Made by a program: the position numbers and the translations under genes. The notes under the pieces are model-generated. The model did not search any database, had not been told where the DNA came from, and saw nothing but the letters and a program-made list of their open reading frames with translations. A DNA stretch of 63,344 nt, the filler included. It is 9 parts of 9 records of this genome, joined end to end, with 100 filler letters (N's around TTAATTAATTAA, not from the genome) between each part and the next. Parts side by side here need not be neighbours in the genome. Positions count along the whole stretch, not along the records: positions 14,857 to 27,337 come from SRR31147125_67359; 8 more parts are not named here. One strand, written 5' to 3'. Below are positions 1-63,344 of this stretch, piece by piece (position 1 is the first letter of the stretch; each line of letters opens with the position of its first letter).

Positions 1-1
1 C

Positions 2-451
2 GTTTTTACCTGACTTGGTACCGTTTTTGACGATGCCGCTTTGACGCTGACGCGCAACGATATCGCGTTCTTTGGCCTTTATTTCGGCTTCAGAATCTCC
101 TGCAAGCCGCAAGGATCGGGGTACCGCTATATCGACACTCGCCGTGCAGGGTTCGCACACCTCTTTCGGACAGTTCGTAATCTCCCAGCAAGGCGCATAG
201 CGCAGCAGTTTCTTGATTCCCGGTATCGAGATGCCCTCTTCATGAATCATGGAGCGGATACAGCCGATCCAGGTGAGATCGTTGGGCGAGAAAAAACGAC
301 GGTTGCCTTTCCGGGCTGGCTTAACCAGCCCCTCCTCTTCATAGATCCTCAGGGTACGGGGATGTACACCGAGAAGCTGCGCGGCGACTCCGATCGAATA
401 AACAGGGGTTTCCGGGGTTATGGGTTGAACATCGAGTTTCTTCGTTTTCAT
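2..451 (-). CDS. MerR-family regulator with C-terminal Cys cluster (3' end runs off the window; missing from the ORF track)
   Basis: Manual translation: MKTKKLDVQPITPETPVYSIGVAAQLLGVHPRTLRIYEEEGLVKPARKGNRRFFSPNDLTWIGCIRSMIHEEGISIPGIKKLLRYAPCWEITNCPKEVCEPC... MerR HTH motif; clear paralog of 2533-2919. Confidence 0.92.
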   Translation of the reverse strand, partial: MKTKKLDVQPITPETPVYSIGVAAQLLGVHPRTLRIYEEEGLVKPARKGNRRFFSPNDLTWIGCIRSMIHEEGISIPGIKKLLRYAPCWEITNCPKEVCEPCTASVDIAVPRSLRLAGDSEAEIKAKERDIVARQRQSGIVKNGTKSGKN

Positions 452-608
452 AATCCCACCATGTCACACGATTGATTCCGTTGCTCTGACAAAAGAGTTA
501 CCGTGAAAAGTTCCATTGTTCCGAGGTACCCGTAAATCGAGGGGCTCGGGTTCTGTCTCCAAGCCGGTGACCGGACCTGGAGACGGAACGTTTCGACCCT
601 GTCCGTTA

Positions 609-1805
609 TCAATGATCTTCCGTCACATGTCCCCTGAAGAGTCGTTCACCGGCAAGAAAGAGAAATCCGCAGAAACCGATTCCACCCAAGGTGATCAGCC
701 ACTCATGCAGGGTTGGTGAATAAGTGAACAGATGGGGGTAGTCAACCAGTCCGAGACCGTGGTAGTGCGGGACAAGCTGCCCGACAATCACCAGGTCGTA
801 GCGCATGAAGAAAATACCGATCATGCCGGCGACGGAGGCGATGAAGAGTACCCGCATGTTGTTTCCACGAACGGCCATGATCAGAACAAACGGGATGATC
901 ATGCCAAGCGCGACCTCGCCGATCCAGAAATTAATTGCGTACGGTCCGGTGAGCAGTGCCTGCATCGCTTCATACTTGCCGGGAGGGTTGCCGGTGATGC
1001 CGGTGATCATTTTCCAGCTTGTGAAAAACAGGATGACAGCCATCATCAGTGCGCCAAGCTTCGCGACTCCGCCAAGCGAACGCTTCATATCTTCGCTCAT
1101 CTCCCAGCCGTTCGCACGGTAGGCTATATACGTGAAGAAAATAATCGCCACACAGCCAGACATCGCCGCCGACGTGATGAAATAGATCGGCATATACGGA
1201 CCATGCCAGAACTCGCGTGCGCTCAACAGACCGAAAACAGCTCCGAGGTTGGAGTGTGCGACAACGCCGGTCAGCAGACCGGCCAGACCGAACATGGTCG
1301 CCGTTTTATGCGATTCTTTCTGCAACATGACGAATTCGATCATCATGAAAAACAGATACGCACCGTAGAGCGTACCCATCCACCATATATTCGAGGTCGG
1401 GTTCGCACCGATCACGTTTCCAACCGGCATTCGCCAGGAATTTTCGATCTCGAACGCGATTACCAGAAATCCGGCAACAATAGTCGCAATAGACAAAAAT
1501 ACCGCTCGTTTCGCGATCGGGTTGAAATCCTTGAAACCAAACACATGGCCGACCGAGGAAACAATGCACAACCCGGTTGAGGTTACAACAAAAAACACAT
1601 AGGCGGCGATCAAAACACCCCACGGCACGTCCCGGGTTACCCCGAAGGTGTGTTCATGTCCGGCAATAATCGAATGGACACCAAACGCCACACCAATGAT
1701 CGTCAACAACCCGCATCCCATCACGGCCGCCGTGTATTTCCACGATGCAGTCGATTCCAGGCCGCCTTCCTGCGGCAAAACCCCTGCGAAAAAATTATTC
1801 ATCAC
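609..1805 (-). CDS. nrfD: NrfD/PsrC-family quinone-interacting membrane subunit (copy B)
   Basis: About 10 TM helices; motifs GVTRDVPWGVLIAAYVFF, NPTSNIWWMGTLY, HSNLGAVF, RYDLVIVGQ. Confidence 0.9.
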   Translation of the reverse strand: MMNNFFAGVLPQEGGLESTASWKYTAAVMGCGLLTIIGVAFGVHSIIAGHEHTFGVTRDVPWGVLIAAYVFFVVTSTGLCIVSSVGHVFGFKDFNPIAKRAVFLSIATIVAGFLVIAFEIENSWRMPVGNVIGANPTSNIWWMGTLYGAYLFFMMIEFVMLQKESHKTATMFGLAGLLTGVVAHSNLGAVFGLLSAREFWHGPYMPIYFITSAAMSGCVAIIFFTYIAYRANGWEMSEDMKRSLGGVAKLGALMMAVILFFTSWKMITGITGNPPGKYEAMQALLTGPYAINFWIGEVALGMIIPFVLIMAVRGNNMRVLFIASVAGMIGIFFMRYDLVIVGQLVPHYHGLGLVDYPHLFTYSPTLHEWLITLGGIGFCGFLFLAGERLFRGHVTEDH

Positions 1806-1869
1806 GTGCTCCCTCTTGATTCTGTTTAGTACTGGATACTTTCCTTATCCGTCTGTAGTTCTCTCGTTC

Positions 1870-2007
1870 TCAATAGGTCCTGTCCCGATACGTCCTGCCG
1901 TCAGCCTCATTCTCGGAGGTCTTCAACCGAGGCTTGATTTTTAAATCAAACAGCGTGTGCAGTGCTGCACCGCCGATCCAGAAAACCATAAATAAGATAC
2001 CGTCCAT
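1870..2007 (-). CDS. 45-aa single-TM small protein upstream of nrfD copy B (not in the ORF track)
   Basis: GAGGAG RBS, then MDGILFMVFWIGGAALHTLFDLKIKPRLKTSENEADGRTYRDRTY*; hydrophobic N-terminus; same position as the 76-aa ORF in module A. Confidence 0.65.
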   Translation of the reverse strand: MDGILFMVFWIGGAALHTLFDLKIKPRLKTSENEADGRTYRDRTY

Positions 2008-2088
2008 TGCTCACTCCTCGATGTAGTGACCCGTATATGTGATGAAGACTCAGACAACCCTCTCACCGCACTCTTGTATTATGGGGCG

Positions 2089-2116
2089 ACATTAACATAC
2101 ACATATGCGTTGTCAA
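2089..2116 (-). promoter_or_regulatory. Putative sigma70 promoter for module B
   Basis: Minus strand TTGACA-N16-TAATGT with a TGn extension, upstream of the 45-aa ORF. Confidence 0.45.
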
Positions 2117-2271
2117 GTTATTTACCTGCATATTATTAGGAGAAACATGCAAAAACAAACTCGGATTATCGTTATATATTTATATTTCGTGTAGTTAGAT
2201 GCACCAAATCTTTCCTCCCAAGACTCGGCAGATCAGGCGCACTTTACTCCACCGCTGGTGTTATACCAGAA

Positions 2272-2292
2272 ATGGACGCATTATACGCCCAT
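2272..2292. promoter_or_regulatory. Palindromic operator-like site ATGGACGCATTATACGCCCAT
   Basis: Imperfect palindrome; 15/17 core match to the site at 4587-4605. Confidence 0.5.
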
Positions 2293-2472
2293 AAATTATG
2301 GATTCTCGACTGCTACGATTTCGAATCGCATTCCCATGTCAGATGATGGAGAGCAGCGGAAGGCGTACAGGCCCCTGGAGAGCACTAATTCACTGCAAAC
2401 ACAGATTAATAAGACAGCACAGAGTGACGTTACGGGAGACGGGAACCACGGAGGGGACAGCGGACAGGGCGC

Positions 2473-2507
2473 AAAAAAAGCCCCTGTCGGGTAAACCGAC
2501 AGGGGCT
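2473..2507 (-). terminator. Rho-independent terminator after merR (module A)
   Basis: 12-bp stem AGCCCCTGTCGG/CCGACAGGGGCT, 5-nt loop, U-tract on the minus strand. Confidence 0.85.
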
Positions 2508-2532
2508 GGAGAGAAGCCGGAAAGGGATGTGA

Positions 2533-2919
2533 TCAGAGTGCAACCACTTTCTTTTTCCTACCGGGTCGTGAAATCGGGGTAACTTTATCGATTTTACTTG
2601 GAACGAGCGTGTTGGAGAAAAATGCGCTGCAACGTTGTCTCTTCTCGAACGGACAGTCGACAATATTCCAGCAGGGAGTATACGCAAGCAGCTTCTTCAC
2701 CGCGTTTATACTGATGCCGTGCTCGTGTATCATCTCCCGAAGGCACTCGATCCACTTGATATCGCGCATCGAGTAATATCGCCACTTGCCCTTGCGCATA
2801 GGTTTTACCAAACCGTGCTCCTCGTAGTTGCGCAGTGTCCTCTGGTGCACGCCGAGTATCTTGGCAGCCATCCCGATGGTGAAAATCGCTTCGTCTTGAG
2901 AGATCATGGTATTCTCCAT
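2533..2919 (-). CDS. MerR-family regulator with C-terminal Cys cluster
   Basis: FTIGMAAKILGVHQRTLRNYEEHGLV HTH; WIEC...PCWNIVDCPFEKRQRC. Confidence 0.92.
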   Translation of the reverse strand: MENTMISQDEAIFTIGMAAKILGVHQRTLRNYEEHGLVKPMRKGKWRYYSMRDIKWIECLREMIHEHGISINAVKKLLAYTPCWNIVDCPFEKRQRCSAFFSNTLVPSKIDKVTPISRPGRKKKVVAL

Positions 2920-2949
2920 TAGTGTTCTTAATCGTGAGGCCAGATTCTC

Positions 2950-4131
2950 CTATTCCTCGTGATCATGCCGGAAACGATCCCCGAGGAAATACTCTCCGAT
3001 AAGGAACAGGGCCACGAGAACTCCGAAACCACTCATGATGATCGCCAGTTCGGGACCGGTCGGCAGATAGTGATTATAAGCAGGCATGCCTTCATACCCC
3101 GAGTATTGCGGGATCGCCTGACCGGCAACCACCATATTGAACCGGGAGAAGAACTGCCCGACGAGTACCATCAGTCCGGCGAGAGACAGCGCCTCCACCG
3201 AATTCAGTCTGGTTGCGAGCAACAGGATGAACGGCAGCGCCAACCCGATACCGAGTTCAAAGAGCCAGAAGCTGGTGGACAGAGATCCGCTCGTGAGTAT
3301 CGCTGCAGCCTCGCCGAGTGCCTCGTTGCCAACCGAGAAGTTAACGAACTTCCAGCCGTTTGCGATCGCAATCATGAATATCATCAGGAGCATGACTTTG
3401 CCGCCGGACTGCATCGCTTTGAAATCCTCGCCCCCAACCTTTCTGCCCCTGAGCGAATAGGACAGATGGGTAAAGATCACGATAGCCGCCGCGCCGGACA
3501 GAAACGCCGATGCGAGGAAGAAAATAGGTAGCTGAGAACCATACCAGAACGGCCGGGCATTCAGGGAGGCGAACACCGAGCCGAGGTTGGAGTTCGCGAA
3601 CAATTCAGTCACCGCCGCACAGACCCCCAAGGCCACAGCAAGCTTATAGCGCTTGGTTAGAATAAGGAAGAACTCAACCATCATGATACCGACAGCCAGC
3701 CCGTAGAGCGTACCCATCCACCAGATATTGGAGGTCGGGTTCGGATAGAGAATGACCCCCAGCGGCATCCGCCAGACATTCTCGAGCTCGAGCCCTATTA
3801 CCAGGAACGCGCCAAAGATAGCGGCTATCGAGAGCCACACCATGCGATTGGCAACCGGTGCCAAGTTGTTCCCGCCGAACAGGTGGCTCAGAGCCGCCAG
3901 GCCGCACAATCCGGTCGAGATTATGGCAAAGTAGGCATAGGTCGAGATCGCTATACCCCAAGGAACATCCCTGGTCACGCCGAGCGATTGGTGATGGCCC
4001 ACGAACAGTGCGTAAAAGCCTGCCGAAATACCGATTGCGATGAGAGCCAGCGAGGCCCACAGGGAAAGGTTGAACTGCACCTTCCGAAAACTTCCTTCTT
4101 CCAGGATTGCGGTCTGAGACTGTAAAGACAT
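2950..4131 (-). CDS. nrfD: NrfD/PsrC-family membrane subunit (copy A)
   Basis: Multi-TM; GVTRDVPWG, NPTSNIWWMGTLYG, SNLGSVF, RFNMVVAGQ; paralog of 609-1805. Confidence 0.9.
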   Translation of the reverse strand: MSLQSQTAILEEGSFRKVQFNLSLWASLALIAIGISAGFYALFVGHHQSLGVTRDVPWGIAISTYAYFAIISTGLCGLAALSHLFGGNNLAPVANRMVWLSIAAIFGAFLVIGLELENVWRMPLGVILYPNPTSNIWWMGTLYGLAVGIMMVEFFLILTKRYKLAVALGVCAAVTELFANSNLGSVFASLNARPFWYGSQLPIFFLASAFLSGAAAIVIFTHLSYSLRGRKVGGEDFKAMQSGGKVMLLMIFMIAIANGWKFVNFSVGNEALGEAAAILTSGSLSTSFWLFELGIGLALPFILLLATRLNSVEALSLAGLMVLVGQFFSRFNMVVAGQAIPQYSGYEGMPAYNHYLPTGPELAIIMSGFGVLVALFLIGEYFLGDRFRHDHEE

Positions 4132-4161
4132 GATTCCTCCTCTGTACGTTATCTGAGTGAC

Positions 4162-4392
4162 TTATTGCCGGTTATCTGAAACGGGTTGCGGTTCCGTATG
4201 ATTCTGGTCAGTGAGTTTTCCGAAAAAGATGTAGCCAAGAACGATTGGTGCAGAAAACGGACCGAGAAGCATGAAGAGCAGTAAACAAAGTGAGAACCAG
4301 AAACATTCTCCTGCCTTATCCAACCAACTCCACGATATCGAGGAACCGAGAATTGGACGTTCGGTTTGTGCGTGAGTAAATGTAGCTGCCAT
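4162..4392 (-). CDS. 76-aa small membrane protein upstream of nrfD copy A
   Basis: AGGAGG RBS; hydrophobic hairpin FWFSLCLLLFMLLGPFSAPIVLGYIFFG. Confidence 0.75.
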   Translation of the reverse strand: MAATFTHAQTERPILGSSISWSWLDKAGECFWFSLCLLLFMLLGPFSAPIVLGYIFFGKLTDQNHTEPQPVSDNRQ

Positions 4393-4440
4393 GTCGGCCT
4401 CCTATCAACTGAGTGTTTCAGGTTGTCTTGCCCTTATAAC

Positions 4441-4456
4441 AGCAAGGGGCATGCCA
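4441..4456 (-). promoter_or_regulatory. Sigma54 (-24/-12) promoter for module A
   Basis: Minus strand TGGCAT-GCCCC-TTGCT, matching TGGCAC-N5-TTGCW, about 50 nt upstream of the 76-aa ORF. Confidence 0.8.
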
Positions 4457-4586
4457 GAGGCTGAACTGACTATTTACTACACACAACATATATACCTATG
4501 TATCCGTAATCATATAACATATTAAAGTAATGACAGAGGAGAACATCATGAGAAACCGGTACATTTTCCATAGAAACCTTACCCGT

Positions 4587-4638
4587 AGGGCGTATTATAC
4601 GTCCTTGAGAGTTCTACCCAGGACGCACAATTAGCCCT
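4587..4638. promoter_or_regulatory. Tandem palindromic sites (candidate enhancer-binding-protein UAS)
   Basis: AGGGCGTATTATACGTCCT (4587-4605) and AGGACGCACAATTAGCCCT (4620-4638), 33 bp apart, about 130-180 bp upstream of the sigma54 site. Confidence 0.55.
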
Positions 4639-4882
4639 CCAGCAAATTTCGAATATTATCATAATATTTCAGTATGTTACACGACATCAATCGGGGTATT
4701 TGCGGAGAAATCGCATTAAGAAACATTCCCACAGGATGGCAGGGCGCCGCCCACAATACACGCTAAATCAGCATGTTACAAATACCGGAGATCAATATGG
4801 GCGTAAAATGATCCCGGTCTATGAGGAATATTGAACTACGGTGGAAAAGAAAAGGGGTTGGAAATACAGGAAGGACCACATT

Positions 4883-4920
4883 GTTCCGGAGAGCCTTCTG
4901 GAATCGAGGCTCTCCGGAAC
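4883..4920 (-). terminator. Stem-loop after the cytochrome c gene
   Basis: 14-bp perfect inverted repeat GTTCCGGAGAGCCT/AGGCTCTCCGGAAC directly after the stop codon; no clear U-tract. Confidence 0.55.
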
Positions 4921-4927
4921 GATTGTT

Positions 4928-5599
4928 CTAGTGATTTGAGCCATGGGCGGAGGCACCCTCTGCTGCACCGGTCAGGCGCGCATGCCCCCGAACCCCTATG
5001 TGGCAGGAGGTACAACGGGTGTCGGATGCGAAGGCGGTCGACCCGTCATGGCAGGCGCCACAATAGTTGCCCGCGTAGAGGGATTCCATCGTGAAGTCGT
5101 CCTCTTCTTCGGCGGCGCCTGCCCTCATCACGAAAAGGTCATCGTGGCACGATTCGCAATCGAGCCCCATTTCTTCCGTATGGGTGGAGTGCTCGAAGAT
5201 GACCGACTTCACCGGCTTGGTCCAGATGATAGTCTCCTCCGGCACCGTGTGGCACGATCCGCACTGCGTATCGGAGGCAAACGCACTGCTGCCGTCATGG
5301 CAGGCACCGCAATAGTTGCCGTCGTAGAGGGATTCCATCGTAAAATCGTCATTTTCCTCGGCAGCCCCCGCTTCCATTTCGAACAGATCGTCATGGCAGT
5401 CGTCGCAGCTCAGCCCCACCTCCATCGTATGGGTCTTGTGACTGAAGGTGACCGACTCGAGTGGTTTAGTCCAGACTATCGGTTCTTCAGGACCATATTC
5501 ATCCTCGTCGTACGGTTCTTCCGCCGGCTGATTCGACGCAATCACCGCACCGCTTATCAGGAGGATCATCAAACTCAGCATTGCCACTCGTATTTTCAT
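4928..5599 (-). CDS. Periplasmic hexaheme cytochrome c (two tandem c7-type triheme domains)
   Basis: Signal peptide; six CXXCH motifs (CDDCH, CGACH, CGSCH, CESCH, CGACH, CTSCH); internal duplication IVWTKP...FSHKTH / IIWTKP...FEHSTH. Confidence 0.93.
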   Translation of the reverse strand: MKIRVAMLSLMILLISGAVIASNQPAEEPYDEDEYGPEEPIVWTKPLESVTFSHKTHTMEVGLSCDDCHDDLFEMEAGAAEENDDFTMESLYDGNYCGACHDGSSAFASDTQCGSCHTVPEETIIWTKPVKSVIFEHSTHTEEMGLDCESCHDDLFVMRAGAAEEEDDFTMESLYAGNYCGACHDGSTAFASDTRCTSCHIGVRGHARLTGAAEGASAHGSNH

Positions 5600-5673
5600 T
5601 ACACTCTCCGCTTGATCAAAAAAATCTACCCGTCAGGGTAGTATCGAAATCCGTCTCAACGCCAGCCGACAAC

Positions 5674-5748
5674 TCAGGCGTTGGTATAGAAGACATTCGG
5701 CATGGCACCGGCTTCCGGCCTGAGGACCCAGACGATGGTCTCAGGCTC
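5674..5748 (-). CDS. C-terminal tail of a NrfC/PsrB-type 4Fe-4S subunit (partial)
   Basis: EPETIVWVLRPEAGAMPNVFYTNA* resembles the VLRPExGTxPxVFY end of NrfC-like ferredoxins; only 24 aa are visible. Confidence 0.6.
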   Translation of the reverse strand, partial: EPETIVWVLRPEAGAMPNVFYTNA

Positions 5749-5848
5749 NNNNNNNNNNNNNNNNNNNNNNNNNNNNNNNNNNNNNNNNNNNNTTAATTAA
5801 TTAANNNNNNNNNNNNNNNNNNNNNNNNNNNNNNNNNNNNNNNNNNNN
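5749..5848. other. Artificial contig linker
   Basis: N44-TTAATTAATTAA-N44. The same linker occurs at 14757-14856, 27338-27437, 33349-33448, 41166-41265, 46409-46508, 52759-52858 and 58000-58099. Confidence 0.99.
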
Positions 5849-7254
5849 CCCGACACAGTAAGGAACCGGGAAGATCTCAGGGAAATACTTCATGTCACCA
5901 TCGATGGTGAAGACGCCAAGGATTTTGATGATGCCGTGGCGGTTCAGAAGACACGCAACGGGTATCGACTGTACATATCTATCGCCGACGTATCAGCTTT
6001 CGTCGAAAGCGGCAGCCAACTCGATATTGAGGCTTACGAACGGGGTACATCCGTCTATTTCCCCGGAGCCGTCATCCCGATGCTGCCCGAGAATCTCTCC
6101 AACAACCTCTGCAGCCTGGTCCCGGACGAAGACCGCCTGACGGTCACCGCGATTCTGGACTTCGACCGGGACGGGGTGATGAGGAAGAAGCGGTTTACCC
6201 GCTCGCTCATCCGCAGCCACATGCGCTTCACCTACGATACAGTCAAACTCATCGCCATTGACAAGGACGCAGAGGCGCGCAGATCGTTCAAGCCGTTTCT
6301 GACTCCGTTGAAGTGGGCGATCGAACTGGCGGAGTTGCTGCTGAAGCAGAGAAAGAAGCGGGGTAGCATCACGCTCAATCTCGCCGAGGCGAACATCTGT
6401 ATCGAAAACGGTGACACCGTCGCTTCCGTGACCAGGCGATCAAGACATTTTGCCCACCAGTTGATCGAAGAGTTCATGCTGGCCGCAAACGAAGCGGTTG
6501 CCCTCGCCTTCGACGAGCACAACGTACCAGCGCTCTACCGCACCCACGAGGAGCCGGATCCCGAAAAAGTTGCAGAGTTCATCGCCATGTCACGGATTCT
6601 CGGTCTGGAACTGCCCGGGACAGCGGCCACGCCGAAATGGTACAGCGACCTGGTTCGGCAAGCTGCAGACACGGACCGTGAGTTCATCATCAACAGCCTG
6701 CTGCTCAGGACGATGCAGCAGGCCCGTTACAGTGACCGGAACAGCGGTCATTTCGGGTTGGGGGCGTCCCACTACACTCACTTCACATCACCGATCAGAC
6801 GCTATCCCGATCTCATCGTTCACCGACAGCTCTGCCGCCTGATCCACTCCGAGGGTAGCAAAAAGACCATACCGGGCAAGCGCCCGTATCAATCGCTTCA
6901 CGAGGCGGGATTGCAGTTATCGGTACGTGAGCGGCAGGCGATAACCGCGGAGCGGGAGATGATGGACAAGTTGAAGTGCCGGTATATGCAGGACAAAACG
7001 GGGAGCGCTACAGCGCGATCATCTCCTCGCTTACCGACTCGCTGATGTATGTCGAGCTGGTGGATCACCTGATCAGCGGAGCAATACCGCTCAGTGATCT
7101 GACAGACGATTATTATCTGCACGATTCCAGGCGATATCGTCTGATTGGTGATATCAACGGAAAAATCTACCAGATCGGCGACGAAATCACGGTTCAAGTC
7201 ACCGAAGTAGATCTATCGCGAAACAAAATCTTCTTTGCTCCAGTATTCGTCTGA
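5849..7254 (+). CDS. rnr: Ribonuclease R (5' partial; 1-nt homopolymer frameshift near 7000)
   Basis: VTIDGEDAKDFDDAV, LIEEFMLAAN, HFTSPIRRYPDL; S1 domain continues in ORF 6976-7254. Confidence 0.92.
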
Positions 7255-7465
7255 GTATTCGTTCACGGTGACGCATACGGACACAAATAGGCGAAGCTCC
7301 ACCGTTTTGATATAACAGTCCGAAACAGCCCGTGTCCGGCATCGGTTTTAGTCGTGAAGAGTATCCCTGTTTTGGTTCTTGACTTGACCTTCATTTCTGG
7401 CATATTTATCAGGACATTTTCAGAAAACAGCCACTTAAACAATCACCCCCACGGGAGGAAACATA

Positions 7466-7983
7466 ATGGAAGAAACCACCGGCTGGTTCATGGCACTTAT
7501 TTCCAACCCCTTCGCAAAGGTTTGGCAATCGGACTTGTGGTCTGTATTATCATCTACGTCCGGGGATTCATCAGGCGTAACGAGTTGACCAAGGAGATAA
7601 ACCGACTCAGATCACACCTCCACACCAAACTGGAAATCGATTCCAGCGAGAATGAGCGGAGGAAGACAGAACTCGACCGTCTCAAACAGGAACGTGATAA
7701 TCTGCGTATCACGGTGCAGTCACTCAACCAGAAGCCGGGCAGAAAAGAGATCCGTCAATACTTCATCTATCAGACGGCGCTGGACATCATGTTCGAAAAA
7801 GCTCCGGGATTTGCACCGGCATGGCAGATCACACTCAAGGAAGCCGAGGGGCTCTTCGAAAAATCCGAGAAAGGCATGGTTCCCCTCCTGAAGCGGCTGA
7901 TGCCCACCACACCGGACAAACAAGCTGAAGAGTACGAGAAGATCAGCAGGATATCCATGGAGGATTCGAGCCAGAAGAACTGA
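7466..7983 (+). CDS. Hypothetical single-TM coiled-coil protein (homopolymer frameshift near 7517)
   Basis: GGAGG RBS before ATG 7466 (MEETTGWFMALISNPFAK); adding one A joins it to the ORF ending at 7983. Confidence 0.7.
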
Positions 7984-8069
7984 TCACAGATACTGAGGTA
8001 TCATACACTGCGTTACGCTGAACATGGGGTTGTCAGTATATCTGACAACCCCGTTTTTTATTGCCCGCC

Positions 8070-8855
8070 ATGACCGACTCACATCACTTGTTATCCAATA
8101 TAGCCGTCGTCCTCAAAAAACCGAAATACGCGGAAAATATCGGCGCCGCCGCCCGCATGTGCTTCAACATGGGAATATCCAGACTCATCCTGGTAAGGGA
8201 CGAGCCACCCGTTTACGAAGACATGGCAAAAATGGCAACGCACAAGGCCGTTCATCTGATCGATCAGATGGAAATACACGACAGTCTCGCCGACGCGCTG
8301 GCCCCGTTTTCATTCGTGGTGGGAACCACAGCACGCCTCGGAAGAAAGCGAACCGTCGAACGGCCGCCGCGCGAGATCATCACCGATATCATCCCGCTAC
8401 TTGCACAGAATAAGATTGCATTCCTGTTCGGTCCGGAGGATCGGGGCCTGACGAACGACGATCTGAAGTACTGCCAATACGCATCCTGCATTCCCACGGC
8501 TGAATTTGCGTCACTCAACCTGGCCCAGGCGGTCGCCATCCACTGCTACGAATTATATTATGCAATCGTCGAAATGACCCGGGAAGATTCGGCGCTGCCA
8601 GAGTACGCATCGACCTTCCAGCTTGAAGGAATGTACGAGCATGTCGAAGAGGCGCTGCTGAAAGTTGACTTTCTCGATGAGAAAAGTCACCACTACTGGA
8701 TGAGAAATATCAGACAATTTCTGGGGCGTGTAAGGTTATCGTCAAAAGAGGCAAATATAGTACGGGGCATCTGTCGTCAATTTCTCTGGTTTCAGGGAAC
8801 AAGGCACGGCGATGAGCATACTGAGCGGACGACCACGCCCGATCCGGACGAGTAA
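8070..8855 (+). CDS. trmJ: tRNA 2'-O-methyltransferase, TrmJ/LasT (SPOUT) family
   Basis: ENIGAAAR, VGTTAR, FGPEDRGLTN, SLNLAQAV. Confidence 0.9.
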   Translation: MTDSHHLLSNIAVVLKKPKYAENIGAAARMCFNMGISRLILVRDEPPVYEDMAKMATHKAVHLIDQMEIHDSLADALAPFSFVVGTTARLGRKRTVERPPREIITDIIPLLAQNKIAFLFGPEDRGLTNDDLKYCQYASCIPTAEFASLNLAQAVAIHCYELYYAIVEMTREDSALPEYASTFQLEGMYEHVEEALLKVDFLDEKSHHYWMRNIRQFLGRVRLSSKEANIVRGICRQFLWFQGTRHGDEHTERTTTPDPDE

Positions 8856-8978
8856 CCGGAGGGCAGCCGGAAAGATCGAATAACAAGAGTCTCAGCCGCT
8901 CGGGCCGCCCGCAGGGATACTCGGGAATGTGATCGCCATGTCTGAAAAGAATAACCCCACTATGGAGTTTGATTCATC

Positions 8979-11900
8979 ATGACCACCATGCCCAGCCCGC
9001 CCCTTTGCCACTCTGTCCCTGCCAACAAATTTTATCCACCCCGCATAAACGAATCACAATCCATTCCCCGCTCTTCCCTTCTGGCAGAACGTCTCGGTTC
9101 GGGGGCCTTCGCCGGCAAGGTTATCATTATCGAGGCTCAGGCCGGGCAGGGCAAGACAACCCTTGCGTATCAATTTCTCAACCAGAGCCATTGTTCGTTC
9201 CTGTGGTATCAGGTCACCGGCGAGGACCGGGACCCGGTATTTCTGCTCTCCGCATTGTACCTCGATTTCTCCCGCAAACTCGACGGGTTTACATCTCCGC
9301 AGCTTGAGGAAATCCTGCAGAAAAGCCGTGTAGGGCCGATGGACCTGCAGCGATGCACCAACATCCTCCTCAATGATATCGATAATGTACTGGATTCGGA
9401 TATCTACCTCGTTGTGGACGACCTGCACCTCATCAACGATGCTGATTTGAGTACCCAGTTTCTCGACTACCTGATCGACACCGCACCGCCCCATCTCCAT
9501 TTCATCCTGATTTCCAGACACCCCCTTACCCTGAAAGCCCGCGCGGTCAGGAAAATCCCCACCTGGTCTACCTGGACAACGAGGACCTGGCATTTGCGCT
9601 CGATGAAGTCGAAGACCTATATACCACCGTCTTCGCAACCCAGGTCAACAGTGAAGAAGCGGAGCGGATTCTCGCCATTACCAACGGCTGGATCATGGGT
9701 ATCGTCCTCGCCGCCAAACACCGGAAAATCAGCTGTAAAACACTCAATACGGAATCGGTGACAGCGCTGCGGTCCGATTTGCCGGGAAAAGGGCTGGACT
9801 GCTTTATTCTCACTTTTTTCCAGGATGAAATCCTGGCCCAGATCCCGGAGGATCTCCACCAGACATTCATGAGACTGTCCTTTCTGGATGAGATCGATAT
9901 CGAATTGGCGAAGAAATGTACGGACACAGCCAACCTCAGGGAACGCCTCGGCCAGATGACAGATCAGAACTATTTCGTCTATCGACTCGACGACGACAGC
10001 AGGACATTTCGCTTTCACCACCTGTTCCAGGAATTCCTTCAATCCAAAGGAGGGCAGTTCCTGCTAAAAGACGACATTGCTGAAATCTATCGTATGTCCG
10101 CAGACTATTATCTCGAGCGTGATCAGGTTGAAAAAGCATTGCAGGCAATGAGAAACGGTGAGGATTACCAGCGGATGGATATGCTGCTGAAAGAAAAAGG
10201 TCTGAAACTCGTATCAGCCAACCGAACGGTAACCATCCTTACGATTCTCCAGACCATTCCGGAAAAAACCTTGCTTGGCTTCGGCTGGCTGACCTTCTTC
10301 CATGCATTTGCGACTACCGACGTCGAGCCCCAGACCACCCTGCCCTATTTCCAGACAAGCCTGGATCGCTTCATCAAGTGCGGGGATAACGACGGCGAGA
10401 TGATGGCCCTGTCCCAGATCATCTACTTTCACTATGCAATCTCCGGACGATACAGCGCCGGCTCACAGCTGCTGGAGCGGGCCCGGGTTCTCTTCGAGTC
10501 AATCCACAAGAGCCTGCCGAAAGAAATTGCCATTATCGTGAGCAGAAACCTGGCGGCCGGTTTCTGCTTTTTCGACGGGCGGATGGAAATTGCACGACAT
10601 TATGCAAAAAGAGGGTGCGAACTTGCCGATCGCATAGACAGCAAGAATTTTATCGCCGCATCTCGCTATATTCTCGGCAATACCGAACTGCTCGCCGGAG
10701 ATCAACGACGGGCGCGGATGGAGATAGAAAAATCTCATCAACTGGTCAGCGCACCTCTTGTCGGCATGAATAACCGCCTGGCCCTGCACATCATGCAACT
10801 ACGCGAATTGTCAATGCACGCCGATCTTGCGGCTTTCTCTTATCACAAAGATCTGGTGCTGCAGGGAATCGACAGCGAAATTATCCGGCAGACCGGTGCC
10901 GCCCCGTATCTCTATGAGTGGTCTGCTATCGGCCTGATCTCCATCGACAGGCACGACGACGCCCTCGATGTCATTGAACAGGGAATGTCAATCTCCAAAA
11001 CCGCCACGAGCGAGCATATGAGCAGCCTGTTCCTGCAGTGGCGCAGTTTTATCAAGGCCCTTACCGGAGATCACCCTGCCGCACTTGAGGATATCGAGCG
11101 CTCAACAGTCATGCGCATCAACGCAGGCGGCCCATTCTACCTCGGTTATCACTATGCAATCAGAGGCGCGGTCCTGGCGATACTCGGTCGTTTTGAAGAA
11201 GCCCGGGAGAACCTGAAGCGTGCGATGCAATTTGCAGAGCAGATTCCCTCTCCCTACATCAGGATCTGCGCCCTCGCCTTTCTCTGTTATACCGAAATCA
11301 GGGACCAGACAGGGCAGCCGGTAAAACCACTCCTCACCGAATGGTTCGAACTGATGAATGATACAGGATTTGAATACTTCTGGGGATGGGAGTCCCAGTG
11401 CATGCTTGAGGTCCTGGGCACAGCCGTCGAGCTCGGAGTAGAGCCCGAATGTGCGAACCGGCTGGCACGGGAACGTTTTGGTCACGCCATCGAGGCCCAG
11501 GGGGCTCCGTTCCCGATGCTGCTGATCAGGACACTCGGGAAATTCTCGATCAGCCTGGACGGCAGAGAGCTGTTCACTATCCAGGATTTCAGCAACTACC
11601 AGCGTGAATTTTTTGGATTGCTCATATCTTCTACCGACCTGCGCATCGGCCAGGACCAGGTTCAACTTGCACTCTGGCCCGACAGTCCACCGGATAAAGC
11701 CAGCAAAACCTTCTACACGCTTATCAGCCGTCTCCGCAAGGTGCTGGCTACGAAAGTGGAGGATCCGAACCGCTATATCAACGTAGAAAAAAACTATGTC
11801 CAGTTGACCAATACACAGGTCGATTCCACTGATTTTCTGGCTTTGTCTGAAGCCGGTCTGAGCCTTGCGAGAAGGGAATTATGGTGGCAGGCCGGCAATT

Positions 11901-12367
11901 CGTTCTGCGAAGCCCTCTCATGCTGGAGTAAATTTACCGAATCGGAATATTTCGGGTCGGAAACGTCTCTTGAACACAGCGACGATATCAGAAATTCAAT
12001 GCACAGGCTCTGCCTTACCTGGGCACAATCCCTGATCGGGTTCAACCGGGTCGACGACACGATAGCACTTCTGGAAAAAACGGGTCCGGTTCTCATGTCG
12101 GAACAGGATGTTGTCGTTTTGCGCTACCAGTTGTACATGAACAGGAAGAAGCCGCTCAAGGCCGCCGCTCTGCTCGACAGCTATGAAGACAAACTGCGGG
12201 GCATGGATTACACTCCCGAGGAGGCCGCGCAGATGAGGCGGGAAATTCGCCGCGGGGGTAGAGCCCTGCTGCGGCAGAGTCAGCTGATCCCGTCGAGCGG
12301 GCACTCTGCACACAGCGGCTTCGACTTCCTGCAGTACTTTTTTGCGGTCTGCACAAAAAGTGCGTGA
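8979..12367 (+). CDS. MalT-like STAND ATPase - TPR - wHTH/BTAD transcriptional activator (frameshift near 9555)
   Basis: KFYPP, AQAGQGKTT Walker A, LVVDDLH Walker B, TNGWIMG, FRFHHLF; C-terminal IRTLGKF...LWPD...ISRLRK. Confidence 0.85.
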
Positions 12368-12945
12368 TACTGGTTGAAAACATCCACATCGGGGGCGAGG
12401 TTATCCATGAACAGATCATGGATCGTCTGGTAATCACACGTTTCCTCCAGCAGATTGTGCCGGGACAGTATCCGGTGCGTATACGCATCAACCACGAACG
12501 TCGGGTGACCGCCGCCATAGAGCAGAATCGAATCGGCCGTTTCCGGGCCAATACCTTTCACTGACAGCAACGCCTGCCGTGCTCTGGCGGTACTATCATT
12601 GAATAACGACTCGAGATTGCCGCTGTAATCCGCTTCGATCATGGTCAGGAGATTGTGCAAGCGCCTGGCCTTCAGGTTGTAGTACCCGGACGAGCGGATG
12701 TAGCCGGCCAGTTCAGCCTCCGGAAGAGCGAGCAATGCATCGAATGAGAGCAGTCCAGCCCGCTTCAGCGTATCGATAGCCTTTTCGACGTTTTTCCAGT
12801 TCGTATTCTGGGTCAGCACGGCACCGACCACGACTTCGAAAACTGATTCGGCGGGCCACCAGTGCAGTGGACCGAAATGATCATCGAGTCGTCGGTAGAT
12901 TTCCTGCAGACGCTCCGCAGTGGAGGCCGTCATTGGCTCAGCCAT
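12280..12945 (-). CDS. Endonuclease III-related HhH-GPD DNA glycosylase
   Basis: GAVLTQNTNW, KGIGPETADSILLY, C-terminal CRKSKPLCAECP. Confidence 0.9.
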   Translation of the reverse strand: MAEPMTASTAERLQEIYRRLDDHFGPLHWWPAESVFEVVVGAVLTQNTNWKNVEKAIDTLKRAGLLSFDALLALPEAELAGYIRSSGYYNLKARRLHNLLTMIEADYSGNLESLFNDSTARARQALLSVKGIGPETADSILLYGGGHPTFVVDAYTHRILSRHNLLEETCDYQTIHDLFMDNLAPDVDVFNQYHALFVQTAKKYCRKSKPLCAECPLDGIS

Positions 12946-14026
12946 CCCCGAAACAGATACCGATATCCCTGGCCGTCGTTATCTTGTCACTGTTCAAATC
13001 GATTTTCTTCCTCGTACTGATCGCCTGTTCGATCGGAACAGCCGTCATCTGAGAGGATTCCAGGGCAACCATATGCCCGTACGTCCCCTCTTCTACAAGC
13101 CTCACCGCAGCGGCACCGAATCTCAACGCGAGGAGCCGGTCGAACGTTGTCGGCGAACCGCCGCGCTGCAGATGGCCAAGCGTCAGCGACCGGGTGTCCT
13201 TATCCGAGGATTTTCTGATTTCTGCGGCAACCCATTCCCCGACCCCACCAAGGATGACCTCCTCCCTGCCGACCTCGCCATCTCCTTTGGAGATCACCTC
13301 GCCGCCGAGCGCAACCGCCCCTTCGGCGACCACGACAATCGAGTAATGCTTGTCCCTCAGTTCATTGTCGGCAATTTTTTCACACACCCGTTCAAGATTG
13401 AACGGGATCTCGGGGATTAGGATGACATCCGCCCCTCCTGATATACCGGAGTAGAGCGCAATCCAGCCCGATTCACGGCCCATGACCTCGACAACCATGA
13501 CGCGATCATGGGATTTGGCAGTGGAGTGAAGCTTGTCGAGCGCTTCGGTGGCCGTTGATACAGCGGTATCGAAGCCAAAGGTCCGGTCGGTAGCCATCAG
13601 GTCATTGTCGATGGTCTTGGGTACCCCGATAACGTTCATCCCCAATTCGGAGAAACGGTGCGCAATTTCGAGCGTTCCATCTCCGCCAATCGCGATATGG
13701 CAGTCGAATCCCATTCGTTTGTAATTTCTCAGGATCTTGTCTGAAACATCGACCAGGTGAACTTCGCCGGCAAGGTTTTCAACCGGCTTGGCAAATGGGC
13801 TCCCCTTGTTCGTCGACCCGAGTATCGTTCCGCCGATCGCATAAATTTCCTGCACGTCGCGCGGGGTCAGCCGGATCATCTCGTCGACATCGAGAAAGCC
13901 GCTGTAACCGCTTTTGCTGCCGTACACCTCCCACCCTCTTCGATAACACGCATGAACAACCGCGTATATGACCGCATTGAGCCCGGGTGCATCTCCGCCA
14001 CCTGTCGAAATAACAACTTTTTTCAT
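12938..14026 (-). CDS. pfkA: 6-phosphofructokinase (ATP/PPi PfkA family)
   Basis: GGGDAPGLNAVI, IGGDGT, GVPKTIDND, EVMGR, LGHLQRGG. Confidence 0.93.
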   Translation of the reverse strand: MKKVVISTGGGDAPGLNAVIYAVVHACYRRGWEVYGSKSGYSGFLDVDEMIRLTPRDVQEIYAIGGTILGSTNKGSPFAKPVENLAGEVHLVDVSDKILRNYKRMGFDCHIAIGGDGTLEIAHRFSELGMNVIGVPKTIDNDLMATDRTFGFDTAVSTATEALDKLHSTAKSHDRVMVVEVMGRESGWIALYSGISGGADVILIPEIPFNLERVCEKIADNELRDKHYSIVVVAEGAVALGGEVISKGDGEVGREEVILGGVGEWVAAEIRKSSDKDTRSLTLGHLQRGGSPTTFDRLLALRFGAAAVRLVEEGTYGHMVALESSQMTAVPIEQAISTRKKIDLNSDKITTARDIGICFGDG

Positions 14027-14247
14027 GGATAAACCTCACCCTGTTCGGGTCAGAAAACAGTTCTGTATTAATAGTATAAGCAACGCAATTAGTTGGCTGA
14101 AATATTTAAAATAACAATCAATTAATTCAAGTGCTATATTTGACTGTTTTCTTTGCCAAATTAATTATTTTTCCCCATTTATATAATAATATTATACCGT
14201 TAAAAAACAGGTGTGTCGGTATTTAATCGTACGTTGAAATTCACGGA

Positions 14248-14276
14248 TTGACTTCTGTTTTGGCTGAGCTTATCAT
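14248..14276 (+). promoter_or_regulatory. Sigma70 promoter of the HesB-like gene
   Basis: TTGACT-N17-TATCAT. Confidence 0.6.
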
Positions 14277-14360
14277 GTGCCAAAATGCGAAAGTGATCGG
14301 TGCCTGTGCACCATCAGGGTAAAAAACCCACGACATTATGAAAACATTAAGGAGGTCTGC

Positions 14361-14696
14361 ATGTCTCTTACAGTAACAGACCTGGCTGTGACCAAACTCA
14401 AAGAGTATCTCAGCCAGAACAATATTGAATCGGCCCTGCGCGTCGCACTGATGCAGGGCGGCTGAGCTGGCCCCTCCCTGGGACTGGCTCTGGATGAGCC
14501 TAAAGAAAACGACAAAGTATACGACCAGAATGAGCTTACATTTCTAGTAGAAGACAGCCTGCTGGAAACCTGCGGTGCCATAAATGTCGAATATGTGGAT
14601 GCAGGACCGCGCTCCGGTTTCGGTATCTCCTCCACGAACCCGGTCGGCGGCGGCGGATGTTCCTCCGGTTCCTGCGGAGACGGAGGGTGCGGCTGA
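14361..14696 (+). CDS. HesB/IscA-like selenoprotein (Sec at codon 35, TGA 14463-14465)
   Basis: AAGGAGG RBS; MSLTVTDLAVTKLKEYLSQNNIESALRVALMQGG-U-AGPSLGLALDEP...GGGGCSSGSCGDGGCG*; the frame stays open and homologous after the TGA. Confidence 0.9.
14466..14500 (+). promoter_or_regulatory. Candidate bacterial SECIS element
   Basis: Hairpin GGCTC-TGGAT-GAGCC (14486-14500) about 20 nt after the in-frame UGA, with G in the loop. Confidence 0.65.
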
Positions 14697-14727
14697 GCAG
14701 CTTCACTCCACAGTTGTTCTTTTTTAA

Positions 14728-14756
14728 AAAGCGGATTTACTATGTAAATCCGCTTT
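14728..14756 (+). terminator. Terminator hairpin after the HesB-like gene
   Basis: AAAGCGGATTTAC-TAT-GTAAATCCGCTTT, cut by the contig end. Confidence 0.75.
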
Positions 14757-14856
14757 NNNNNNNNNNNNNNNNNNNNNNNNNNNNNNNNNNNNNNNNNNNN
14801 TTAATTAATTAANNNNNNNNNNNNNNNNNNNNNNNNNNNNNNNNNNNNNNNNNNNN

Positions 14857-16897
14857 GGTCCTGGGGGCCGCCGCCGCCCACCGGCGCGTAAACAAAGCCG
14901 GGCATGATCTTATCGGTGACGAAGGCGCGCATGGCCACCTGTCCGCGGGCCGTTTTGATCACCACCAGGTCGCCGTTCTTGATCCTGCGTGTTTCGGCGT
15001 CGGCCGGATTCATCTGCACCATGGGGTCGGGATACTTTTCGATGAAACTGGGAATGGCTCGCAGGCATGACTTCATGTCCGGCTTGAAAGGACCGGTTCC
15101 CAGGATAAGCGGAAATCGCCTGTGAAGATCCGGATCGCTCATCGGCGTTTCGTCGGACTCCTGGTAAACGGGCAGGCCGTCGTAGCCGTACTGCTCCAGG
15201 ATACGGGATTTTATTTCGAACTTGCCCGATGGCGTTTCGAAACCGGGCCGGCCGTCGGCGCGCAACAGCCCCTTTTCCCATTTGCGATAGGCCAGGGGGG
15301 CCTGCGGCAGGGCGAAGACCTTCTTGTCGGCGAGCATCAGATCGGCAAGGCTTGTCCCTGATTTGGCCAGGATATCGGCCAGCAGCACATCTGGATGCCG
15401 GGGGAACTGGTCGCCATAACCCAGGCGGTCGGCCAACTCCACCAGGATCTGGTAGGCGGGTTTGGACTGTCCCACCGGTTCGATCATCTGTTCCCGATAA
15501 CGGATGGCATTGCCGTAATAGCAATAGGAGGCCTGCTCAAAGGCCGTGGTGGCCGGCAGCACCAGATCGGCATAGGCTGCATCACGGGTCAGTTGCAGGT
15601 CGATGCTCACCAGAAAATCGAGTTTTTCCAGGGCCCGTTGCCACAACGTCGGGTTGGGCCAGGCGGTGAGCAGGGAGGCGCCCAATACGATCAGCCCTTT
15701 CACCGGATAGGGATCCTCGTCGATGATGGCCCGCGGCAGCAAGATGGCGTGGGGTTCTCCGCCGCAGTAGCGGGCGTAGACCGGGAACTTGCCCGCGCCG
15801 ATGGAGCGGTCAAAACCGGGCGTGGCCAATTGTCCCTCGGTGGCCAGCGGCAGGATGCGGCCATTTCCAAGGAAACAGCGTCCGCCTTCCACGTCCAGTT
15901 GGCCGGCCAGGGCCCACAGCACCATCACGGCGCGAATATTCTGCACACCGCTCTTGGTGTACTCCAGCCCGGTATACATGACGTAGCTGGCGCCCTCGGC
16001 GTCTTCGATCCGCTCTGCCAGATCCTCGATGGTGTCCGGGGCGATACCGGTCAGCTCGGCCACGCGCTTGGGAGAAAAATCCCTGACGTAGTCGGCGAAA
16101 TCCTCGAACCCGACCGTCCATTCATCCACGAAGGCCTTGTCGTAGCGCCCGTCGCGGATGAGGATATGGCTGAGCCCCAATGCCAGGGCGCCGTCCGATC
16201 CCGGTCGGATGGGAATCCATTCGCTGCCGGGAAGCTCGGCGGCTGCGGTTTTGCGCGGATCGATGACGATAATCTCGGCCCCTTCGTCGGCTGCGGTCTT
16301 GAGTTGTTCGAACATGGCCGGCGGGGTCGAGGTGGACGGATCGGTGCCCCAGACGATGACCAGATCGGCATTGTCCACGTCGGAGAACATGTCTATGTGC
16401 AGGCAGCCCATGGTCAACTTTGGCGCCAGTACACCCAGGGAGGTGTAACAGGGCGCGCCCACGCCAAACGTGTTGGGTGAGCCATAGGGAAAGAGAATGC
16501 TGGTGGCCAGGTAGATTTCGGCGCCCTTGAGCTTGAAGGCGTCCTTGAATGCCCGTTCGTAGGAGCCGGTGCCGGCGTAAAAGGCCATTGCTTGGGGACC
16601 AACGGTGGCTTTAATCTCACCAAGCTTATCGGCGATGATGGTGTAGGCCTCGTCCCAGCCGATGGGTTCGAAGTCATACCCGCCTTTAGGCCCGACCCGC
16701 TTCATGGGCCGGGTGAGGCGTTTTTCCGAATAGACCATTTCTTCGACACTGTCGGCGATAGGGCAGAGGATTTTACCCAGCGGCACCTCGGGGTCGGGGG
16801 TAAGGCGAACGATCCGGTCGTCTTCATCGAAATGAACAATGGCGCCGCATCCCGGGCTGTGAAAGCACAGCCCGCAGATACCGTGTTCGGTTCTCAA
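14857..16897 (-). CDS. Cytoplasmic Mo/W-bisPGD enzyme of the acetylene-hydratase-like group (3' truncated); candidate MES-like sulfur-inserting enzyme
   Basis: N-terminal 4Fe-4S motif CGLCFHSPGC...LCP, no Tat signal, putative Cys metal ligand in GAPCYTS, IRPGSDGAL, ADLVLPA, TPSGKFE, molybdopterin-binding C-terminal domain. Confidence 0.85.
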
Positions 16898-16973
16898 ACA
16901 ATCCCTCCTTTAAATTTTAGCAAATTTAAGAATTGCTAAAATTTATAAACTTTTTTCTGTGGATGGGCATTCG

Positions 16974-17918
16974 TTATTCCCGACGGCCCACCAGATATTG
17001 GGACGTTATATGTTCCCATAAGTTTTCGGTCTTGCGGATTTTCCAGGCGACATTGCCGTCGTCGGTGATGCCCAAGGGCGGGTCGAAAACACCGAATTCG
17101 CCGGCGAACAGGCGGCGCATGGTATCGATCCCGCGGGCGCTGTACTGGGTGTTGCCGTTGCCACTGAGCCAGCGTTCAGGGAGGGAGACCGCCTCATCCC
17201 AGGAGAAGGGGTCTGAAAACAGAAACATGGCGGAACGATCCCGCAGCACGCGATCGATTTCCGTGAGATGTTTCAAGGGGTCGGGAACTTTTTCGAGCAA
17301 ATTGATGGCCGCCGCCGTGGCAAACGCGCGCTTTCGAAATGGCAGGGCCAGGGCGTCGGCGACGATAAAGTCCACCCGGCTGAAGTCCTGGTTGTCGTCG
17401 AAACGATGGCTTCTGGGATCGGTGAGGTGGCCTTCTACGATCAAATCGAATGAAATCCGCTTGCCCATGAGAATCTCGCGGGCCTTGCGGATAAAGGCGA
17501 TTGAGGTGTCCAGGCCGATCACATGGTCGTGGGTTGCGGCCAGCTCGAAAGAGAGCCGTCCCACGGCACAGCCCACATCCAGGGCATCGCCTTCGGTGGG
17601 TTTGAAACCGGCCGACCAGACCTGGTAGGCCTGTGTGGCCTCAGGATCGTTCAACAGATCGCCGAAGTGGCTCCACATATAGGCGGAGAGCATTCCCGGC
17701 GCGTTATAACCCCGGTCGTCCTTTAGAATATCACGTGTCTTTTCCGGCAGCAGCACGGCAATGCCCTGGCGGATGGGATAGTTGCCCCCGCAGTGGGGAC
17801 AAGCCATCTCGCCATCCACGACATCATCCGCCCGTTTTTCGCGGACGGTCAAGTTCAGTGGCTCTTCGGAATCCAGGCACTGTGGACAAATCAGTTTGTC
17901 CGCCACCCATTTTTTCAT
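16974..17918 (-). CDS. SAM-dependent methyltransferase resembling the OvoA C-terminal (mercaptohistidine N-methyltransferase) domain, with N-terminal Trm112-like Zn finger
   Basis: ICPQC...CPHC...YPIRQGI; ALDVGCAVGRLSFEL, GLDTSIAFI, VEG, NLLEKVPDP, SDPFSW...WLSG, VAWKIRKTENLWEH. Confidence 0.8.
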   Translation of the reverse strand: MKKWVADKLICPQCLDSEEPLNLTVREKRADDVVDGEMACPHCGGNYPIRQGIAVLLPEKTRDILKDDRGYNAPGMLSAYMWSHFGDLLNDPEATQAYQVWSAGFKPTEGDALDVGCAVGRLSFELAATHDHVIGLDTSIAFIRKAREILMGKRISFDLIVEGHLTDPRSHRFDDNQDFSRVDFIVADALALPFRKRAFATAAAINLLEKVPDPLKHLTEIDRVLRDRSAMFLFSDPFSWDEAVSLPERWLSGNGNTQYSARGIDTMRRLFAGEFGVFDPPLGITDDGNVAWKIRKTENLWEHITSQYLVGRRE

Positions 17919-18269
17919 GGTTGTTCACCTATTTTGCAATTTTTGGGGTGTCATTTAGACCATCAGGGAATTTAAACAGGCGTCATGCGAAGTTGCTATA
18001 TTTGCTGCTGATGAAGAATGTTCACATCCGAAAAAGTCACAACCGGGTTGTTCCCCCGAGAACGTGGGAGTGGCCGGCTACGGTCGACACCGTTTGTTCT
18101 CCTGTCATAAGCTACCGCAAGCAATACGAAAAACGATTAAGTCCATCACAAATAAAGGTGCCAGTATACATGCGGATCAGATGGGATTCAAGGGGACATA
18201 TGGAATAAAAGCAGAACCGATGGAACCATGTCGAGATTTCCTGATTGTCGACGTTGGTTGAAATGGTGT

Positions 18270-18801
18270 TGTGAAAGCAATTGCCAGAGTAGATGCCGGG
18301 ATCCATGATCATGTCCAGCAACACTATATCCACCGGTTGCCTGCGCACAGGCTCGATGGCGGCCTCGCCTTCGCTGACCGACACGCCTCGCCTGGCCAGG
18401 CTCGACAGGTCCTGAACGATGTTGGCGGCCCGTTCGCCGGAGCGTTGAATCGTGCGGATGGGCTTCTGCAGCGGGCTTTGCGGTGGAAGATCAATCAAGA
18501 TCAGTTCGGGATAGCTGACCAGGCCTGACTGGATATTGTTCAGGTCGTGGGCGACACCACCGGCCAGCATGCCAATGGCTTCCATTTTCTGGGCGCGCTG
18601 CAACTGGTCGAGCAGTCTTCGTTTTTCTTCTGCCGCTGTCATTTGTTGCGTGATGTTTCTGCCGATACCCAATGCCAGCTGGTCCGATACCGCCACCATC
18701 CGACATTCATAGTGCTGGGTGGCGCCGTTGACAGGGAACTGGTACTCGAAGATTATTACCGAGCGGCTCTTGAATGTCCGTGACCTCTTTTTGCCGCGCA
18801 T
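18270..18801 (-). pseudogene. Internally deleted hybrid PAS-histidine kinase-receiver remnant
   Basis: AQKMEAIGMLAGGVAHDLNN (HisKA) is joined directly to the receiver fragment GEAAIEPVRRQPVDIVLLDMIMDPGI; the HATPase domain is absent. Confidence 0.75.
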
Positions 18802-19147
18802 GCTCGCGCTTGCGAATTTTATCGGCCATATCGCTGAATCGGCGGGCGATGTTGATCATTTTTTGTTTCTTCGAACACGGCCCGCCACAGGCGGATGACA
18901 TGGGGTGACGTTGGTTTCGAGAAGGCGATATATTTAACAATTGTCATGATTATTCCAAATGCGAATTAAAGGTTTTGTGATTCGCCGCGGATTTGCCTAT
19001 CGTCCTTTGGTAGGTTGCGGTTTGTCAATTCGAAACATCGTCATTTTTGATGCACCGCGCTGCCAGAAACCCTTGCTCCGACAGAAAGGATGCTTACCGT
19101 CAACAAATCGACCGACATTATTTCAACCAACTTTCCTGCTTATATAA

Positions 19148-21657
19148 ATGGAGGTGCCCGTGACAGCAGCCATCACACCGACGGCATACACCCTCGTCAT
19201 CGAGCCGGATCTGGATCGTTTCCAATTTACCGGCCGGATGACAATGACCGCCAAGATCCGAGACCCCCTCGACACCATCAACCTGGATTGCGCCGAACTG
19301 GCTATCTGGCGGTGCCGCGTCGAGACGGATGGCAATCCGTTTGCCGACTGTTCATTTACGCTGGATCCGGCCAGTGAAAAACTGACCGTCGATCTGCCCG
19401 AAGCCCTGTCGGGCGATGTCCAGCTGACCATTGATTACGTCGGGCGGATCAACGATCGCATGGCCGGATTCTATCGCAGCCGCATCAATGGCGGCGACCA
19501 CCCCGATCATATCGCCGTAACCCAGTTTCAGGAAAGCGACGCCCGCCGTGCCTTCCCCTGCCTGGATCATCCGGCGCGAAAAGCGGTTTTTACGATTACC
19601 ATGATCATCCCCGGGGCGCTGACGGCCATTTCCAATACCGGCATCGACAGCGTCACGGAACTCGACGACGGCCGCAAAAAGGTTGTTTTCCGTCCGACGC
19701 CCAAGATGTCCACCTACCTGCTCTTTTTCGGCGCAGGACCCTTTGAGATTCATGGGGATGACCAAGACCCCCGGGTGCGGGCCGTGTGTTTGCCGGGGAT
19801 GGGGGATCAGACCGGTTTCGGCCGCCGGTTCGGGCGCAAAGCCCTGGCCTATGGAGAGGATTACTATGCCATTGATTATCCCCTGGACAAAATGGACCTG
19901 ATCGCCGTGCCTGATTTCGCCTTTGGTGCCATGGAAAACTGGGGCGCCATCACCTTCCGCGAAAACCTGCTTCTGCATGTGCCCGGTGTGACCTCGCGCG
20001 AAGGCGAGTCGCGCATCTGCGAGGTCATCGCCCACGAAATTGCCCATCAGTGGTTCGGCAACCTGGTCACCCCCGAGGACTGGAAGTACCTCTGGCTGAA
20101 TGAAAGTTTCGCCACCTACTTCGGTTACGGCATGGTCGATCACCACCATCCCGATTGGGACGTCTGGCATCAATTCGTCCGCGGCCAGACCGAAACGGCC
20201 TTGACCCGTGACGCCCTGCGGGAAACCTTTGCCATCGAAATGCCCGGGGACGCACAGGTGGCCATCACCACCAGCACGGCTCCGATTATCTACAGCAAGG
20301 GGGGCAGTATTCTGCGCCAGCTGGAGGCCTGGATCGGAGCCGATCATTTCAAGGCGGGGCTCCGGCGGTACCTGACGGGATTTGCCTATGGCTGTGCCGC
20401 CAGCCACCACCTGTGGGAATCGCTGGCCGCGGCATCCGGCATGCGGGTGGACGCGCTGATGAAGAACTGGGTCACCCAGCCGGGTTTTCCCGTGATTACG
20501 GCCCGTAAAAATGGCAACGCGCTTACCTTGAGCCAGCGCCGGTTTACATACCTGCCAACCGATGCCGACCAGACCTGGATGGTGCCGGTAACGCTGGTCG
20601 CTTATACAGCCGACGGCAGCGCAACCCCCAGACCCTGTTGATCGACCAGGCGGACACGGATCTTACCCTGCCGGCGGACACGGTGGCATACAAGCTCAAC
20701 CCCGACCAAACCGGTTTTTATCACACCGCTTACGACGATACCGACAACCTTGCCGCTCTGGGCACCATGATCGGCAACCAGAAATTGTCGGCCATGGATC
20801 GCTGGGGCATCCAAAACGATCTGTTCGCCCTGGTCAAGGCGGGGGTCGCGCCCATGGCGCGTTTTCTGGCGTTGGCTGAGAACTATCTTGCCGAGCCGGC
20901 CTACCTGCCCCTTTCCAGCCTGGACGGCCACCTGTTCGAGGCCTGCCTGGTGTTGCGGGGCGATATCCGAACCCGCACCGCCCACACCATCGAAGCCCTG
21001 GCCAACACGGCGCTGAAAACCATCGGACATCTGCCCGCAACCGGCGAAGCTCCCACCACGGCCATGCTGCGCGACCAGTTGCTGGTGCATGGGGCGCTTA
21101 GCGGCAATGCCGCGCTGCTCGAATTTTTGACCGACCAGTTCAAGGTCTTCTTGGATGGCGCCCCCATCGCCGCGGATATTTTTCGTAGTGTCGTGACCGC
21201 CGGTGCGGCCCTGGGCGGGGAAACGGACCTTGACGGCATCATCGATCGCTTCGAAAAAAGCTCGGTCGAGCACGAACGCATGACCCTGGCCGGCGCCCTG
21301 GGCGCTTTCGGCAAACGGGAGCTGCTGGAACGCGCCCTGGATTATGCCTTGGATAAAATTCCCGATCGTATCCGATTCCTGCCGCTGGTGGCGTCAGCTG
21401 GCAACCCGGCGGCCGTTGACTATCTGTGGGCCTGGTTCGAAGCCCATCTGGAACGTATGCAGAATATGCATCCGATGCTGTTCGAACGGGTCGTGGCCGC
21501 CTTTGTGCCCGGTCCCGGGCTTACCGATCCCGAGCGCACGCGGGCGTTTTGCGAAAGATTGCAGGCGAAACAGCCTCGCCTCAAAGATGTTTTCGCTTTA
21601 TCGCTGGAACGGTTAGCTGTCAATAACGCCTTCCGCCGGCGCGAACGAATTGCTTAG
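19148..21657 (+). CDS. pepN: M1 aminopeptidase N with ERAP1-like C-terminal domain (homopolymer frameshift near 20628)
   Basis: ARRAFPCLD, GAMENWG, HEIAHQWFGNLVT...WLNE, YSKG; one extra C joins ORF 20638-21657. Confidence 0.92.
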
Positions 21658-21760
21658 GGGGGACCGGGAAAAGCGGTGGCATTTTTGAGTTCTGTTTTTC
21701 TTTTACATATGGAGCTTGAACATATGGATGTCTCCACAACCATTAATCAGGAGTGATCGC

Positions 21761-22840
21761 ATGTTTGAACAAGGTGCTATACGGCCACCCAATGAGGCGT
21801 CGAGTTTGCTTGTCCGGGTGACGCGGAATTGTCCGTGGAACCGGTGCCATATTTGTCCGCCCTTTAAAGGCAAAACGTTTTCCAGAAGACCGGTCGAGGA
21901 TGTTAAGCGAGACATTGACATGATGGCGGAAACCTATAAAAGCCATGCCCGCCGGTTTACCGCCGCCTTTCTTCAGGACGCCGACACGTTGATCCTGCCC
22001 ACCGACGAGTTGGTGGAGATTATGACCCATATCAAAAAGATTTTTCCAAGCGTTGAAAGAATCACCACATACGCCCGGGCAAAATCGATGAAACTGAAAA
22101 GTCAGGAGGACTACCGGCGGTTAACCGAGGCCGGCCTGCGCCGGATCCATTCGGGCATGGAAAGCGGCTCGGCCGCCGTTCTCAAGCTCATCAATAAAGG
22201 AAATCAACCCGATGATATCCTTGAGGGAGGACGAAAGGTGGTGGCGTCCGATATTTCCTTGTCCGAATACATTATGCCGGGGGTTGGGGGAAAAGACTTA
22301 AGCCGGGAGCATGCATTGGAAACAGCGCGGCTGCTCAATCAGATCCGTCCGGATTACATTCGGGTGCGAACCTTTGCCCCGCATCCCCTGTCGCCGATGC
22401 AGAAGATGATTGATGACGGCACCTTTGCACCCATGAACGACGAGGAGGTGGTCCAAGAGATTCGCCTGCTCTTGGAAAACCTGGATGAAATGCCGACTCA
22501 TTTTCGGTGCGGGGATTTTAGCATGAACCTGCTGATGCAGGTGGATGGGCGCCTTGATCAGAAAAAAGATGAGATGACCGAAACGATTGACCGGTATCTT
22601 TCCTTGAGCCGGGAGCAAAAACAGGCATTTTCACTGATCCAACGATCCTATTCCCGGGAAACACCTTTGGATGTTGTGCAGGATAGGGATATCGTCGCGA
22701 AGTTAAAAAAGGATCTCAAAAAGCTCGAGGATCGGGAGGAAGGCGGGTTTGACAAACATATTCGGACGCTGATGAGCTATCAGTTACCGCAGCCGCAGAC
22801 GGATTGCTGGGAGATTTTACCAGGGCGCGCACTCAATTAA
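21761..22840 (+). CDS. Radical SAM protein (HemN/YgiQ-like, Cx4Cx2C)
   Basis: IRPPNEA...TRNCPWNRCHIC, GMESG; AGGAG upstream of ATG 21761. Confidence 0.85.
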   Translation: MFEQGAIRPPNEASSLLVRVTRNCPWNRCHICPPFKGKTFSRRPVEDVKRDIDMMAETYKSHARRFTAAFLQDADTLILPTDELVEIMTHIKKIFPSVERITTYARAKSMKLKSQEDYRRLTEAGLRRIHSGMESGSAAVLKLINKGNQPDDILEGGRKVVASDISLSEYIMPGVGGKDLSREHALETARLLNQIRPDYIRVRTFAPHPLSPMQKMIDDGTFAPMNDEEVVQEIRLLLENLDEMPTHFRCGDFSMNLLMQVDGRLDQKKDEMTETIDRYLSLSREQKQAFSLIQRSYSRETPLDVVQDRDIVAKLKKDLKKLEDREEGGFDKHIRTLMSYQLPQPQTDCWEILPGRALN

Positions 22841-23227
22841 TCACTTGGCATAAAAGGTCGGCATGGCGGCTTTTTACGAAGGTATCCAGTGCATACCCTA
22901 TAATTTATGCCGAAAGATATCCTGGGATCATGGATCTGGCCAATCAGACGTTGCGAGATATAGCAGGAAAACATATCCGTAAAGCCGATGCCGGGGCCGG
23001 TGGCAGCCAGGCCAACCTTTTTATGCCCTTATCGAAATCGAAAGGAAATCGGACGTGGAGATGCAAACTGGATGGTTACCGACTTGCGGTCAATGATAAT
23101 CGGCGCCATGGAAAACAGGAAGAACCTGAAACCTTCTATAGCCCTTATACTAACCGGTGACTCCGATAACCATCGCCGATCCAGATAAACCTGAGTTACA
23201 TGCGATTGTCCTGGCCGCCCATCTTGG

Positions 23228-23995
23228 TCACCCTGCCTCGTGGCGCGCGATGGCGTCGCGCACGTACGGGTAGACCGTTTCCACGATACGGGTGTACCCA
23301 TCAGCCGTGGGATGCAGCTTGTCCGGCTGATTGAGTGCGTCGTTGCCGGCCACCCCCTCGAGGAAGAAGGGAATAAACACGAGGTTGTGCTTGTCGGCGA
23401 TCCATGGGTAGATTCGGGAAAAGGCGCACGTGTACTCGGGCCCCAGGTTGGGCAACATCTGCATGCCGGCCAGCACCACCTCGATGTCGCGGGCTTTCAG
23501 GAAACCGACCAGGTAATCCAGGTTGGCCTTGAGCAGTTCGGGATCCAGCCCCCGCAGACCATCATTGGCGCCGGTCTCCAGGATGACGATGTCCGGGTCC
23601 AGACGGTCGATGACCCACTCGATGCGTGATTTCGTACCGCTGCTGGTTTCCCCGCTCACACCGGCGTTGACCACAGCATAGTCGTGCCCGTCTGCCTTCA
23701 GGCGGCGGGCCAGCCGGGCCGGATAGGCCCGATCCTCGGCGACGCCCAGGCCCGCGGTGAGGCTGTCGCCCAGGGCCACGATCGTGCCGGTGTATGTTGG
23801 CGTATGTTCTGCAGTCGGGCTTGTTACGCGTTCCGGCGAGGATTTTTCACTGCACCCCAGAATCACCAGGAGACCAATCAGCGACACTACCATCCTTTTT
23901 ACCAAGGGGCGCTGCCGACGGCGGACGATGGCCCTCCAATCGGTTTCGATAAAAAGGTGGTTAGAAATGAAATGGGTAAGGCCGTTTTTATTCAT
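23228..23995 (-). CDS. tesA: Arylesterase/TesA SGNH hydrolase, probable lipoprotein
   Basis: GDSLTAG, NAGVSGETS, GANDG, DKLHP; lipobox ILGC. Confidence 0.9.
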   Translation of the reverse strand: MNKNGLTHFISNHLFIETDWRAIVRRRQRPLVKRMVVSLIGLLVILGCSEKSSPERVTSPTAEHTPTYTGTIVALGDSLTAGLGVAEDRAYPARLARRLKADGHDYAVVNAGVSGETSSGTKSRIEWVIDRLDPDIVILETGANDGLRGLDPELLKANLDYLVGFLKARDIEVVLAGMQMLPNLGPEYTCAFSRIYPWIADKHNLVFIPFFLEGVAGNDALNQPDKLHPTADGYTRIVETVYPYVRDAIARHEAG

Positions 23996-26483
23996 TTTGT
24001 TGCTCCCTTAGATACACGACCGGTTTCTTGACCACGATGGACCGAGACGCGGCCATGCCCACCCCGACGGTCAGCAGCACCGTCAACCCGACCATGGCCA
24101 GTGATGCGGGAATGAAGGGTCGATAGCCGATATGCAGTCTGACCGCACACACATAAAAGGCGCCGGCCTGGGCCATGATCAGGGCCAGGGCGCTGCTGAG
24201 CAGGCCGATGAGAAGATTCTCCACGGCAAACACACCGAAAACGAAATGCCTGCCCGCCCCCAGGATCTTGTAGTAGACCGACTCCACCACCCGTTCGGCC
24301 CGCGTGGCCAGCACCGCGCTGACCAGAATCATGATGCCGGCCGCGATGCTGAATATGCTGAAGGCGCGGAGGATTCTCGCCAGGCGCCCCATCAGCTGCA
24401 CGAAGCTGCCGATGGTTTGGGACATGTCGATCACGCTGATGTTGGGAAATTGTGAGACAATCTTCAGCTGCAGGGCACCGACCCGGTCTTGCGGTACGCG
24501 CAGGGAGGCGAAAAGGGTCTGGGGGGCGTTTTCCAGTACCGCCGTCGGAAACACGAAGTAGAAAAAGGGGCTCAGGGACCGGTTGCCGCGGGTGCGGATG
24601 CTGGAGATGCGGGCGGTCAGGGGAACACCCTGGATCTTGAAATGCAGGCGGTCGCCGATTTTCATCTCCTGCATGCCCACAACGCTGTCCATGACCGACA
24701 CCTGGGGCTCGTTCCAGTCGCTGCGAAACAGCGTACCGCCATCGATCAGGGTTTCATCGTCCAGCAGGGTTTCCCGATAGGTCAGGTTGAATACCCGTGA
24801 CAGGTTGTCGCGCCGATTGCTGCGTTCACGACTGTGGTCGATGATCTGGTCGTTAATCGCCGAGATTCGGGCCCGGATGATCGGGAAGAACTGAATCGGA
24901 CGGCCGATGGCGGCGCTGAACGCCTCGGTCTGGGTGGGTTGGATGTCCACGAAAAAAGCGTTGGGCGAATTGGCCGGAAAGGAACGTACAAAGGTGGCAT
25001 TGAGATTTTTCTCGATCAAGTGATCGCCGAAGATTACGGCCAGGGCCACGGTCAGGGTGATCATGATCGCGCGGGTGGCATTGCCCCGCCTGAACAGCCC
25101 GCGGATGGCCTGGCGCAGGATCAGATGGCGGACCGGAACCCGCCGGATCACGGCCAGGGCCGGCTGGGCCAGCAGGGCGGCGGCCAGAATCATGGCGCCG
25201 ATGGCGCCCACAAAATAGAGCCCGAAGCGGATGTCCCGCATGTGCCACAGCACCAGGCCGAGAAAAAAGAGCAGTGCCAACAGGCCGGAAAGAAGGTCGG
25301 GCCAGCGGCTGGCGTTCGACGCCGGCTGCCGGTTGAAGATCGTCAGCGGCCGCATCTCCCTAAGCCGGTACAGGGGCAGGAGTGAGAAGAGGGCCACCAC
25401 GGCAAATCCCAGGGCGACGGCTTCGGCGATGCCGGCCCAGGATATGACCAGGCTCAGGTGATCGGGCAGGAACGGGGCCAGCAGATGTCCAAGGCCGGAC
25501 TGGGCGGCCACGCCGGCCAGGATGCCCGCCCCGGTGCCCACGGCGCCCAGCAAAAGCACCAGCAGCGTGAAATGAATGGTGATGAAGCGCCCGGTGGCGC
25601 CCACGGTTTTCATTACGGCGATGGAGCGCTGTTTCTCATCCAAAAACGCCTTCAGGGTGCTTTGAATGCCCAGTCCGGAGACGATCAGGATGAAAAGGCC
25701 CACCAGTTTCAGGAAGAAGAGAAAATTGTCCAGAAAGCGTTTGATTGCCGAACGGGCGGTAAGATAGGTGTCGATGCGCACCGTATCGCCCGAAACCGTC
25801 TGCCTGAGGTCTGTGGCCACGGCATCGACCCGGGCCGGGTCCAGCACCTTGACCAGCACGCTGCGGTGGATGCGGCTGCCAGTGGCCATCAGGCCGAGGG
25901 CTTCCAGATCCGCGGCGTTGATGAAGACGCGCGGGCCGAAGGAGAAACGTTCCAGGGGGCGATCCGGTTCGGCGGTCACCACGTCGACGATGCGCAAGGT
26001 GGTGTGACCGACATCAAGCCGGTCCCCCACGATGAGTCCCGCGCGATCCAAAAGGGTCTGCTCGACGATGCAGGCGCCGGGGAGCAGCACGGCCTTGAAT
26101 TCGTTGCCCGAGTGCAATACGACCCGGCCGTAAAAGGGATAGCCCGCTTCCACCACCTTCAGGCTGGAGAGTACCGAGGCTGATTTTTCAGGGGCACGCA
26201 CCACGGAATAGAACTCGTGAACGGCGGCGTCGAGGATGCCGCCCTGATCCACCAGGCGGTCGATGGCGCGGGTCAGAGAGAGGGGCATGGGATCGTAGGA
26301 TCGAATGATCACATCGGCGGCATGCAGGGTGCGGGCATCATCCAGCAGGGCCTTGCCCATGCTGCGCGAAAACCCAGAAAATGCGGTCAGGGTGGTCAGC
26401 GAAAGGGCCACACAAAGCACGAACAGGCCGGCCTGCTGGGAAGAGCGCCGCACCTGGCGGAGGATGGTGGACAGGTGTCGCAT
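23988..26483 (-). CDS. YbbP-like FtsX-family ABC permease
   Basis: YPFYG, FFVDIQP, FNLTY, two FtsX TM blocks; ybbA-ybbP-tesA context. Confidence 0.88.
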   Translation of the reverse strand: MRHLSTILRQVRRSSQQAGLFVLCVALSLTTLTAFSGFSRSMGKALLDDARTLHAADVIIRSYDPMPLSLTRAIDRLVDQGGILDAAVHEFYSVVRAPEKSASVLSSLKVVEAGYPFYGRVVLHSGNEFKAVLLPGACIVEQTLLDRAGLIVGDRLDVGHTTLRIVDVVTAEPDRPLERFSFGPRVFINAADLEALGLMATGSRIHRSVLVKVLDPARVDAVATDLRQTVSGDTVRIDTYLTARSAIKRFLDNFLFFLKLVGLFILIVSGLGIQSTLKAFLDEKQRSIAVMKTVGATGRFITIHFTLLVLLLGAVGTGAGILAGVAAQSGLGHLLAPFLPDHLSLVISWAGIAEAVALGFAVVALFSLLPLYRLREMRPLTIFNRQPASNASRWPDLLSGLLALLFFLGLVLWHMRDIRFGLYFVGAIGAMILAAALLAQPALAVIRRVPVRHLILRQAIRGLFRRGNATRAIMITLTVALAVIFGDHLIEKNLNATFVRSFPANSPNAFFVDIQPTQTEAFSAAIGRPIQFFPIIRARISAINDQIIDHSRERSNRRDNLSRVFNLTYRETLLDDETLIDGGTLFRSDWNEPQVSVMDSVVGMQEMKIGDRLHFKIQGVPLTARISSIRTRGNRSLSPFFYFVFPTAVLENAPQTLFASLRVPQDRVGALQLKIVSQFPNISVIDMSQTIGSFVQLMGRLARILRAFSIFSIAAGIMILVSAVLATRAERVVESVYYKILGAGRHFVFGVFAVENLLIGLLSSALALIMAQAGAFYVCAVRLHIGYRPFIPASLAMVGLTVLLTVGVGMAASRSIVVKKPVVYLREQQNE

Positions 26484-26489
26484 AACCGG

Positions 26490-27190
26490 TTATCCTCCGC
26501 CTTTGGATTGTGGCCGTCGATTCAGGTCCTTCGCCAGGCGCCCGTCCTTGAGGGTCAGCACGCGCGGGGCGGCATCGGCGATTTCCGGGTTGTGGGTGAC
26601 CAGCACCAGGGTGGCGCCGTGTTCGTTCTTCAGATCGATGAGCTGGTTGAACACCATGGCGCCGTTCTCCGAATCCAGATTGCCGGTGGGTTCGTCGGCG
26701 AAAATCAGTTTGGGCCGGTTGATCAGCGCCCGGCACAGGGCGACGCGCTGTTTCTCCCCCCGGAAAGCTGGCTGGGCAGATTCTTGGCCCGATCCGACAA
26801 CCCCACCTGTTCCAGCAGCACATCGGCGCGCCGGGCGGCATCGCGATGGCCGCCCAGCTCGGCCGGGAGCATGATGTTCTCCCGGGCCGTCATGGACGGC
26901 ACCAGGTGGAAGGCCTGAAACACGAAACCGATGTCCCGGTTGCGCAAGGGGGCCAGCTCCTCCTCGGTGGCATGGGTCATTTCCCGGCCGTCGATGAACA
27001 GTCGGCCCGCCGTGGGATGATCCAGGCCGGAAAGCAGGGTCAGCAGGGTGGTCTTGCCGCTGCCGCTGCTGCCCTTGATGACGATGAATTCACCCGGTTG
27101 CACGGCCAGGGAAACGTCCGCCAACACGGTAATGGTGCGGTGGTTCAGTTGATAGGTTTTGGTGAGGTTGCAGGCTTCGAGGATCGGCAT
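26490..27190 (-). CDS. YbbA/LolD-like ABC ATPase (frameshift in the LSGGE G-run near 26757)
   Basis: GSSGSGKTT, GFVFQAF, LSGG; continues as RVALCRALINRPKLIFADEPTGNLD. Confidence 0.9.
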
Positions 27191-27526
27191 GGGGGGCCCG
27201 TTATTATTTGATTAGGATCGTTGAGATCGTTAATAGCGCGGTTTCGCACACAACATAAGGCGTTGTTCCGATTTTTCAAACGCCCGATGATTGACTGTCG
27301 GAGCGGGCGTAAGCGTCTATTAAACCCCACTCATGGTNNNNNNNNNNNNNNNNNNNNNNNNNNNNNNNNNNNNNNNNNNNNTTAATTAATTAANNNNNNN
27401 NNNNNNNNNNNNNNNNNNNNNNNNNNNNNNNNNNNNNTTTTTATTCTATATTTACCCTACTTGATTCTGATTAAACTTTTTGGTTCAAACTTTGAACTCT
27501 TAATGCTCAATATTATCTTTGGGCCA

Positions 27527-28165
27527 ATGCTTGCATACCTTACCATATTTACTACATCGTTTGTAATTGCTTTTAGCGGAGCAATGATGCCAGGACCTTT
27601 TATGACCATGACCATTGGCGAAAGTGTTCGCAGTGGCCCTTGGGTGGGCCCTAAAATGATTGCCGGGCACGCATTGCTTGAAATGGCATTACTGGTTGCC
27701 ATATTTTACGGACTCGCTCCTCTTTTCGAAAAAGATATATTTTTTGTAATTATTGCATTACTTGGAGGTGCTATTATGGTTTGGATGGCGCAAAGTATGT
27801 TTCGTTCGCTACCAAAACTAGAGATAAATACCACGGCAGACACAAAAAAAACAATGAACATTTATTTGGCAGGAATTTTAATGAGCCTGGCAAATCCATA
27901 CTGGATAATTTGGTGGGCAACCATTGGTCTGGGCTATGTTTTACATTCGCAAAAGCTTGGATTTTTGGGAATTGTCCTCTTTTTTATCGGTCATATACTG
28001 GGCGATTTGGTGTGGTATTCTGCAATTTCGGTTGCTGTGGGAAAGGGACGAAAATTCTTCGGAAATAAAACTTACAGGATTCTAGTAGGGACTTGCGCAG
28101 GTTTTCTTGCACTTTTTGCAATTTGGCTGATTTACGATGGCGTGATAAAATTTGCTCATTTATAG
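27527..28165 (+). CDS. LysE-family translocator
   Basis: SGAMMPGP, GHALLE, NPYWIIWW; about 6 TM helices. Confidence 0.88.
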   Translation: MLAYLTIFTTSFVIAFSGAMMPGPFMTMTIGESVRSGPWVGPKMIAGHALLEMALLVAIFYGLAPLFEKDIFFVIIALLGGAIMVWMAQSMFRSLPKLEINTTADTKKTMNIYLAGILMSLANPYWIIWWATIGLGYVLHSQKLGFLGIVLFFIGHILGDLVWYSAISVAVGKGRKFFGNKTYRILVGTCAGFLALFAIWLIYDGVIKFAHL

Positions 28166-28346
28166 ATGGGTAATTTGTAACAAAACCGAAGACAGATTGT
28201 CTTTTTGCCTGTTTTTCCATTAAGTAAGTCATGCCCATAATTACTATCAAAACAGAATTTATTCAGGAATCAATCTTCATTATCTTAGTAAAATCATTTT
28301 GCATTTCGTAACTTGTTGTTAGACAGCGGGTAGATAAATAAAAATT

Positions 28347-29006
28347 ATGTATAGTAATTCCAATATTCGAATTGTAATTGCCTGCGAATTTGCAGTGTTC
28401 CGAAATGGATTGAAATTATTACTTGAACGTGAAAAAACATTTTCGATTATTGGAGAAGTAACCAATTTGAATGATACATTTAATATACTTAAAGAAACTA
28501 ACCCCGACATTATAATCATCAATTTAAGTATCACCTCCGAATCAGTAAATTCTCTTTGTATAAATATTCATAGTAAATATCCTGAAATACCTATTTTGCT
28601 TTTTTGGGAAGATTCGTTTGAGCTTTCGGTTGCCGACTTAATTATTAATGGTGTTAGAGGAATAATTTGGAAGGACAATTCTGATCTAGACGTAATTGAA
28701 GCCATAAAATGTGTTACAACTGGAGGCTCGTTTTTCGAAGATCCAAGTAACTGTAAGTTTAATTGTCACTTGTCGAATAAATTGTGCGATAAAAAAGAAG
28801 CTGAGGAGTTAACCGCTATTCTTAGTAAACGTGAAATTGAGGTTTTGAAATTAATATCCCGAGGATTAATGTATAAGGAAATTGCTGATAGCTTAAATAT
28901 AAGTTCCAGAACTGTTGAAGCTCATAAAAATCATATTCTAAAAAAGCTTAATCTGAATAACAAGAATGAGCTAATAAGATATGCCATTGAAAATATGGTT
29001 TTATAA
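28347..29006 (+). CDS. NarL/LuxR-type regulator with degenerate (pseudo-)receiver domain
   Basis: LSKREIEVL...IADSLNISSRTVEAH LuxR HTH; receiver has ACE for the acidic pair and PDIIIIN (Asn at the phospho-Asp position). Confidence 0.88.
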   Translation: MYSNSNIRIVIACEFAVFRNGLKLLLEREKTFSIIGEVTNLNDTFNILKETNPDIIIINLSITSESVNSLCINIHSKYPEIPILLFWEDSFELSVADLIINGVRGIIWKDNSDLDVIEAIKCVTTGGSFFEDPSNCKFNCHLSNKLCDKKEAEELTAILSKREIEVLKLISRGLMYKEIADSLNISSRTVEAHKNHILKKLNLNNKNELIRYAIENMVL

Positions 29007-29053
29007 CTACTGTCCTGCTAATTTTGAAAACATTCCGAATTATTTAAAACACA

Positions 29054-29124
29054 TAGGCGTAAACACCTACAAAGAATAGGTTATAGCACTGATTGACTTG
29101 ATAGGGCCTGGCAAAGTAATTTTG
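29054..29124 (+). promoter_or_regulatory. Tandem NarL-type sites plus Bacteroidota -7 promoter element
   Basis: TAGG-N8-CCTA (29054-29069), TAGG-N8-CTGA (29077-29092), and TAATTTTG (TAnnTTTG) at 29117-29124. Confidence 0.55.
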
Positions 29125-29165
29125 ATTCACAAGTTTTATTAATTATTCAACTAAAATTACTTACC

Positions 29166-29882
29166 ATGAAAACATTAATCTTATCCTTGTTAATAATGTG
29201 TTTGTCTTGTGGAATTTTGTATTCTCAGAATAACCAGATTCCATTAATTGGGACAGAAGTTCCTGCTTTTACCGCCAATACTACCAATGGCGTGTTGAAA
29301 TTTCCCGATGATTTTGGAGATAGTTGGAAGATTCTGTTAAGTCATCCAAGAGATTTTACACCTGTTTGTACATCAGAAATATACAAGCTTGCACAAATGC
29401 AGGACGAATTCAAAGAACTAGATGTTAAAATACTGATAATTTCAACCGATGGAGTTTCGTCACATTTTAGGTGGAAAGAATCAATTGAAAGTATTGAAAG
29501 AGAAGGAATAGCACCTGTAAAAATTGAGTTCCCGTTTTTGGACGACAGAAGTGCAAAAGTTTCTCGTTTGTATGGAATGCTGGATCAGAAGAGCAGAGAT
29601 GTTAAAGATGTAAGGGGTGTGTTTATTATTGATTCCGATAATATTGTTCAATCGATTTTATTTTATCCAATGAAAGTTGGTCGCAATTTCGATGAAATAA
29701 AGCGTGCTGTTATTGCTCTGCAAACGGTTGATACGCGTGTGTTAACACCAGCGAACTGGAATCCCGGCGACGATATACTTGTGCCTGTTTCGCCACACCT
29801 TGATATTGCAGTAAAAGATAAAAGTACAATTTCTAAAAACTACTATAATATCGGTTCGGTAATGTGGTATAAGAAACTGTAA
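29166..29882 (+). CDS. Prx6-type peroxiredoxin with N-terminal signal peptide
   Basis: SHPRDFTPVCTSE, RGVFIID, YPMKVGRN, TPANW; leader MKTLILSLLIMCLSCGILYSQ. Confidence 0.9.
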   Translation: MKTLILSLLIMCLSCGILYSQNNQIPLIGTEVPAFTANTTNGVLKFPDDFGDSWKILLSHPRDFTPVCTSEIYKLAQMQDEFKELDVKILIISTDGVSSHFRWKESIESIEREGIAPVKIEFPFLDDRSAKVSRLYGMLDQKSRDVKDVRGVFIIDSDNIVQSILFYPMKVGRNFDEIKRAVIALQTVDTRVLTPANWNPGDDILVPVSPHLDIAVKDKSTISKNYYNIGSVMWYKKL

Positions 29883-30020
29883 ATTTCGGATGATATTAAT
29901 GACCTGATAAAACATGGGAAACTCCAGTGAGTTTCCCATGTTTTGTTAGAAATTTTGAAGATGGCAGGTATAACTTTGTTAGCCGAACCTGCCCGATTAA
30001 ATTTTATCGAACTAATTTTT

Positions 30021-30689
30021 TTATTCACAAAAAGCTGCTTTGGTTTTAAGCGAATCTACAATTTCATATGGGATAGTCAAATCTCCAAAACCGCTCCCCA
30101 AATCAACACCCGGTTTGTTTGTTCCGTGAAAATCAGTTCCGCCTGTGGCAATTAGTCCGTACTTCGCAGCAATTTTTTTAAGCTGATTTATTTCTTTACC
30201 AGAGTGAGTTGTGTAATAACATTCAACACCATTTATTCCGTAATTGGCAAGCTCCCCAATAAGTTCATCCAAGTCTTCCATCGACCAAAAATATTCTTTC
30301 GGGTGTGCCAATGAAGAAATGCCTCCGTATTTGGAAATGATATTTATAGCTTCTTTCGGGCTGCTCGAACTTTTACGAAGCTCTTTTTCTGCTTTGGTTA
30401 AAATATTTTCGAGTTCCTCGGTTGTTTTATCCATAAAATACGCCAAAATATGAATGCCAAATGGATGTCCCGGAGCGTAAGTCGATACTTCCATTCCCGG
30501 AATTAATTCAAGAGGGAGTTGAGATTCGCAAATATAATCGGCAGCTTCCTGGATGCCTCTCATTGTATCATGATCGGTAATTGCAACCGCAGAAAGTTTC
30601 TTCTTAATGGCATAGTCTACAAGTTCTTTTGGAGAGTAGCTTCCGTCGGAGGCGGTTGTGTGAATGTGTAAATCGATAGTTTTCATCAC
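30021..30689 (-). CDS. PHP-domain phosphoesterase (TrpH/YciV-like, short form)
   Basis: IDLHIHTTASDG, AITDHDT, LAHP, TGGTDFHG. Confidence 0.88.
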   Translation of the reverse strand: MMKTIDLHIHTTASDGSYSPKELVDYAIKKKLSAVAITDHDTMRGIQEAADYICESQLPLELIPGMEVSTYAPGHPFGIHILAYFMDKTTEELENILTKAEKELRKSSSSPKEAINIISKYGGISSLAHPKEYFWSMEDLDELIGELANYGINGVECYYTTHSGKEINQLKKIAAKYGLIATGGTDFHGTNKPGVDLGSGFGDLTIPYEIVDSLKTKAAFCE

Positions 30690-30995
30690 GACATTAAACT
30701 TTATTGATTAATAAATTGAAAAGAGAATTAACGATATAAAAGTAATGAATTTTGTTGGTCGACATAAGTCTGTTTAAAACATGTGTGCAGAATAATGTTT
30801 GAGTTGTAGTTGTGTTTCAATCAATTCGGATGAAAGTATTGAAACAAGTGATTTGAGAGGCAGTATTTATTTTTTTGTTAAGTTTTTGCTGCTACCACTC
30901 AAATTTGTTTATTCTGAAACTCCTCTTATTTTTTAGAATGGGCATAATGAGGGGATGAAAGTAGAGGATGTATCTGCATTTTGTTGAAGTAAATT

Positions 30996-31120
30996 GTTTC
31001 AGCCTTTCAGGCTGAGATTACCACGAGGCAGACATTATCCCAACGCGATGCTTTGGGTTTTGGTGTGAAAGGCTTTCAGCCTTTTGAGATGTCGGGCAAA
31101 ACTGGCTGAAAGTCTGAAAC
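30996..31120. repeat. Degenerate REP-like palindromic element
   Basis: Hairpins TCAGCC-TTTCA-GGCTGA and AAAGGC-TTTCA-GCCTTT, central CCCAACGC-GAT-GCTTTGGG, terminal inverted GTTTCAG.CTTTCAG. Confidence 0.55.
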
Positions 31121-31235
31121 ATTATAAAAAAGCAAAATTTATAAAATGGTGGTAATTATTTGCTTGCAAGAATCTGTCATTGTCATCATAATGCAATGGA
31201 ATGAAAGAATCTTCTCCATTATTAGCTAATTGTAT

Positions 31236-32003
31236 TTAACATGTTCCTTCCAGCCAATTTTTAAAAGTCCTTACCTTTTCGCGAGCCACCAAAAAATCAT
31301 CCTCGTTGGCATGTTCAACTTTTAGTTTTAAGCGCGAATTGCTGTAAGCAACCACATCGGAAATGCTTTGCAGAGCCACCAAATATTTACGGTTTATTCT
31401 GAAAAACTGTTCGGGATTTATTATGCCCTCCACCAGTTCAAGGCTTTGATCGAGTAAATAATCTTTTCCATCAGTAAGTTTAGCGTAAGTTCCTTTTTCG
31501 AAACTGTAGAAATAAAGAATATCCTTTGTTTCGATAACCCGCAAATGTGTTCCCACTTTCACCAAAAAACGCTCTTTGTAGCTTTTCTTTTTTAGCGAAT
31601 CCACAACTTCTCGAAGAATGTCTGGCGTAAGACTACTGTTTCCCGGCTGTGCAAGTTTATCGAATTTCTCAAGTGCTTTTTGTAGTTCCTCGCGCTCAAT
31701 GGGTTTTAAAAGATAATCAACGCTATTCACTTTAAATGCACGAATGGCGTAATCGTCGTAAGCCGTTGTGAAAATTACCGGACTCGAAAATTCAATCTGC
31801 TCAAAAATTTCAAAACTTAAACCATCTCCCAGTTGAATGTCGAAAAAAGCAAGGTCGGGCGCATCATTATTTTGCAACCATTCCACTGCCGATTTTATTG
31901 TGTCGCAAACAGCCGCAATTTTTGCTTCCGGCCTCAATGCCGAAATATGTGCAGCCAGTTGTGCCGCTGCCAATGGTTCGTCTTCTACAATTAGTATGTT
32001 CAT
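31236..32003 (-). CDS. LytTR response regulator
   Basis: ILIVEDE, FFDIQL, FTTAYD, DYLLKP, FFRINR. Confidence 0.93.
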   Translation of the reverse strand: MNILIVEDEPLAAAQLAAHISALRPEAKIAAVCDTIKSAVEWLQNNDAPDLAFFDIQLGDGLSFEIFEQIEFSSPVIFTTAYDDYAIRAFKVNSVDYLLKPIEREELQKALEKFDKLAQPGNSSLTPDILREVVDSLKKKSYKERFLVKVGTHLRVIETKDILYFYSFEKGTYAKLTDGKDYLLDQSLELVEGIINPEQFFRINRKYLVALQSISDVVAYSNSRLKLKVEHANEDDFLVAREKVRTFKNWLEGTC

Positions 32004-32210
32004 TTCTTCCAGTTGCGAGTCCCGCTCTATGAGCTGCGAGTTTTGGTCTATTCCGTTTTTATATTTTGGGAGAAGTTGATTGTAATTTGTGGTGATTATA
32101 TTGAAAAATATTGTTTATTCAATAACAATAAATTCCTACTTAATCTCCAGTAATTACTTCAATCAATCCCCTCAATTTTCAGTAAATCAATTCTTCAATC
32201 CTTCAATTCC

Positions 32211-33287
32211 TTAATCTTCCAGTCCTTCAATCCGTATCAACGGCAAACGAACCCGAAAATACCCTCCGTTTTTCGAAATAATCATTTCCTTTCCAGTCAG
32301 GTATTCGTAGCGTCCGGCAAGGTTTTTAAGTCCTGTGCCACTTGTTGTTTCCTGCGTTTGTTTTGGTTGAAGATTATTTTCCACAATCAACTCGTAATCG
32401 TCGGAGATAGCAACTACAATTTTAAGTGCATTGGCCTGCGAAATTTCGTTGTGCTTAATGGCGTTTTCTACCAGCGCCTGCAACGATAGTGGAATTACCT
32501 TTCCATCTACCTTTTCGTTGGCAATAATATCCACTTGTAAAGCCTCGCCAAAACGAATTTGCTGCAGGTAAATATATTTCTTTACAAAATCAATCTCTTC
32601 TTTCAGCGAAATAATATCGAGGTCTTTAAAATGTAGCACATCGCGGTAAAATTTCGAGAGTTCGCGGTTGAATTCTTTGGCCTTCGAAATGTCAATATCC
32701 ATTAAACTGCCCAAAACATTCAGGCTATTAAATAAAAAATGCGGATTTATCTGGTCTTGCAAAACCTTATATTGCAACGATAACGATTCTCTTTTTACCT
32801 GTTCTTTTTGGCTCACTTCTTCGCGCCAGGCTCTGAAAAAAGATATCGCGTAAATTATAGAGGCTACAATTACAAAAATGATGTATTCTGAAATGATTGT
32901 GCCACGGTTGTATTCCATAAACTGATCCCAGCTGCGTTCCATTACGTAAATAAACCAGAACCAGTTAACGGTCCATATTACAATACTTGAATATACGAAG
33001 TGCATTGCCAAAGCCCCAAAAACGCTGCGTACCGGACGATTAATCCAATCGATAAATCGTTTCTCAAACCACCCGGAAAGGTAACCGTTGGCGAACAGTG
33101 GAAGACCAAGGCTAAGAGAATAGCCTGCATTCCAAACATAGCTCATGAACGACATTTTTAAGGTGCCACCCATTAATACCGTAGTGGTTAAGCCAATTAA
33201 AATGGAAACAACAACAGCAATAAACCAATTAATTCCGGTGGACTTTTTCATGCAAGTTTCGTCGTTTGTATTTTTTTGAGTTTTCAA
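32211..33287 (-). CDS. LytS/YehU-family sensor histidine kinase
   Basis: TM N-terminus, QINPHFLFNSLN, QIRFGE, LVENAIKHN, GTGLKNL. Confidence 0.92.
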   Translation of the reverse strand: MKTQKNTNDETCMKKSTGINWFIAVVVSILIGLTTTVLMGGTLKMSFMSYVWNAGYSLSLGLPLFANGYLSGWFEKRFIDWINRPVRSVFGALAMHFVYSSIVIWTVNWFWFIYVMERSWDQFMEYNRGTIISEYIIFVIVASIIYAISFFRAWREEVSQKEQVKRESLSLQYKVLQDQINPHFLFNSLNVLGSLMDIDISKAKEFNRELSKFYRDVLHFKDLDIISLKEEIDFVKKYIYLQQIRFGEALQVDIIANEKVDGKVIPLSLQALVENAIKHNEISQANALKIVVAISDDYELIVENNLQPKQTQETTSGTGLKNLAGRYEYLTGKEMIISKNGGYFRVRLPLIRIEGLED

Positions 33288-33450
33288 GATAGAGAATTTT
33301 AAGAAAGAAGAAATAAAAAAATTGCTTATCCGTTATCCTGCCAGTAATNNNNNNNNNNNNNNNNNNNNNNNNNNNNNNNNNNNNNNNNNNNNTTAATTAA
33401 TTAANNNNNNNNNNNNNNNNNNNNNNNNNNNNNNNNNNNNNNNNNNNNAC

Positions 33451-36400
33451 TCCTACCAGATCTATTTCAAATCCCGCCCGGCGGGAGAGTCCGAATGGTC
33501 TGTCGAGAAACAGATCACCGATTTCAGCGAATACAGACTGGGACAGGATTACGAGTTCTATCAGTTTGACAACCAGAGGCCCCATGTCGTAACGGACAAC
33601 GGTACGATCCATCTGGCCTGGGAGAGGAGGCTGGGACGCGAGACCCCGCAGATCTACTATACGAAACTGGATTCAGCCGGAAACATTACAGGAGAAACAG
33701 AGCAGGTCTCCCGGGGAACCTACTTCACCGCCTTTCCCCGCATCCGTGTCAAAGACGGCGCGCTCTATCTTCTCTGGTTTGACAACCGCAACGGCAACCA
33801 GATTGTCATGGCGGAAAAGAAGGGATTGTTCTGGCAGGAAAAAAACCTCAGTCTGCTGAGAGGGGACTCCACCTACGGCCGCTGGATGGAGCTGAACGGA
33901 GACCTGTTCATCCTCTGGGAGAACAGGCTGGACACACGGCGGAGGATCATGCTGCTGCGGCCCGACAGGACCGCGGCGGAACCCATCGTCCGGACCGTCA
34001 ACTTCACTCCCGCGGGACGGCAGTCCGATGACCGGGCCACCATCAGCTGGCGCCGCCCCGCAGACTCATCGGGGATCCTCGGATTCAGCTACGTCTGGGA
34101 CAGGGAACCGGAGACCATCCCCCCGAAAGAGGCAGATCTGGTGGATCTGCGGGAGCGGACCGTGACATTCCGGGCCGTTGAAGACGGGGAGTGGTTCTTT
34201 CATATTGCCGCCGTCGATTATGCGGGGAACTGGTCCGATCCGGTCCATATCTCCCTTACCAGAGATACCACACCGCCGCTGCCTCCGCGGTTCTTCAAGC
34301 CTCCCACGGATGAAAGGGGATACCTGAAAAGCAATACCTTCTCTATCTCCTGGAATTCGGATGAAGAATACCTGGGCGGATTCAGTTACAGGATTCACTT
34401 TCTGGGTGAAGATGTGGATTTCATCGATCCCGACACACTGAACCTCCCGCTCCCTGCCGGACGGGTCCAGACCCGCAATTCCGCCGTCAGCTATACCAAC
34501 CGGGACAATGGGATCTGGGCGCTCTCGGTCGTTGTCATCGATGATGTCGGCAATGTCAGTCAGCCCGCATCCATCCTCTTCAGGACAGACAAATACATCC
34601 CCGTCACCTACATCAGCGATGTCCGTTCATCCCGCGACAGACTGGAACGGGTGGTTCTCCGCCTGATAGGACGGGGATTCAGCGAAGGCGGGGATGTTTC
34701 AAGAGTCGTTCTGGACCGGAACGGCAGGGCGCCCTGGGATTATGAGTACTCCTCCGGAGAGTTCAAGGTTGTTTCCGACAGGATCATCGAAGGTCCTGTG
34801 GTTGAAGTGTTCGAGGAAGGGACGTACCGGGTCGGCGTCATACACCCCTCCAGAGGTCTGGTATTTGCCAGGGGACGCCTGAAACTGGATTCCACCGGCA
34901 CGGTCCGGTTCGGAGACTTCTCCTACGATTTCAGGACCTTCTGGGAACCCTTCCGGATGGCCCGCCGCATCTGGGATATCAACAGGACCCTCTGGGGCGT
35001 ACTGCTGCTCTTCCTCTTTTCCGTTTCATTCCTCTCGGCTTTTCAGATATTCCGGATCCTCCGGGAAAGCAGAGACCTGGAAATGAACATTCAAGCCATT
35101 ATCGAAGGAACCCCCTGCCGGGTATAATATCCAAGGAGAAACTGAAAATCATGAAAAAACGAGGCATCGGACTCAGGCTGAAATTCACTCTGGCCCTGCT
35201 CACACTCATTCTGGCAGTCATTCTGCTGATATCCGTCTTCCTGGGAAGATTCATGATCAACACTCAGAAGGACAACCTGTCAGAGGGACTGTACCAGCGC
35301 AGCGCACTCCTCCTTGAAACCCTGGCAACCGGAGCCAGGACCTATCTGCCCACCCAGAACCGGCTGGAGCTGGGCCTCCTGCCGGGACAGATCCGGGCCA
35401 TGGAGGATGCCCTGAATACGACTATCACGGGCCAGGGGGCCAATGACCCGGATAACTACGGCTACATCTGGGCCTCCAACGATCCGATGATCAGCCGGAA
35501 ACAGGCATTCCCGTCCCGGGTATCCCGTACCCGGCTTACGATCCCCGAGAACTGGTCCGAGAGTTTCACGGAAGAACTGCTTGCCCCCTATATCATAGAA
35601 GAGAATGTATACGACTTCTCGAAGGTGGAGGAGAAGGACCGGGAAGGGCTGTATGAACTGCTCAGCGGCTCCGGCCTGATCAGCGATATAGAACCGGGAA
35701 TCACGGCCATCAGCGACGAGCTCGCCAGTGCCGTCACGGCCCTGCAGCAGGAGATCAATGAGAAGGCGGCGGAACTGATCGGTGATCAGAACATTCAGCT
35801 GGACCAGCTTTCCGAGGATGCGGTCAAGCTGGCTCTCCGGGGGGACAGAAAATCCCTGGAGGAACTGAGCATCATACAGGAAACCATCAGCCGGATCGAA
35901 ACGGAGATCAACGACAAGCTGAAAACCGTCTCCAATGTGGTATTCTCCCATCCCGACTTCTCTGCCGGTCTTTCTCCGGACCAGACGGTTTACACCTTCT
36001 ACAAACCCATTGTCTACCGGAACAAGGGAATGAGCACCTACTTCCGGGGAATCGTCAGGATGGAGGTCTCCACAGAGAACATCCTCGAAGAGATCATTGA
36101 TATTCAGCAGAACATCATCCGGATTACGATCATCATCTCTCTTGTCGCCCTGACCGGCGGTCTGGTGGGAGCGATGCTCCTGGCCCAGGCGATGATCAAC
36201 CCCATCAAGAAACTGGTTCAGGGTGTTGAAAAAGTCAGGGACACCCAGGACAAGTCCAAACTGTCCGATTATTCCATCGAGGTGAAGACACGGGATGAGC
36301 TGGCGGTTCTGGCCCGGACGTTCAACCAGATGACCGAAGGACTGGTCAAAGCGGCCGCGGCCAACAAGGAACTGATCCTCGGTAAGGAAATCCAGAAGAA

Positions 36401-37481
36401 ATTCATCCCTCTGGAAACAGTGTCCATTTCGGACAGGAAACTCTCCACCGGTGAAACAGAAAATGAAAACGCCCACTTCTTCGGTTATTACGAGGGGGCC
36501 AAGGGAGTTTCGGGAGACTACTTCGATTTCCGTCAGCTGGATGACAAACACTATGCCATCATCAAGTGCGACATCTCCGGAAAGGGGATCTCGGCATCTC
36601 TGATCATGGTGGAAGTAGCGACCATCTTCATCAACTACTTTAAAAATCTGAATATCACAAGAGACGGCATCCACCTGGACAAACTGGTATACAGCATCAA
36701 CGACCTGCTGGAAGAGGTCGGCTTCAAGGGCCGGTTTGCCGCCTTTATCGTTGTGGTCATGAATGTGGAAACCGGAAAGTGCTGGATGTGCAACGCCGGA
36801 GACAACCAGGTCCATTACTACGACGGTGCCAAAGAGAAGATGATCGTCAAAACCATCAACGAGGTTCCGGCCGCGGGAGTTTTCCCCTCCTTCATGCTGG
36901 AGGGAGACAGGGGCTACAAACAGGTACCCCATGTGCTGAAACGGGGCGACATCCTGTTCCTTTTCACCGACGGAATCGAAGAGGCGCAGAGACACTTCCG
37001 GAATGACCGGTTCGAGCAGATAGTCTGCGACGGCTCCTGCGAGCAGGAAGAGCAGGGGTATAAAACCCATGAGGTGGACAGCGGATTCGAGGAGTTCGGG
37101 ATCCCCCGGATCCAGGACGTGGTGGAAGCCACCCTTGACAGGAAGACCTACAGCCTCTACAAGCATCACAATCCGGTTCCCGACGCTCCTCTCTCCTTTG
37201 ATTTTACCGGATGTACGGGAACGGTGAATGAAGCGGTTCTGGCCCTCGTTTCTGTGGAAAAGATCTTCCGCCTGAATCCTGATCCCTCAGCAGGTGAGAA
37301 CGACCGGATCCGTATCGACAACAAAATCGATGAATTCCTGAAAAAGCATTTCGACCAGTACCGGGAGTATTTCCGGTACCCCATTCCCGACGAGGAGTAT
37401 CCTGAATATACCTACTACTCACACCTCCGGGAGGATGAGCAGTTCGATGACCTGACAATTCTGGGAATCAAGAAGAAATAA
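33451..37481 (+). CDS. Large membrane-anchored HAMP-SpoIIE (PP2C) phosphatase with beta-rich/Fn3-like N-terminal region (5' partial; C-run frameshift near 35113)
   Basis: Frame open from the contig start; FHIAAVDYAGNWS repeats; one extra C gives GTPLPGIISKEKLKIMKKRG; HAMP DELAVLARTFNQM; GDYFD, CDISGKG, FTDGIEE, DDLTIL. Confidence 0.85.
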
Positions 37482-37798
37482 TGGGATTCTACTGTGACAA
37501 CTGCGGCATGAAAGTCGATAAGGATTCTGATGAGTGCCCCCGCTGCGGAGTGCTTTTCCGGGCTGTAAAATGCCCGCGCTGCGGCTTCTCGGGCCCGTCG
37601 GAACGCTTCTCAAAGGGGTGCCCGTCCTGCGGGTTTACGCCCGGGACCTCCCGGACCCCGCCTCGGGCCGAAAGAGTCCCGGAAGAGAAACACAGGCCCC
37701 GGTTCCCTTTTCTCCGGATAAGCGACCGGACCTTCTGGCTCCTGAGCCTGGTCCTGCTGCTGCTGATGGCTCTCCTTATCTGGCTTCTGGTAGGGTAA
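37481..37798 (+). CDS. Double zinc-ribbon protein with C-terminal TM
   Basis: Four CxxC pairs; TAATG overlap with the upstream stop. Confidence 0.8.
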   Translation: MGFYCDNCGMKVDKDSDECPRCGVLFRAVKCPRCGFSGPSERFSKGCPSCGFTPGTSRTPPRAERVPEEKHRPRFPFLRISDRTFWLLSLVLLLLMALLIWLLVG

Positions 37799-37846
37799 TA
37801 TCCCGGAGCCGGGCCGGATACAAAGCCCTGTCTTTCTCCGTCTCCC

Positions 37847-39298
37847 TCAGAAGAGAAAACCGAGACTCATCCCCACGGAGAGAGAATCATCTCTTTTATG
37901 AACATTCTGCGAGACCGTATAGAACCGGATATACAGAGGGGTATCTCCCGGGTAGAGGGCTCCTTCCAGGGAGACCTGCATGACAAGGGGCGATCCTTTG
38001 ATGGAACGGGAATGCAGAGCAGACGAAAGGGCGGCGCTGAAGAATGCATCCGTATAGGAAACGCCCCATCGGAAGGCTCCCGAAAAGTCCTGGCCCGTCC
38101 GGTCGGCATACCCCGTAAGGGGTTCGAAAGAATAGATGAGATCGGGAGCTACATAAAAATCCCAGCCGGAAACCCGGAACTGAACAGGAAAGGCCAGAGA
38201 AACACCCGAAGGATCCCGGATGACGGCGGTTGTCACCACATCGGACAGATCACTGATCCCCGCCCGCCAGGAGAAACGGCCCGCCATGGAAAACTGGAAT
38301 ATATTACGTCCCGTGATATAGACCTTATGGGAGGTATTCACCTTGAAAGTGGGCTGTTCGCCGTCGGGATGAAAGGAGACTTCCTCCAGTGCCGCTTCCC
38401 AGCGCTGGAGAGGAGATGTTCTCAGAAAAACGGAAAACGGGAGGTTCGGCGGCGGACGGTTCTCCGACTGCATGAAATCGGCGCTGAATACCGATCCGAA
38501 CTGAAAACTCCCGGGAAAAAGCAGGCGCGCCGAAGGCACAAGGACCAGTCCGGTGTATCCGGTGAAGTAATCAGCCGCTTTCCGGGTGTACCGTCTGTCC
38601 AGAATCAGTTCGGACCGGTTCTCCGGATCTTCGGAAAGGAAAACCCCGTACTCTCCGTCAGCGCGGCTCTCTCCCTCGGCATCTTTCCCCCGCCAGTGGT
38701 AAACAAAGTTTCCTCCCGGAGCCTCTGCGGCATTCAGGGTAACAACAGCCCTTCCATTACTGTCGACCACGACAAGATCTGTATCGGTAGTGTCGAACAA
38801 CTCCTCTGAATAGAGCAGCATGGTATAGTAACCCGGATCATCCGGATTGATCGTTCCGTAAAGAGGCCCGGATTTAAGGGTTCCGCCGTCCCCGGGGAGT
38901 TCGGCAGTCCGGGGCTCTTCCTCCTTGTATGAGACAAGGACCGTGGTCCTGTAATCCTTTCTGACATTCACCCAGAAAGAGAAGTCGTCGTATCCCGGCT
39001 TTTCCAGCCGGATACGGTAATACCCGCGGGCAATGGAGTTGTTCTCGTAGGGAGTCCGTCCGACTTCGGCATCAAAAAGGTAGACCTTCACATACTCGAT
39101 GTCCGTCACTATCTCCAGACCGGTGGAAAAACGGAACGTCCTGCCGGCCTTCCGGTCCTCTTCTTCCAGCCGGGCAGGCCTGTCGTAATCCTGGTCATCC
39201 AGTATGGTGATCTCCAGCCGGGGAGTACCGGGAACCTGCGCAGGAAGGAGGCTGAAGGACAGAGCAGCAAAAACCGTAAACATGACAAACCTTTTCAT
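37847..39298 (-). CDS. Exported PEGA + FlgD-Ig protein with probable C-terminal beta-barrel
   Basis: Signal peptide; GRTP...GYYRIRLEKPGY (PEGA); WRGKDAEG...DGEY (FlgD-like); ends GMSLGFLF. Confidence 0.72.
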   Translation of the reverse strand: MKRFVMFTVFAALSFSLLPAQVPGTPRLEITILDDQDYDRPARLEEEDRKAGRTFRFSTGLEIVTDIEYVKVYLFDAEVGRTPYENNSIARGYYRIRLEKPGYDDFSFWVNVRKDYRTTVLVSYKEEEPRTAELPGDGGTLKSGPLYGTINPDDPGYYTMLLYSEELFDTTDTDLVVVDSNGRAVVTLNAAEAPGGNFVYHWRGKDAEGESRADGEYGVFLSEDPENRSELILDRRYTRKAADYFTGYTGLVLVPSARLLFPGSFQFGSVFSADFMQSENRPPPNLPFSVFLRTSPLQRWEAALEEVSFHPDGEQPTFKVNTSHKVYITGRNIFQFSMAGRFSWRAGISDLSDVVTTAVIRDPSGVSLAFPVQFRVSGWDFYVAPDLIYSFEPLTGYADRTGQDFSGAFRWGVSYTDAFFSAALSSALHSRSIKGSPLVMQVSLEGALYPGDTPLYIRFYTVSQNVHKRDDSLSVGMSLGFLF

Positions 39299-39396
39299 AC
39301 CACCATCATATACTTGACTTGCCCGGAGAGTAAACAGAAACCGGAGGAATTGAAAATCACCTATGATTTTCTCCGTATTTTCCGATAGTATTAACT

Positions 39397-39990
39397 ATGA
39401 GACGGAAACTGTTCCTGTACCTTTTGATTTTTCTTCCGGTACTGTCACTGTCGGGCCAGTCCTCCCTGTTCAACACGGATCAGGAGGAGACTTCCGCTGA
39501 TGAAACTCCGGAATCCGAAGAACCCAAGCCCCTTCCGGCGGGATACAGAAACATCCTGCTGGGGATGCCGCTGGAACAGGTGAAAACCGCCCTGACCCGG
39601 GAGTCCCGTTTCGACTACAGGGGCGATCCCGATGTATCGATCCGGGATATGGGTTCCCGTGATCTGATCACCAGCCGGGGAAGGGGATTCATCGAAGAAG
39701 GATTCTTTCAGTTCCACGAGAACCAGCTGTACCTGATCGTAATCAACTTCAACAGGGAAAAGATCGATTTTTTCACCCTTCAGCAGCAGCTTACAGAGAG
39801 CTATGGCACTCCTGACGACATCTCTCCCGAGGGAATGAAATGGCAGAACGACTCTGTCATCCTCTCTCTGGAGTATCCTCTGATCCTGAAATACCTGGAT
39901 CGGCCTGTTTTCGAAGGGTTCCTGGAGGATGCCGCTGCAAGAAAGGGTTTTGAAGAAGTATCCAGAAATGAGTTTTTAAAGGATTTCTGA
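39397..39990 (+). CDS. Exported hypothetical protein
   Basis: Signal peptide; stop overlaps the DUF192 start. Confidence 0.7.
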   Translation: MRRKLFLYLLIFLPVLSLSGQSSLFNTDQEETSADETPESEEPKPLPAGYRNILLGMPLEQVKTALTRESRFDYRGDPDVSIRDMGSRDLITSRGRGFIEEGFFQFHENQLYLIVINFNREKIDFFTLQQQLTESYGTPDDISPEGMKWQNDSVILSLEYPLILKYLDRPVFEGFLEDAAARKGFEEVSRNEFLKDF

Positions 39991-40417
39991 TGAAAAGAGC
40001 ATCAATGGCGGTCCTGCTGGGACTGATCCTGCTGGGCGCCTGCACCCCGGGAGAAAAAAAGAAAACCGCCGAGTTGAAGATAGGTGAAAATACGCTCCGC
40101 GCGGAAGTGGCCGACACTCCGGAGACACGGCGGCAGGGACTGATGCACCGGACGGAACTGGCTCCGGACTGCGGGATGCTGTTTGTCTTTGACCGGGAGG
40201 AGCAGGTGTCGTTCTGGATGAAAGACACACCGCTTCCTCTCTCAATCGCCTATGTATCCAAATCCGGCATCATAAAAGAGATCCATGATCTGGAGCCCTT
40301 TTCCCGGGTTCCCGTCCGCTCCCGGTTCTCGGTCCTCTATGCCCTGAAGTCAACAGAGGGTATTTCAGGGAACACGGAATCAAAGAGGGGGACAGGATCG
40401 AGTTCCCCGAAGAGTAA
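39990..40417 (+). CDS. DUF192 lipoprotein (1-nt frameshift near 40346)
   Basis: EVADTPETRRQGLM, FWMKDTPLPLSIAY; one extra G gives YALEVNRGYF...GDRIEFPEE*. Confidence 0.85.
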
Positions 40418-40654
40418 TCATCCCTCCGGTTCGCCGGGGAGAAAACCGCCGGCTGGATCGAAGTCCCGTTCCGATCCGTCCTCAGAAAGGAGAACAATCT
40501 TCCGCTCCGCCTGGTCCAGCTCCGACTCCAGTTCCTGCGCCAGTTTCATGCCTTCCTCAAAGAGAGCGGACATTTCTGAAAAGGGGAGGCTGTTCTCCCG
40601 GATCAGGGCATTTATCTCTTCCAGGCGGGTCATTTTATCTTCAAAGGTTTTCAT
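40418..40654 (-). CDS. xseB: Exodeoxyribonuclease VII small subunit
   Basis: [11 protein letters not shown]...LFEEGMKL...LDQAERKI; follows xseA. Confidence 0.9.
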
Positions 40655-41165
40655 TCTTCTCTCCTGTAATTAGGGCATGCTTCATGCCGTCCTGAAAGCG
40701 GAGGTCCACACCATCCCCTTCGGACAGATCTGCGGCAGCTGTCACAATCCGGTCATCCTTCAGAACCAGAGAATAACCCTTTTTCAGAATGGATTCGGGA
40801 GACTGGGTCTGAAGACTGAGCCGCAGCATCTGAAGGGAGTGCCGGACGCCCTTCAGGCGGTCATCCGCCCCCTGCCGGAGTTCCCCTTTCAGATCATCCA
40901 CCCGGATACGGCGCGGCTCGACGATCCCCTTCATTCTCTGAGCAAGGACCTCCCGTCCCGCCTGCTGGAGCTGCCAGTGCTTCCGTTCCAGATAGTGTTT
41001 CGTGGACCGGAGGATTTCCTCTTTCTGCCCCGCAACAGTCCGTTTCAGATCCGTGGCCGCCCGGGATACGATTTCCGCCGCAGCGGAAGGCGTCGCCGCC
41101 CGCACGTCGGCGGCATAATCGGCCAGACTGAAATCAATTTCATGCCCCACACCCGTCACAACGGG
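40641..41165 (-). CDS. xseA: Exodeoxyribonuclease VII large subunit (5' partial)
   Basis: [38 protein letters not shown]. Confidence 0.92.
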
Positions 41166-41265
41166 NNNNNNNNNNNNNNNNNNNNNNNNNNNNNNNNNNN
41201 NNNNNNNNNTTAATTAATTAANNNNNNNNNNNNNNNNNNNNNNNNNNNNNNNNNNNNNNNNNNNN

Positions 41266-41409
41266 CAGGCAGATTTCAGCCTCCCAGCCCTCAGGAAGCA
41301 AAGCGGCAAGCACAGGATAGGCAAGACCAATGAAATATAAACGCGATTTCTTAACCGGACGCCCGCGATCATCATAAATAGTCGGCTGTATAAAAAGAAC
41401 CTTTTTCAT
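41266..41409 (-). CDS. Second cobalamin-dependent radical SAM protein (N-terminus only)
   Basis: MKKVLFIQPT...GLAYPVLAALLPEGWEAEICL resembles a B12-binding-domain start; truncated at the contig end. Confidence 0.65.
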
Positions 41410-41417
41410 CGTTTAAC

Positions 41418-42803
41418 TTACCCCTTCATCACCAGTTTGAAATACTGCCAGGTTATATACAAGGCCCCGGCGGCCGTATGACGATAAACCCGGAAGCCGT
41501 AATTCTTAAGGACATACCAGTGTCCCTTGAACCCGGTGCTCGTCTGATAGTAGACCCGGAGCATATTCCAGTAAAATGCACGCCGGCTCATCTTCTCGGG
41601 TTCGATCAGGATATGCGCCATATCCCAGAGATGGAAATTGTCCCGCGGGACAAGGATCTTATCCTTCATCTTCTCGTAAAGAGGTGTTCCGGGGATCGGT
41701 GTGATCGGCTGAACATTGAGCAGGGGCATCTTGAACTGCTTCAGGAATTTTATAAGGGTATTGAAGTTTTCACGGTCCCAGTCGGTCCCGACAATGATGC
41801 CGGAATAACATTCAATTCCCATTTCATCCAGAATCTGCACGGCCCTGGTATTCATGGCCACGGTCGTCTTTTTCTGGTAGCTTTCGAGTTCCTCTTCCTT
41901 GAAACTCTCGATGCCGACAAAAACCGCCTTCAGACCATGCTCCTTTAGAAGCCGAATGGTATCGGTATGCTCTGTGATAAAATCAGCCCGGCCAAAAAGA
42001 ATGAAGTTTTTCTTAATCTGCCTCTCATCCATCAGGGTGCAGAACTGCCGGATCCGGTCGATACTCACCAGGAAATCATCGTCGACGATGAAAATATTCT
42101 CTTCCTCGATACCGGCGATCTCTTCGACGACCTCCTCAATGGGACGCGCCCAGTAATTGCCTTGAGTGATGGCAATGCAGTAACAGAACTCACATTTATA
42201 GGGACAGCCGAAGCTCGTTTTCACAATGGCACATTTCTCATGAAAGATATAATTGTAGCGGTCCCGGTACTGCGCCGTCTTTGTCCGGTCGGGAAAGGGA
42301 TAATCCCCCCAGGCGGTCTCGATCTCACAGGGCTTATCCGGACCGTTCCAGAGACCCGGAACATCCCTGCGGATCGTCCCGGCACCGTCCCCTTTTTCAA
42401 GAGCGGTCGCCAGCTGGAGCATGGTTTTCATGCCGTTGGCCTTCACGACGTAATCCACCGCACTGTCAACAAAATCCTCAGGATTACACTCCGCGTGCAC
42501 CCCTCCCGCCACCACAGGCAGCCGGGGAAAACGGTCTTTCAATTGCCGGGCGTATTTAATGACCTGTCCCACATGGGGAATGTAGGCGGTAAAACCCACA
42601 AGATCGGGGTCCGTCTCCCGAATCATGGGAATAAACCGGGAATCGGGTTCCAGAATCATATCAATAATACGAACCCGGTGACCGGCCCCCTCCAGGACGG
42701 CACTCAGGTACTCAAGCTCCAAAGGCTCGCTGATCATGAATTTCTGCAGCCCGATGGATTCCGGGTGCGGTTTGGGTCGAACAAGTACGATACTTAAAGA
42801 CAT
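41418..42803 (-). CDS. Cobalamin-dependent radical SAM enzyme (class B methylase-like)
   Basis: EPLELEYL, VAGGVHA, SFGCPYKCEFC, FIVDDDF, VFVGIES, TPIPGTPLY. Confidence 0.9.
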   Translation of the reverse strand: MSLSIVLVRPKPHPESIGLQKFMISEPLELEYLSAVLEGAGHRVRIIDMILEPDSRFIPMIRETDPDLVGFTAYIPHVGQVIKYARQLKDRFPRLPVVAGGVHAECNPEDFVDSAVDYVVKANGMKTMLQLATALEKGDGAGTIRRDVPGLWNGPDKPCEIETAWGDYPFPDRTKTAQYRDRYNYIFHEKCAIVKTSFGCPYKCEFCYCIAITQGNYWARPIEEVVEEIAGIEEENIFIVDDDFLVSIDRIRQFCTLMDERQIKKNFILFGRADFITEHTDTIRLLKEHGLKAVFVGIESFKEEELESYQKKTTVAMNTRAVQILDEMGIECYSGIIVGTDWDRENFNTLIKFLKQFKMPLLNVQPITPIPGTPLYEKMKDKILVPRDNFHLWDMAHILIEPEKMSRRAFYWNMLRVYYQTSTGFKGHWYVLKNYGFRVYRHTAAGALYITWQYFKLVMKG

Positions 42804-42804
42804 T

Positions 42805-43832
42805 TCAGGTCACCTCACTTTTCTGAAGGTTGTTCTTATGGTGGAAAACATGGAAATGGTCCTGATCCAGCGGTTTGTATCCGATTTTATTTATGAATAA
42901 CCGGGTCAGTCCGTGGATCAGGGGATTAGAATGATGCAGGAGGGCGTACAGAGCCTGGTAGCGGGCCCCCAGCCGGAGCTTCGCTTCATCCGCCGTCTGC
43001 CCGAAATCGATTGTCGTAAAGCCGTTGTAGATTCCGTATTCCACAATGCGCACAAGAAGGCTGATATAGATATCATACTGCCTGTTGAGGGCATGATCGA
43101 ATCCGACGAATTCGAAAATCAACTCTTTACCGTTTTCGATCAGCTGGATAAAGCCGACATCCAGTCCATCGAGCGAGTAGACAAAGATGCGCGTCTGAGG
43201 CCCCTGGAAAAAAGCCTTGCCCAGTTTCTCGATCCGGTAGGGAGAGGCTTCATAGACCTCCTCGTAGAGCGAATAGAGCCTGTCGTCAAACTCTTCATTG
43301 TTTTCCAGCATACGGAAAAAAGGGGAGCCGAGCGTTTAAGGGCCAGTCTGTAGCGCCGCCGGTAGCTGCTTCGCAGATCCTTCAGATATTCATCCAGGCT
43401 TTTCCACTTTAAGGCCAGTACACAGCGGGGGAAGGTCGTTGTCTGAATAAATCCTGGCAGGGAGAAATCCTCCCGGGTATTCAGAAAAAGTTTATAGCCC
43501 TTGATGGACCGTAGAAACCGGGACACCTCCGGGAGCAGCTCTTCCCGGCCGGCATAACCGGGGCGGGTCACCGACAGGGGAACATAGATAAAGGTGATCG
43601 TCAGAGAGGCTTTCAGAGGTGTGAACATAAAGAGGTTGAACCGGGAACGACTGTAGGTCATAAGGATTGTATCGGCCTCACCGTTTTCATGATGAAAAAT
43701 ATAGTAGCGCTGCCCGCAGGGATCGGTCTCTTCGATGAATTCCAGAAAATCTTTCTTAAGATAGAAATTATCTCCGGTCAAATCATCCCATTCGCCAGGC
43801 AGCTCCTCGGCGCGCTGATACACCCTATACAT
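42805..43832 (-). CDS. GNAT-fold (FemAB-like) acyltransferase (frameshift near 43315)
   Basis: WKSLDEYLKDLRSSYRRRY; C-terminal half IDFGQTADEAKLRLGA. Confidence 0.75.
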
Positions 43833-44954
43833 AATCACCCTCTATTTTTTCACAGAACACTGAGTACCGCCGATCCACCTGCCCGCCCATTCCGAGGTTG
43901 AATCGGCGCGAATCTTCGTTACAGTCCCAGACAAAGTTCGTCTCTCCCCGGCTGTAGTCCAGACCGGCAGAATTCAGACCTGCCATGATTAGTCCCATGG
44001 CCGCTGCCGTTTTCCGGTACCGGGGCAAAATCCCGATTGCGTTGACCTTGAGTGTTTCAAAAGGCTTTCGGTGAAAAAGATAACGGAGTCCGAATTTGAC
44101 CACTGAATAGTATTGGCCGGGACGCAGGACCTCATTGAAGTCTGGATACCAGAAGAGAAACCCGATCTCCTCCTCCCCTTTCATAATAAAGACCAGGTAC
44201 TCCGGTTTCATGAAAAACTTCATTTCACTCATCAATTCGTAAAGCTGTTTTCCCGGGCGTTCAAAGTAGTAGCGGGTCTGACCCAGACAGCGGTTCGACA
44301 ACTCGCCAAAGAGGGTCATTTCGTCTTGCCATCGGTTCATATCCAGAAATCGGAAGGAAAACTGGGGATAGGAACGGGAAAATGGGCTGTAACGGCGGTC
44401 GAGTTCACGGGGGTCAAATTGATAGGTGGAGAGGGAGAATTCCTTCAGACCTCTCCGGTGGAAATAATCGGCGTAATAATCTTTATGATAGAGAGAGTCA
44501 AAACTGGTCGGTCTGCCCCAGCCGCCGGTCATAATCCCCACGCCATAGGCCAGATGCCCGTTGAGACCTGCCACTATCTCTTTACAGCCGTTTTCCCGCC
44601 CATGGGTTCGGGCCGCGGTTAAAAGCCGATCAACCGCCTCATTCTCCTCAGCCAGAGCTTCAAAAAAGGCGATCTGCAGCACCGGCAGACCGGGATGGGA
44701 CACGAAAATGCACTGGGCAAGAATCTCTTTGTGCCGTATCACCATAACAGGGAGAATCAAAGCCTCTTTACAGAAGGAATCCTTCCTTTTCAGAAAAATA
44801 TCGAGCACATAGAGGCTGCTCGCCACCCACCCGGAGTCTCCTTTGTAAAGATCCCGGGCGAACTTTCTGAATTGTCTCAATTCCCGGGGGTAACTGCTTT
44901 TTTGATGTCAAGTTTCGCCGTACTCCGCTGCTTGATAGATGAATGTTTGTTCAC
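43825..44954 (-). CDS. YghO/bacterial ceramide-synthase-like double-GNAT acyltransferase (G-run frameshift near 44883)
   Basis: IKKAVTPGELRQF...LYKGDSGWV...AFFEA...LYHKDYY...YPDFNEVL...GILPRYR...FVWDCNEDS. Confidence 0.7.
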
Positions 44955-45256
44955 GATACCGAATCGTAGGTTTTTATGATAAACATATCAAGGGTTTTCT
45001 CTTTTAAAAATAAAGGCGAGACAATTAGCACCTCCTACAATGCCTGACGGGCTATTTTCGAATGTATAATGAGGAGAATGAAGCCCCGTCGGGGAAGGCT
45101 TGTGCGACTCAACAAAATCCTCTAACATTATAGGTGTTTTTGCAAGAAGACATTTCCATTGTGCAACCAGAAGGAAAAACGACATGAAAAAAGTAATGCC
45201 CCCTATACATCCTGCGTAACCAACGGGAAGTAAATACTGTCTAACATCTTTATATC

Positions 45257-45826
45257 ATGGAGGAATGTATGTCCAAATTTATTTGTGTGATCTGTTTTCT
45301 GATTATCATTGCAGCCCCCATCTTCTGTCAGCAGCCCGATGGTCTGCTGTCTCTTGAACTTCTGGGTAAGGGTGCTTATGTCAGTTTAACCTATGAGCAG
45401 TACCTTACAGAGAACCTGTCTCTGGGCACCGGAATCGGAACTCCTTTTTTCTCCCGGGGAGATTTATCCAGGACTGTAAATTATCAAACCGAAAATGAAT
45501 ACAATGAAGACGGCACCTATTTTGATTTAATGATGTACCCTCCTCTCTACATTTCTTATTCATTTGGATCAGACACACACAGACTCCTGGCCACCCTCGG
45601 CGTTACTTTTTCAATATCTTTCTCATCTAATCTTTATCCTTCGGGAAGGGAGAACAGTTTTGAGATCCAGCCCATCCCATTTTTTGGTGCAGGTTATGAA
45701 TACAGAGGAGATGAGTGGTTTGGGCGGATAGTTCCCTATGTTGCCTATCTGGGTGAAGATTCCGGCTGGTTCCCGAGTTTCATGCCCTGGATTGGCGCTG
45801 CTGTTGGAAAAACTGTGGATTATTAG
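45257..45826 (+). CDS. Exported hypothetical protein, possible small beta-barrel
   Basis: Signal peptide, LELLGKG, alternating aromatic strands. Confidence 0.65.
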   Translation: MEECMSKFICVICFLIIIAAPIFCQQPDGLLSLELLGKGAYVSLTYEQYLTENLSLGTGIGTPFFSRGDLSRTVNYQTENEYNEDGTYFDLMMYPPLYISYSFGSDTHRLLATLGVTFSISFSSNLYPSGRENSFEIQPIPFFGAGYEYRGDEWFGRIVPYVAYLGEDSGWFPSFMPWIGAAVGKTVDY

Positions 45827-45853
45827 TTATAATGCATCTCTGGAGGCTCTAAA

Positions 45854-46243
45854 ATGAGAAAAACTATTGTCCTACTTGCATTAACATTGGTTGTCTTCGC
45901 CGGTTGCGGAACAATCAAGAATACTCTTACAGAAGAAAAGTACTCTACAGTGACCATCGTGATTGACATGCCCGAATTCGGGGGTATGGACGCCGGCTGC
46001 AATGCCGTGGATATGCAGGGAACGAACCGAGCCGTATCCAACTGGCTGTACCTCGATGATAATGGATATGTGAAAAAGACCCTTGAGATGAACGGTCAGA
46101 ATGTGCGCTTCTCAATCGGGGAAGAGCTGGATGTCAGCTGCAATGTCTGGGTCGGTCCTCAGGAAGACAACGATTATCGCTTCTCTCAGATTAAAAAAAT
46201 TGTAGTCACAAAAGATACAGTCGTGGTTTTCGACGGGAAGTAG
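45854..46243 (+). CDS. Hypothetical lipoprotein
   Basis: GGAGG RBS; lipobox FAGC. Confidence 0.72.
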   Translation: MRKTIVLLALTLVVFAGCGTIKNTLTEEKYSTVTIVIDMPEFGGMDAGCNAVDMQGTNRAVSNWLYLDDNGYVKKTLEMNGQNVRFSIGEELDVSCNVWVGPQEDNDYRFSQIKKIVVTKDTVVVFDGK

Positions 46244-46321
46244 AATTCGACCCGGTTATAAAGACTTTGCGGTCAATCGCTCATTAGCTATAAACTTGCT
46301 GTCCGCAATAGAGGAATGAAA

Positions 46322-46408
46322 ATGTCTGAAATCAGTAAAGAAAAACTTGTGGAAGAAGCCTGGAATGCCCGTGAAAACGTAACCGTCAATTTCGCAGGCC
46401 CTGCCAAA
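46322..46408 (+). CDS. N-terminus of a truncated gene, possibly cytidine deaminase-like
   Basis: GAGG RBS; MSEISKEKLVEEAWNARENV; too short for a firm call. Confidence 0.3.
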
Positions 46409-46508
46409 NNNNNNNNNNNNNNNNNNNNNNNNNNNNNNNNNNNNNNNNNNNNTTAATTAATTAANNNNNNNNNNNNNNNNNNNNNNNNNNNNNNNNNNNN
46501 NNNNNNNN

Positions 46509-48822
46509 CGGCCACCTGGCCCACCAGGGCATGTTTGGCCTGGGTGGCGGCAAAGGCCTGTGCCTCCATTTTTTCCTTTTCCGCCCGTTTCCGGTCCGTA
46601 ATGTCCCGAAGGGCCGTAATCCGGATTTCAGAGCTGCCCTCCACACTCATCCGGGCCTGGATTTCGCAGGGAAAAACCACCCCGTCCTTTTTCAGGGCCA
46701 TGGCCTCGTACTGCCCCTCAAATCCCTGGGTGATCATCTGGGTGACCCGTTCCCTGAATTCCGGCGCGATCCATTCGATACCCGGCCTGCCCAGGGCCTC
46801 CTCCAGGGTATATCCGAACATTTTTTCCGCCGTCATATTCTGGCCGATACAGACCCCCTCCCTGGACAGAAAAATAGCTTCAAAAGAGGCATCGGACAAT
46901 TGCTTGTACAGGTCCTTAAGCCTGCGGTACCGCTGCTGGTTCTCCTGGAGGGCCAGCTCCCGTTCCTTAAGGGAAGAGATATCGTGGAAAATAACAATAC
47001 CGGAAAGGATCTCCCCCAGGGCGTCCCGGACCGGCGCCGCATTCACGGACAGCCACCGGTTCTGCCCTTTTGCATCCTTGATGATCAATTCCTGGTTCCG
47101 GGTCACCCTGCCCTGGTGGACCGCCCGGTACAGGGGCAGGTCCTTGCCCATGCAGGGACGTCCCTGGCTGTCATAGACCTCCCACTGGTTAAAATAGGCC
47201 TTAAGATCCACACGGTCCAGATCCATATCGGTATCCCCCCGGATCTCAAACGCGGCCAGATTGGCCCGCTGGATGTCCAGATTCCTGGCATCTGCGATAA
47301 TGATGCCCGAAGGGGACTGGGATACGGCCTGATCCAGAATCTGGCCCACTTCCCTTTCCGCGTTCTGTGCCCGCTCCCGTTCCAGGATCTCCCGGTTTAG
47401 GGTCCGGTTCAGCCGCACCAGCTCCATGGTCCTTCGGGCCACACGCTCTTCCAGTTCCTCATTGTAATTCTGCATCTGACGGGTCAACGCATGGTTTTCC
47501 CTGAAAATATTCTCAATGGTGGAAAACCAGGGTTTCCACATGGCCGGGACCGGATTGGGCACCGTATCAAACCGGCCCTTGCTGAGCCGCAAAATATACC
47601 GGACAAACCGATCCGAGGGCCGGACAAAGAGCATATGGTTGGCAAAAAGGACCCCGAGCACCAGAACCGAAAGGGCCATGAAAAGCAAAAATGGTTCCGG
47701 GCCCACCCAGTCCATGACCAGGGCCCATTTTGACGGCAGTTCTTCCAGGTAAACCGTTTGCCAGGGCGCATTGGAAAGGGAGGCATGGACAAGACGGTAT
47801 CCGTCTTTTTCATATACTTTGAAGGCCGGGATACCGTCCAGGTCTTTGAGAGAAAGGCCAAAGCTCTTGGGCACCACGCCGGTAAAGAATTGAATGGCCG
47901 TATCCTTAGACGATACGAGTTCCGGATGGGCCAGAATCTGGGCCTGGGCATTGACCAGAAAAAGTGTGCCCCGTTCCCGGCGAAACGTCGAAACAACCGT
48001 ATTTAAAAAATCAATGGTAAGATCCACGGCCAGGGTGCCCGTATACCGGTCTTTATCATAGACCGGAATCCCGCAGGTGGCCATGAGTCCCTTACCCGCC
48101 TCATCCGTGTATACCGGGGTCCAGAAACACTGCCTGTCCGGATTCGTCCTGGGAAGGGACAATTGGTAAAAATCCTTTTCATAGGTTTCCGCATTGAGTT
48201 TCCATTGGGAGGAAGAGACCCAGGGATAAAGGAAAATAAAGGATCGGGCCGATAAATAATAAATCCAGGACCTGGTCTTCAGGCTCCGTTGGACCGAGGG
48301 GAACAAAGGGTTTAATGACAGGGCCGCCCGGATCTCCCTTAGAAGATCTTTCGGCGCTTCTTTGTAGACGCCTATCCCGGTCAGGTTTCCGGTGCGCTCT
48401 CTTTCCCGTTTCCCGGCAATACGGTCCAGGTGGTAAAACCCGTTGGCCTGGTCGACCAGGTCTGCCGCAGGGGGCATGGTAACCCGTTGCCATCCCCTGG
48501 TGGTATCCAGGTCGGCTTCGACCAGGGTTTTCATGGCGTCCAGGCCGTACCGGATCTGGGCCAGGAGGGTATCCAGGTAAATCACCCTGTCCCTGAAATC
48601 CGCTTCAAGCACCCTTTTATCCCTGTCCTCATGTTCCTGGAAATCCAGGGTCATGACCACTATGGCGCTGAGAATCAGTCCGACCAGGACAAGGACGATT
48701 CCCTGGGCATTGCGGATATGAAACCGGATGACAGGGGAAGATTCCATTCCGGCAGGTGCGTTTTTGAACGTATCAGGCATCTGATTCCGCTTGGACTCCG
48801 GTGATCGCTTTTCAATCATCAA
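46509..48822 (-). CDS. Membrane dCache + PAS-PAS sensor histidine kinase (3' truncated)
   Basis: TM, FWTPVYTDEAGKGLM (Cache), TM, coiled coil, two PAS/PAC domains, ends KHALVGQVA just before the H-box. Confidence 0.85.
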
Positions 48823-48932
48823 TCAGGGCTGCCCCCAGTGCTCCAAAAATATGTAATTTAAGTATTCATGCCGTATCGGTTAGATGTTTCAAAAAGGCTA
48901 TCATAAAAACCAGCCGAGCCAAAGCAAATTTT

Positions 48933-51900
48933 TCAGGCGCCTGACACCAGCCTGCGGTACAGCACCCGGGTTTCCTCGCTCACGCCGCAGTCCAGTTCCT
49001 CCTGGATATCCTGGCTGAAATTCTTGTACAGCCGTGAAACCATAAGGATATTCCCGGTACAGGCGTGGTATTCCATCAGCTTCCGTACCACCCTTTCGGC
49101 TAACCGGTCATGATTCAGATAGGTCATTGCCGTTGAAATACAAAGACTGTATTCCCGGTTCCTCTCATGAAAATCCATGATCCGGTTCAGCACGGACAGA
49201 TAGACCTGCTCATATTCCTCCCGCATCCGGGCGCACCAGTCTTCATAGGGGTCTTCCCTGAGAAAAGGTCCTTTGTAAAGGGCCACAGCCTTTTGATACC
49301 GGGCATGGGCCGATTCAGGGTCCGGTTCGGCCCCGGCCGACGCCACCATCTGTTTAAAGTCCCTGATATCCACCCGGCCCTCTTTTCCCAGGGCAATCCT
49401 GTAGGCCTGGCCCGACCGGCGGATATAGGAGGACCTGACCCCCCTATTGATATCCGGCTCCAGGGTTCTGCGGATGGATGCCATGGCCACATGAAACCGC
49501 TGGGCACTTTTCCGAGGATCTTCCTCGGGCCAGGCCAGTTCCATGAGGATATCCCGGTCCATAAACCCTTTTTCCCCCCTGGCCAGCAGATATTTAAACA
49601 GGGTCAATGCCTTTCTGCTCTTCCAATGTTCCGGCAGGATCTCCCGTTTGCCCACAAAAACACGGAACCGGCCGAAAAAAAAGGCAGACAGGGGGACAGG
49701 ATCCGGTCTGGGCACCAGGGCGCCAAGGGACGCCGCCGCCTTCCGGATCTTTGGGGAGGATCCTGCCTGGAGCATAAAAAGCCCCTGGCCCACAGCCGGG
49801 GTCATCTGCCTGAACAGGGATCCGATATAGGATGACATGGACCCCATGGAAAACATGGAAACCAGCAGGGGAAGGATATGGGCCGCTTCCCCGGCCACCC
49901 AGGCGTCATAGGATTCCTCCTCTGCGATTTTCAGGGCATAAACCATGTATTTATAGGCGGTTTCCCTGTGACCATGGGCCCAATAATACCTGGCAAATAT
50001 CCTGGATATCATTGACATATGCCAGCCTGAATAGAGCAATTCCTGTTCAGCCCCCTTGAGCAGGGTAAAGGCCTCCTGTTTACGCGGCTGCTCCCTGTCA
50101 AAAAGCAGAAGGGCGGACAGGGCCACGCTAAGTTCGTTCCTTACCAGGGGGATGTCCTTTTCCCGGATGGCTGCCATGCCTTTACGCAAACTCTGCTCGG
50201 CCCGGCGGACCTCCCCTTTGCGCATCCAGGCCCGGTGAAGCACCAGATAGGCCTGGGCGGTCCCTTCGGGAAAGGACCGGGCCTCAAAGGCGGCCAGGCT
50301 TTTTTCCACGTCTTCCAGGGCCCGGTCCACCTCTTCGGAGGAAACCTGGTCCATCTCCAGGCTGTTTTTGGCCCTGAGCAATACCAGAAACTCGGCGAAT
50401 TCATCGGATATCCCCTTGTCCCGGGCCAGGTGAATCCCTTCCCGGGCCGCGGCCACCCCCTTGTGAACCGCCCCAGGTAAAAACAGGCATAGGAGATGAG
50501 AAAATAGGTGGAAAACAGACACCTGTGCTCCCCAACAGCCCCGAACAGGGACTTGGCATCCTCCCCCAGGGCCATGGCCTTTTCATATCCGCCTGAATAG
50601 ACGGACCGGAATCCCCGGGCCACATCAATCCATGCCCGCCCCATCTTGAGTTCCTCATCCTTGTCAAGGGTGTCCACCAGGGCCACGGCCTTTCTGGCAT
50701 ACCGGTCCGCATCCTGGGGGCGGCCGGCCAGGGCAAGGATACGGATCAGATATCCCATGACCAACACGGTTAAATAGGCATCCAGCTTATCCTTGACCAG
50801 AATCTTTGTATAGGCCTGCTCCGCCTGTTTCAGGTCACCGTCGGCCAGGTAATATTCCGCCAGTTCCATGAGGACCAGGCACTCCCCCTGTTCATCCTTT
50901 TGGCTGCGAAACACCCTCAACACCTTTTCATAGGCTTTCACCGCCGTCCGCAGCTGGCTGCAGAGCCCGTAATACCCGGCCTGGAGGTATTGGAACCAGG
51001 GTTCGTCATCCATATACTGGGACGGGATGACGGATAATAAGGATTTCAGCATATGGGGCCGGTCCTGTTTGATCATGGGCCGGGCGAACCGGTTGGCCAG
51101 GCGGGAAGCGTCATCCATATTTCCGGCCTGGATATGATGGATCAGGGCTTCCTGGCCCTGGTCCTTTTTTTCATAGAGCCGGGCCGCCCGGGCAAAAAGA
51201 CGGCCGGGCTGGCCGGCCCCCAGCTCATCCCGGATCCTGTCCCTCAGAAATTCCCGGAAAAGGGGATGATAATAAAAGCGGTTCCGGTCTTCATTGGCGG
51301 AAAAAACAAAGCAATGCCGGTCTTCAAGGGTGCAGAGCACCTTTCTGGCATCCTCACGTTCCAGGTATAGGCTGCAAAACGCCGCATCCAACTGGTTTAA
51401 AATCGATGTTTTCAGCATAAATACCTGAAGCGGCCTGGGCATCGAATCGTAGACATTCTCCTTCATATAGTCGGCGATGAGGCGGTGGGATCCCTTAAGC
51501 CTGGAAATAGCCGCCTTGATTTCCGGGCCGGTCCGCTGCCCCAGGGACTGGTAAAAGAGGACCAGCCCTCCCGGCCACCCCCGGGTTTTCTCCCTGAGAT
51601 CTTCAATCTGATCCCAGGGCAGATCAAGGCCGAACACCCTGGAATAGAGGCGCGCCACCTCTTCCGGAGAGAATGCCAGGTCCTGTTCGGTCACCCTGGC
51701 CACCTGGCGCCGGGCCATGAGCCTGGAAATCTTCAATCCCGGCACGGTCCTCCCCGAAAGGATGATCCGGAATCCCGGGATAAACCGGTCCAGGGCCACC
51801 TGGAAAAAGGATAGGATGTCCCGGGACCGGTCCAGAAGATGGCTGTCATCCATGACCAGAACAAGGTCCCGTGTCAGACTGGCGGCCACAAGATCCAGAT

Positions 51901-52294
51901 AATCCCAGGCCAGGGCATCAATATCCGTGCCCCCCTCTCCGGTAACCGAATGGATATCCAATACCCTGGAGGGGTCAAAACCCGGATAATACCCGGCCAA
52001 AGCCCCGGCCAGGAGCCTGAGGAAACCGGGCAGGTCCCGGTCCGACGCATCGGTACGGAACCAGACCAGGTCCATGCCGGTCATGGCGGCGGCCTGGGCG
52101 GCAAATACGGTTTTCCCGTACCCGGGCCCGGCTGTGATCAGGGTCAGTTTGTGGGTTGCCGTAGCCTCCAACGCCGCCCCCTGCGGGGAATGGCACCTGA
52201 GATATCCGGCAGGGTTAATTTGGCGGATCGATTGCCCATGGCGCTGCCTTAAATAAACACGAATTGGTAAACCGATACTTGTCCAGCCGACCAC
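48933..52294 (-). CDS. MalT-like STAND ATPase - TPR - wHTH/BTAD activator (frameshift near 50465)
   Basis: AGPGYGKT, LVMDDSH, TRGWPGGL, YHPLFREFL; FFGRFRV...WKSRKA...WPE...LYKGPFL...EDW (BTAD). Confidence 0.87.
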
Positions 52295-52384
52295 CAGAAA
52301 TCAGAATATGACGAAGATCAATTGATTTGGAGATACCCTATCTATATCCGGGGACCCAAGCCCAAAGCAAGAAAAAAAAAGCGA

Positions 52385-52436
52385 TTTAGTTAATTTTTAA
52401 GTTCTGCTTAACCCCCATTTAGTCCAGACGTATTAT
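52385..52436 (+). promoter_or_regulatory. Four 11-bp-phased direct repeats followed by a -10 element
   Basis: TTAGT/TTAAG/TTAAC/TTAGT starting at 52386, 52397, 52408 and 52419; TATTAT at 52431. Confidence 0.5.
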
Positions 52437-52578
52437 ACGGAATTCTTAAGATTGGGTAAGGCATCTTCTTTTTTCCGGCCGGTCTTCCCAAACCAGAATC
52501 GAAGGGGGGTGATAGGCATTTTTGACCGCTTATTATAGGGCAAGCGCGCAAATTCATCCATACAAACAGGAGGGTATC

Positions 52579-52758
52579 ATGGAACCAAAAACCTGGGTCT
52601 TTCTATTATTGGGACTCTACATCGTCTATTGTTTCTGGTGGGGGCTGCGGGGATTCTTTACGGAAAAAACCGCATCCGGCTACAGCATTGCCGGCCGGTC
52701 CATCCCCTTTATCGCCTTTCTCATGGCGGCCACGGCTGCCTCTTTTTCCGGGTGGACC
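52579..52758 (+). CDS. Sodium:solute symporter (N-terminus only)
   Basis: AGGAGG RBS; YSIAGRSIP...ATAASFSGWT. Confidence 0.85.
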
Positions 52759-53116
52759 NNNNNNNNNNNNNNNNNNNNNNNNNNNNNNNNNNNNNNNNNN
52801 NNTTAATTAATTAANNNNNNNNNNNNNNNNNNNNNNNNNNNNNNNNNNNNNNNNNNNNTTTTCAAAGATCAGAAGAAATAAAACTTCTTTTCTCACCTTT
52901 CGGCCAATACCGAGTATCTCATTTAAACATTCATACCAAACAAATAAAAAAGACACATCTGAATTTGGACAAAAAAAATCTTTTTGAGAGCGCGCTCTGT
53001 TTTGAGAAGCGCTGCCGTCTCAAAAAGACTTGGGCGTTATACATGCATGATATTCGCCTGTCAAACACTTTTTTCAATAAAGATCATTTTTTTCGAAAAA
53101 AGAAAGGCCGAACCAT

Positions 53117-54255
53117 CTATAATTTCGTTGAAAGTCCGTTGTTAAAGGCGTTTGGCACCATACAGTGTTGACGAAGAAAATGATCTGCAATGACAAGATA
53201 GAGCATGGCCCGGCACACCGGATTGATTCTTGGAATGGCACTGATGTCATGACGCCCCTGGGTGGAGATGGTTCGAACATTTCCATTTTCATCCACTGTC
53301 ATCTGTTCTTTTAATATGGAGGGGATCGGTTTGACATGGACACGAACAATAATGTCGTCCCCATTTGAAATGCCGGCCAAGATGCCGCCACTGTTGTTAC
53401 TCTCAAATCCATCCGGAGTCATCTGATCGTTATTTTCAAAGCCGGTTTTATTCGCCGCCTCACAACCGGCACCGATCTCAACGGCTTTGACGGCACCAAT
53501 GCTCATCATTGCTTTTGCAATATCTGCGTCCAATTTATCGAACACCGGATCCCCTAATCCGGCAGGCACATTGCGGGCAACAATTTCAAGTACTCCCCCA
53601 AGTGAATCCCCAGCCTTTTTCACCTCTGCAATGCGCCCCACCATTAATGACAAGGCTGTTTCATCCGGGCACTCCATGGAGTTGGTTCCGGCAAAAGCCC
53701 TGTTTCTCTCTTTGACTGCAACCCCCCCAAAGCAATGGTCATGGATTCAATAACCACCCCTTTTCCGGAGTGCTCGCTTGTTCTCTCTTTAGATGTCTTA
53801 CCGGCACAATAGTGAGACAAAACCGCTTCGGCAACAGCACCGGCTGCCACACGCGCGGCTGTTTCCCTGGCAGATGATCGTCCTCCTCCGCGATAATCCC
53901 GAACACCATATTTGGCCTGGTAGGTGATATCGCCATGTCCCGGTCTGAATAAATCGGCTATCTTGGAGTAATCTCTGGACTTTGCATCTTGGTTTCTGAT
54001 CTCAATGCTGATGGGGGTGCCGGTTGTTTTTCCTTCAAATACGCCGGATAAAATTTCCGGTGTGTCGGGCTCTTTTCGTTTCGTGCTGGTACTGCCCTTT
54101 CCCGGTTTTCTTTTATCAAGCGCCTTCTGAAGCATGGACTCATCCAAAGGAACCCCCGGCGGGCATCCCTGGATGACAACACCCAACGCTTTTCCGTGGG
54201 ATTCTCCCCAGGTGGTGACTTGAAATGCTTTTCCAAAGCTGCTGCCCGACATCAT
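53117..54255 (-). CDS. aroC: Chorismate synthase (frameshift(s) around 53700-53730)
   Basis: [38 protein letters not shown]. Confidence 0.93.
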
Positions 54256-55538
54256 GCACCTCCAAGGGACTCAAATTTATCCCAATAGACAGGAAATGAT
54301 TTGGCGACACAGTCTTCATTTTCTATCTCCACCCCTTCCACGCGCAAGCCGGCAATGGAAAAGGCCATGGCAATGCGATGATCGTTAAAGGTTTCGATCA
54401 TGGCTCCTTTATGGGCATCCCCCCCGGTTACGATCAGCCAATCATCACCTTCCGAAGCCTCCACGCCCATTTTTCTAAGCTGAGAAACCACGGCACTGAT
54501 TCGGTCGCACTCTTTTTCCCTTAAATGGGCAATGTTAACCACTTTTGTGGTACCTTTCGCAAAGGATGCCACCACAGCCAGGGTGGGCACCACATCGGGG
54601 ATATCCGACATATCCACTTCCACGGCAGTAAGCTCTCCCCCGCAAACCCCAACGCCCTTGGCGGACTCATCAACGCGGCACCCCATCTGCTTGAAGATTT
54701 CCACCAACCGCTTGTCCCCTTGTAAAGAATTTTGATTGATATCCGTCACCGTGATCATTTCACCGCTCACCGCGCCGGCAGCCCAAAAATAGCTGGCATT
54801 GGAGAGATCCGGCTCCACAATATAGTGCCCGGCCTGGTAAGTTTGGTTCCCGGGTACGCGGTAAAAGGTATCGGTGATACGCTCTGCTTTAACGCCGAAC
54901 TGCTTCATGATATCAAGCGTCAGATCGACATAGGGGGCGGACACGGCTTTACCGGGTAGCGTAATGGCAACCCCTTTTGGAAGAACGGCTCCCATCATGA
55001 GCATGGCAGACAGATATTGGCTGCTTTGGGAGCAATCCAAAGCAATCTCTCCGCCCTGGGCGTCTTTCCCGCCTGTAATGATGACAGGAGGCGCCCCGGT
55101 TCCTTTTTGGGAAATCGCTTGAACACCGGCCATTTTCAATGCATCCAGCAGATCGCTCATGGGGCGTTCCTGCATCCGCTTGTCCCCGGTCAAGGTGTAT
55201 GGTGAGGTGCCAAGCCCTGCAATGCCCGCCAGCAGGCGCATGGACGTACCGGAATTTCCCAAGTAGATTTCTTCAGAGAAAGCCTTTGGCTTCCCTCCGA
55301 CACCTTCCACCTCAACCACGTCCCCCTCCCGGAGAACCGAAATCTCTTTAGACATCATGGCCCCCATGCAGGATAGTGCCGTCATGGTGTGTTGAATGTC
55401 CTCACTGTTGAGAAGGTTTTTTACGGTGGATTGGCCCGAAGCCAAAGAGGCGCAAATCAACATCCGGTGAGAAATACTTTTCGATCCCGGAATTGAGATG
55501 GTGGCCGGAACAATGTTCCTCTTTTTTATTGATTTCAT
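54252..55538 (-). CDS. aroA: EPSP synthase
   Basis: [36 protein letters not shown]. Confidence 0.95.
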
Positions 55539-56419
55539 GACTGCTTTTCCCTTAATCTTTTTTCTATGATTTCTCTCATGAGTGAAACAGATGGATATTC
55601 TCCTGTAAACAATTGAAATTGTTCAGCCCCTTGATAAACGAACATAGCAAGCCCATCTACCGTACGACATCCACTATTTTGGGCATCTCGAAGTAATTTT
55701 GTATGCAATGGATTGTAAACAATATCCATTACCGTTATCGGCTCATTCCTGTCTCCATCCGTCGTCATCTTTTTAGCCAAATGACCGAAAAACAGCTCGG
55801 CATCCAGAGGAGAGGTATTGACACGGGGCGTCATTCCCAATGAGGTGCAGTTGATCACGATATCCATATCGACAAAATCAGATTGACATTTGTCAAACCG
55901 ATTCGAAGGGACAAACGTCCCTCCGACTTGATTGGCAAGTCTCTCCCCTTTTGATTTATCTCTATTAATTATGGTGATAATCCCCTCTTCTCTTGCAATT
56001 CCAAAAGCAACCGCCCGAGCCCCTCCCCCGGCACCGATGATCAAAACCTTTCGTTCCTTAATTTGGGCGACCTCTTTTAACGGTATGATGGCCCCATCAC
56101 AATCGGTATTGATTCCAACTAAATGTCCCCCTTTGTTGACCACCGTGTTAACGGCGCCTATTTTTTTTGCCATCGGATCGATCTCATCCAGATGCTCCAT
56201 AATGGATACTTTATGAGGGATGGTTACGGAAACGCCATGAAGATCAAGTGTTCGAATGGCATCAACCCCTTTTTGTATATCATCGATTTCAAATGCAAGA
56301 TAAACGGCATCCATCCCCATTTGACGAATCAGGCTATTATGAATGAGCGGTCCCATGGAGTGGGAAACCGGTTTTCCGAAAAGCCCGTATAATGACGTTT
56401 GAGGTGATATTTTTACCAT
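55535..56419 (-). CDS. aroE: Shikimate dehydrogenase
   Basis: SVTIPHK, IGAVNT, NTDCDG, GAGGGARA, DIVYNP. Confidence 0.95.
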   Translation of the reverse strand: MVKISPQTSLYGLFGKPVSHSMGPLIHNSLIRQMGMDAVYLAFEIDDIQKGVDAIRTLDLHGVSVTIPHKVSIMEHLDEIDPMAKKIGAVNTVVNKGGHLVGINTDCDGAIIPLKEVAQIKERKVLIIGAGGGARAVAFGIAREEGIITIINRDKSKGERLANQVGGTFVPSNRFDKCQSDFVDMDIVINCTSLGMTPRVNTSPLDAELFFGHLAKKMTTDGDRNEPITVMDIVYNPLHTKLLRDAQNSGCRTVDGLAMFVYQGAEQFQLFTGEYPSVSLMREIIEKRLREKQS

Positions 56420-56462
56420 CTGTTTTTCTCCTTCTCTATATCCATATGAAAATGCGGTACGA

Positions 56463-57585
56463 TTATCGCTTAAACGCCGGGTAAGATCCCAGATGTTTGA
56501 TGTGGAGACAATGAGGTTTCATCTTCTCAATAGCCTCGGCCACCTCAGGATCACCCATGTGCCCCTCGATATCCATGAAAAAGTTATAGCTCCAGTTTTC
56601 ATGACGGGTGGGGCGGGACTCCAATTTGACCATGTTCAAATTGGCTTGTTTGATGGGATCTAATGCCATGAACAGTGCGCCCGGCACATGGGACGTGACA
56701 AACATGATAGAGGTTTTGTCTTTACCGGAAGGGGGGCTTCATCTTGGCCGATAACCAAAAACCGGGTCACATTGCCCTGATGATCTTCAATTTTGGACTC
56801 CACCTCCTGAAGTCCGTAAATATGGGCGGCCTTTGCCGTGACAATGGCTGCCACCGTGGGATCGGCGCATGCTTTGTGTGCGGCAGCCGCACTGGTAGCG
56901 ATCTCATGGATCTCCACATCCGGCAATTTTTTTCCCAACCAACCGCGGCACTGGGCAATGGATTGGGGTTTCGCATAAATTTTTTTCACATTTTGAATAT
57001 TCCCGGTGACGGAGAGCAAATCGTAGGAGACCTGTTCATAATATTCAGAAAGAATATTCAGAGAATATTCGGAAAAGAGATCAAGAGTGTGGCTGACCGC
57101 TCCGTCAATGGAATTTTCAACAGGAACGACACCGTATCGACTCTCCTTTTTATCCACCTGTTTAAATACGTCCCGAATGGTTGCTTGTCGTACAAATTGG
57201 CCTGAATGGCTGAAAAGATTCAAAGCAGCCACATGCGTATTTCCCGCTTCCGGGCCGGGATAGGCGATGATGTTGGATTTTTGAATCTCTTTGGTGGCCG
57301 TCATGATTACATTGAAAAGATATCGCACCAGATCTTCCGTGGCAGGTCCGTCATTTTGTTCACAAAGCCGTTGGAGGACCTCTTTTTCCCGACTCCGATC
57401 AAGGACGCTGGATCCTTGTCTTTTTTCACGTCTCCAATCCGGCCTCCCAGACTCAACCGACGATTGATCAATCCAAGGATTTGATCGTCGATACCATCGA
57501 TCTCTGCACGTAACTGATCGAGATTGAGGGAAGATGAATCACGTTCTCCCGACGGTTGCGGTTTGTTTGATTCCAGTGGTTCCAT
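56463..57585 (-). CDS. pheA: Chorismate mutase/prephenate dehydratase (frameshifts near 57385 and 56730)
   Basis: LRAEIDGIDDQILGLINRR (CM); VPVENSIDG, NVTRFLVIG, KLESRP (PDT-ACT). Confidence 0.92.
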
Positions 57586-57601
57586 TCTGATAACTCCTTG
57601 C

Positions 57602-57648
57602 AAAAAAGGCTGCAGAAAGAAAACATCACGTTGTTTCTCTGCAGCCTT
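57602..57648 (-). terminator. Attenuator terminator immediately 5' of the pheA RBS
   Basis: Minus strand AAGGCTGCAGAGAAACA...TGTTTTCTTTCTGCAGCCTTTTTT, followed by GCAAGGAG. Confidence 0.8.
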
Positions 57649-57655
57649 AAAGCAA

Positions 57656-57697
57656 AAACGCCACAGAGACTTGTTTTCCAGTCTGCTGCGGCGTTTG
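57656..57697 (-). promoter_or_regulatory. Upstream leader hairpin (pause or alternative structure)
   Basis: AAACGCCGCAGCAGACT-GGAAAACA-AGTCTCTGTGGCGTTT, followed by a T-rich tract. Confidence 0.65.
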
Positions 57698-57721
57698 ATG
57701 TCCTTTATTTCTATGAAAGCG

Positions 57722-57808
57722 CTAAAAAAACCATCCCCTCAACAGACCGGTATTAAAAAAATACCCGAAATAAAAATAAAAAAAGTCTGTAAAGAGAAAT
57801 CGAAACAT
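57722..57808 (-). CDS. Aromatic-amino-acid attenuator leader peptide (pheL-like, 28 aa)
   Basis: AGGT RBS; MFRFLFTDFFYFYFGYFFNTGLLRGWFF* (11 Phe, 3 Tyr, 1 Trp). Confidence 0.88.
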   Translation of the reverse strand: MFRFLFTDFFYFYFGYFFNTGLLRGWFF

Positions 57809-58531
57809 GTTTACCTAAACATTAATTTTTTTAAAAGTCCCTGCTGTTGCAGGTTCCGGACTTTTAGGGTTTGTTGTGTCAGCGGCCTGTCACGGCCATT
57901 CCTTACTTCCACATAAAATATTTCTAATGAATGATACGCTTAATTTACGATTGAAATATACGTCAAGCTTTTCAATGTCAAGTATTTTGTCGTTGGGGGN
58001 NNNNNNNNNNNNNNNNNNNNNNNNNNNNNNNNNNNNNNNNNNNTTAATTAATTAANNNNNNNNNNNNNNNNNNNNNNNNNNNNNNNNNNNNNNNNNNNNC
58101 TTTATCATTTTTAAGGGGACTAAAATGATAAAACAAAAAGCACACTAATGGTTAGATTAACTATCCTTTTCGTGTGCTTTTTTTATTTATTGGGGACCCG
58201 GGTTGATTTTTAAGCTGTTTCACCTTTATTTTTAATTATTGTGCTACTACCTGTTTTAATGAAAGAGGTTAATAATGTATTCTAACTTTCTTGAAAAAAT
58301 AGGATTTCACAAAACTTTAACTTCCTAACAATGTGAATTTTGGTGGCCAAAATAAGTATAATTTGCAGCTTATTCTGTTTTGGACAATAAATAGGTTATA
58401 AAAAACAATACATTACACATGGTTAGGACATACTCAAAATACTGGGCTTGTAATTATATAATAAACAATAGTATCTGAGTTTTGTGAAACCCGATTTTTG
58501 TAAAATAAATTTGAAAAGGAGGTGACGAAAC

Positions 58532-59467
58532 ATGAAAAAAATAATTTTTTCAACTATTCTGATCCTGTGTTTTATAGCAACGAACTCCAATCCCCAAACC
58601 CCAAATGCTTCTGATTATTTCCCGCTTCAAGTCGGTAACACGTGGATTTATGATTACTATCAATGGCCTGACGTGTTCGTTCTGCAAGACACTATTTCAA
58701 TCATAGATTCCCTTTCTATCGAAAATAAAACATATTTTCTTTTCGACAAGTACTTTACCAGTAAACTTCATCTGTTGGAAGATTCCGTTTATTTAAGAGT
58801 CGAAACGAATAAAGTGTATCGATATAAGGATAATCATGAGGAGGAGTGGTTTAATCTTGCGGCACATGAAGGGGATAGCTGGCAAAGGGAAATCTATATT
58901 CCGCCTCTTGACTCGCTGGTGTTTGTAAAGGTAACATTGAACCAACAAAATTTTTCCCTTTCAATTAATAACCGCACCTTTGAAAAGTGTTACAGTTTTG
59001 GTTTTTATTTTGGGCCTGATTATGGTTGGTCTTATGTCTTGGCACCACAAGTGGGTTGTGTATTATTTGGCATTGGTGCCATTTTGCCAGGAAAGTATAT
59101 TTTCCGAAGCGGCGCTATCAATGGAGTTTACTATCCTGATTTGGTTACTTTGGTTGAAGGAAAAGATAAATTGAAGCCTAATTCCGTTAATGAATCCGTG
59201 CTTTCTGTTTACCCAAATCCTTTTAATTGTGCAACCAGGATCATTATTAACACTCCAAAAGCTCCGGGATCTATCAAGCAGCAGCTTTACATCTGTGATA
59301 TTACAGGAAGAACAGTAAAAACGTTTTCCATAAATCCGGAAGAGACAGCCCAAATCATCTGGAATGGTGAAAACGACCATGGTACGGTCATGCCATCAGG
59401 AGTCTATCTCGCTGTCTTTTATTTTGATAACAAGTATGTAACTAAAAAAATGGTATTTGTACAATAA
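58532..59467 (+). CDS. Secreted protein with C-terminal T9SS-type/FlgD-Ig sorting domain
   Basis: Signal peptide, YFPLQVGNTWIY, YPNPFN...DITGRTVKT...WNGEND...PSGVY. Confidence 0.85.
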   Translation: MKKIIFSTILILCFIATNSNPQTPNASDYFPLQVGNTWIYDYYQWPDVFVLQDTISIIDSLSIENKTYFLFDKYFTSKLHLLEDSVYLRVETNKVYRYKDNHEEEWFNLAAHEGDSWQREIYIPPLDSLVFVKVTLNQQNFSLSINNRTFEKCYSFGFYFGPDYGWSYVLAPQVGCVLFGIGAILPGKYIFRSGAINGVYYPDLVTLVEGKDKLKPNSVNESVLSVYPNPFNCATRIIINTPKAPGSIKQQLYICDITGRTVKTFSINPEETAQIIWNGENDHGTVMPSGVYLAVFYFDNKYVTKKMVFVQ

Positions 59468-59488
59468 TACCAAAAGGAGGAACAACCA

Positions 59489-59746
59489 ATGAGAAGCATT
59501 ATTAAAATTGCTGTCTTGTTGCTTATTTCTATGCTATGCAACTTTTCTTTTGCCAACTTGAGTCACATAAAAACTTATCCCGGCTACAAATTGAATGATT
59601 CTGTAGGAAAACTGGCCAATTTGGAAACAGCCCAAATTAAAGCTCTACTCGCAAGGGATTTACTCCCTCGTGATTTTTTCCATGGAATCCCTTGCGGAAT
59701 CAATGAAAAAGGGATTGCATCCCTAACCAGGTTCAAAGTTGTTTGA
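59489..59746 (+). CDS. Short exported hypothetical protein, possibly truncated
   Basis: AAGGAGG RBS and signal peptide; ends after 85 aa. Confidence 0.5.
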   Translation: MRSIIKIAVLLLISMLCNFSFANLSHIKTYPGYKLNDSVGKLANLETAQIKALLARDLLPRDFFHGIPCGINEKGIASLTRFKVV

Positions 59747-60172
59747 GATTTATTTTAAGTGAACTATGCCCCATCTGAATTAATTAAAACAGATTACCTT
59801 TTAATGCACGCACCTTCCGCACATAATTATACTCGCACAAAAATTCAAATCATTTCCAATTTATCGATATTTATAATTGAATTATCATCAAGAAGATAAT
59901 TCCATCATTTTCAATTACTCTATGTGGCTCCATTTTTTGCTCTTTAAATGAGTATCGGGAGGAATTCAATTCCTGATTTATTTATGCTGCAATGGATTAC
60001 ATGAAAAAAAGCATATTGGGGTAAATCCCTTGCGAGCGAATACAACGATAAAGGATGATGTTACCTGGCTCTTTATTGAATCTTTTTACAATGATTATAA
60101 AACAAATCCCATAAAAATTGCTGAACGAAAAAGAGCAGAGTCGTAAAAAACAACTCTGCTCTGAATAATAAA

Positions 60173-60835
60173 TTACAGTTTCTTTTTGCTAAAATACCAA
60201 TCCGTGTAATTGTACCCCTCGGATTGTCTCTTTTCGGCAGCTTCCTGTGTGGCTGGTGGTGGAACGATAACCTCTTCACCAGGTTGCCAGTTTTCCGGTG
60301 TGGCGACACCGTTTGCTTCTGACGTTTGCAGCGCGGTCACAATCCGCAATACCTCATCAATGCTTCTGCCGTTTGACAAGGGATAATAGATCATGGCTTT
60401 GAGGATACCCTTGTCATCAATAATAAAAACAGCCCTGACCGCGGATGTATCTGATTCACCCGGGTGAACCATGCCATACAGTTTGGCGACGTTCATATCC
60501 AAATCAGCGATAACCGGAAACGGGATCTCCACATTAAAATTATCTTTGATATTGCGTACCCAGGCCAGATGTGAGTAAATACTGTCAATACTCAGACCGA
60601 TGATCTTTGTATTGATTTTTTTAAACTCTTCATTCTTTTTCGCAAAAGCGATAAATTCGGTTGTACATACTGGCGTAAAATCAGCCGGATGAGAGAAAAG
60701 TACAACCCATTGCCCCTTGTAATCGGACAGTTTTATTTTTCCATGAGTCGTTTTGGCAGTAAAATCCGGTGCGGGTTCATTGAGTTTTGGTAAACTGGTG
60801 ACTTTTTCTTCCATTGAGGTATCCTCCTTGATCAT
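60173..60835 (-). CDS. Peroxiredoxin (Prx6/1-Cys type)
   Basis: FSHPADFTPVCTTE, VRAVFIID, YYPLSNGR, ATPENW. Confidence 0.93.
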   Translation of the reverse strand: MIKEDTSMEEKVTSLPKLNEPAPDFTAKTTHGKIKLSDYKGQWVVLFSHPADFTPVCTTEFIAFAKKNEEFKKINTKIIGLSIDSIYSHLAWVRNIKDNFNVEIPFPVIADLDMNVAKLYGMVHPGESDTSAVRAVFIIDDKGILKAMIYYPLSNGRSIDEVLRIVTALQTSEANGVATPENWQPGEEVIVPPPATQEAAEKRQSEGYNYTDWYFSKKKL

Positions 60836-60901
60836 TTGTATTGTTTGTTGTGTTTACCTCTTTAGATGACCAGGAGGAATAAAAGATACAAATATTTATT
60901 A

Positions 60902-60920
60902 AATAATAATAATTATTATT
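60902..60920. promoter_or_regulatory. Fur/PerR-like box between perR and prx
   Basis: AATAATAATAATTATTATT, 15/19 identical to the Fur consensus GATAATGATAATCATTATC; AT-rich context weakens the match. Confidence 0.45.
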
Positions 60921-61368
60921 TAATGTCGTTTTCACTTAAACACTTTTCACAAATGACATTAAAATGGACACTGAAATCAACAAATTTATTATTCCTGGTA
61001 ACCGATTGGGGAATCGGTAACTTATCCAATCCGGAATCCTTTATATCCGTGATTTTATTGCATTGAGAACACACGATATGATGATGTCTTTCCGTATGGG
61101 TGTCATAACGAATGGTATTATAAAGATTGGGAACCAGAGAAATGATATTATGCTTTTCAAACGTCTCTAATGTTTTATAAACTGTGGCCAGGGCGATGGT
61201 TGGATATTCCGGATGGATTAATTTATAAATATCCTCCGGGCCCGGATGTGAATTTGATTCGAGCAGGGCTTCGTAAATGGCTATACGTTGCGGGGTTACA
61301 TTTAGACCGGCAGCCCGACACCTGTCAATAAAGTGACTGATTTTTTCTTTATATTGCGTTTTTAACAT
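60916..61368 (-). CDS. perR: PerR-like Fur-family regulator
   Basis: TPQR, HP, LATVYKTL, RYD...HHHIVCSQC..ITD, CEKC; directly upstream of a peroxiredoxin. Confidence 0.85.
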   Translation of the reverse strand: MLKTQYKEKISHFIDRCRAAGLNVTPQRIAIYEALLESNSHPGPEDIYKLIHPEYPTIALATVYKTLETFEKHNIISLVPNLYNTIRYDTHTERHHHIVCSQCNKITDIKDSGLDKLPIPQSVTRNNKFVDFSVHFNVICEKCLSENDIK

Positions 61369-61640
61369 AACATAGATTCTTTATTAGATGCTAACTGTTA
61401 TTAGAACAATTTTTATATATTTATCATTTCATATTATAATCAAAAAATTACTTTGAATGAACATAAAAAATTAATTACATTGTAAATTATTGCATATATC
61501 AAACATTCTCTGTTTACTGGAAAAGCTTTATTCCAAAAGACTATTAATGGAAAATGAATAATACATTTCCTTACCTCTTTTTATACTTTTAAGAAATTGT
61601 GACATCAAACTCTATAAAACGGAGACCCAACTCGAAAACT

Positions 61641-63143
61641 ATGGATAATTCACTTCCTGAAAACAGAAAAAACCTCTATTCCATCGGCTATCAATGCATA
61701 GTGGATAGTTTTGCAATCGGAGGTGGCTCCATTTCCGATAAAGCAGATCTTTATAAAAACGCAGTTTATGATCATAAATCTCAGCTGTTAAACTGGTCTG
61801 ATGAATATGACCGTTATTGCTATGGCTACAGTTTTTACGGTGGTGATTTACCTGGTGTATCCAATGCCATAAATAATTATCTGGCTGATTTGGGCATCAA
61901 CATGTTATACATGACGCCTGTGTTTGCTGCTGAAAGCAATCACAAGTATGACACGGTCAATTACAAAGAGATTGACAAACAATTTGGTACGCTTGATGAT
62001 TTTAAACGTGTTGTCAATACATGTCACAATCATGATATGAAACTCATACTGGACGGAGTGTTTAACCATACCAGTTCTTTGCATGAATGGTATAAAAAAG
62101 CCAAACAAGGCATAAAACCCTATTCGGACTATTATAAAAAAAACAAAGAAGGTTATTTTTTAACCTGGGCTGGTGTAAATAATCTGCCTCTTTTAAATCA
62201 CGAACATCCTGATGTGAAAAGATTGCTTTACCAGGGACATGATAGCGTCGTAGCTCACTGGCTTTCACTCGGAGCGGACGGATGGCGCCTGGATGTGGCA
62301 GAAGGACTGGGCAAAGATGTCATTCGCGATATAAAAGCAGCCATGTCAACTCAATTTAAGGACAAACTACTTTGTGGAGAGGTCGTGGACACCTATGGCA
62401 AGGATTGGATAGGAGACGATTTACTGGATGGTGTTATGAATTATGTCTTCCTGGGCACGACCGTTAATTTTCTCACAGGCAAAATAACCGGTGAAGAATA
62501 TTTACATGATCTGACCCGTATGTATAATGAATACCCACGACAGCAACTCTACACCAGCTGGAATATCATCAGCACGCACGATACTAATCGTATGTTACAG
62601 GAAGTGGATGGTAATGAAAACCTGTTCAAAATGGCGGTTTCTCTCCAGTTCACTTATCCGGGTATCCCAATGATCTACTATGGTGACGAAATAGGACTGT
62701 TGCCGGGCCAGAAAGAGATCAATAACCGAAGCGGCATGGACTGGGATCGGGTAGATCTTTTGAAACTCAAAGCCAGAGAACCCTGGAAACACACCCTGGC
62801 AATGGATTGGCAAAAGGTGAATCAATACACCAGTTATCACTTTTTTTATAAACATCTTATCTGGTTAAAAAAACAATATCCGGTTTTAACAGAGGGTGAG
62901 TTTATTCCCCTGTTTGCAAATGATACTATCATTGCCTATCTACGGAGATTGGAAGACAAACTTGCCTTTGTGCTGATAAACAGAGGTGAAACGCAAAATG
63001 TCTCGATACCTATTCCGAAAGAAATTAAAAAAATAAATCCCGTATTAAATGGCGTTCATGGGCCACTACCTAATCTGGACCTGGCGCACGACCATGTTCA
63101 AATGAATGTTTATAGTCAGAATTCGTATATTTTTGTCAGTTAG
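61641..63143 (+). CDS. GH13 alpha-glycosidase (neopullulanase/cyclomaltodextrinase-like)
   Basis: YGGDLPG, SNHKYDT, LDGVFNH, GWRLDVA, GEV, STHD, IYYGDE. Confidence 0.92.
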   Translation: MDNSLPENRKNLYSIGYQCIVDSFAIGGGSISDKADLYKNAVYDHKSQLLNWSDEYDRYCYGYSFYGGDLPGVSNAINNYLADLGINMLYMTPVFAAESNHKYDTVNYKEIDKQFGTLDDFKRVVNTCHNHDMKLILDGVFNHTSSLHEWYKKAKQGIKPYSDYYKKNKEGYFLTWAGVNNLPLLNHEHPDVKRLLYQGHDSVVAHWLSLGADGWRLDVAEGLGKDVIRDIKAAMSTQFKDKLLCGEVVDTYGKDWIGDDLLDGVMNYVFLGTTVNFLTGKITGEEYLHDLTRMYNEYPRQQLYTSWNIISTHDTNRMLQEVDGNENLFKMAVSLQFTYPGIPMIYYGDEIGLLPGQKEINNRSGMDWDRVDLLKLKAREPWKHTLAMDWQKVNQYTSYHFFYKHLIWLKKQYPVLTEGEFIPLFANDTIIAYLRRLEDKLAFVLINRGETQNVSIPIPKEIKKINPVLNGVHGPLPNLDLAHDHVQMNVYSQNSYIFVS

Positions 63144-63297
63144 CAGATTATTGCTAAAATTCAAGTACGGCTCTTTACATAACAATTGAACGGTTAGCTC
63201 AGAGAGCTAAAAAAAGAGGACTTGATTAAATTTATTAATACATGATCAGTCTGGCAATCATATGCAGGTTCAGCACTTTTGGGTTGGAAGCGAAACA

Positions 63298-63327
63298 ACC
63301 CCCTGTATCCCCTTTGCTAAGGGGACA
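63298..63327. repeat. REP-like short palindrome
   Basis: ACCCCCTGTATCCCCTTTGCTAAGGGGAC containing a CCCCTT/AAGGGG hairpin. Confidence 0.35.
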
Positions 63328-63344
63328 TTTATCTCGTTGTTTTT

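Follow-up and report, generated by a model that had tools for sequence, protein, structure and literature searches.

To our knowledge, ovothiol and ovoselenol are synthesized only by way of O2-dependent non-heme-iron enzymes, and we know of no report of ovothiol in sulfate-reducing bacteria. For ergothioneine, two anaerobic routes exist, through EanB and MES. The latter is the metallopterin-dependent ergothioneine synthase of Caldithrix abyssi (CaMES); according to its description (Beliaeva & Seebeck, 2022, PMC9516567), this enzyme requires its own fused desulfurase in cis and its penultimate cysteine, Cys1135, is essential. Here we describe a tightly conserved gene pair of sulfate-reducing bacteria, encoding a MES-related Mo/W enzyme and an OvoM-like methyltransferase (MTase), which to judge from its sequences may make an ovothiol-like antioxidant without oxygen. 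In a search covering literature outside subscription journals, no Mo-dependent or anaerobic route to ovothiol came up, and none of the papers found for ovothiol in Desulfo- bacteria concerns, by title and opening of the abstract, thiohistidine synthesis by sulfate reducers.

The window, i.e., the whole stretch of 63,344 nucleotides that was analysed, consists of nine contigs joined by N44-TTAATTAATTAA-N44 linkers. An earlier sequence-only reading had placed two co-oriented open reading frames, 76 nt apart, at the positions of Table 1, and this is what we find: both lie on the minus strand, the MTase gene upstream of the Mo-enzyme gene. The latter starts with TTG at 16897 (minus strand), preceded by AAGGAGG at 16910-16904, and no terminator-like site was found on the minus strand of the 76-nt gap. 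The contig break noted after residue 680 of the Mo enzyme is real and coincides with the linker. The description of the Mo enzyme as a cytoplasmic protein carrying the sequence CGLCF also holds. Its Fe-S cysteine motif begins at residue 8, a twin-arginine (Tat) pattern occurs in none of 120 orthologs, and no electron-transfer subunit is conserved nearby, only the two genes of the pair recurring across 51 ortholog loci.

Table 1. Features of the gene pair and its surroundings, in positions of the window.
Feature	Position	Strand	Basis or remark
Trm112-fused OvoM/OvsM-like class I SAM methyltransferase, 314 aa (P0002)	16974-17918	-	ORF, TIGR04345, PDB matches, Foldseek
N-terminal Trm112-like zinc ribbon of MTase, residues 1-62, Cys11/Cys14/Cys40/Cys43	17733-17918	-	NF038101, PF03966
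MTase domain matching ovoA_Cterm, residues 75-311	16986-17696	-	TIGR04345 and PDB sequence matches
76-nt intergenic spacer with Shine-Dalgarno AAGGAGG (16904-16910), 6 nt before TTG start	16898-16973	-	Sequence
Cytoplasmic Mo/W-bisPGD enzyme of MES-like type, residues 1-680 of about 735, rest cut by contig end	14857-16897	-	ORF, Pfam, homologs
Fe-S cluster Cys motif C8-x2-C11-x5-C17...C45 of Mo enzyme	16763-16876	-	All four Cys unchanged throughout alignments A1 and A3
Codon of Cys150, predicted to bind Mo/W; counterpart of CaMES Cys153	16448-16450	-	Invariant column; aligns with C153 of P0197; role from PMC9516567
Assembly linker N44-TTAATTAATTAA-N44	14757-14856	.	Contig end; about 55 Mo-enzyme codons missing, conserved tail among them (tail known from orthologs)

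The Mo enzyme, with Pfam domains PF00384 and PF01568, belongs to the MES superclade. Its 120 best long matches, all of Mo plus PF00266 architecture, cover the whole of a 600-aa query at 49-53% identity, and the fusion protein P0197 matches at 50% identity over 666 aa. The score against P0197 is 688 bits, compared with only 202 bits against acetylene hydratase. All nine residue positions that PMC9516567 gives for CaMES (Cys14/17/21/48/153, Lys952 and Cys1074/1097/1135) are present in P0197. The PF00266 fusions are true MES, given that EgtD scored above cutoff among the downstream genes of all six fusions tested and that an OvoM-like MTase was found at none of 18 fused loci. Trees were made with IQ-TREE in quick mode and with FastTree, two very long outgroups being left out of one tree. 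In both, the window clade is the sister of MES, with an SH-aLRT of 98 for the sister pair; the joint superclade is supported at 100 (quick ML tree) and 1.0 (FastTree). The proposal of a close MES relative is thus borne out by identity, score and phylogeny. In a second stand-alone clade, SA2 (L084-L087), neither an OvoM-like gene nor EgtD lies within 1.5 kb.

Alignments A1 and A3 show no variation at cysteines C8, C11, C17, C45 and C150, and the motif C..C[FY]HSPGC occurs in all 120 orthologs. The spacing of the Fe-S motif is C-x2-C-x5-C in the window type, whereas 118 of 120 MES have C-x2-C-x3-C. Altogether 29 columns, several cysteines among them, are fixed differently in the window clade and in MES, and given these differences the chemistry of the two enzyme types may differ.

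The sequence-only reading had expected a fused IscS/desulfurase domain behind the contig break, and this expectation failed. The best 120 full-length homologs of the Mo enzyme (69-90% identity) are 723-768 aa long and contain PF00384 and PF01568 only, with a PLP/desulfurase domain (PF00266) in none of them. Longer proteins retrieved with the Mo enzyme were only the MES fusions of about 50% identity, and a desulfurase past the break was therefore rejected. That reading had also named, as counter-evidence, close homologs without a desulfurase and with a place outside the MES clade. Only half of this applies: the desulfurase is indeed absent, but the enzymes branch as the sister clade of MES. In 118 of the 120 orthologs the protein ends in a basic tail with a conserved cysteine (...LGCGG; consensus ...KKKKR.RRG....DP.LGC[GV]G), of which residues 721-735 are disordered in the AF2 model (pLDDT <50). 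A penultimate cysteine is present in 120 of 120 MES, and by analogy the terminal Cys arm, itself conserved, would correspond to the persulfide relay of MES. Since CaMES needs its desulfurase in cis, a relative that lacks this domain needs another, unproven sulfur supply.

The partner has the layout of a Trm112-fused class I SAM methyltransferase, an N-terminal CPxC...CPxC zinc ribbon followed by a Rossmann MTase domain. The ribbon is recognized by NF038101 (48.9 bits) and PF03966 (23.3 bits, cutoff 22); among 36 family members C11, C40 and C43 never vary, and at least 90% keep C14. All motifs previously attributed to the MTase were seen (SAYMWSHFG, ALDVGCAVGRLSFEL, DTSIAFI, VEG, NLLEKVPDP, SDPFSW...ERWLSG and WKIRKTENLWEHITS). 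The OvoA C-terminal model TIGR04345 matches over positions 5-240 of 242 with E=1.2e-32, and Methyltransf_11/25/31 match as well. The best PDB sequence matches are OvsM (1.9e-22), OvoM (4e-18) and OvoA (4.8e-17), some 10 orders of magnitude ahead of the next, generic MTases at 4e-8. Foldseek, run with an AF2 model of pLDDT 95.5, returned only OvsM, OvoM or OvoA at ranks 1-10, with OvsM at ranks 1-2; stand-alone OvsM and OvoM chains gave a TMt of 0.79-0.85 and an rmsd of 2.5-3.9. The claim of an OvoA-Cterm-like MTase therefore stands as far as the nearest characterized relatives by sequence and fold are concerned. It does not stand as strict TIGR04345 membership, for which the score is 113.3 bits (105.6-122.8 for orthologs in five genomes) against a curated cutoff of 170. 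At least 150 unnamed clusters at 50% identity outscore OvsM against the MTase.

As the pairing hypothesis predicted, the two genes stay together. The MTase was present at 46 of 51 Mo-enzyme ortholog loci, or 46 of 48 informative ones, since three of the five loci without it have too little flank; in the two remaining genomes a relative of 65% and 39% identity, respectively, is encoded elsewhere. Metagenome loci sampled by the MTase had the Mo enzyme directly downstream in 25 of 27 cases, i.e., in all 25 informative loci, two with less than 70 nt of flank being left uncounted. Across the 51 ortholog loci no further conserved partner (desulfurase, transporter or electron carrier) was found, and the next commonest neighbour cluster, a generic 362-aa MTase, appears in only seven. 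A search of sequencing datasets for this DNA listed no RNA set, and the one DNA set listed is possibly the source sample itself. Among 301 Desulfobacterota genomes, the four with an MTase of 49-84% identity are the same four that have a window-type Mo enzyme. The replacement of EgtD by an OvoM-like MTase, part of the original idea, is supported as well: EgtD was found in none of five carrier genomes, while the MES fusions tested have EgtD and no OvoM-like MTase. OvoA_Nterm (TIGR04344) also stayed below cutoff in these five genomes (best 62.7 bits vs 400). Cultured carriers of the pair are Desulfosarcina variabilis, Desulfonema magnum, Desulfatibacillum alkenivorans, Desulfoluna spp. and Desulfobacter spp.

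From these sequence relationships we consider it an even call that the two genes form an operon-like module for the O2-independent synthesis of an S-substituted, N-methylated imidazole amino acid, the likeliest product being an ovothiol-type N-methyl-thiohistidine. By homology to MES, the 735-aa metallopterin enzyme would hold a [4Fe-4S] cluster and a Cys150-ligated Mo/W-bisPGD, and would transfer a sulfido sulfur to an imidazole carbon, C5 or C2, of histidine instead of trimethylhistidine. Sulfur would reach the metal through the flexible basic C-terminal arm and its conserved cysteine, with no fused cysteine desulfurase; a desulfurase acting in trans could load this cysteine, or else the sulfide or polysulfide abundant in sulfate reducers could do so. 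The Trm112-fused MTase, by homology to OvoM and OvsM, would then methylate the ring nitrogen beside the new thiol. A bolder version, which we hold only tentatively, is that this is the first O2-independent ovothiol pathway. Here the desulfurase-free MES sister would sulfurize free histidine at C5, drawing on sulfide or persulfide bound to the Cys of its own C-terminal arm, and methylation at N-pi by the OvoM relative would follow. Marine Desulfobacterales would in that case have ovothiol A or a close isomer as a low-molecular-weight thiol, with a hidden family of anaerobic thio-imidazole metabolites beyond it.

The same logic, Mo/W sulfur insertion followed by SAM methylation, could serve a substrate other than free histidine, which we regard as rather unlikely. 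Histamine, urocanate, imidazole-lactate, a purine precursor or a His-containing peptide could be candidates, and methylation might occur on S instead of N. The MES authors propose (PMC9516567) that uncharacterized Mo enzymes may sulfurize other heterocycles, and the sub-cutoff TIGR04345 score and the 29 clade-specific fixed differences point in the same direction. So do the relatives of the MTase, whose wider family is Trm112-fused. Relatives of 35-42% identity occur in 24 of the 301 genomes, ones that lack the window-type Mo enzyme; of the 20 with a gene context, 11 adjoin a Mo enzyme of the C1 family, six a B12-radical-SAM enzyme and three neither, and an M19 dipeptidase context is also found among MTase relatives. 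Because these relatives pair with C1 or B12-radical-SAM enzymes, resemblance to OvoM is not enough to tell the substrate. On the other hand, all characterized members of both parent families act on histidine derivatives, 12 of 16 invariant MTase-domain columns are identical in OvsM (hand count), and no gene supplying another substrate is conserved nearby in the 51 loci.

It is improbable that the Mo enzyme is not a sulfur transferase at all but an acetylene-hydratase-like hydratase/hydroxylase or a reductase, the MTase methylating the resulting hydroxyl or another group. Acetylene hydratase (PDB 2e7z) is the closest solved structure to the Mo enzyme (202 bits, 25% identity, TM 0.83-0.84), and the desulfurase is absent. 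The C1 family, which is paired with related MTases, lies outside the MES superclade and is no closer to MES than acetylene hydratase is (27-32% identity). However, the Mo enzyme is twice as identical to MES, its clade is the strongly supported sister of MES, and its terminal Cys arm resembles the persulfide relay. In addition, Phe12 directly follows Cys11 in a stretch outside the acetylene hydratase alignment; the place after the second Fe-S cysteine is in acetylene hydratase presumably taken by the catalytic Asp (Asp13).

Insertion of selenium instead of sulfur, giving an anaerobic ovoselenol-like selenohistidine, appears very improbable. The selenohistidine methyltransferase OvsM is the best PDB match of the MTase (83.2 vs 69 bits for OvoM) and leads the Foldseek ranking, but the margin between the two scores is narrow, the host bacteria inhabit sulfidic environments, and no selenium-handling gene is conserved beside the pair in the 51 loci. 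Moreover, MES chemistry is established only for sulfur (PMC9516567). A role in salvage or degradation is hardly credible. On this view the Mo enzyme would act on thiohistidines acquired from the surroundings, taking sulfur off them or swapping it. When its desulfurase is inactive, CaMES still interconverts ergothioneine and TMH by sulfur exchange (PMC9516567), and an enzyme that lacks the desulfurase could be an exchanger of this kind. It is not evident, however, what a SAM methyltransferase would do in a degradative pathway, and neither a transporter nor a lyase gene is conserved next to the pair in the 51 loci.

If the proposed synthesis of an ovothiol-type compound is correct, this family of redox metabolites also predates, or is independent of, O2. 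The C-S bond-forming chemistry of MES would reach a second substrate and an enzyme layout that has no desulfurase. Sulfate reducers, whose low-molecular-weight thiols are poorly known, would gain a candidate for one of them. The pairing of OvoM-like MTases with three anaerobic C-H-functionalizing enzymes (window-type Mo, C1 Mo and B12-radical-SAM) would, if it has this meaning, indicate a hidden family of thio-imidazole metabolites.

Compared with known systems, the proposed route shares with EanB, the rhodanese-type anaerobic ergothioneine synthase, an O2-independent direct sulfur transfer to an imidazole carbon in anaerobes, but EanB has an unrelated fold and acts on EgtD-made TMH. Acetylene hydratase of Pelobacter acetylenicus likewise consists of a single cytoplasmic subunit that carries W/Mo-bisPGD, one [4Fe-4S] cluster and a Cys ligand; it differs in its low identity and in the Asp that presumably takes the place of Phe after the second Fe-S cysteine. 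We know of no C-terminal Cys arm and no methyltransferase partner for it.

OvoM, OvsM and the OvoA C-terminal domain (PDB 9bxl, 9bxh, 8khq; TIGR04345) are 5-thio- or 5-selenohistidine N-pi-methyltransferases. They are the best sequence and fold matches of the window MTase, which matches the family model over its full length and shares the non-Rossmann motifs Y..H[FY]G, EG, SP[FY].W, RW[IL].G and IR.T...H. It differs from them in its identity of only 21-26%, a score under the curated cutoff, a Trm112-like zinc ribbon added at the N-terminus, strictly anaerobic hosts, and a Mo enzyme as partner in place of an O2-dependent non-heme-iron sulfoxide or selenoxide synthase.

The closest parallel is MES. 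Both enzymes have a colinear Mo/W-bisPGD module of about 720 aa (50% identity) with a four-Cys Fe-S motif and an equivalent metal-ligand cysteine (window C150, CaMES C153). Both are cytoplasmic enzymes of strict anaerobes without partner subunits, and both have a conserved Cys at the extreme C-terminus and a histidine-pathway methyltransferase as gene partner. In contrast to MES, the window type pairs with the OvoM-like MTase and not with EgtD (not found in the five carrier genomes searched), and its Fe-S motif has a two-residue insert. Among the 29 differently fixed columns, its clade has gained Cys378, Cys459 and Cys611 and lost one MES cysteine. Where MES has its fused PLP cysteine desulfurase, the window-type enzyme (0 of 120 orthologs with such a domain) carries a basic tail ending in LGC[GV]G.

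The sequence-only reading had treated the Mo/W-bisPGD protein (Mo enzyme) and the OvoM/OvsM-like methyltransferase (MTase) as partners, and their pairing is conserved. Among 51 genome loci sampled through orthologs of the Mo enzyme, the MTase is present in 46, in 44 of them directly upstream on the same strand. In 27 metagenome loci sampled through the MTase, the Mo enzyme lies directly downstream in 25; the remaining two loci break off within 70 nt. Three of the five MTase-less loci have too little upstream sequence to judge, and the genomes of the remaining two hold an MTase relative elsewhere (65% and only 39% identity). ORF clustering of the 51 loci gave the two genes as the only recurring ones, with unrelated flanks. 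Four of 301 sampled Desulfobacterota genomes have an MTase of 49-84% identity, and these are exactly the four with a window-type Mo enzyme, i.e., a stand-alone ortholog of the window's protein. In five named carriers (Desulfosarcina variabilis, Desulfonema magnum, Desulfoluna spongiiphila, Desulfatibacillum alkenivorans and Desulfobacter curvatus), neither EgtD, the histidine trimethylase of the ergothioneine route, nor an OvoA N-terminal domain at or above cutoff was found, and the sole strong gene resembling TIGR04345 (ovoA_Cterm) adjoins the Mo enzyme.

Gene order differs in two loci. In L005 and L038 the MTase is found downstream of the Mo enzyme, on the opposite strand in one, and these MTases are only 39-41% identical and fall in the tree with those linked to C1, a different Mo enzyme family. 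A generic class I methyltransferase (~360 aa) directly precedes the OvoM-like gene in 7 of 51 loci (e.g., L009:5953-7041) and may add a further methylation step in some lineages. In Desulfosarcina variabilis (L001:3885-6707), the pair is directly preceded by a gene for the alpha subunit of a formate dehydrogenase (TIGR01591, 812 bits), an arrangement not conserved in other loci.

In the window, whose nine contigs are separated by linkers of the form N44-TTAATTAATTAA-N44, the pair occupies the left end of contig 14857-27337. The start codon of the Mo enzyme is preceded by AAGGAGG at a spacing of 6 nt, and no terminator-like sites were found on the minus strand of the intergenic gap. The contig also carries an M1-family aminopeptidase that is split, owing to a frameshift or a misassembly, and a radical SAM protein that does not recur next to the pair in other loci. 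Because the contigs of the window (1-63344) differ in GC content, from 0.33 to 0.62 (low-GC examples 27438-33348 and 58100-63344), the bin may be mixed.

Features on the contig that carries the gene pair
Feature	Position	Strand	Remark
MTase ORF, 314 aa	16974-17918	-	
Mo enzyme ORF	TTG start 16897, enters linker after residue 680	-	76 nt downstream of MTase ORF
M1-family aminopeptidase	19148-21657	+	two overlapping ORFs, different frames
Peptidase_M1_N + M1 domains	19148-20641	+	
ERAP1_C domain	20638-21657	+	
Radical SAM protein, 374 aa	21716-22840	+	

The MTase begins with a Trm112-like zinc ribbon (residues 1-62), followed by a class I methyltransferase domain, and all the OvoA-type motifs previously read in it are present. 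The proposed grouping with the OvoA C-terminal family held in part: TIGR04345 is the top NCBIfam model (E 1.2e-32, positions 5-240 of 242), but the score of 113.3 bits falls below the cutoff of 170. OvsM, OvoM and OvoA, enzymes of ovothiol and ovoselenol synthesis, rank 1-3 in the PDB sequence search (1.9e-22 to 4.8e-17; next methyltransferase 4e-8). They also fill Foldseek ranks 1-10 for the AF2 model (pLDDT 95.5; E ~1e-22, next match 5e-12), with TMt of 0.79-0.85 for stand-alone OvsM/OvoM chains and ~0.30 for the 700-residue OvoA. By hand reading, OvsM has the same residue at 12 of the 16 MTase-domain columns that are invariant in the family. A library of 1.84 billion proteins gave 51 clusters at E<=1e-30, and many unnamed clusters outscore OvsM. 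TIGR04345 is the best model for all relatives tested, each below cutoff, and Trm112-fused proteins form one clade in the tree, separate from short OvoM-like proteins. The MTase is not an OvoM equivalog.

More distant relatives have other partners. In 24 of the 301 genomes, a 35-42% relative occurs without a window-type Mo enzyme, and gene contexts were fetched for 20 of these (L127-L146; e.g., L131:7142-9205 and L143:5003-9369). Eleven adjoin C1 (cytoplasmic, ~687 aa), which has the Fe-S motif CRLCSACCP, is 27-32% identical to MES, the anaerobic metallopterin-dependent ergothioneine synthase, and lies outside the MES superclade. Six adjoin a B12-binding radical SAM enzyme, four of these together with an M19 dipeptidase, and three are beside neither. 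Since relatives adjoin other enzymes and the Trm112-fused clade is separate from the short OvoM-like proteins, the family is wider than one pathway and its substrate is not readable from homology alone.

The Mo enzyme contains only the Pfam domains PF00384 and PF01568, and all NCBIfam functional models score far under their cutoffs. The CGLCF motif read in it earlier is present. It was thought to lack a Tat signal, and indeed the Fe-S motif begins at residue 8, leaving no space for one; the twin-arginine pattern occurs in 0 of 120 orthologs. Acetylene hydratase is the nearest solved protein (202 bits). When a full-length ortholog is modelled with AF2 (pLDDT 91.5), it is also the first structure match (TM 0.83, 25% identity), followed by polysulfide reductase. 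Far closer relatives exist without a solved structure. When the first 600 residues were searched against proteins >1050 aa, the best 120 matches were all fusion proteins of ~1120-1250 aa that join a Mo module to a cysteine desulfurase (PF00266), 49-53% identical across the entire query. Two of these fusion proteins, P0185 and P0197 (each 1136 aa), have Cys14, Cys17, Cys21, Cys48, Cys153, Lys952, Cys1074, Cys1097 and Cys1135 at exactly the positions given for Caldithrix abyssi MES (CaMES) in PMC9516567. In Desulfobacterota, the fusions are directly followed by a gene of ~331-350 aa, in 6 of 6 tested an EgtD above the curated cutoff, which marks the fusions as genuine MES-EgtD pairs.

The suspected kinship with MES is borne out. 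Aligned with P0197 over 666 residues, the window protein shares 50% identity with it (688 bits), and its Cys150 falls opposite Cys153. A quick IQ-TREE of 42 rows recovers the window-type proteins (13 rows) as a clade with support 100, and as sister, with support 98, to the MES clade (14 rows, support 91). FastTree with one further family added agrees in topology. SA2, a second desulfurase-less clade of stand-alone proteins (L084-L087, four rows, 699-741 aa), joins both with support 100, and other acetylene hydratase-like enzymes fall outside this superclade. SA2 proteins lack the KKKK...GCGG tail, and no OvoM-like or EgtD gene was found within 1.5 kb of their loci.

The fused desulfurase predicted beyond the contig break was not found: the best 120 homologs (69-90% identity) are 723-768 aa long without a PLP domain, so the window copy is short by only ~55 residues. 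In 118 of the 120, the protein ends in ...YKTLLCQ[IV]KKKKR.RRG.A..DP.LGC[GVSAT][GA], which puts a Cys at the third-last position, and residues 721-735 are disordered in the ortholog model. All 120 MES fusions have a penultimate Cys; in CaMES this is Cys1135, without which the sulfur relay fails, and CaMES requires its desulfurase in cis (PMC9516567). The tail Cys might be a persulfide-carrying arm in place of the cis relay.

The original observation is confirmed. Family placement of both proteins and their pairing are near-certain, and most of the earlier interpretation is supported, the desulfurase being the exception. In the simplest reading, the Mo enzyme would add sulfur to the imidazole of histidine lacking methyl groups, after which the MTase would methylate a ring nitrogen, yielding ovothiol A or an isomer without need for O2. 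We give this thiohistidine reading an even chance, and ovothiol A as the exact product is a more doubtful proposal. No description of a Mo-dependent or anaerobic ovothiol route was found in the literature searched, which lay outside subscription journals and supplements. The MES authors only speculate about other Mo enzymes sulfurizing heterocycles (PMC9516567); related work includes an ovoselenol preprint (PMC11030361) and two reviews (PMC10903977, PMC13603875).

An alignment of 241 rows (120 stand-alone, 120 MES and the window copy) has 190 columns in which both groups share the same residue at 95% conservation or more, and 29 that are fixed differently. The differences include, in the stand-alone enzymes, an Fe-S motif longer by an insert of 2 residues, the loss of one MES Cys and the gain of Cys378, Cys459 and Cys611. 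The parallel between the two systems is clear: MES with its desulfurase is paired with EgtD, and the sister enzyme without a desulfurase is paired with an OvoM-like MTase.
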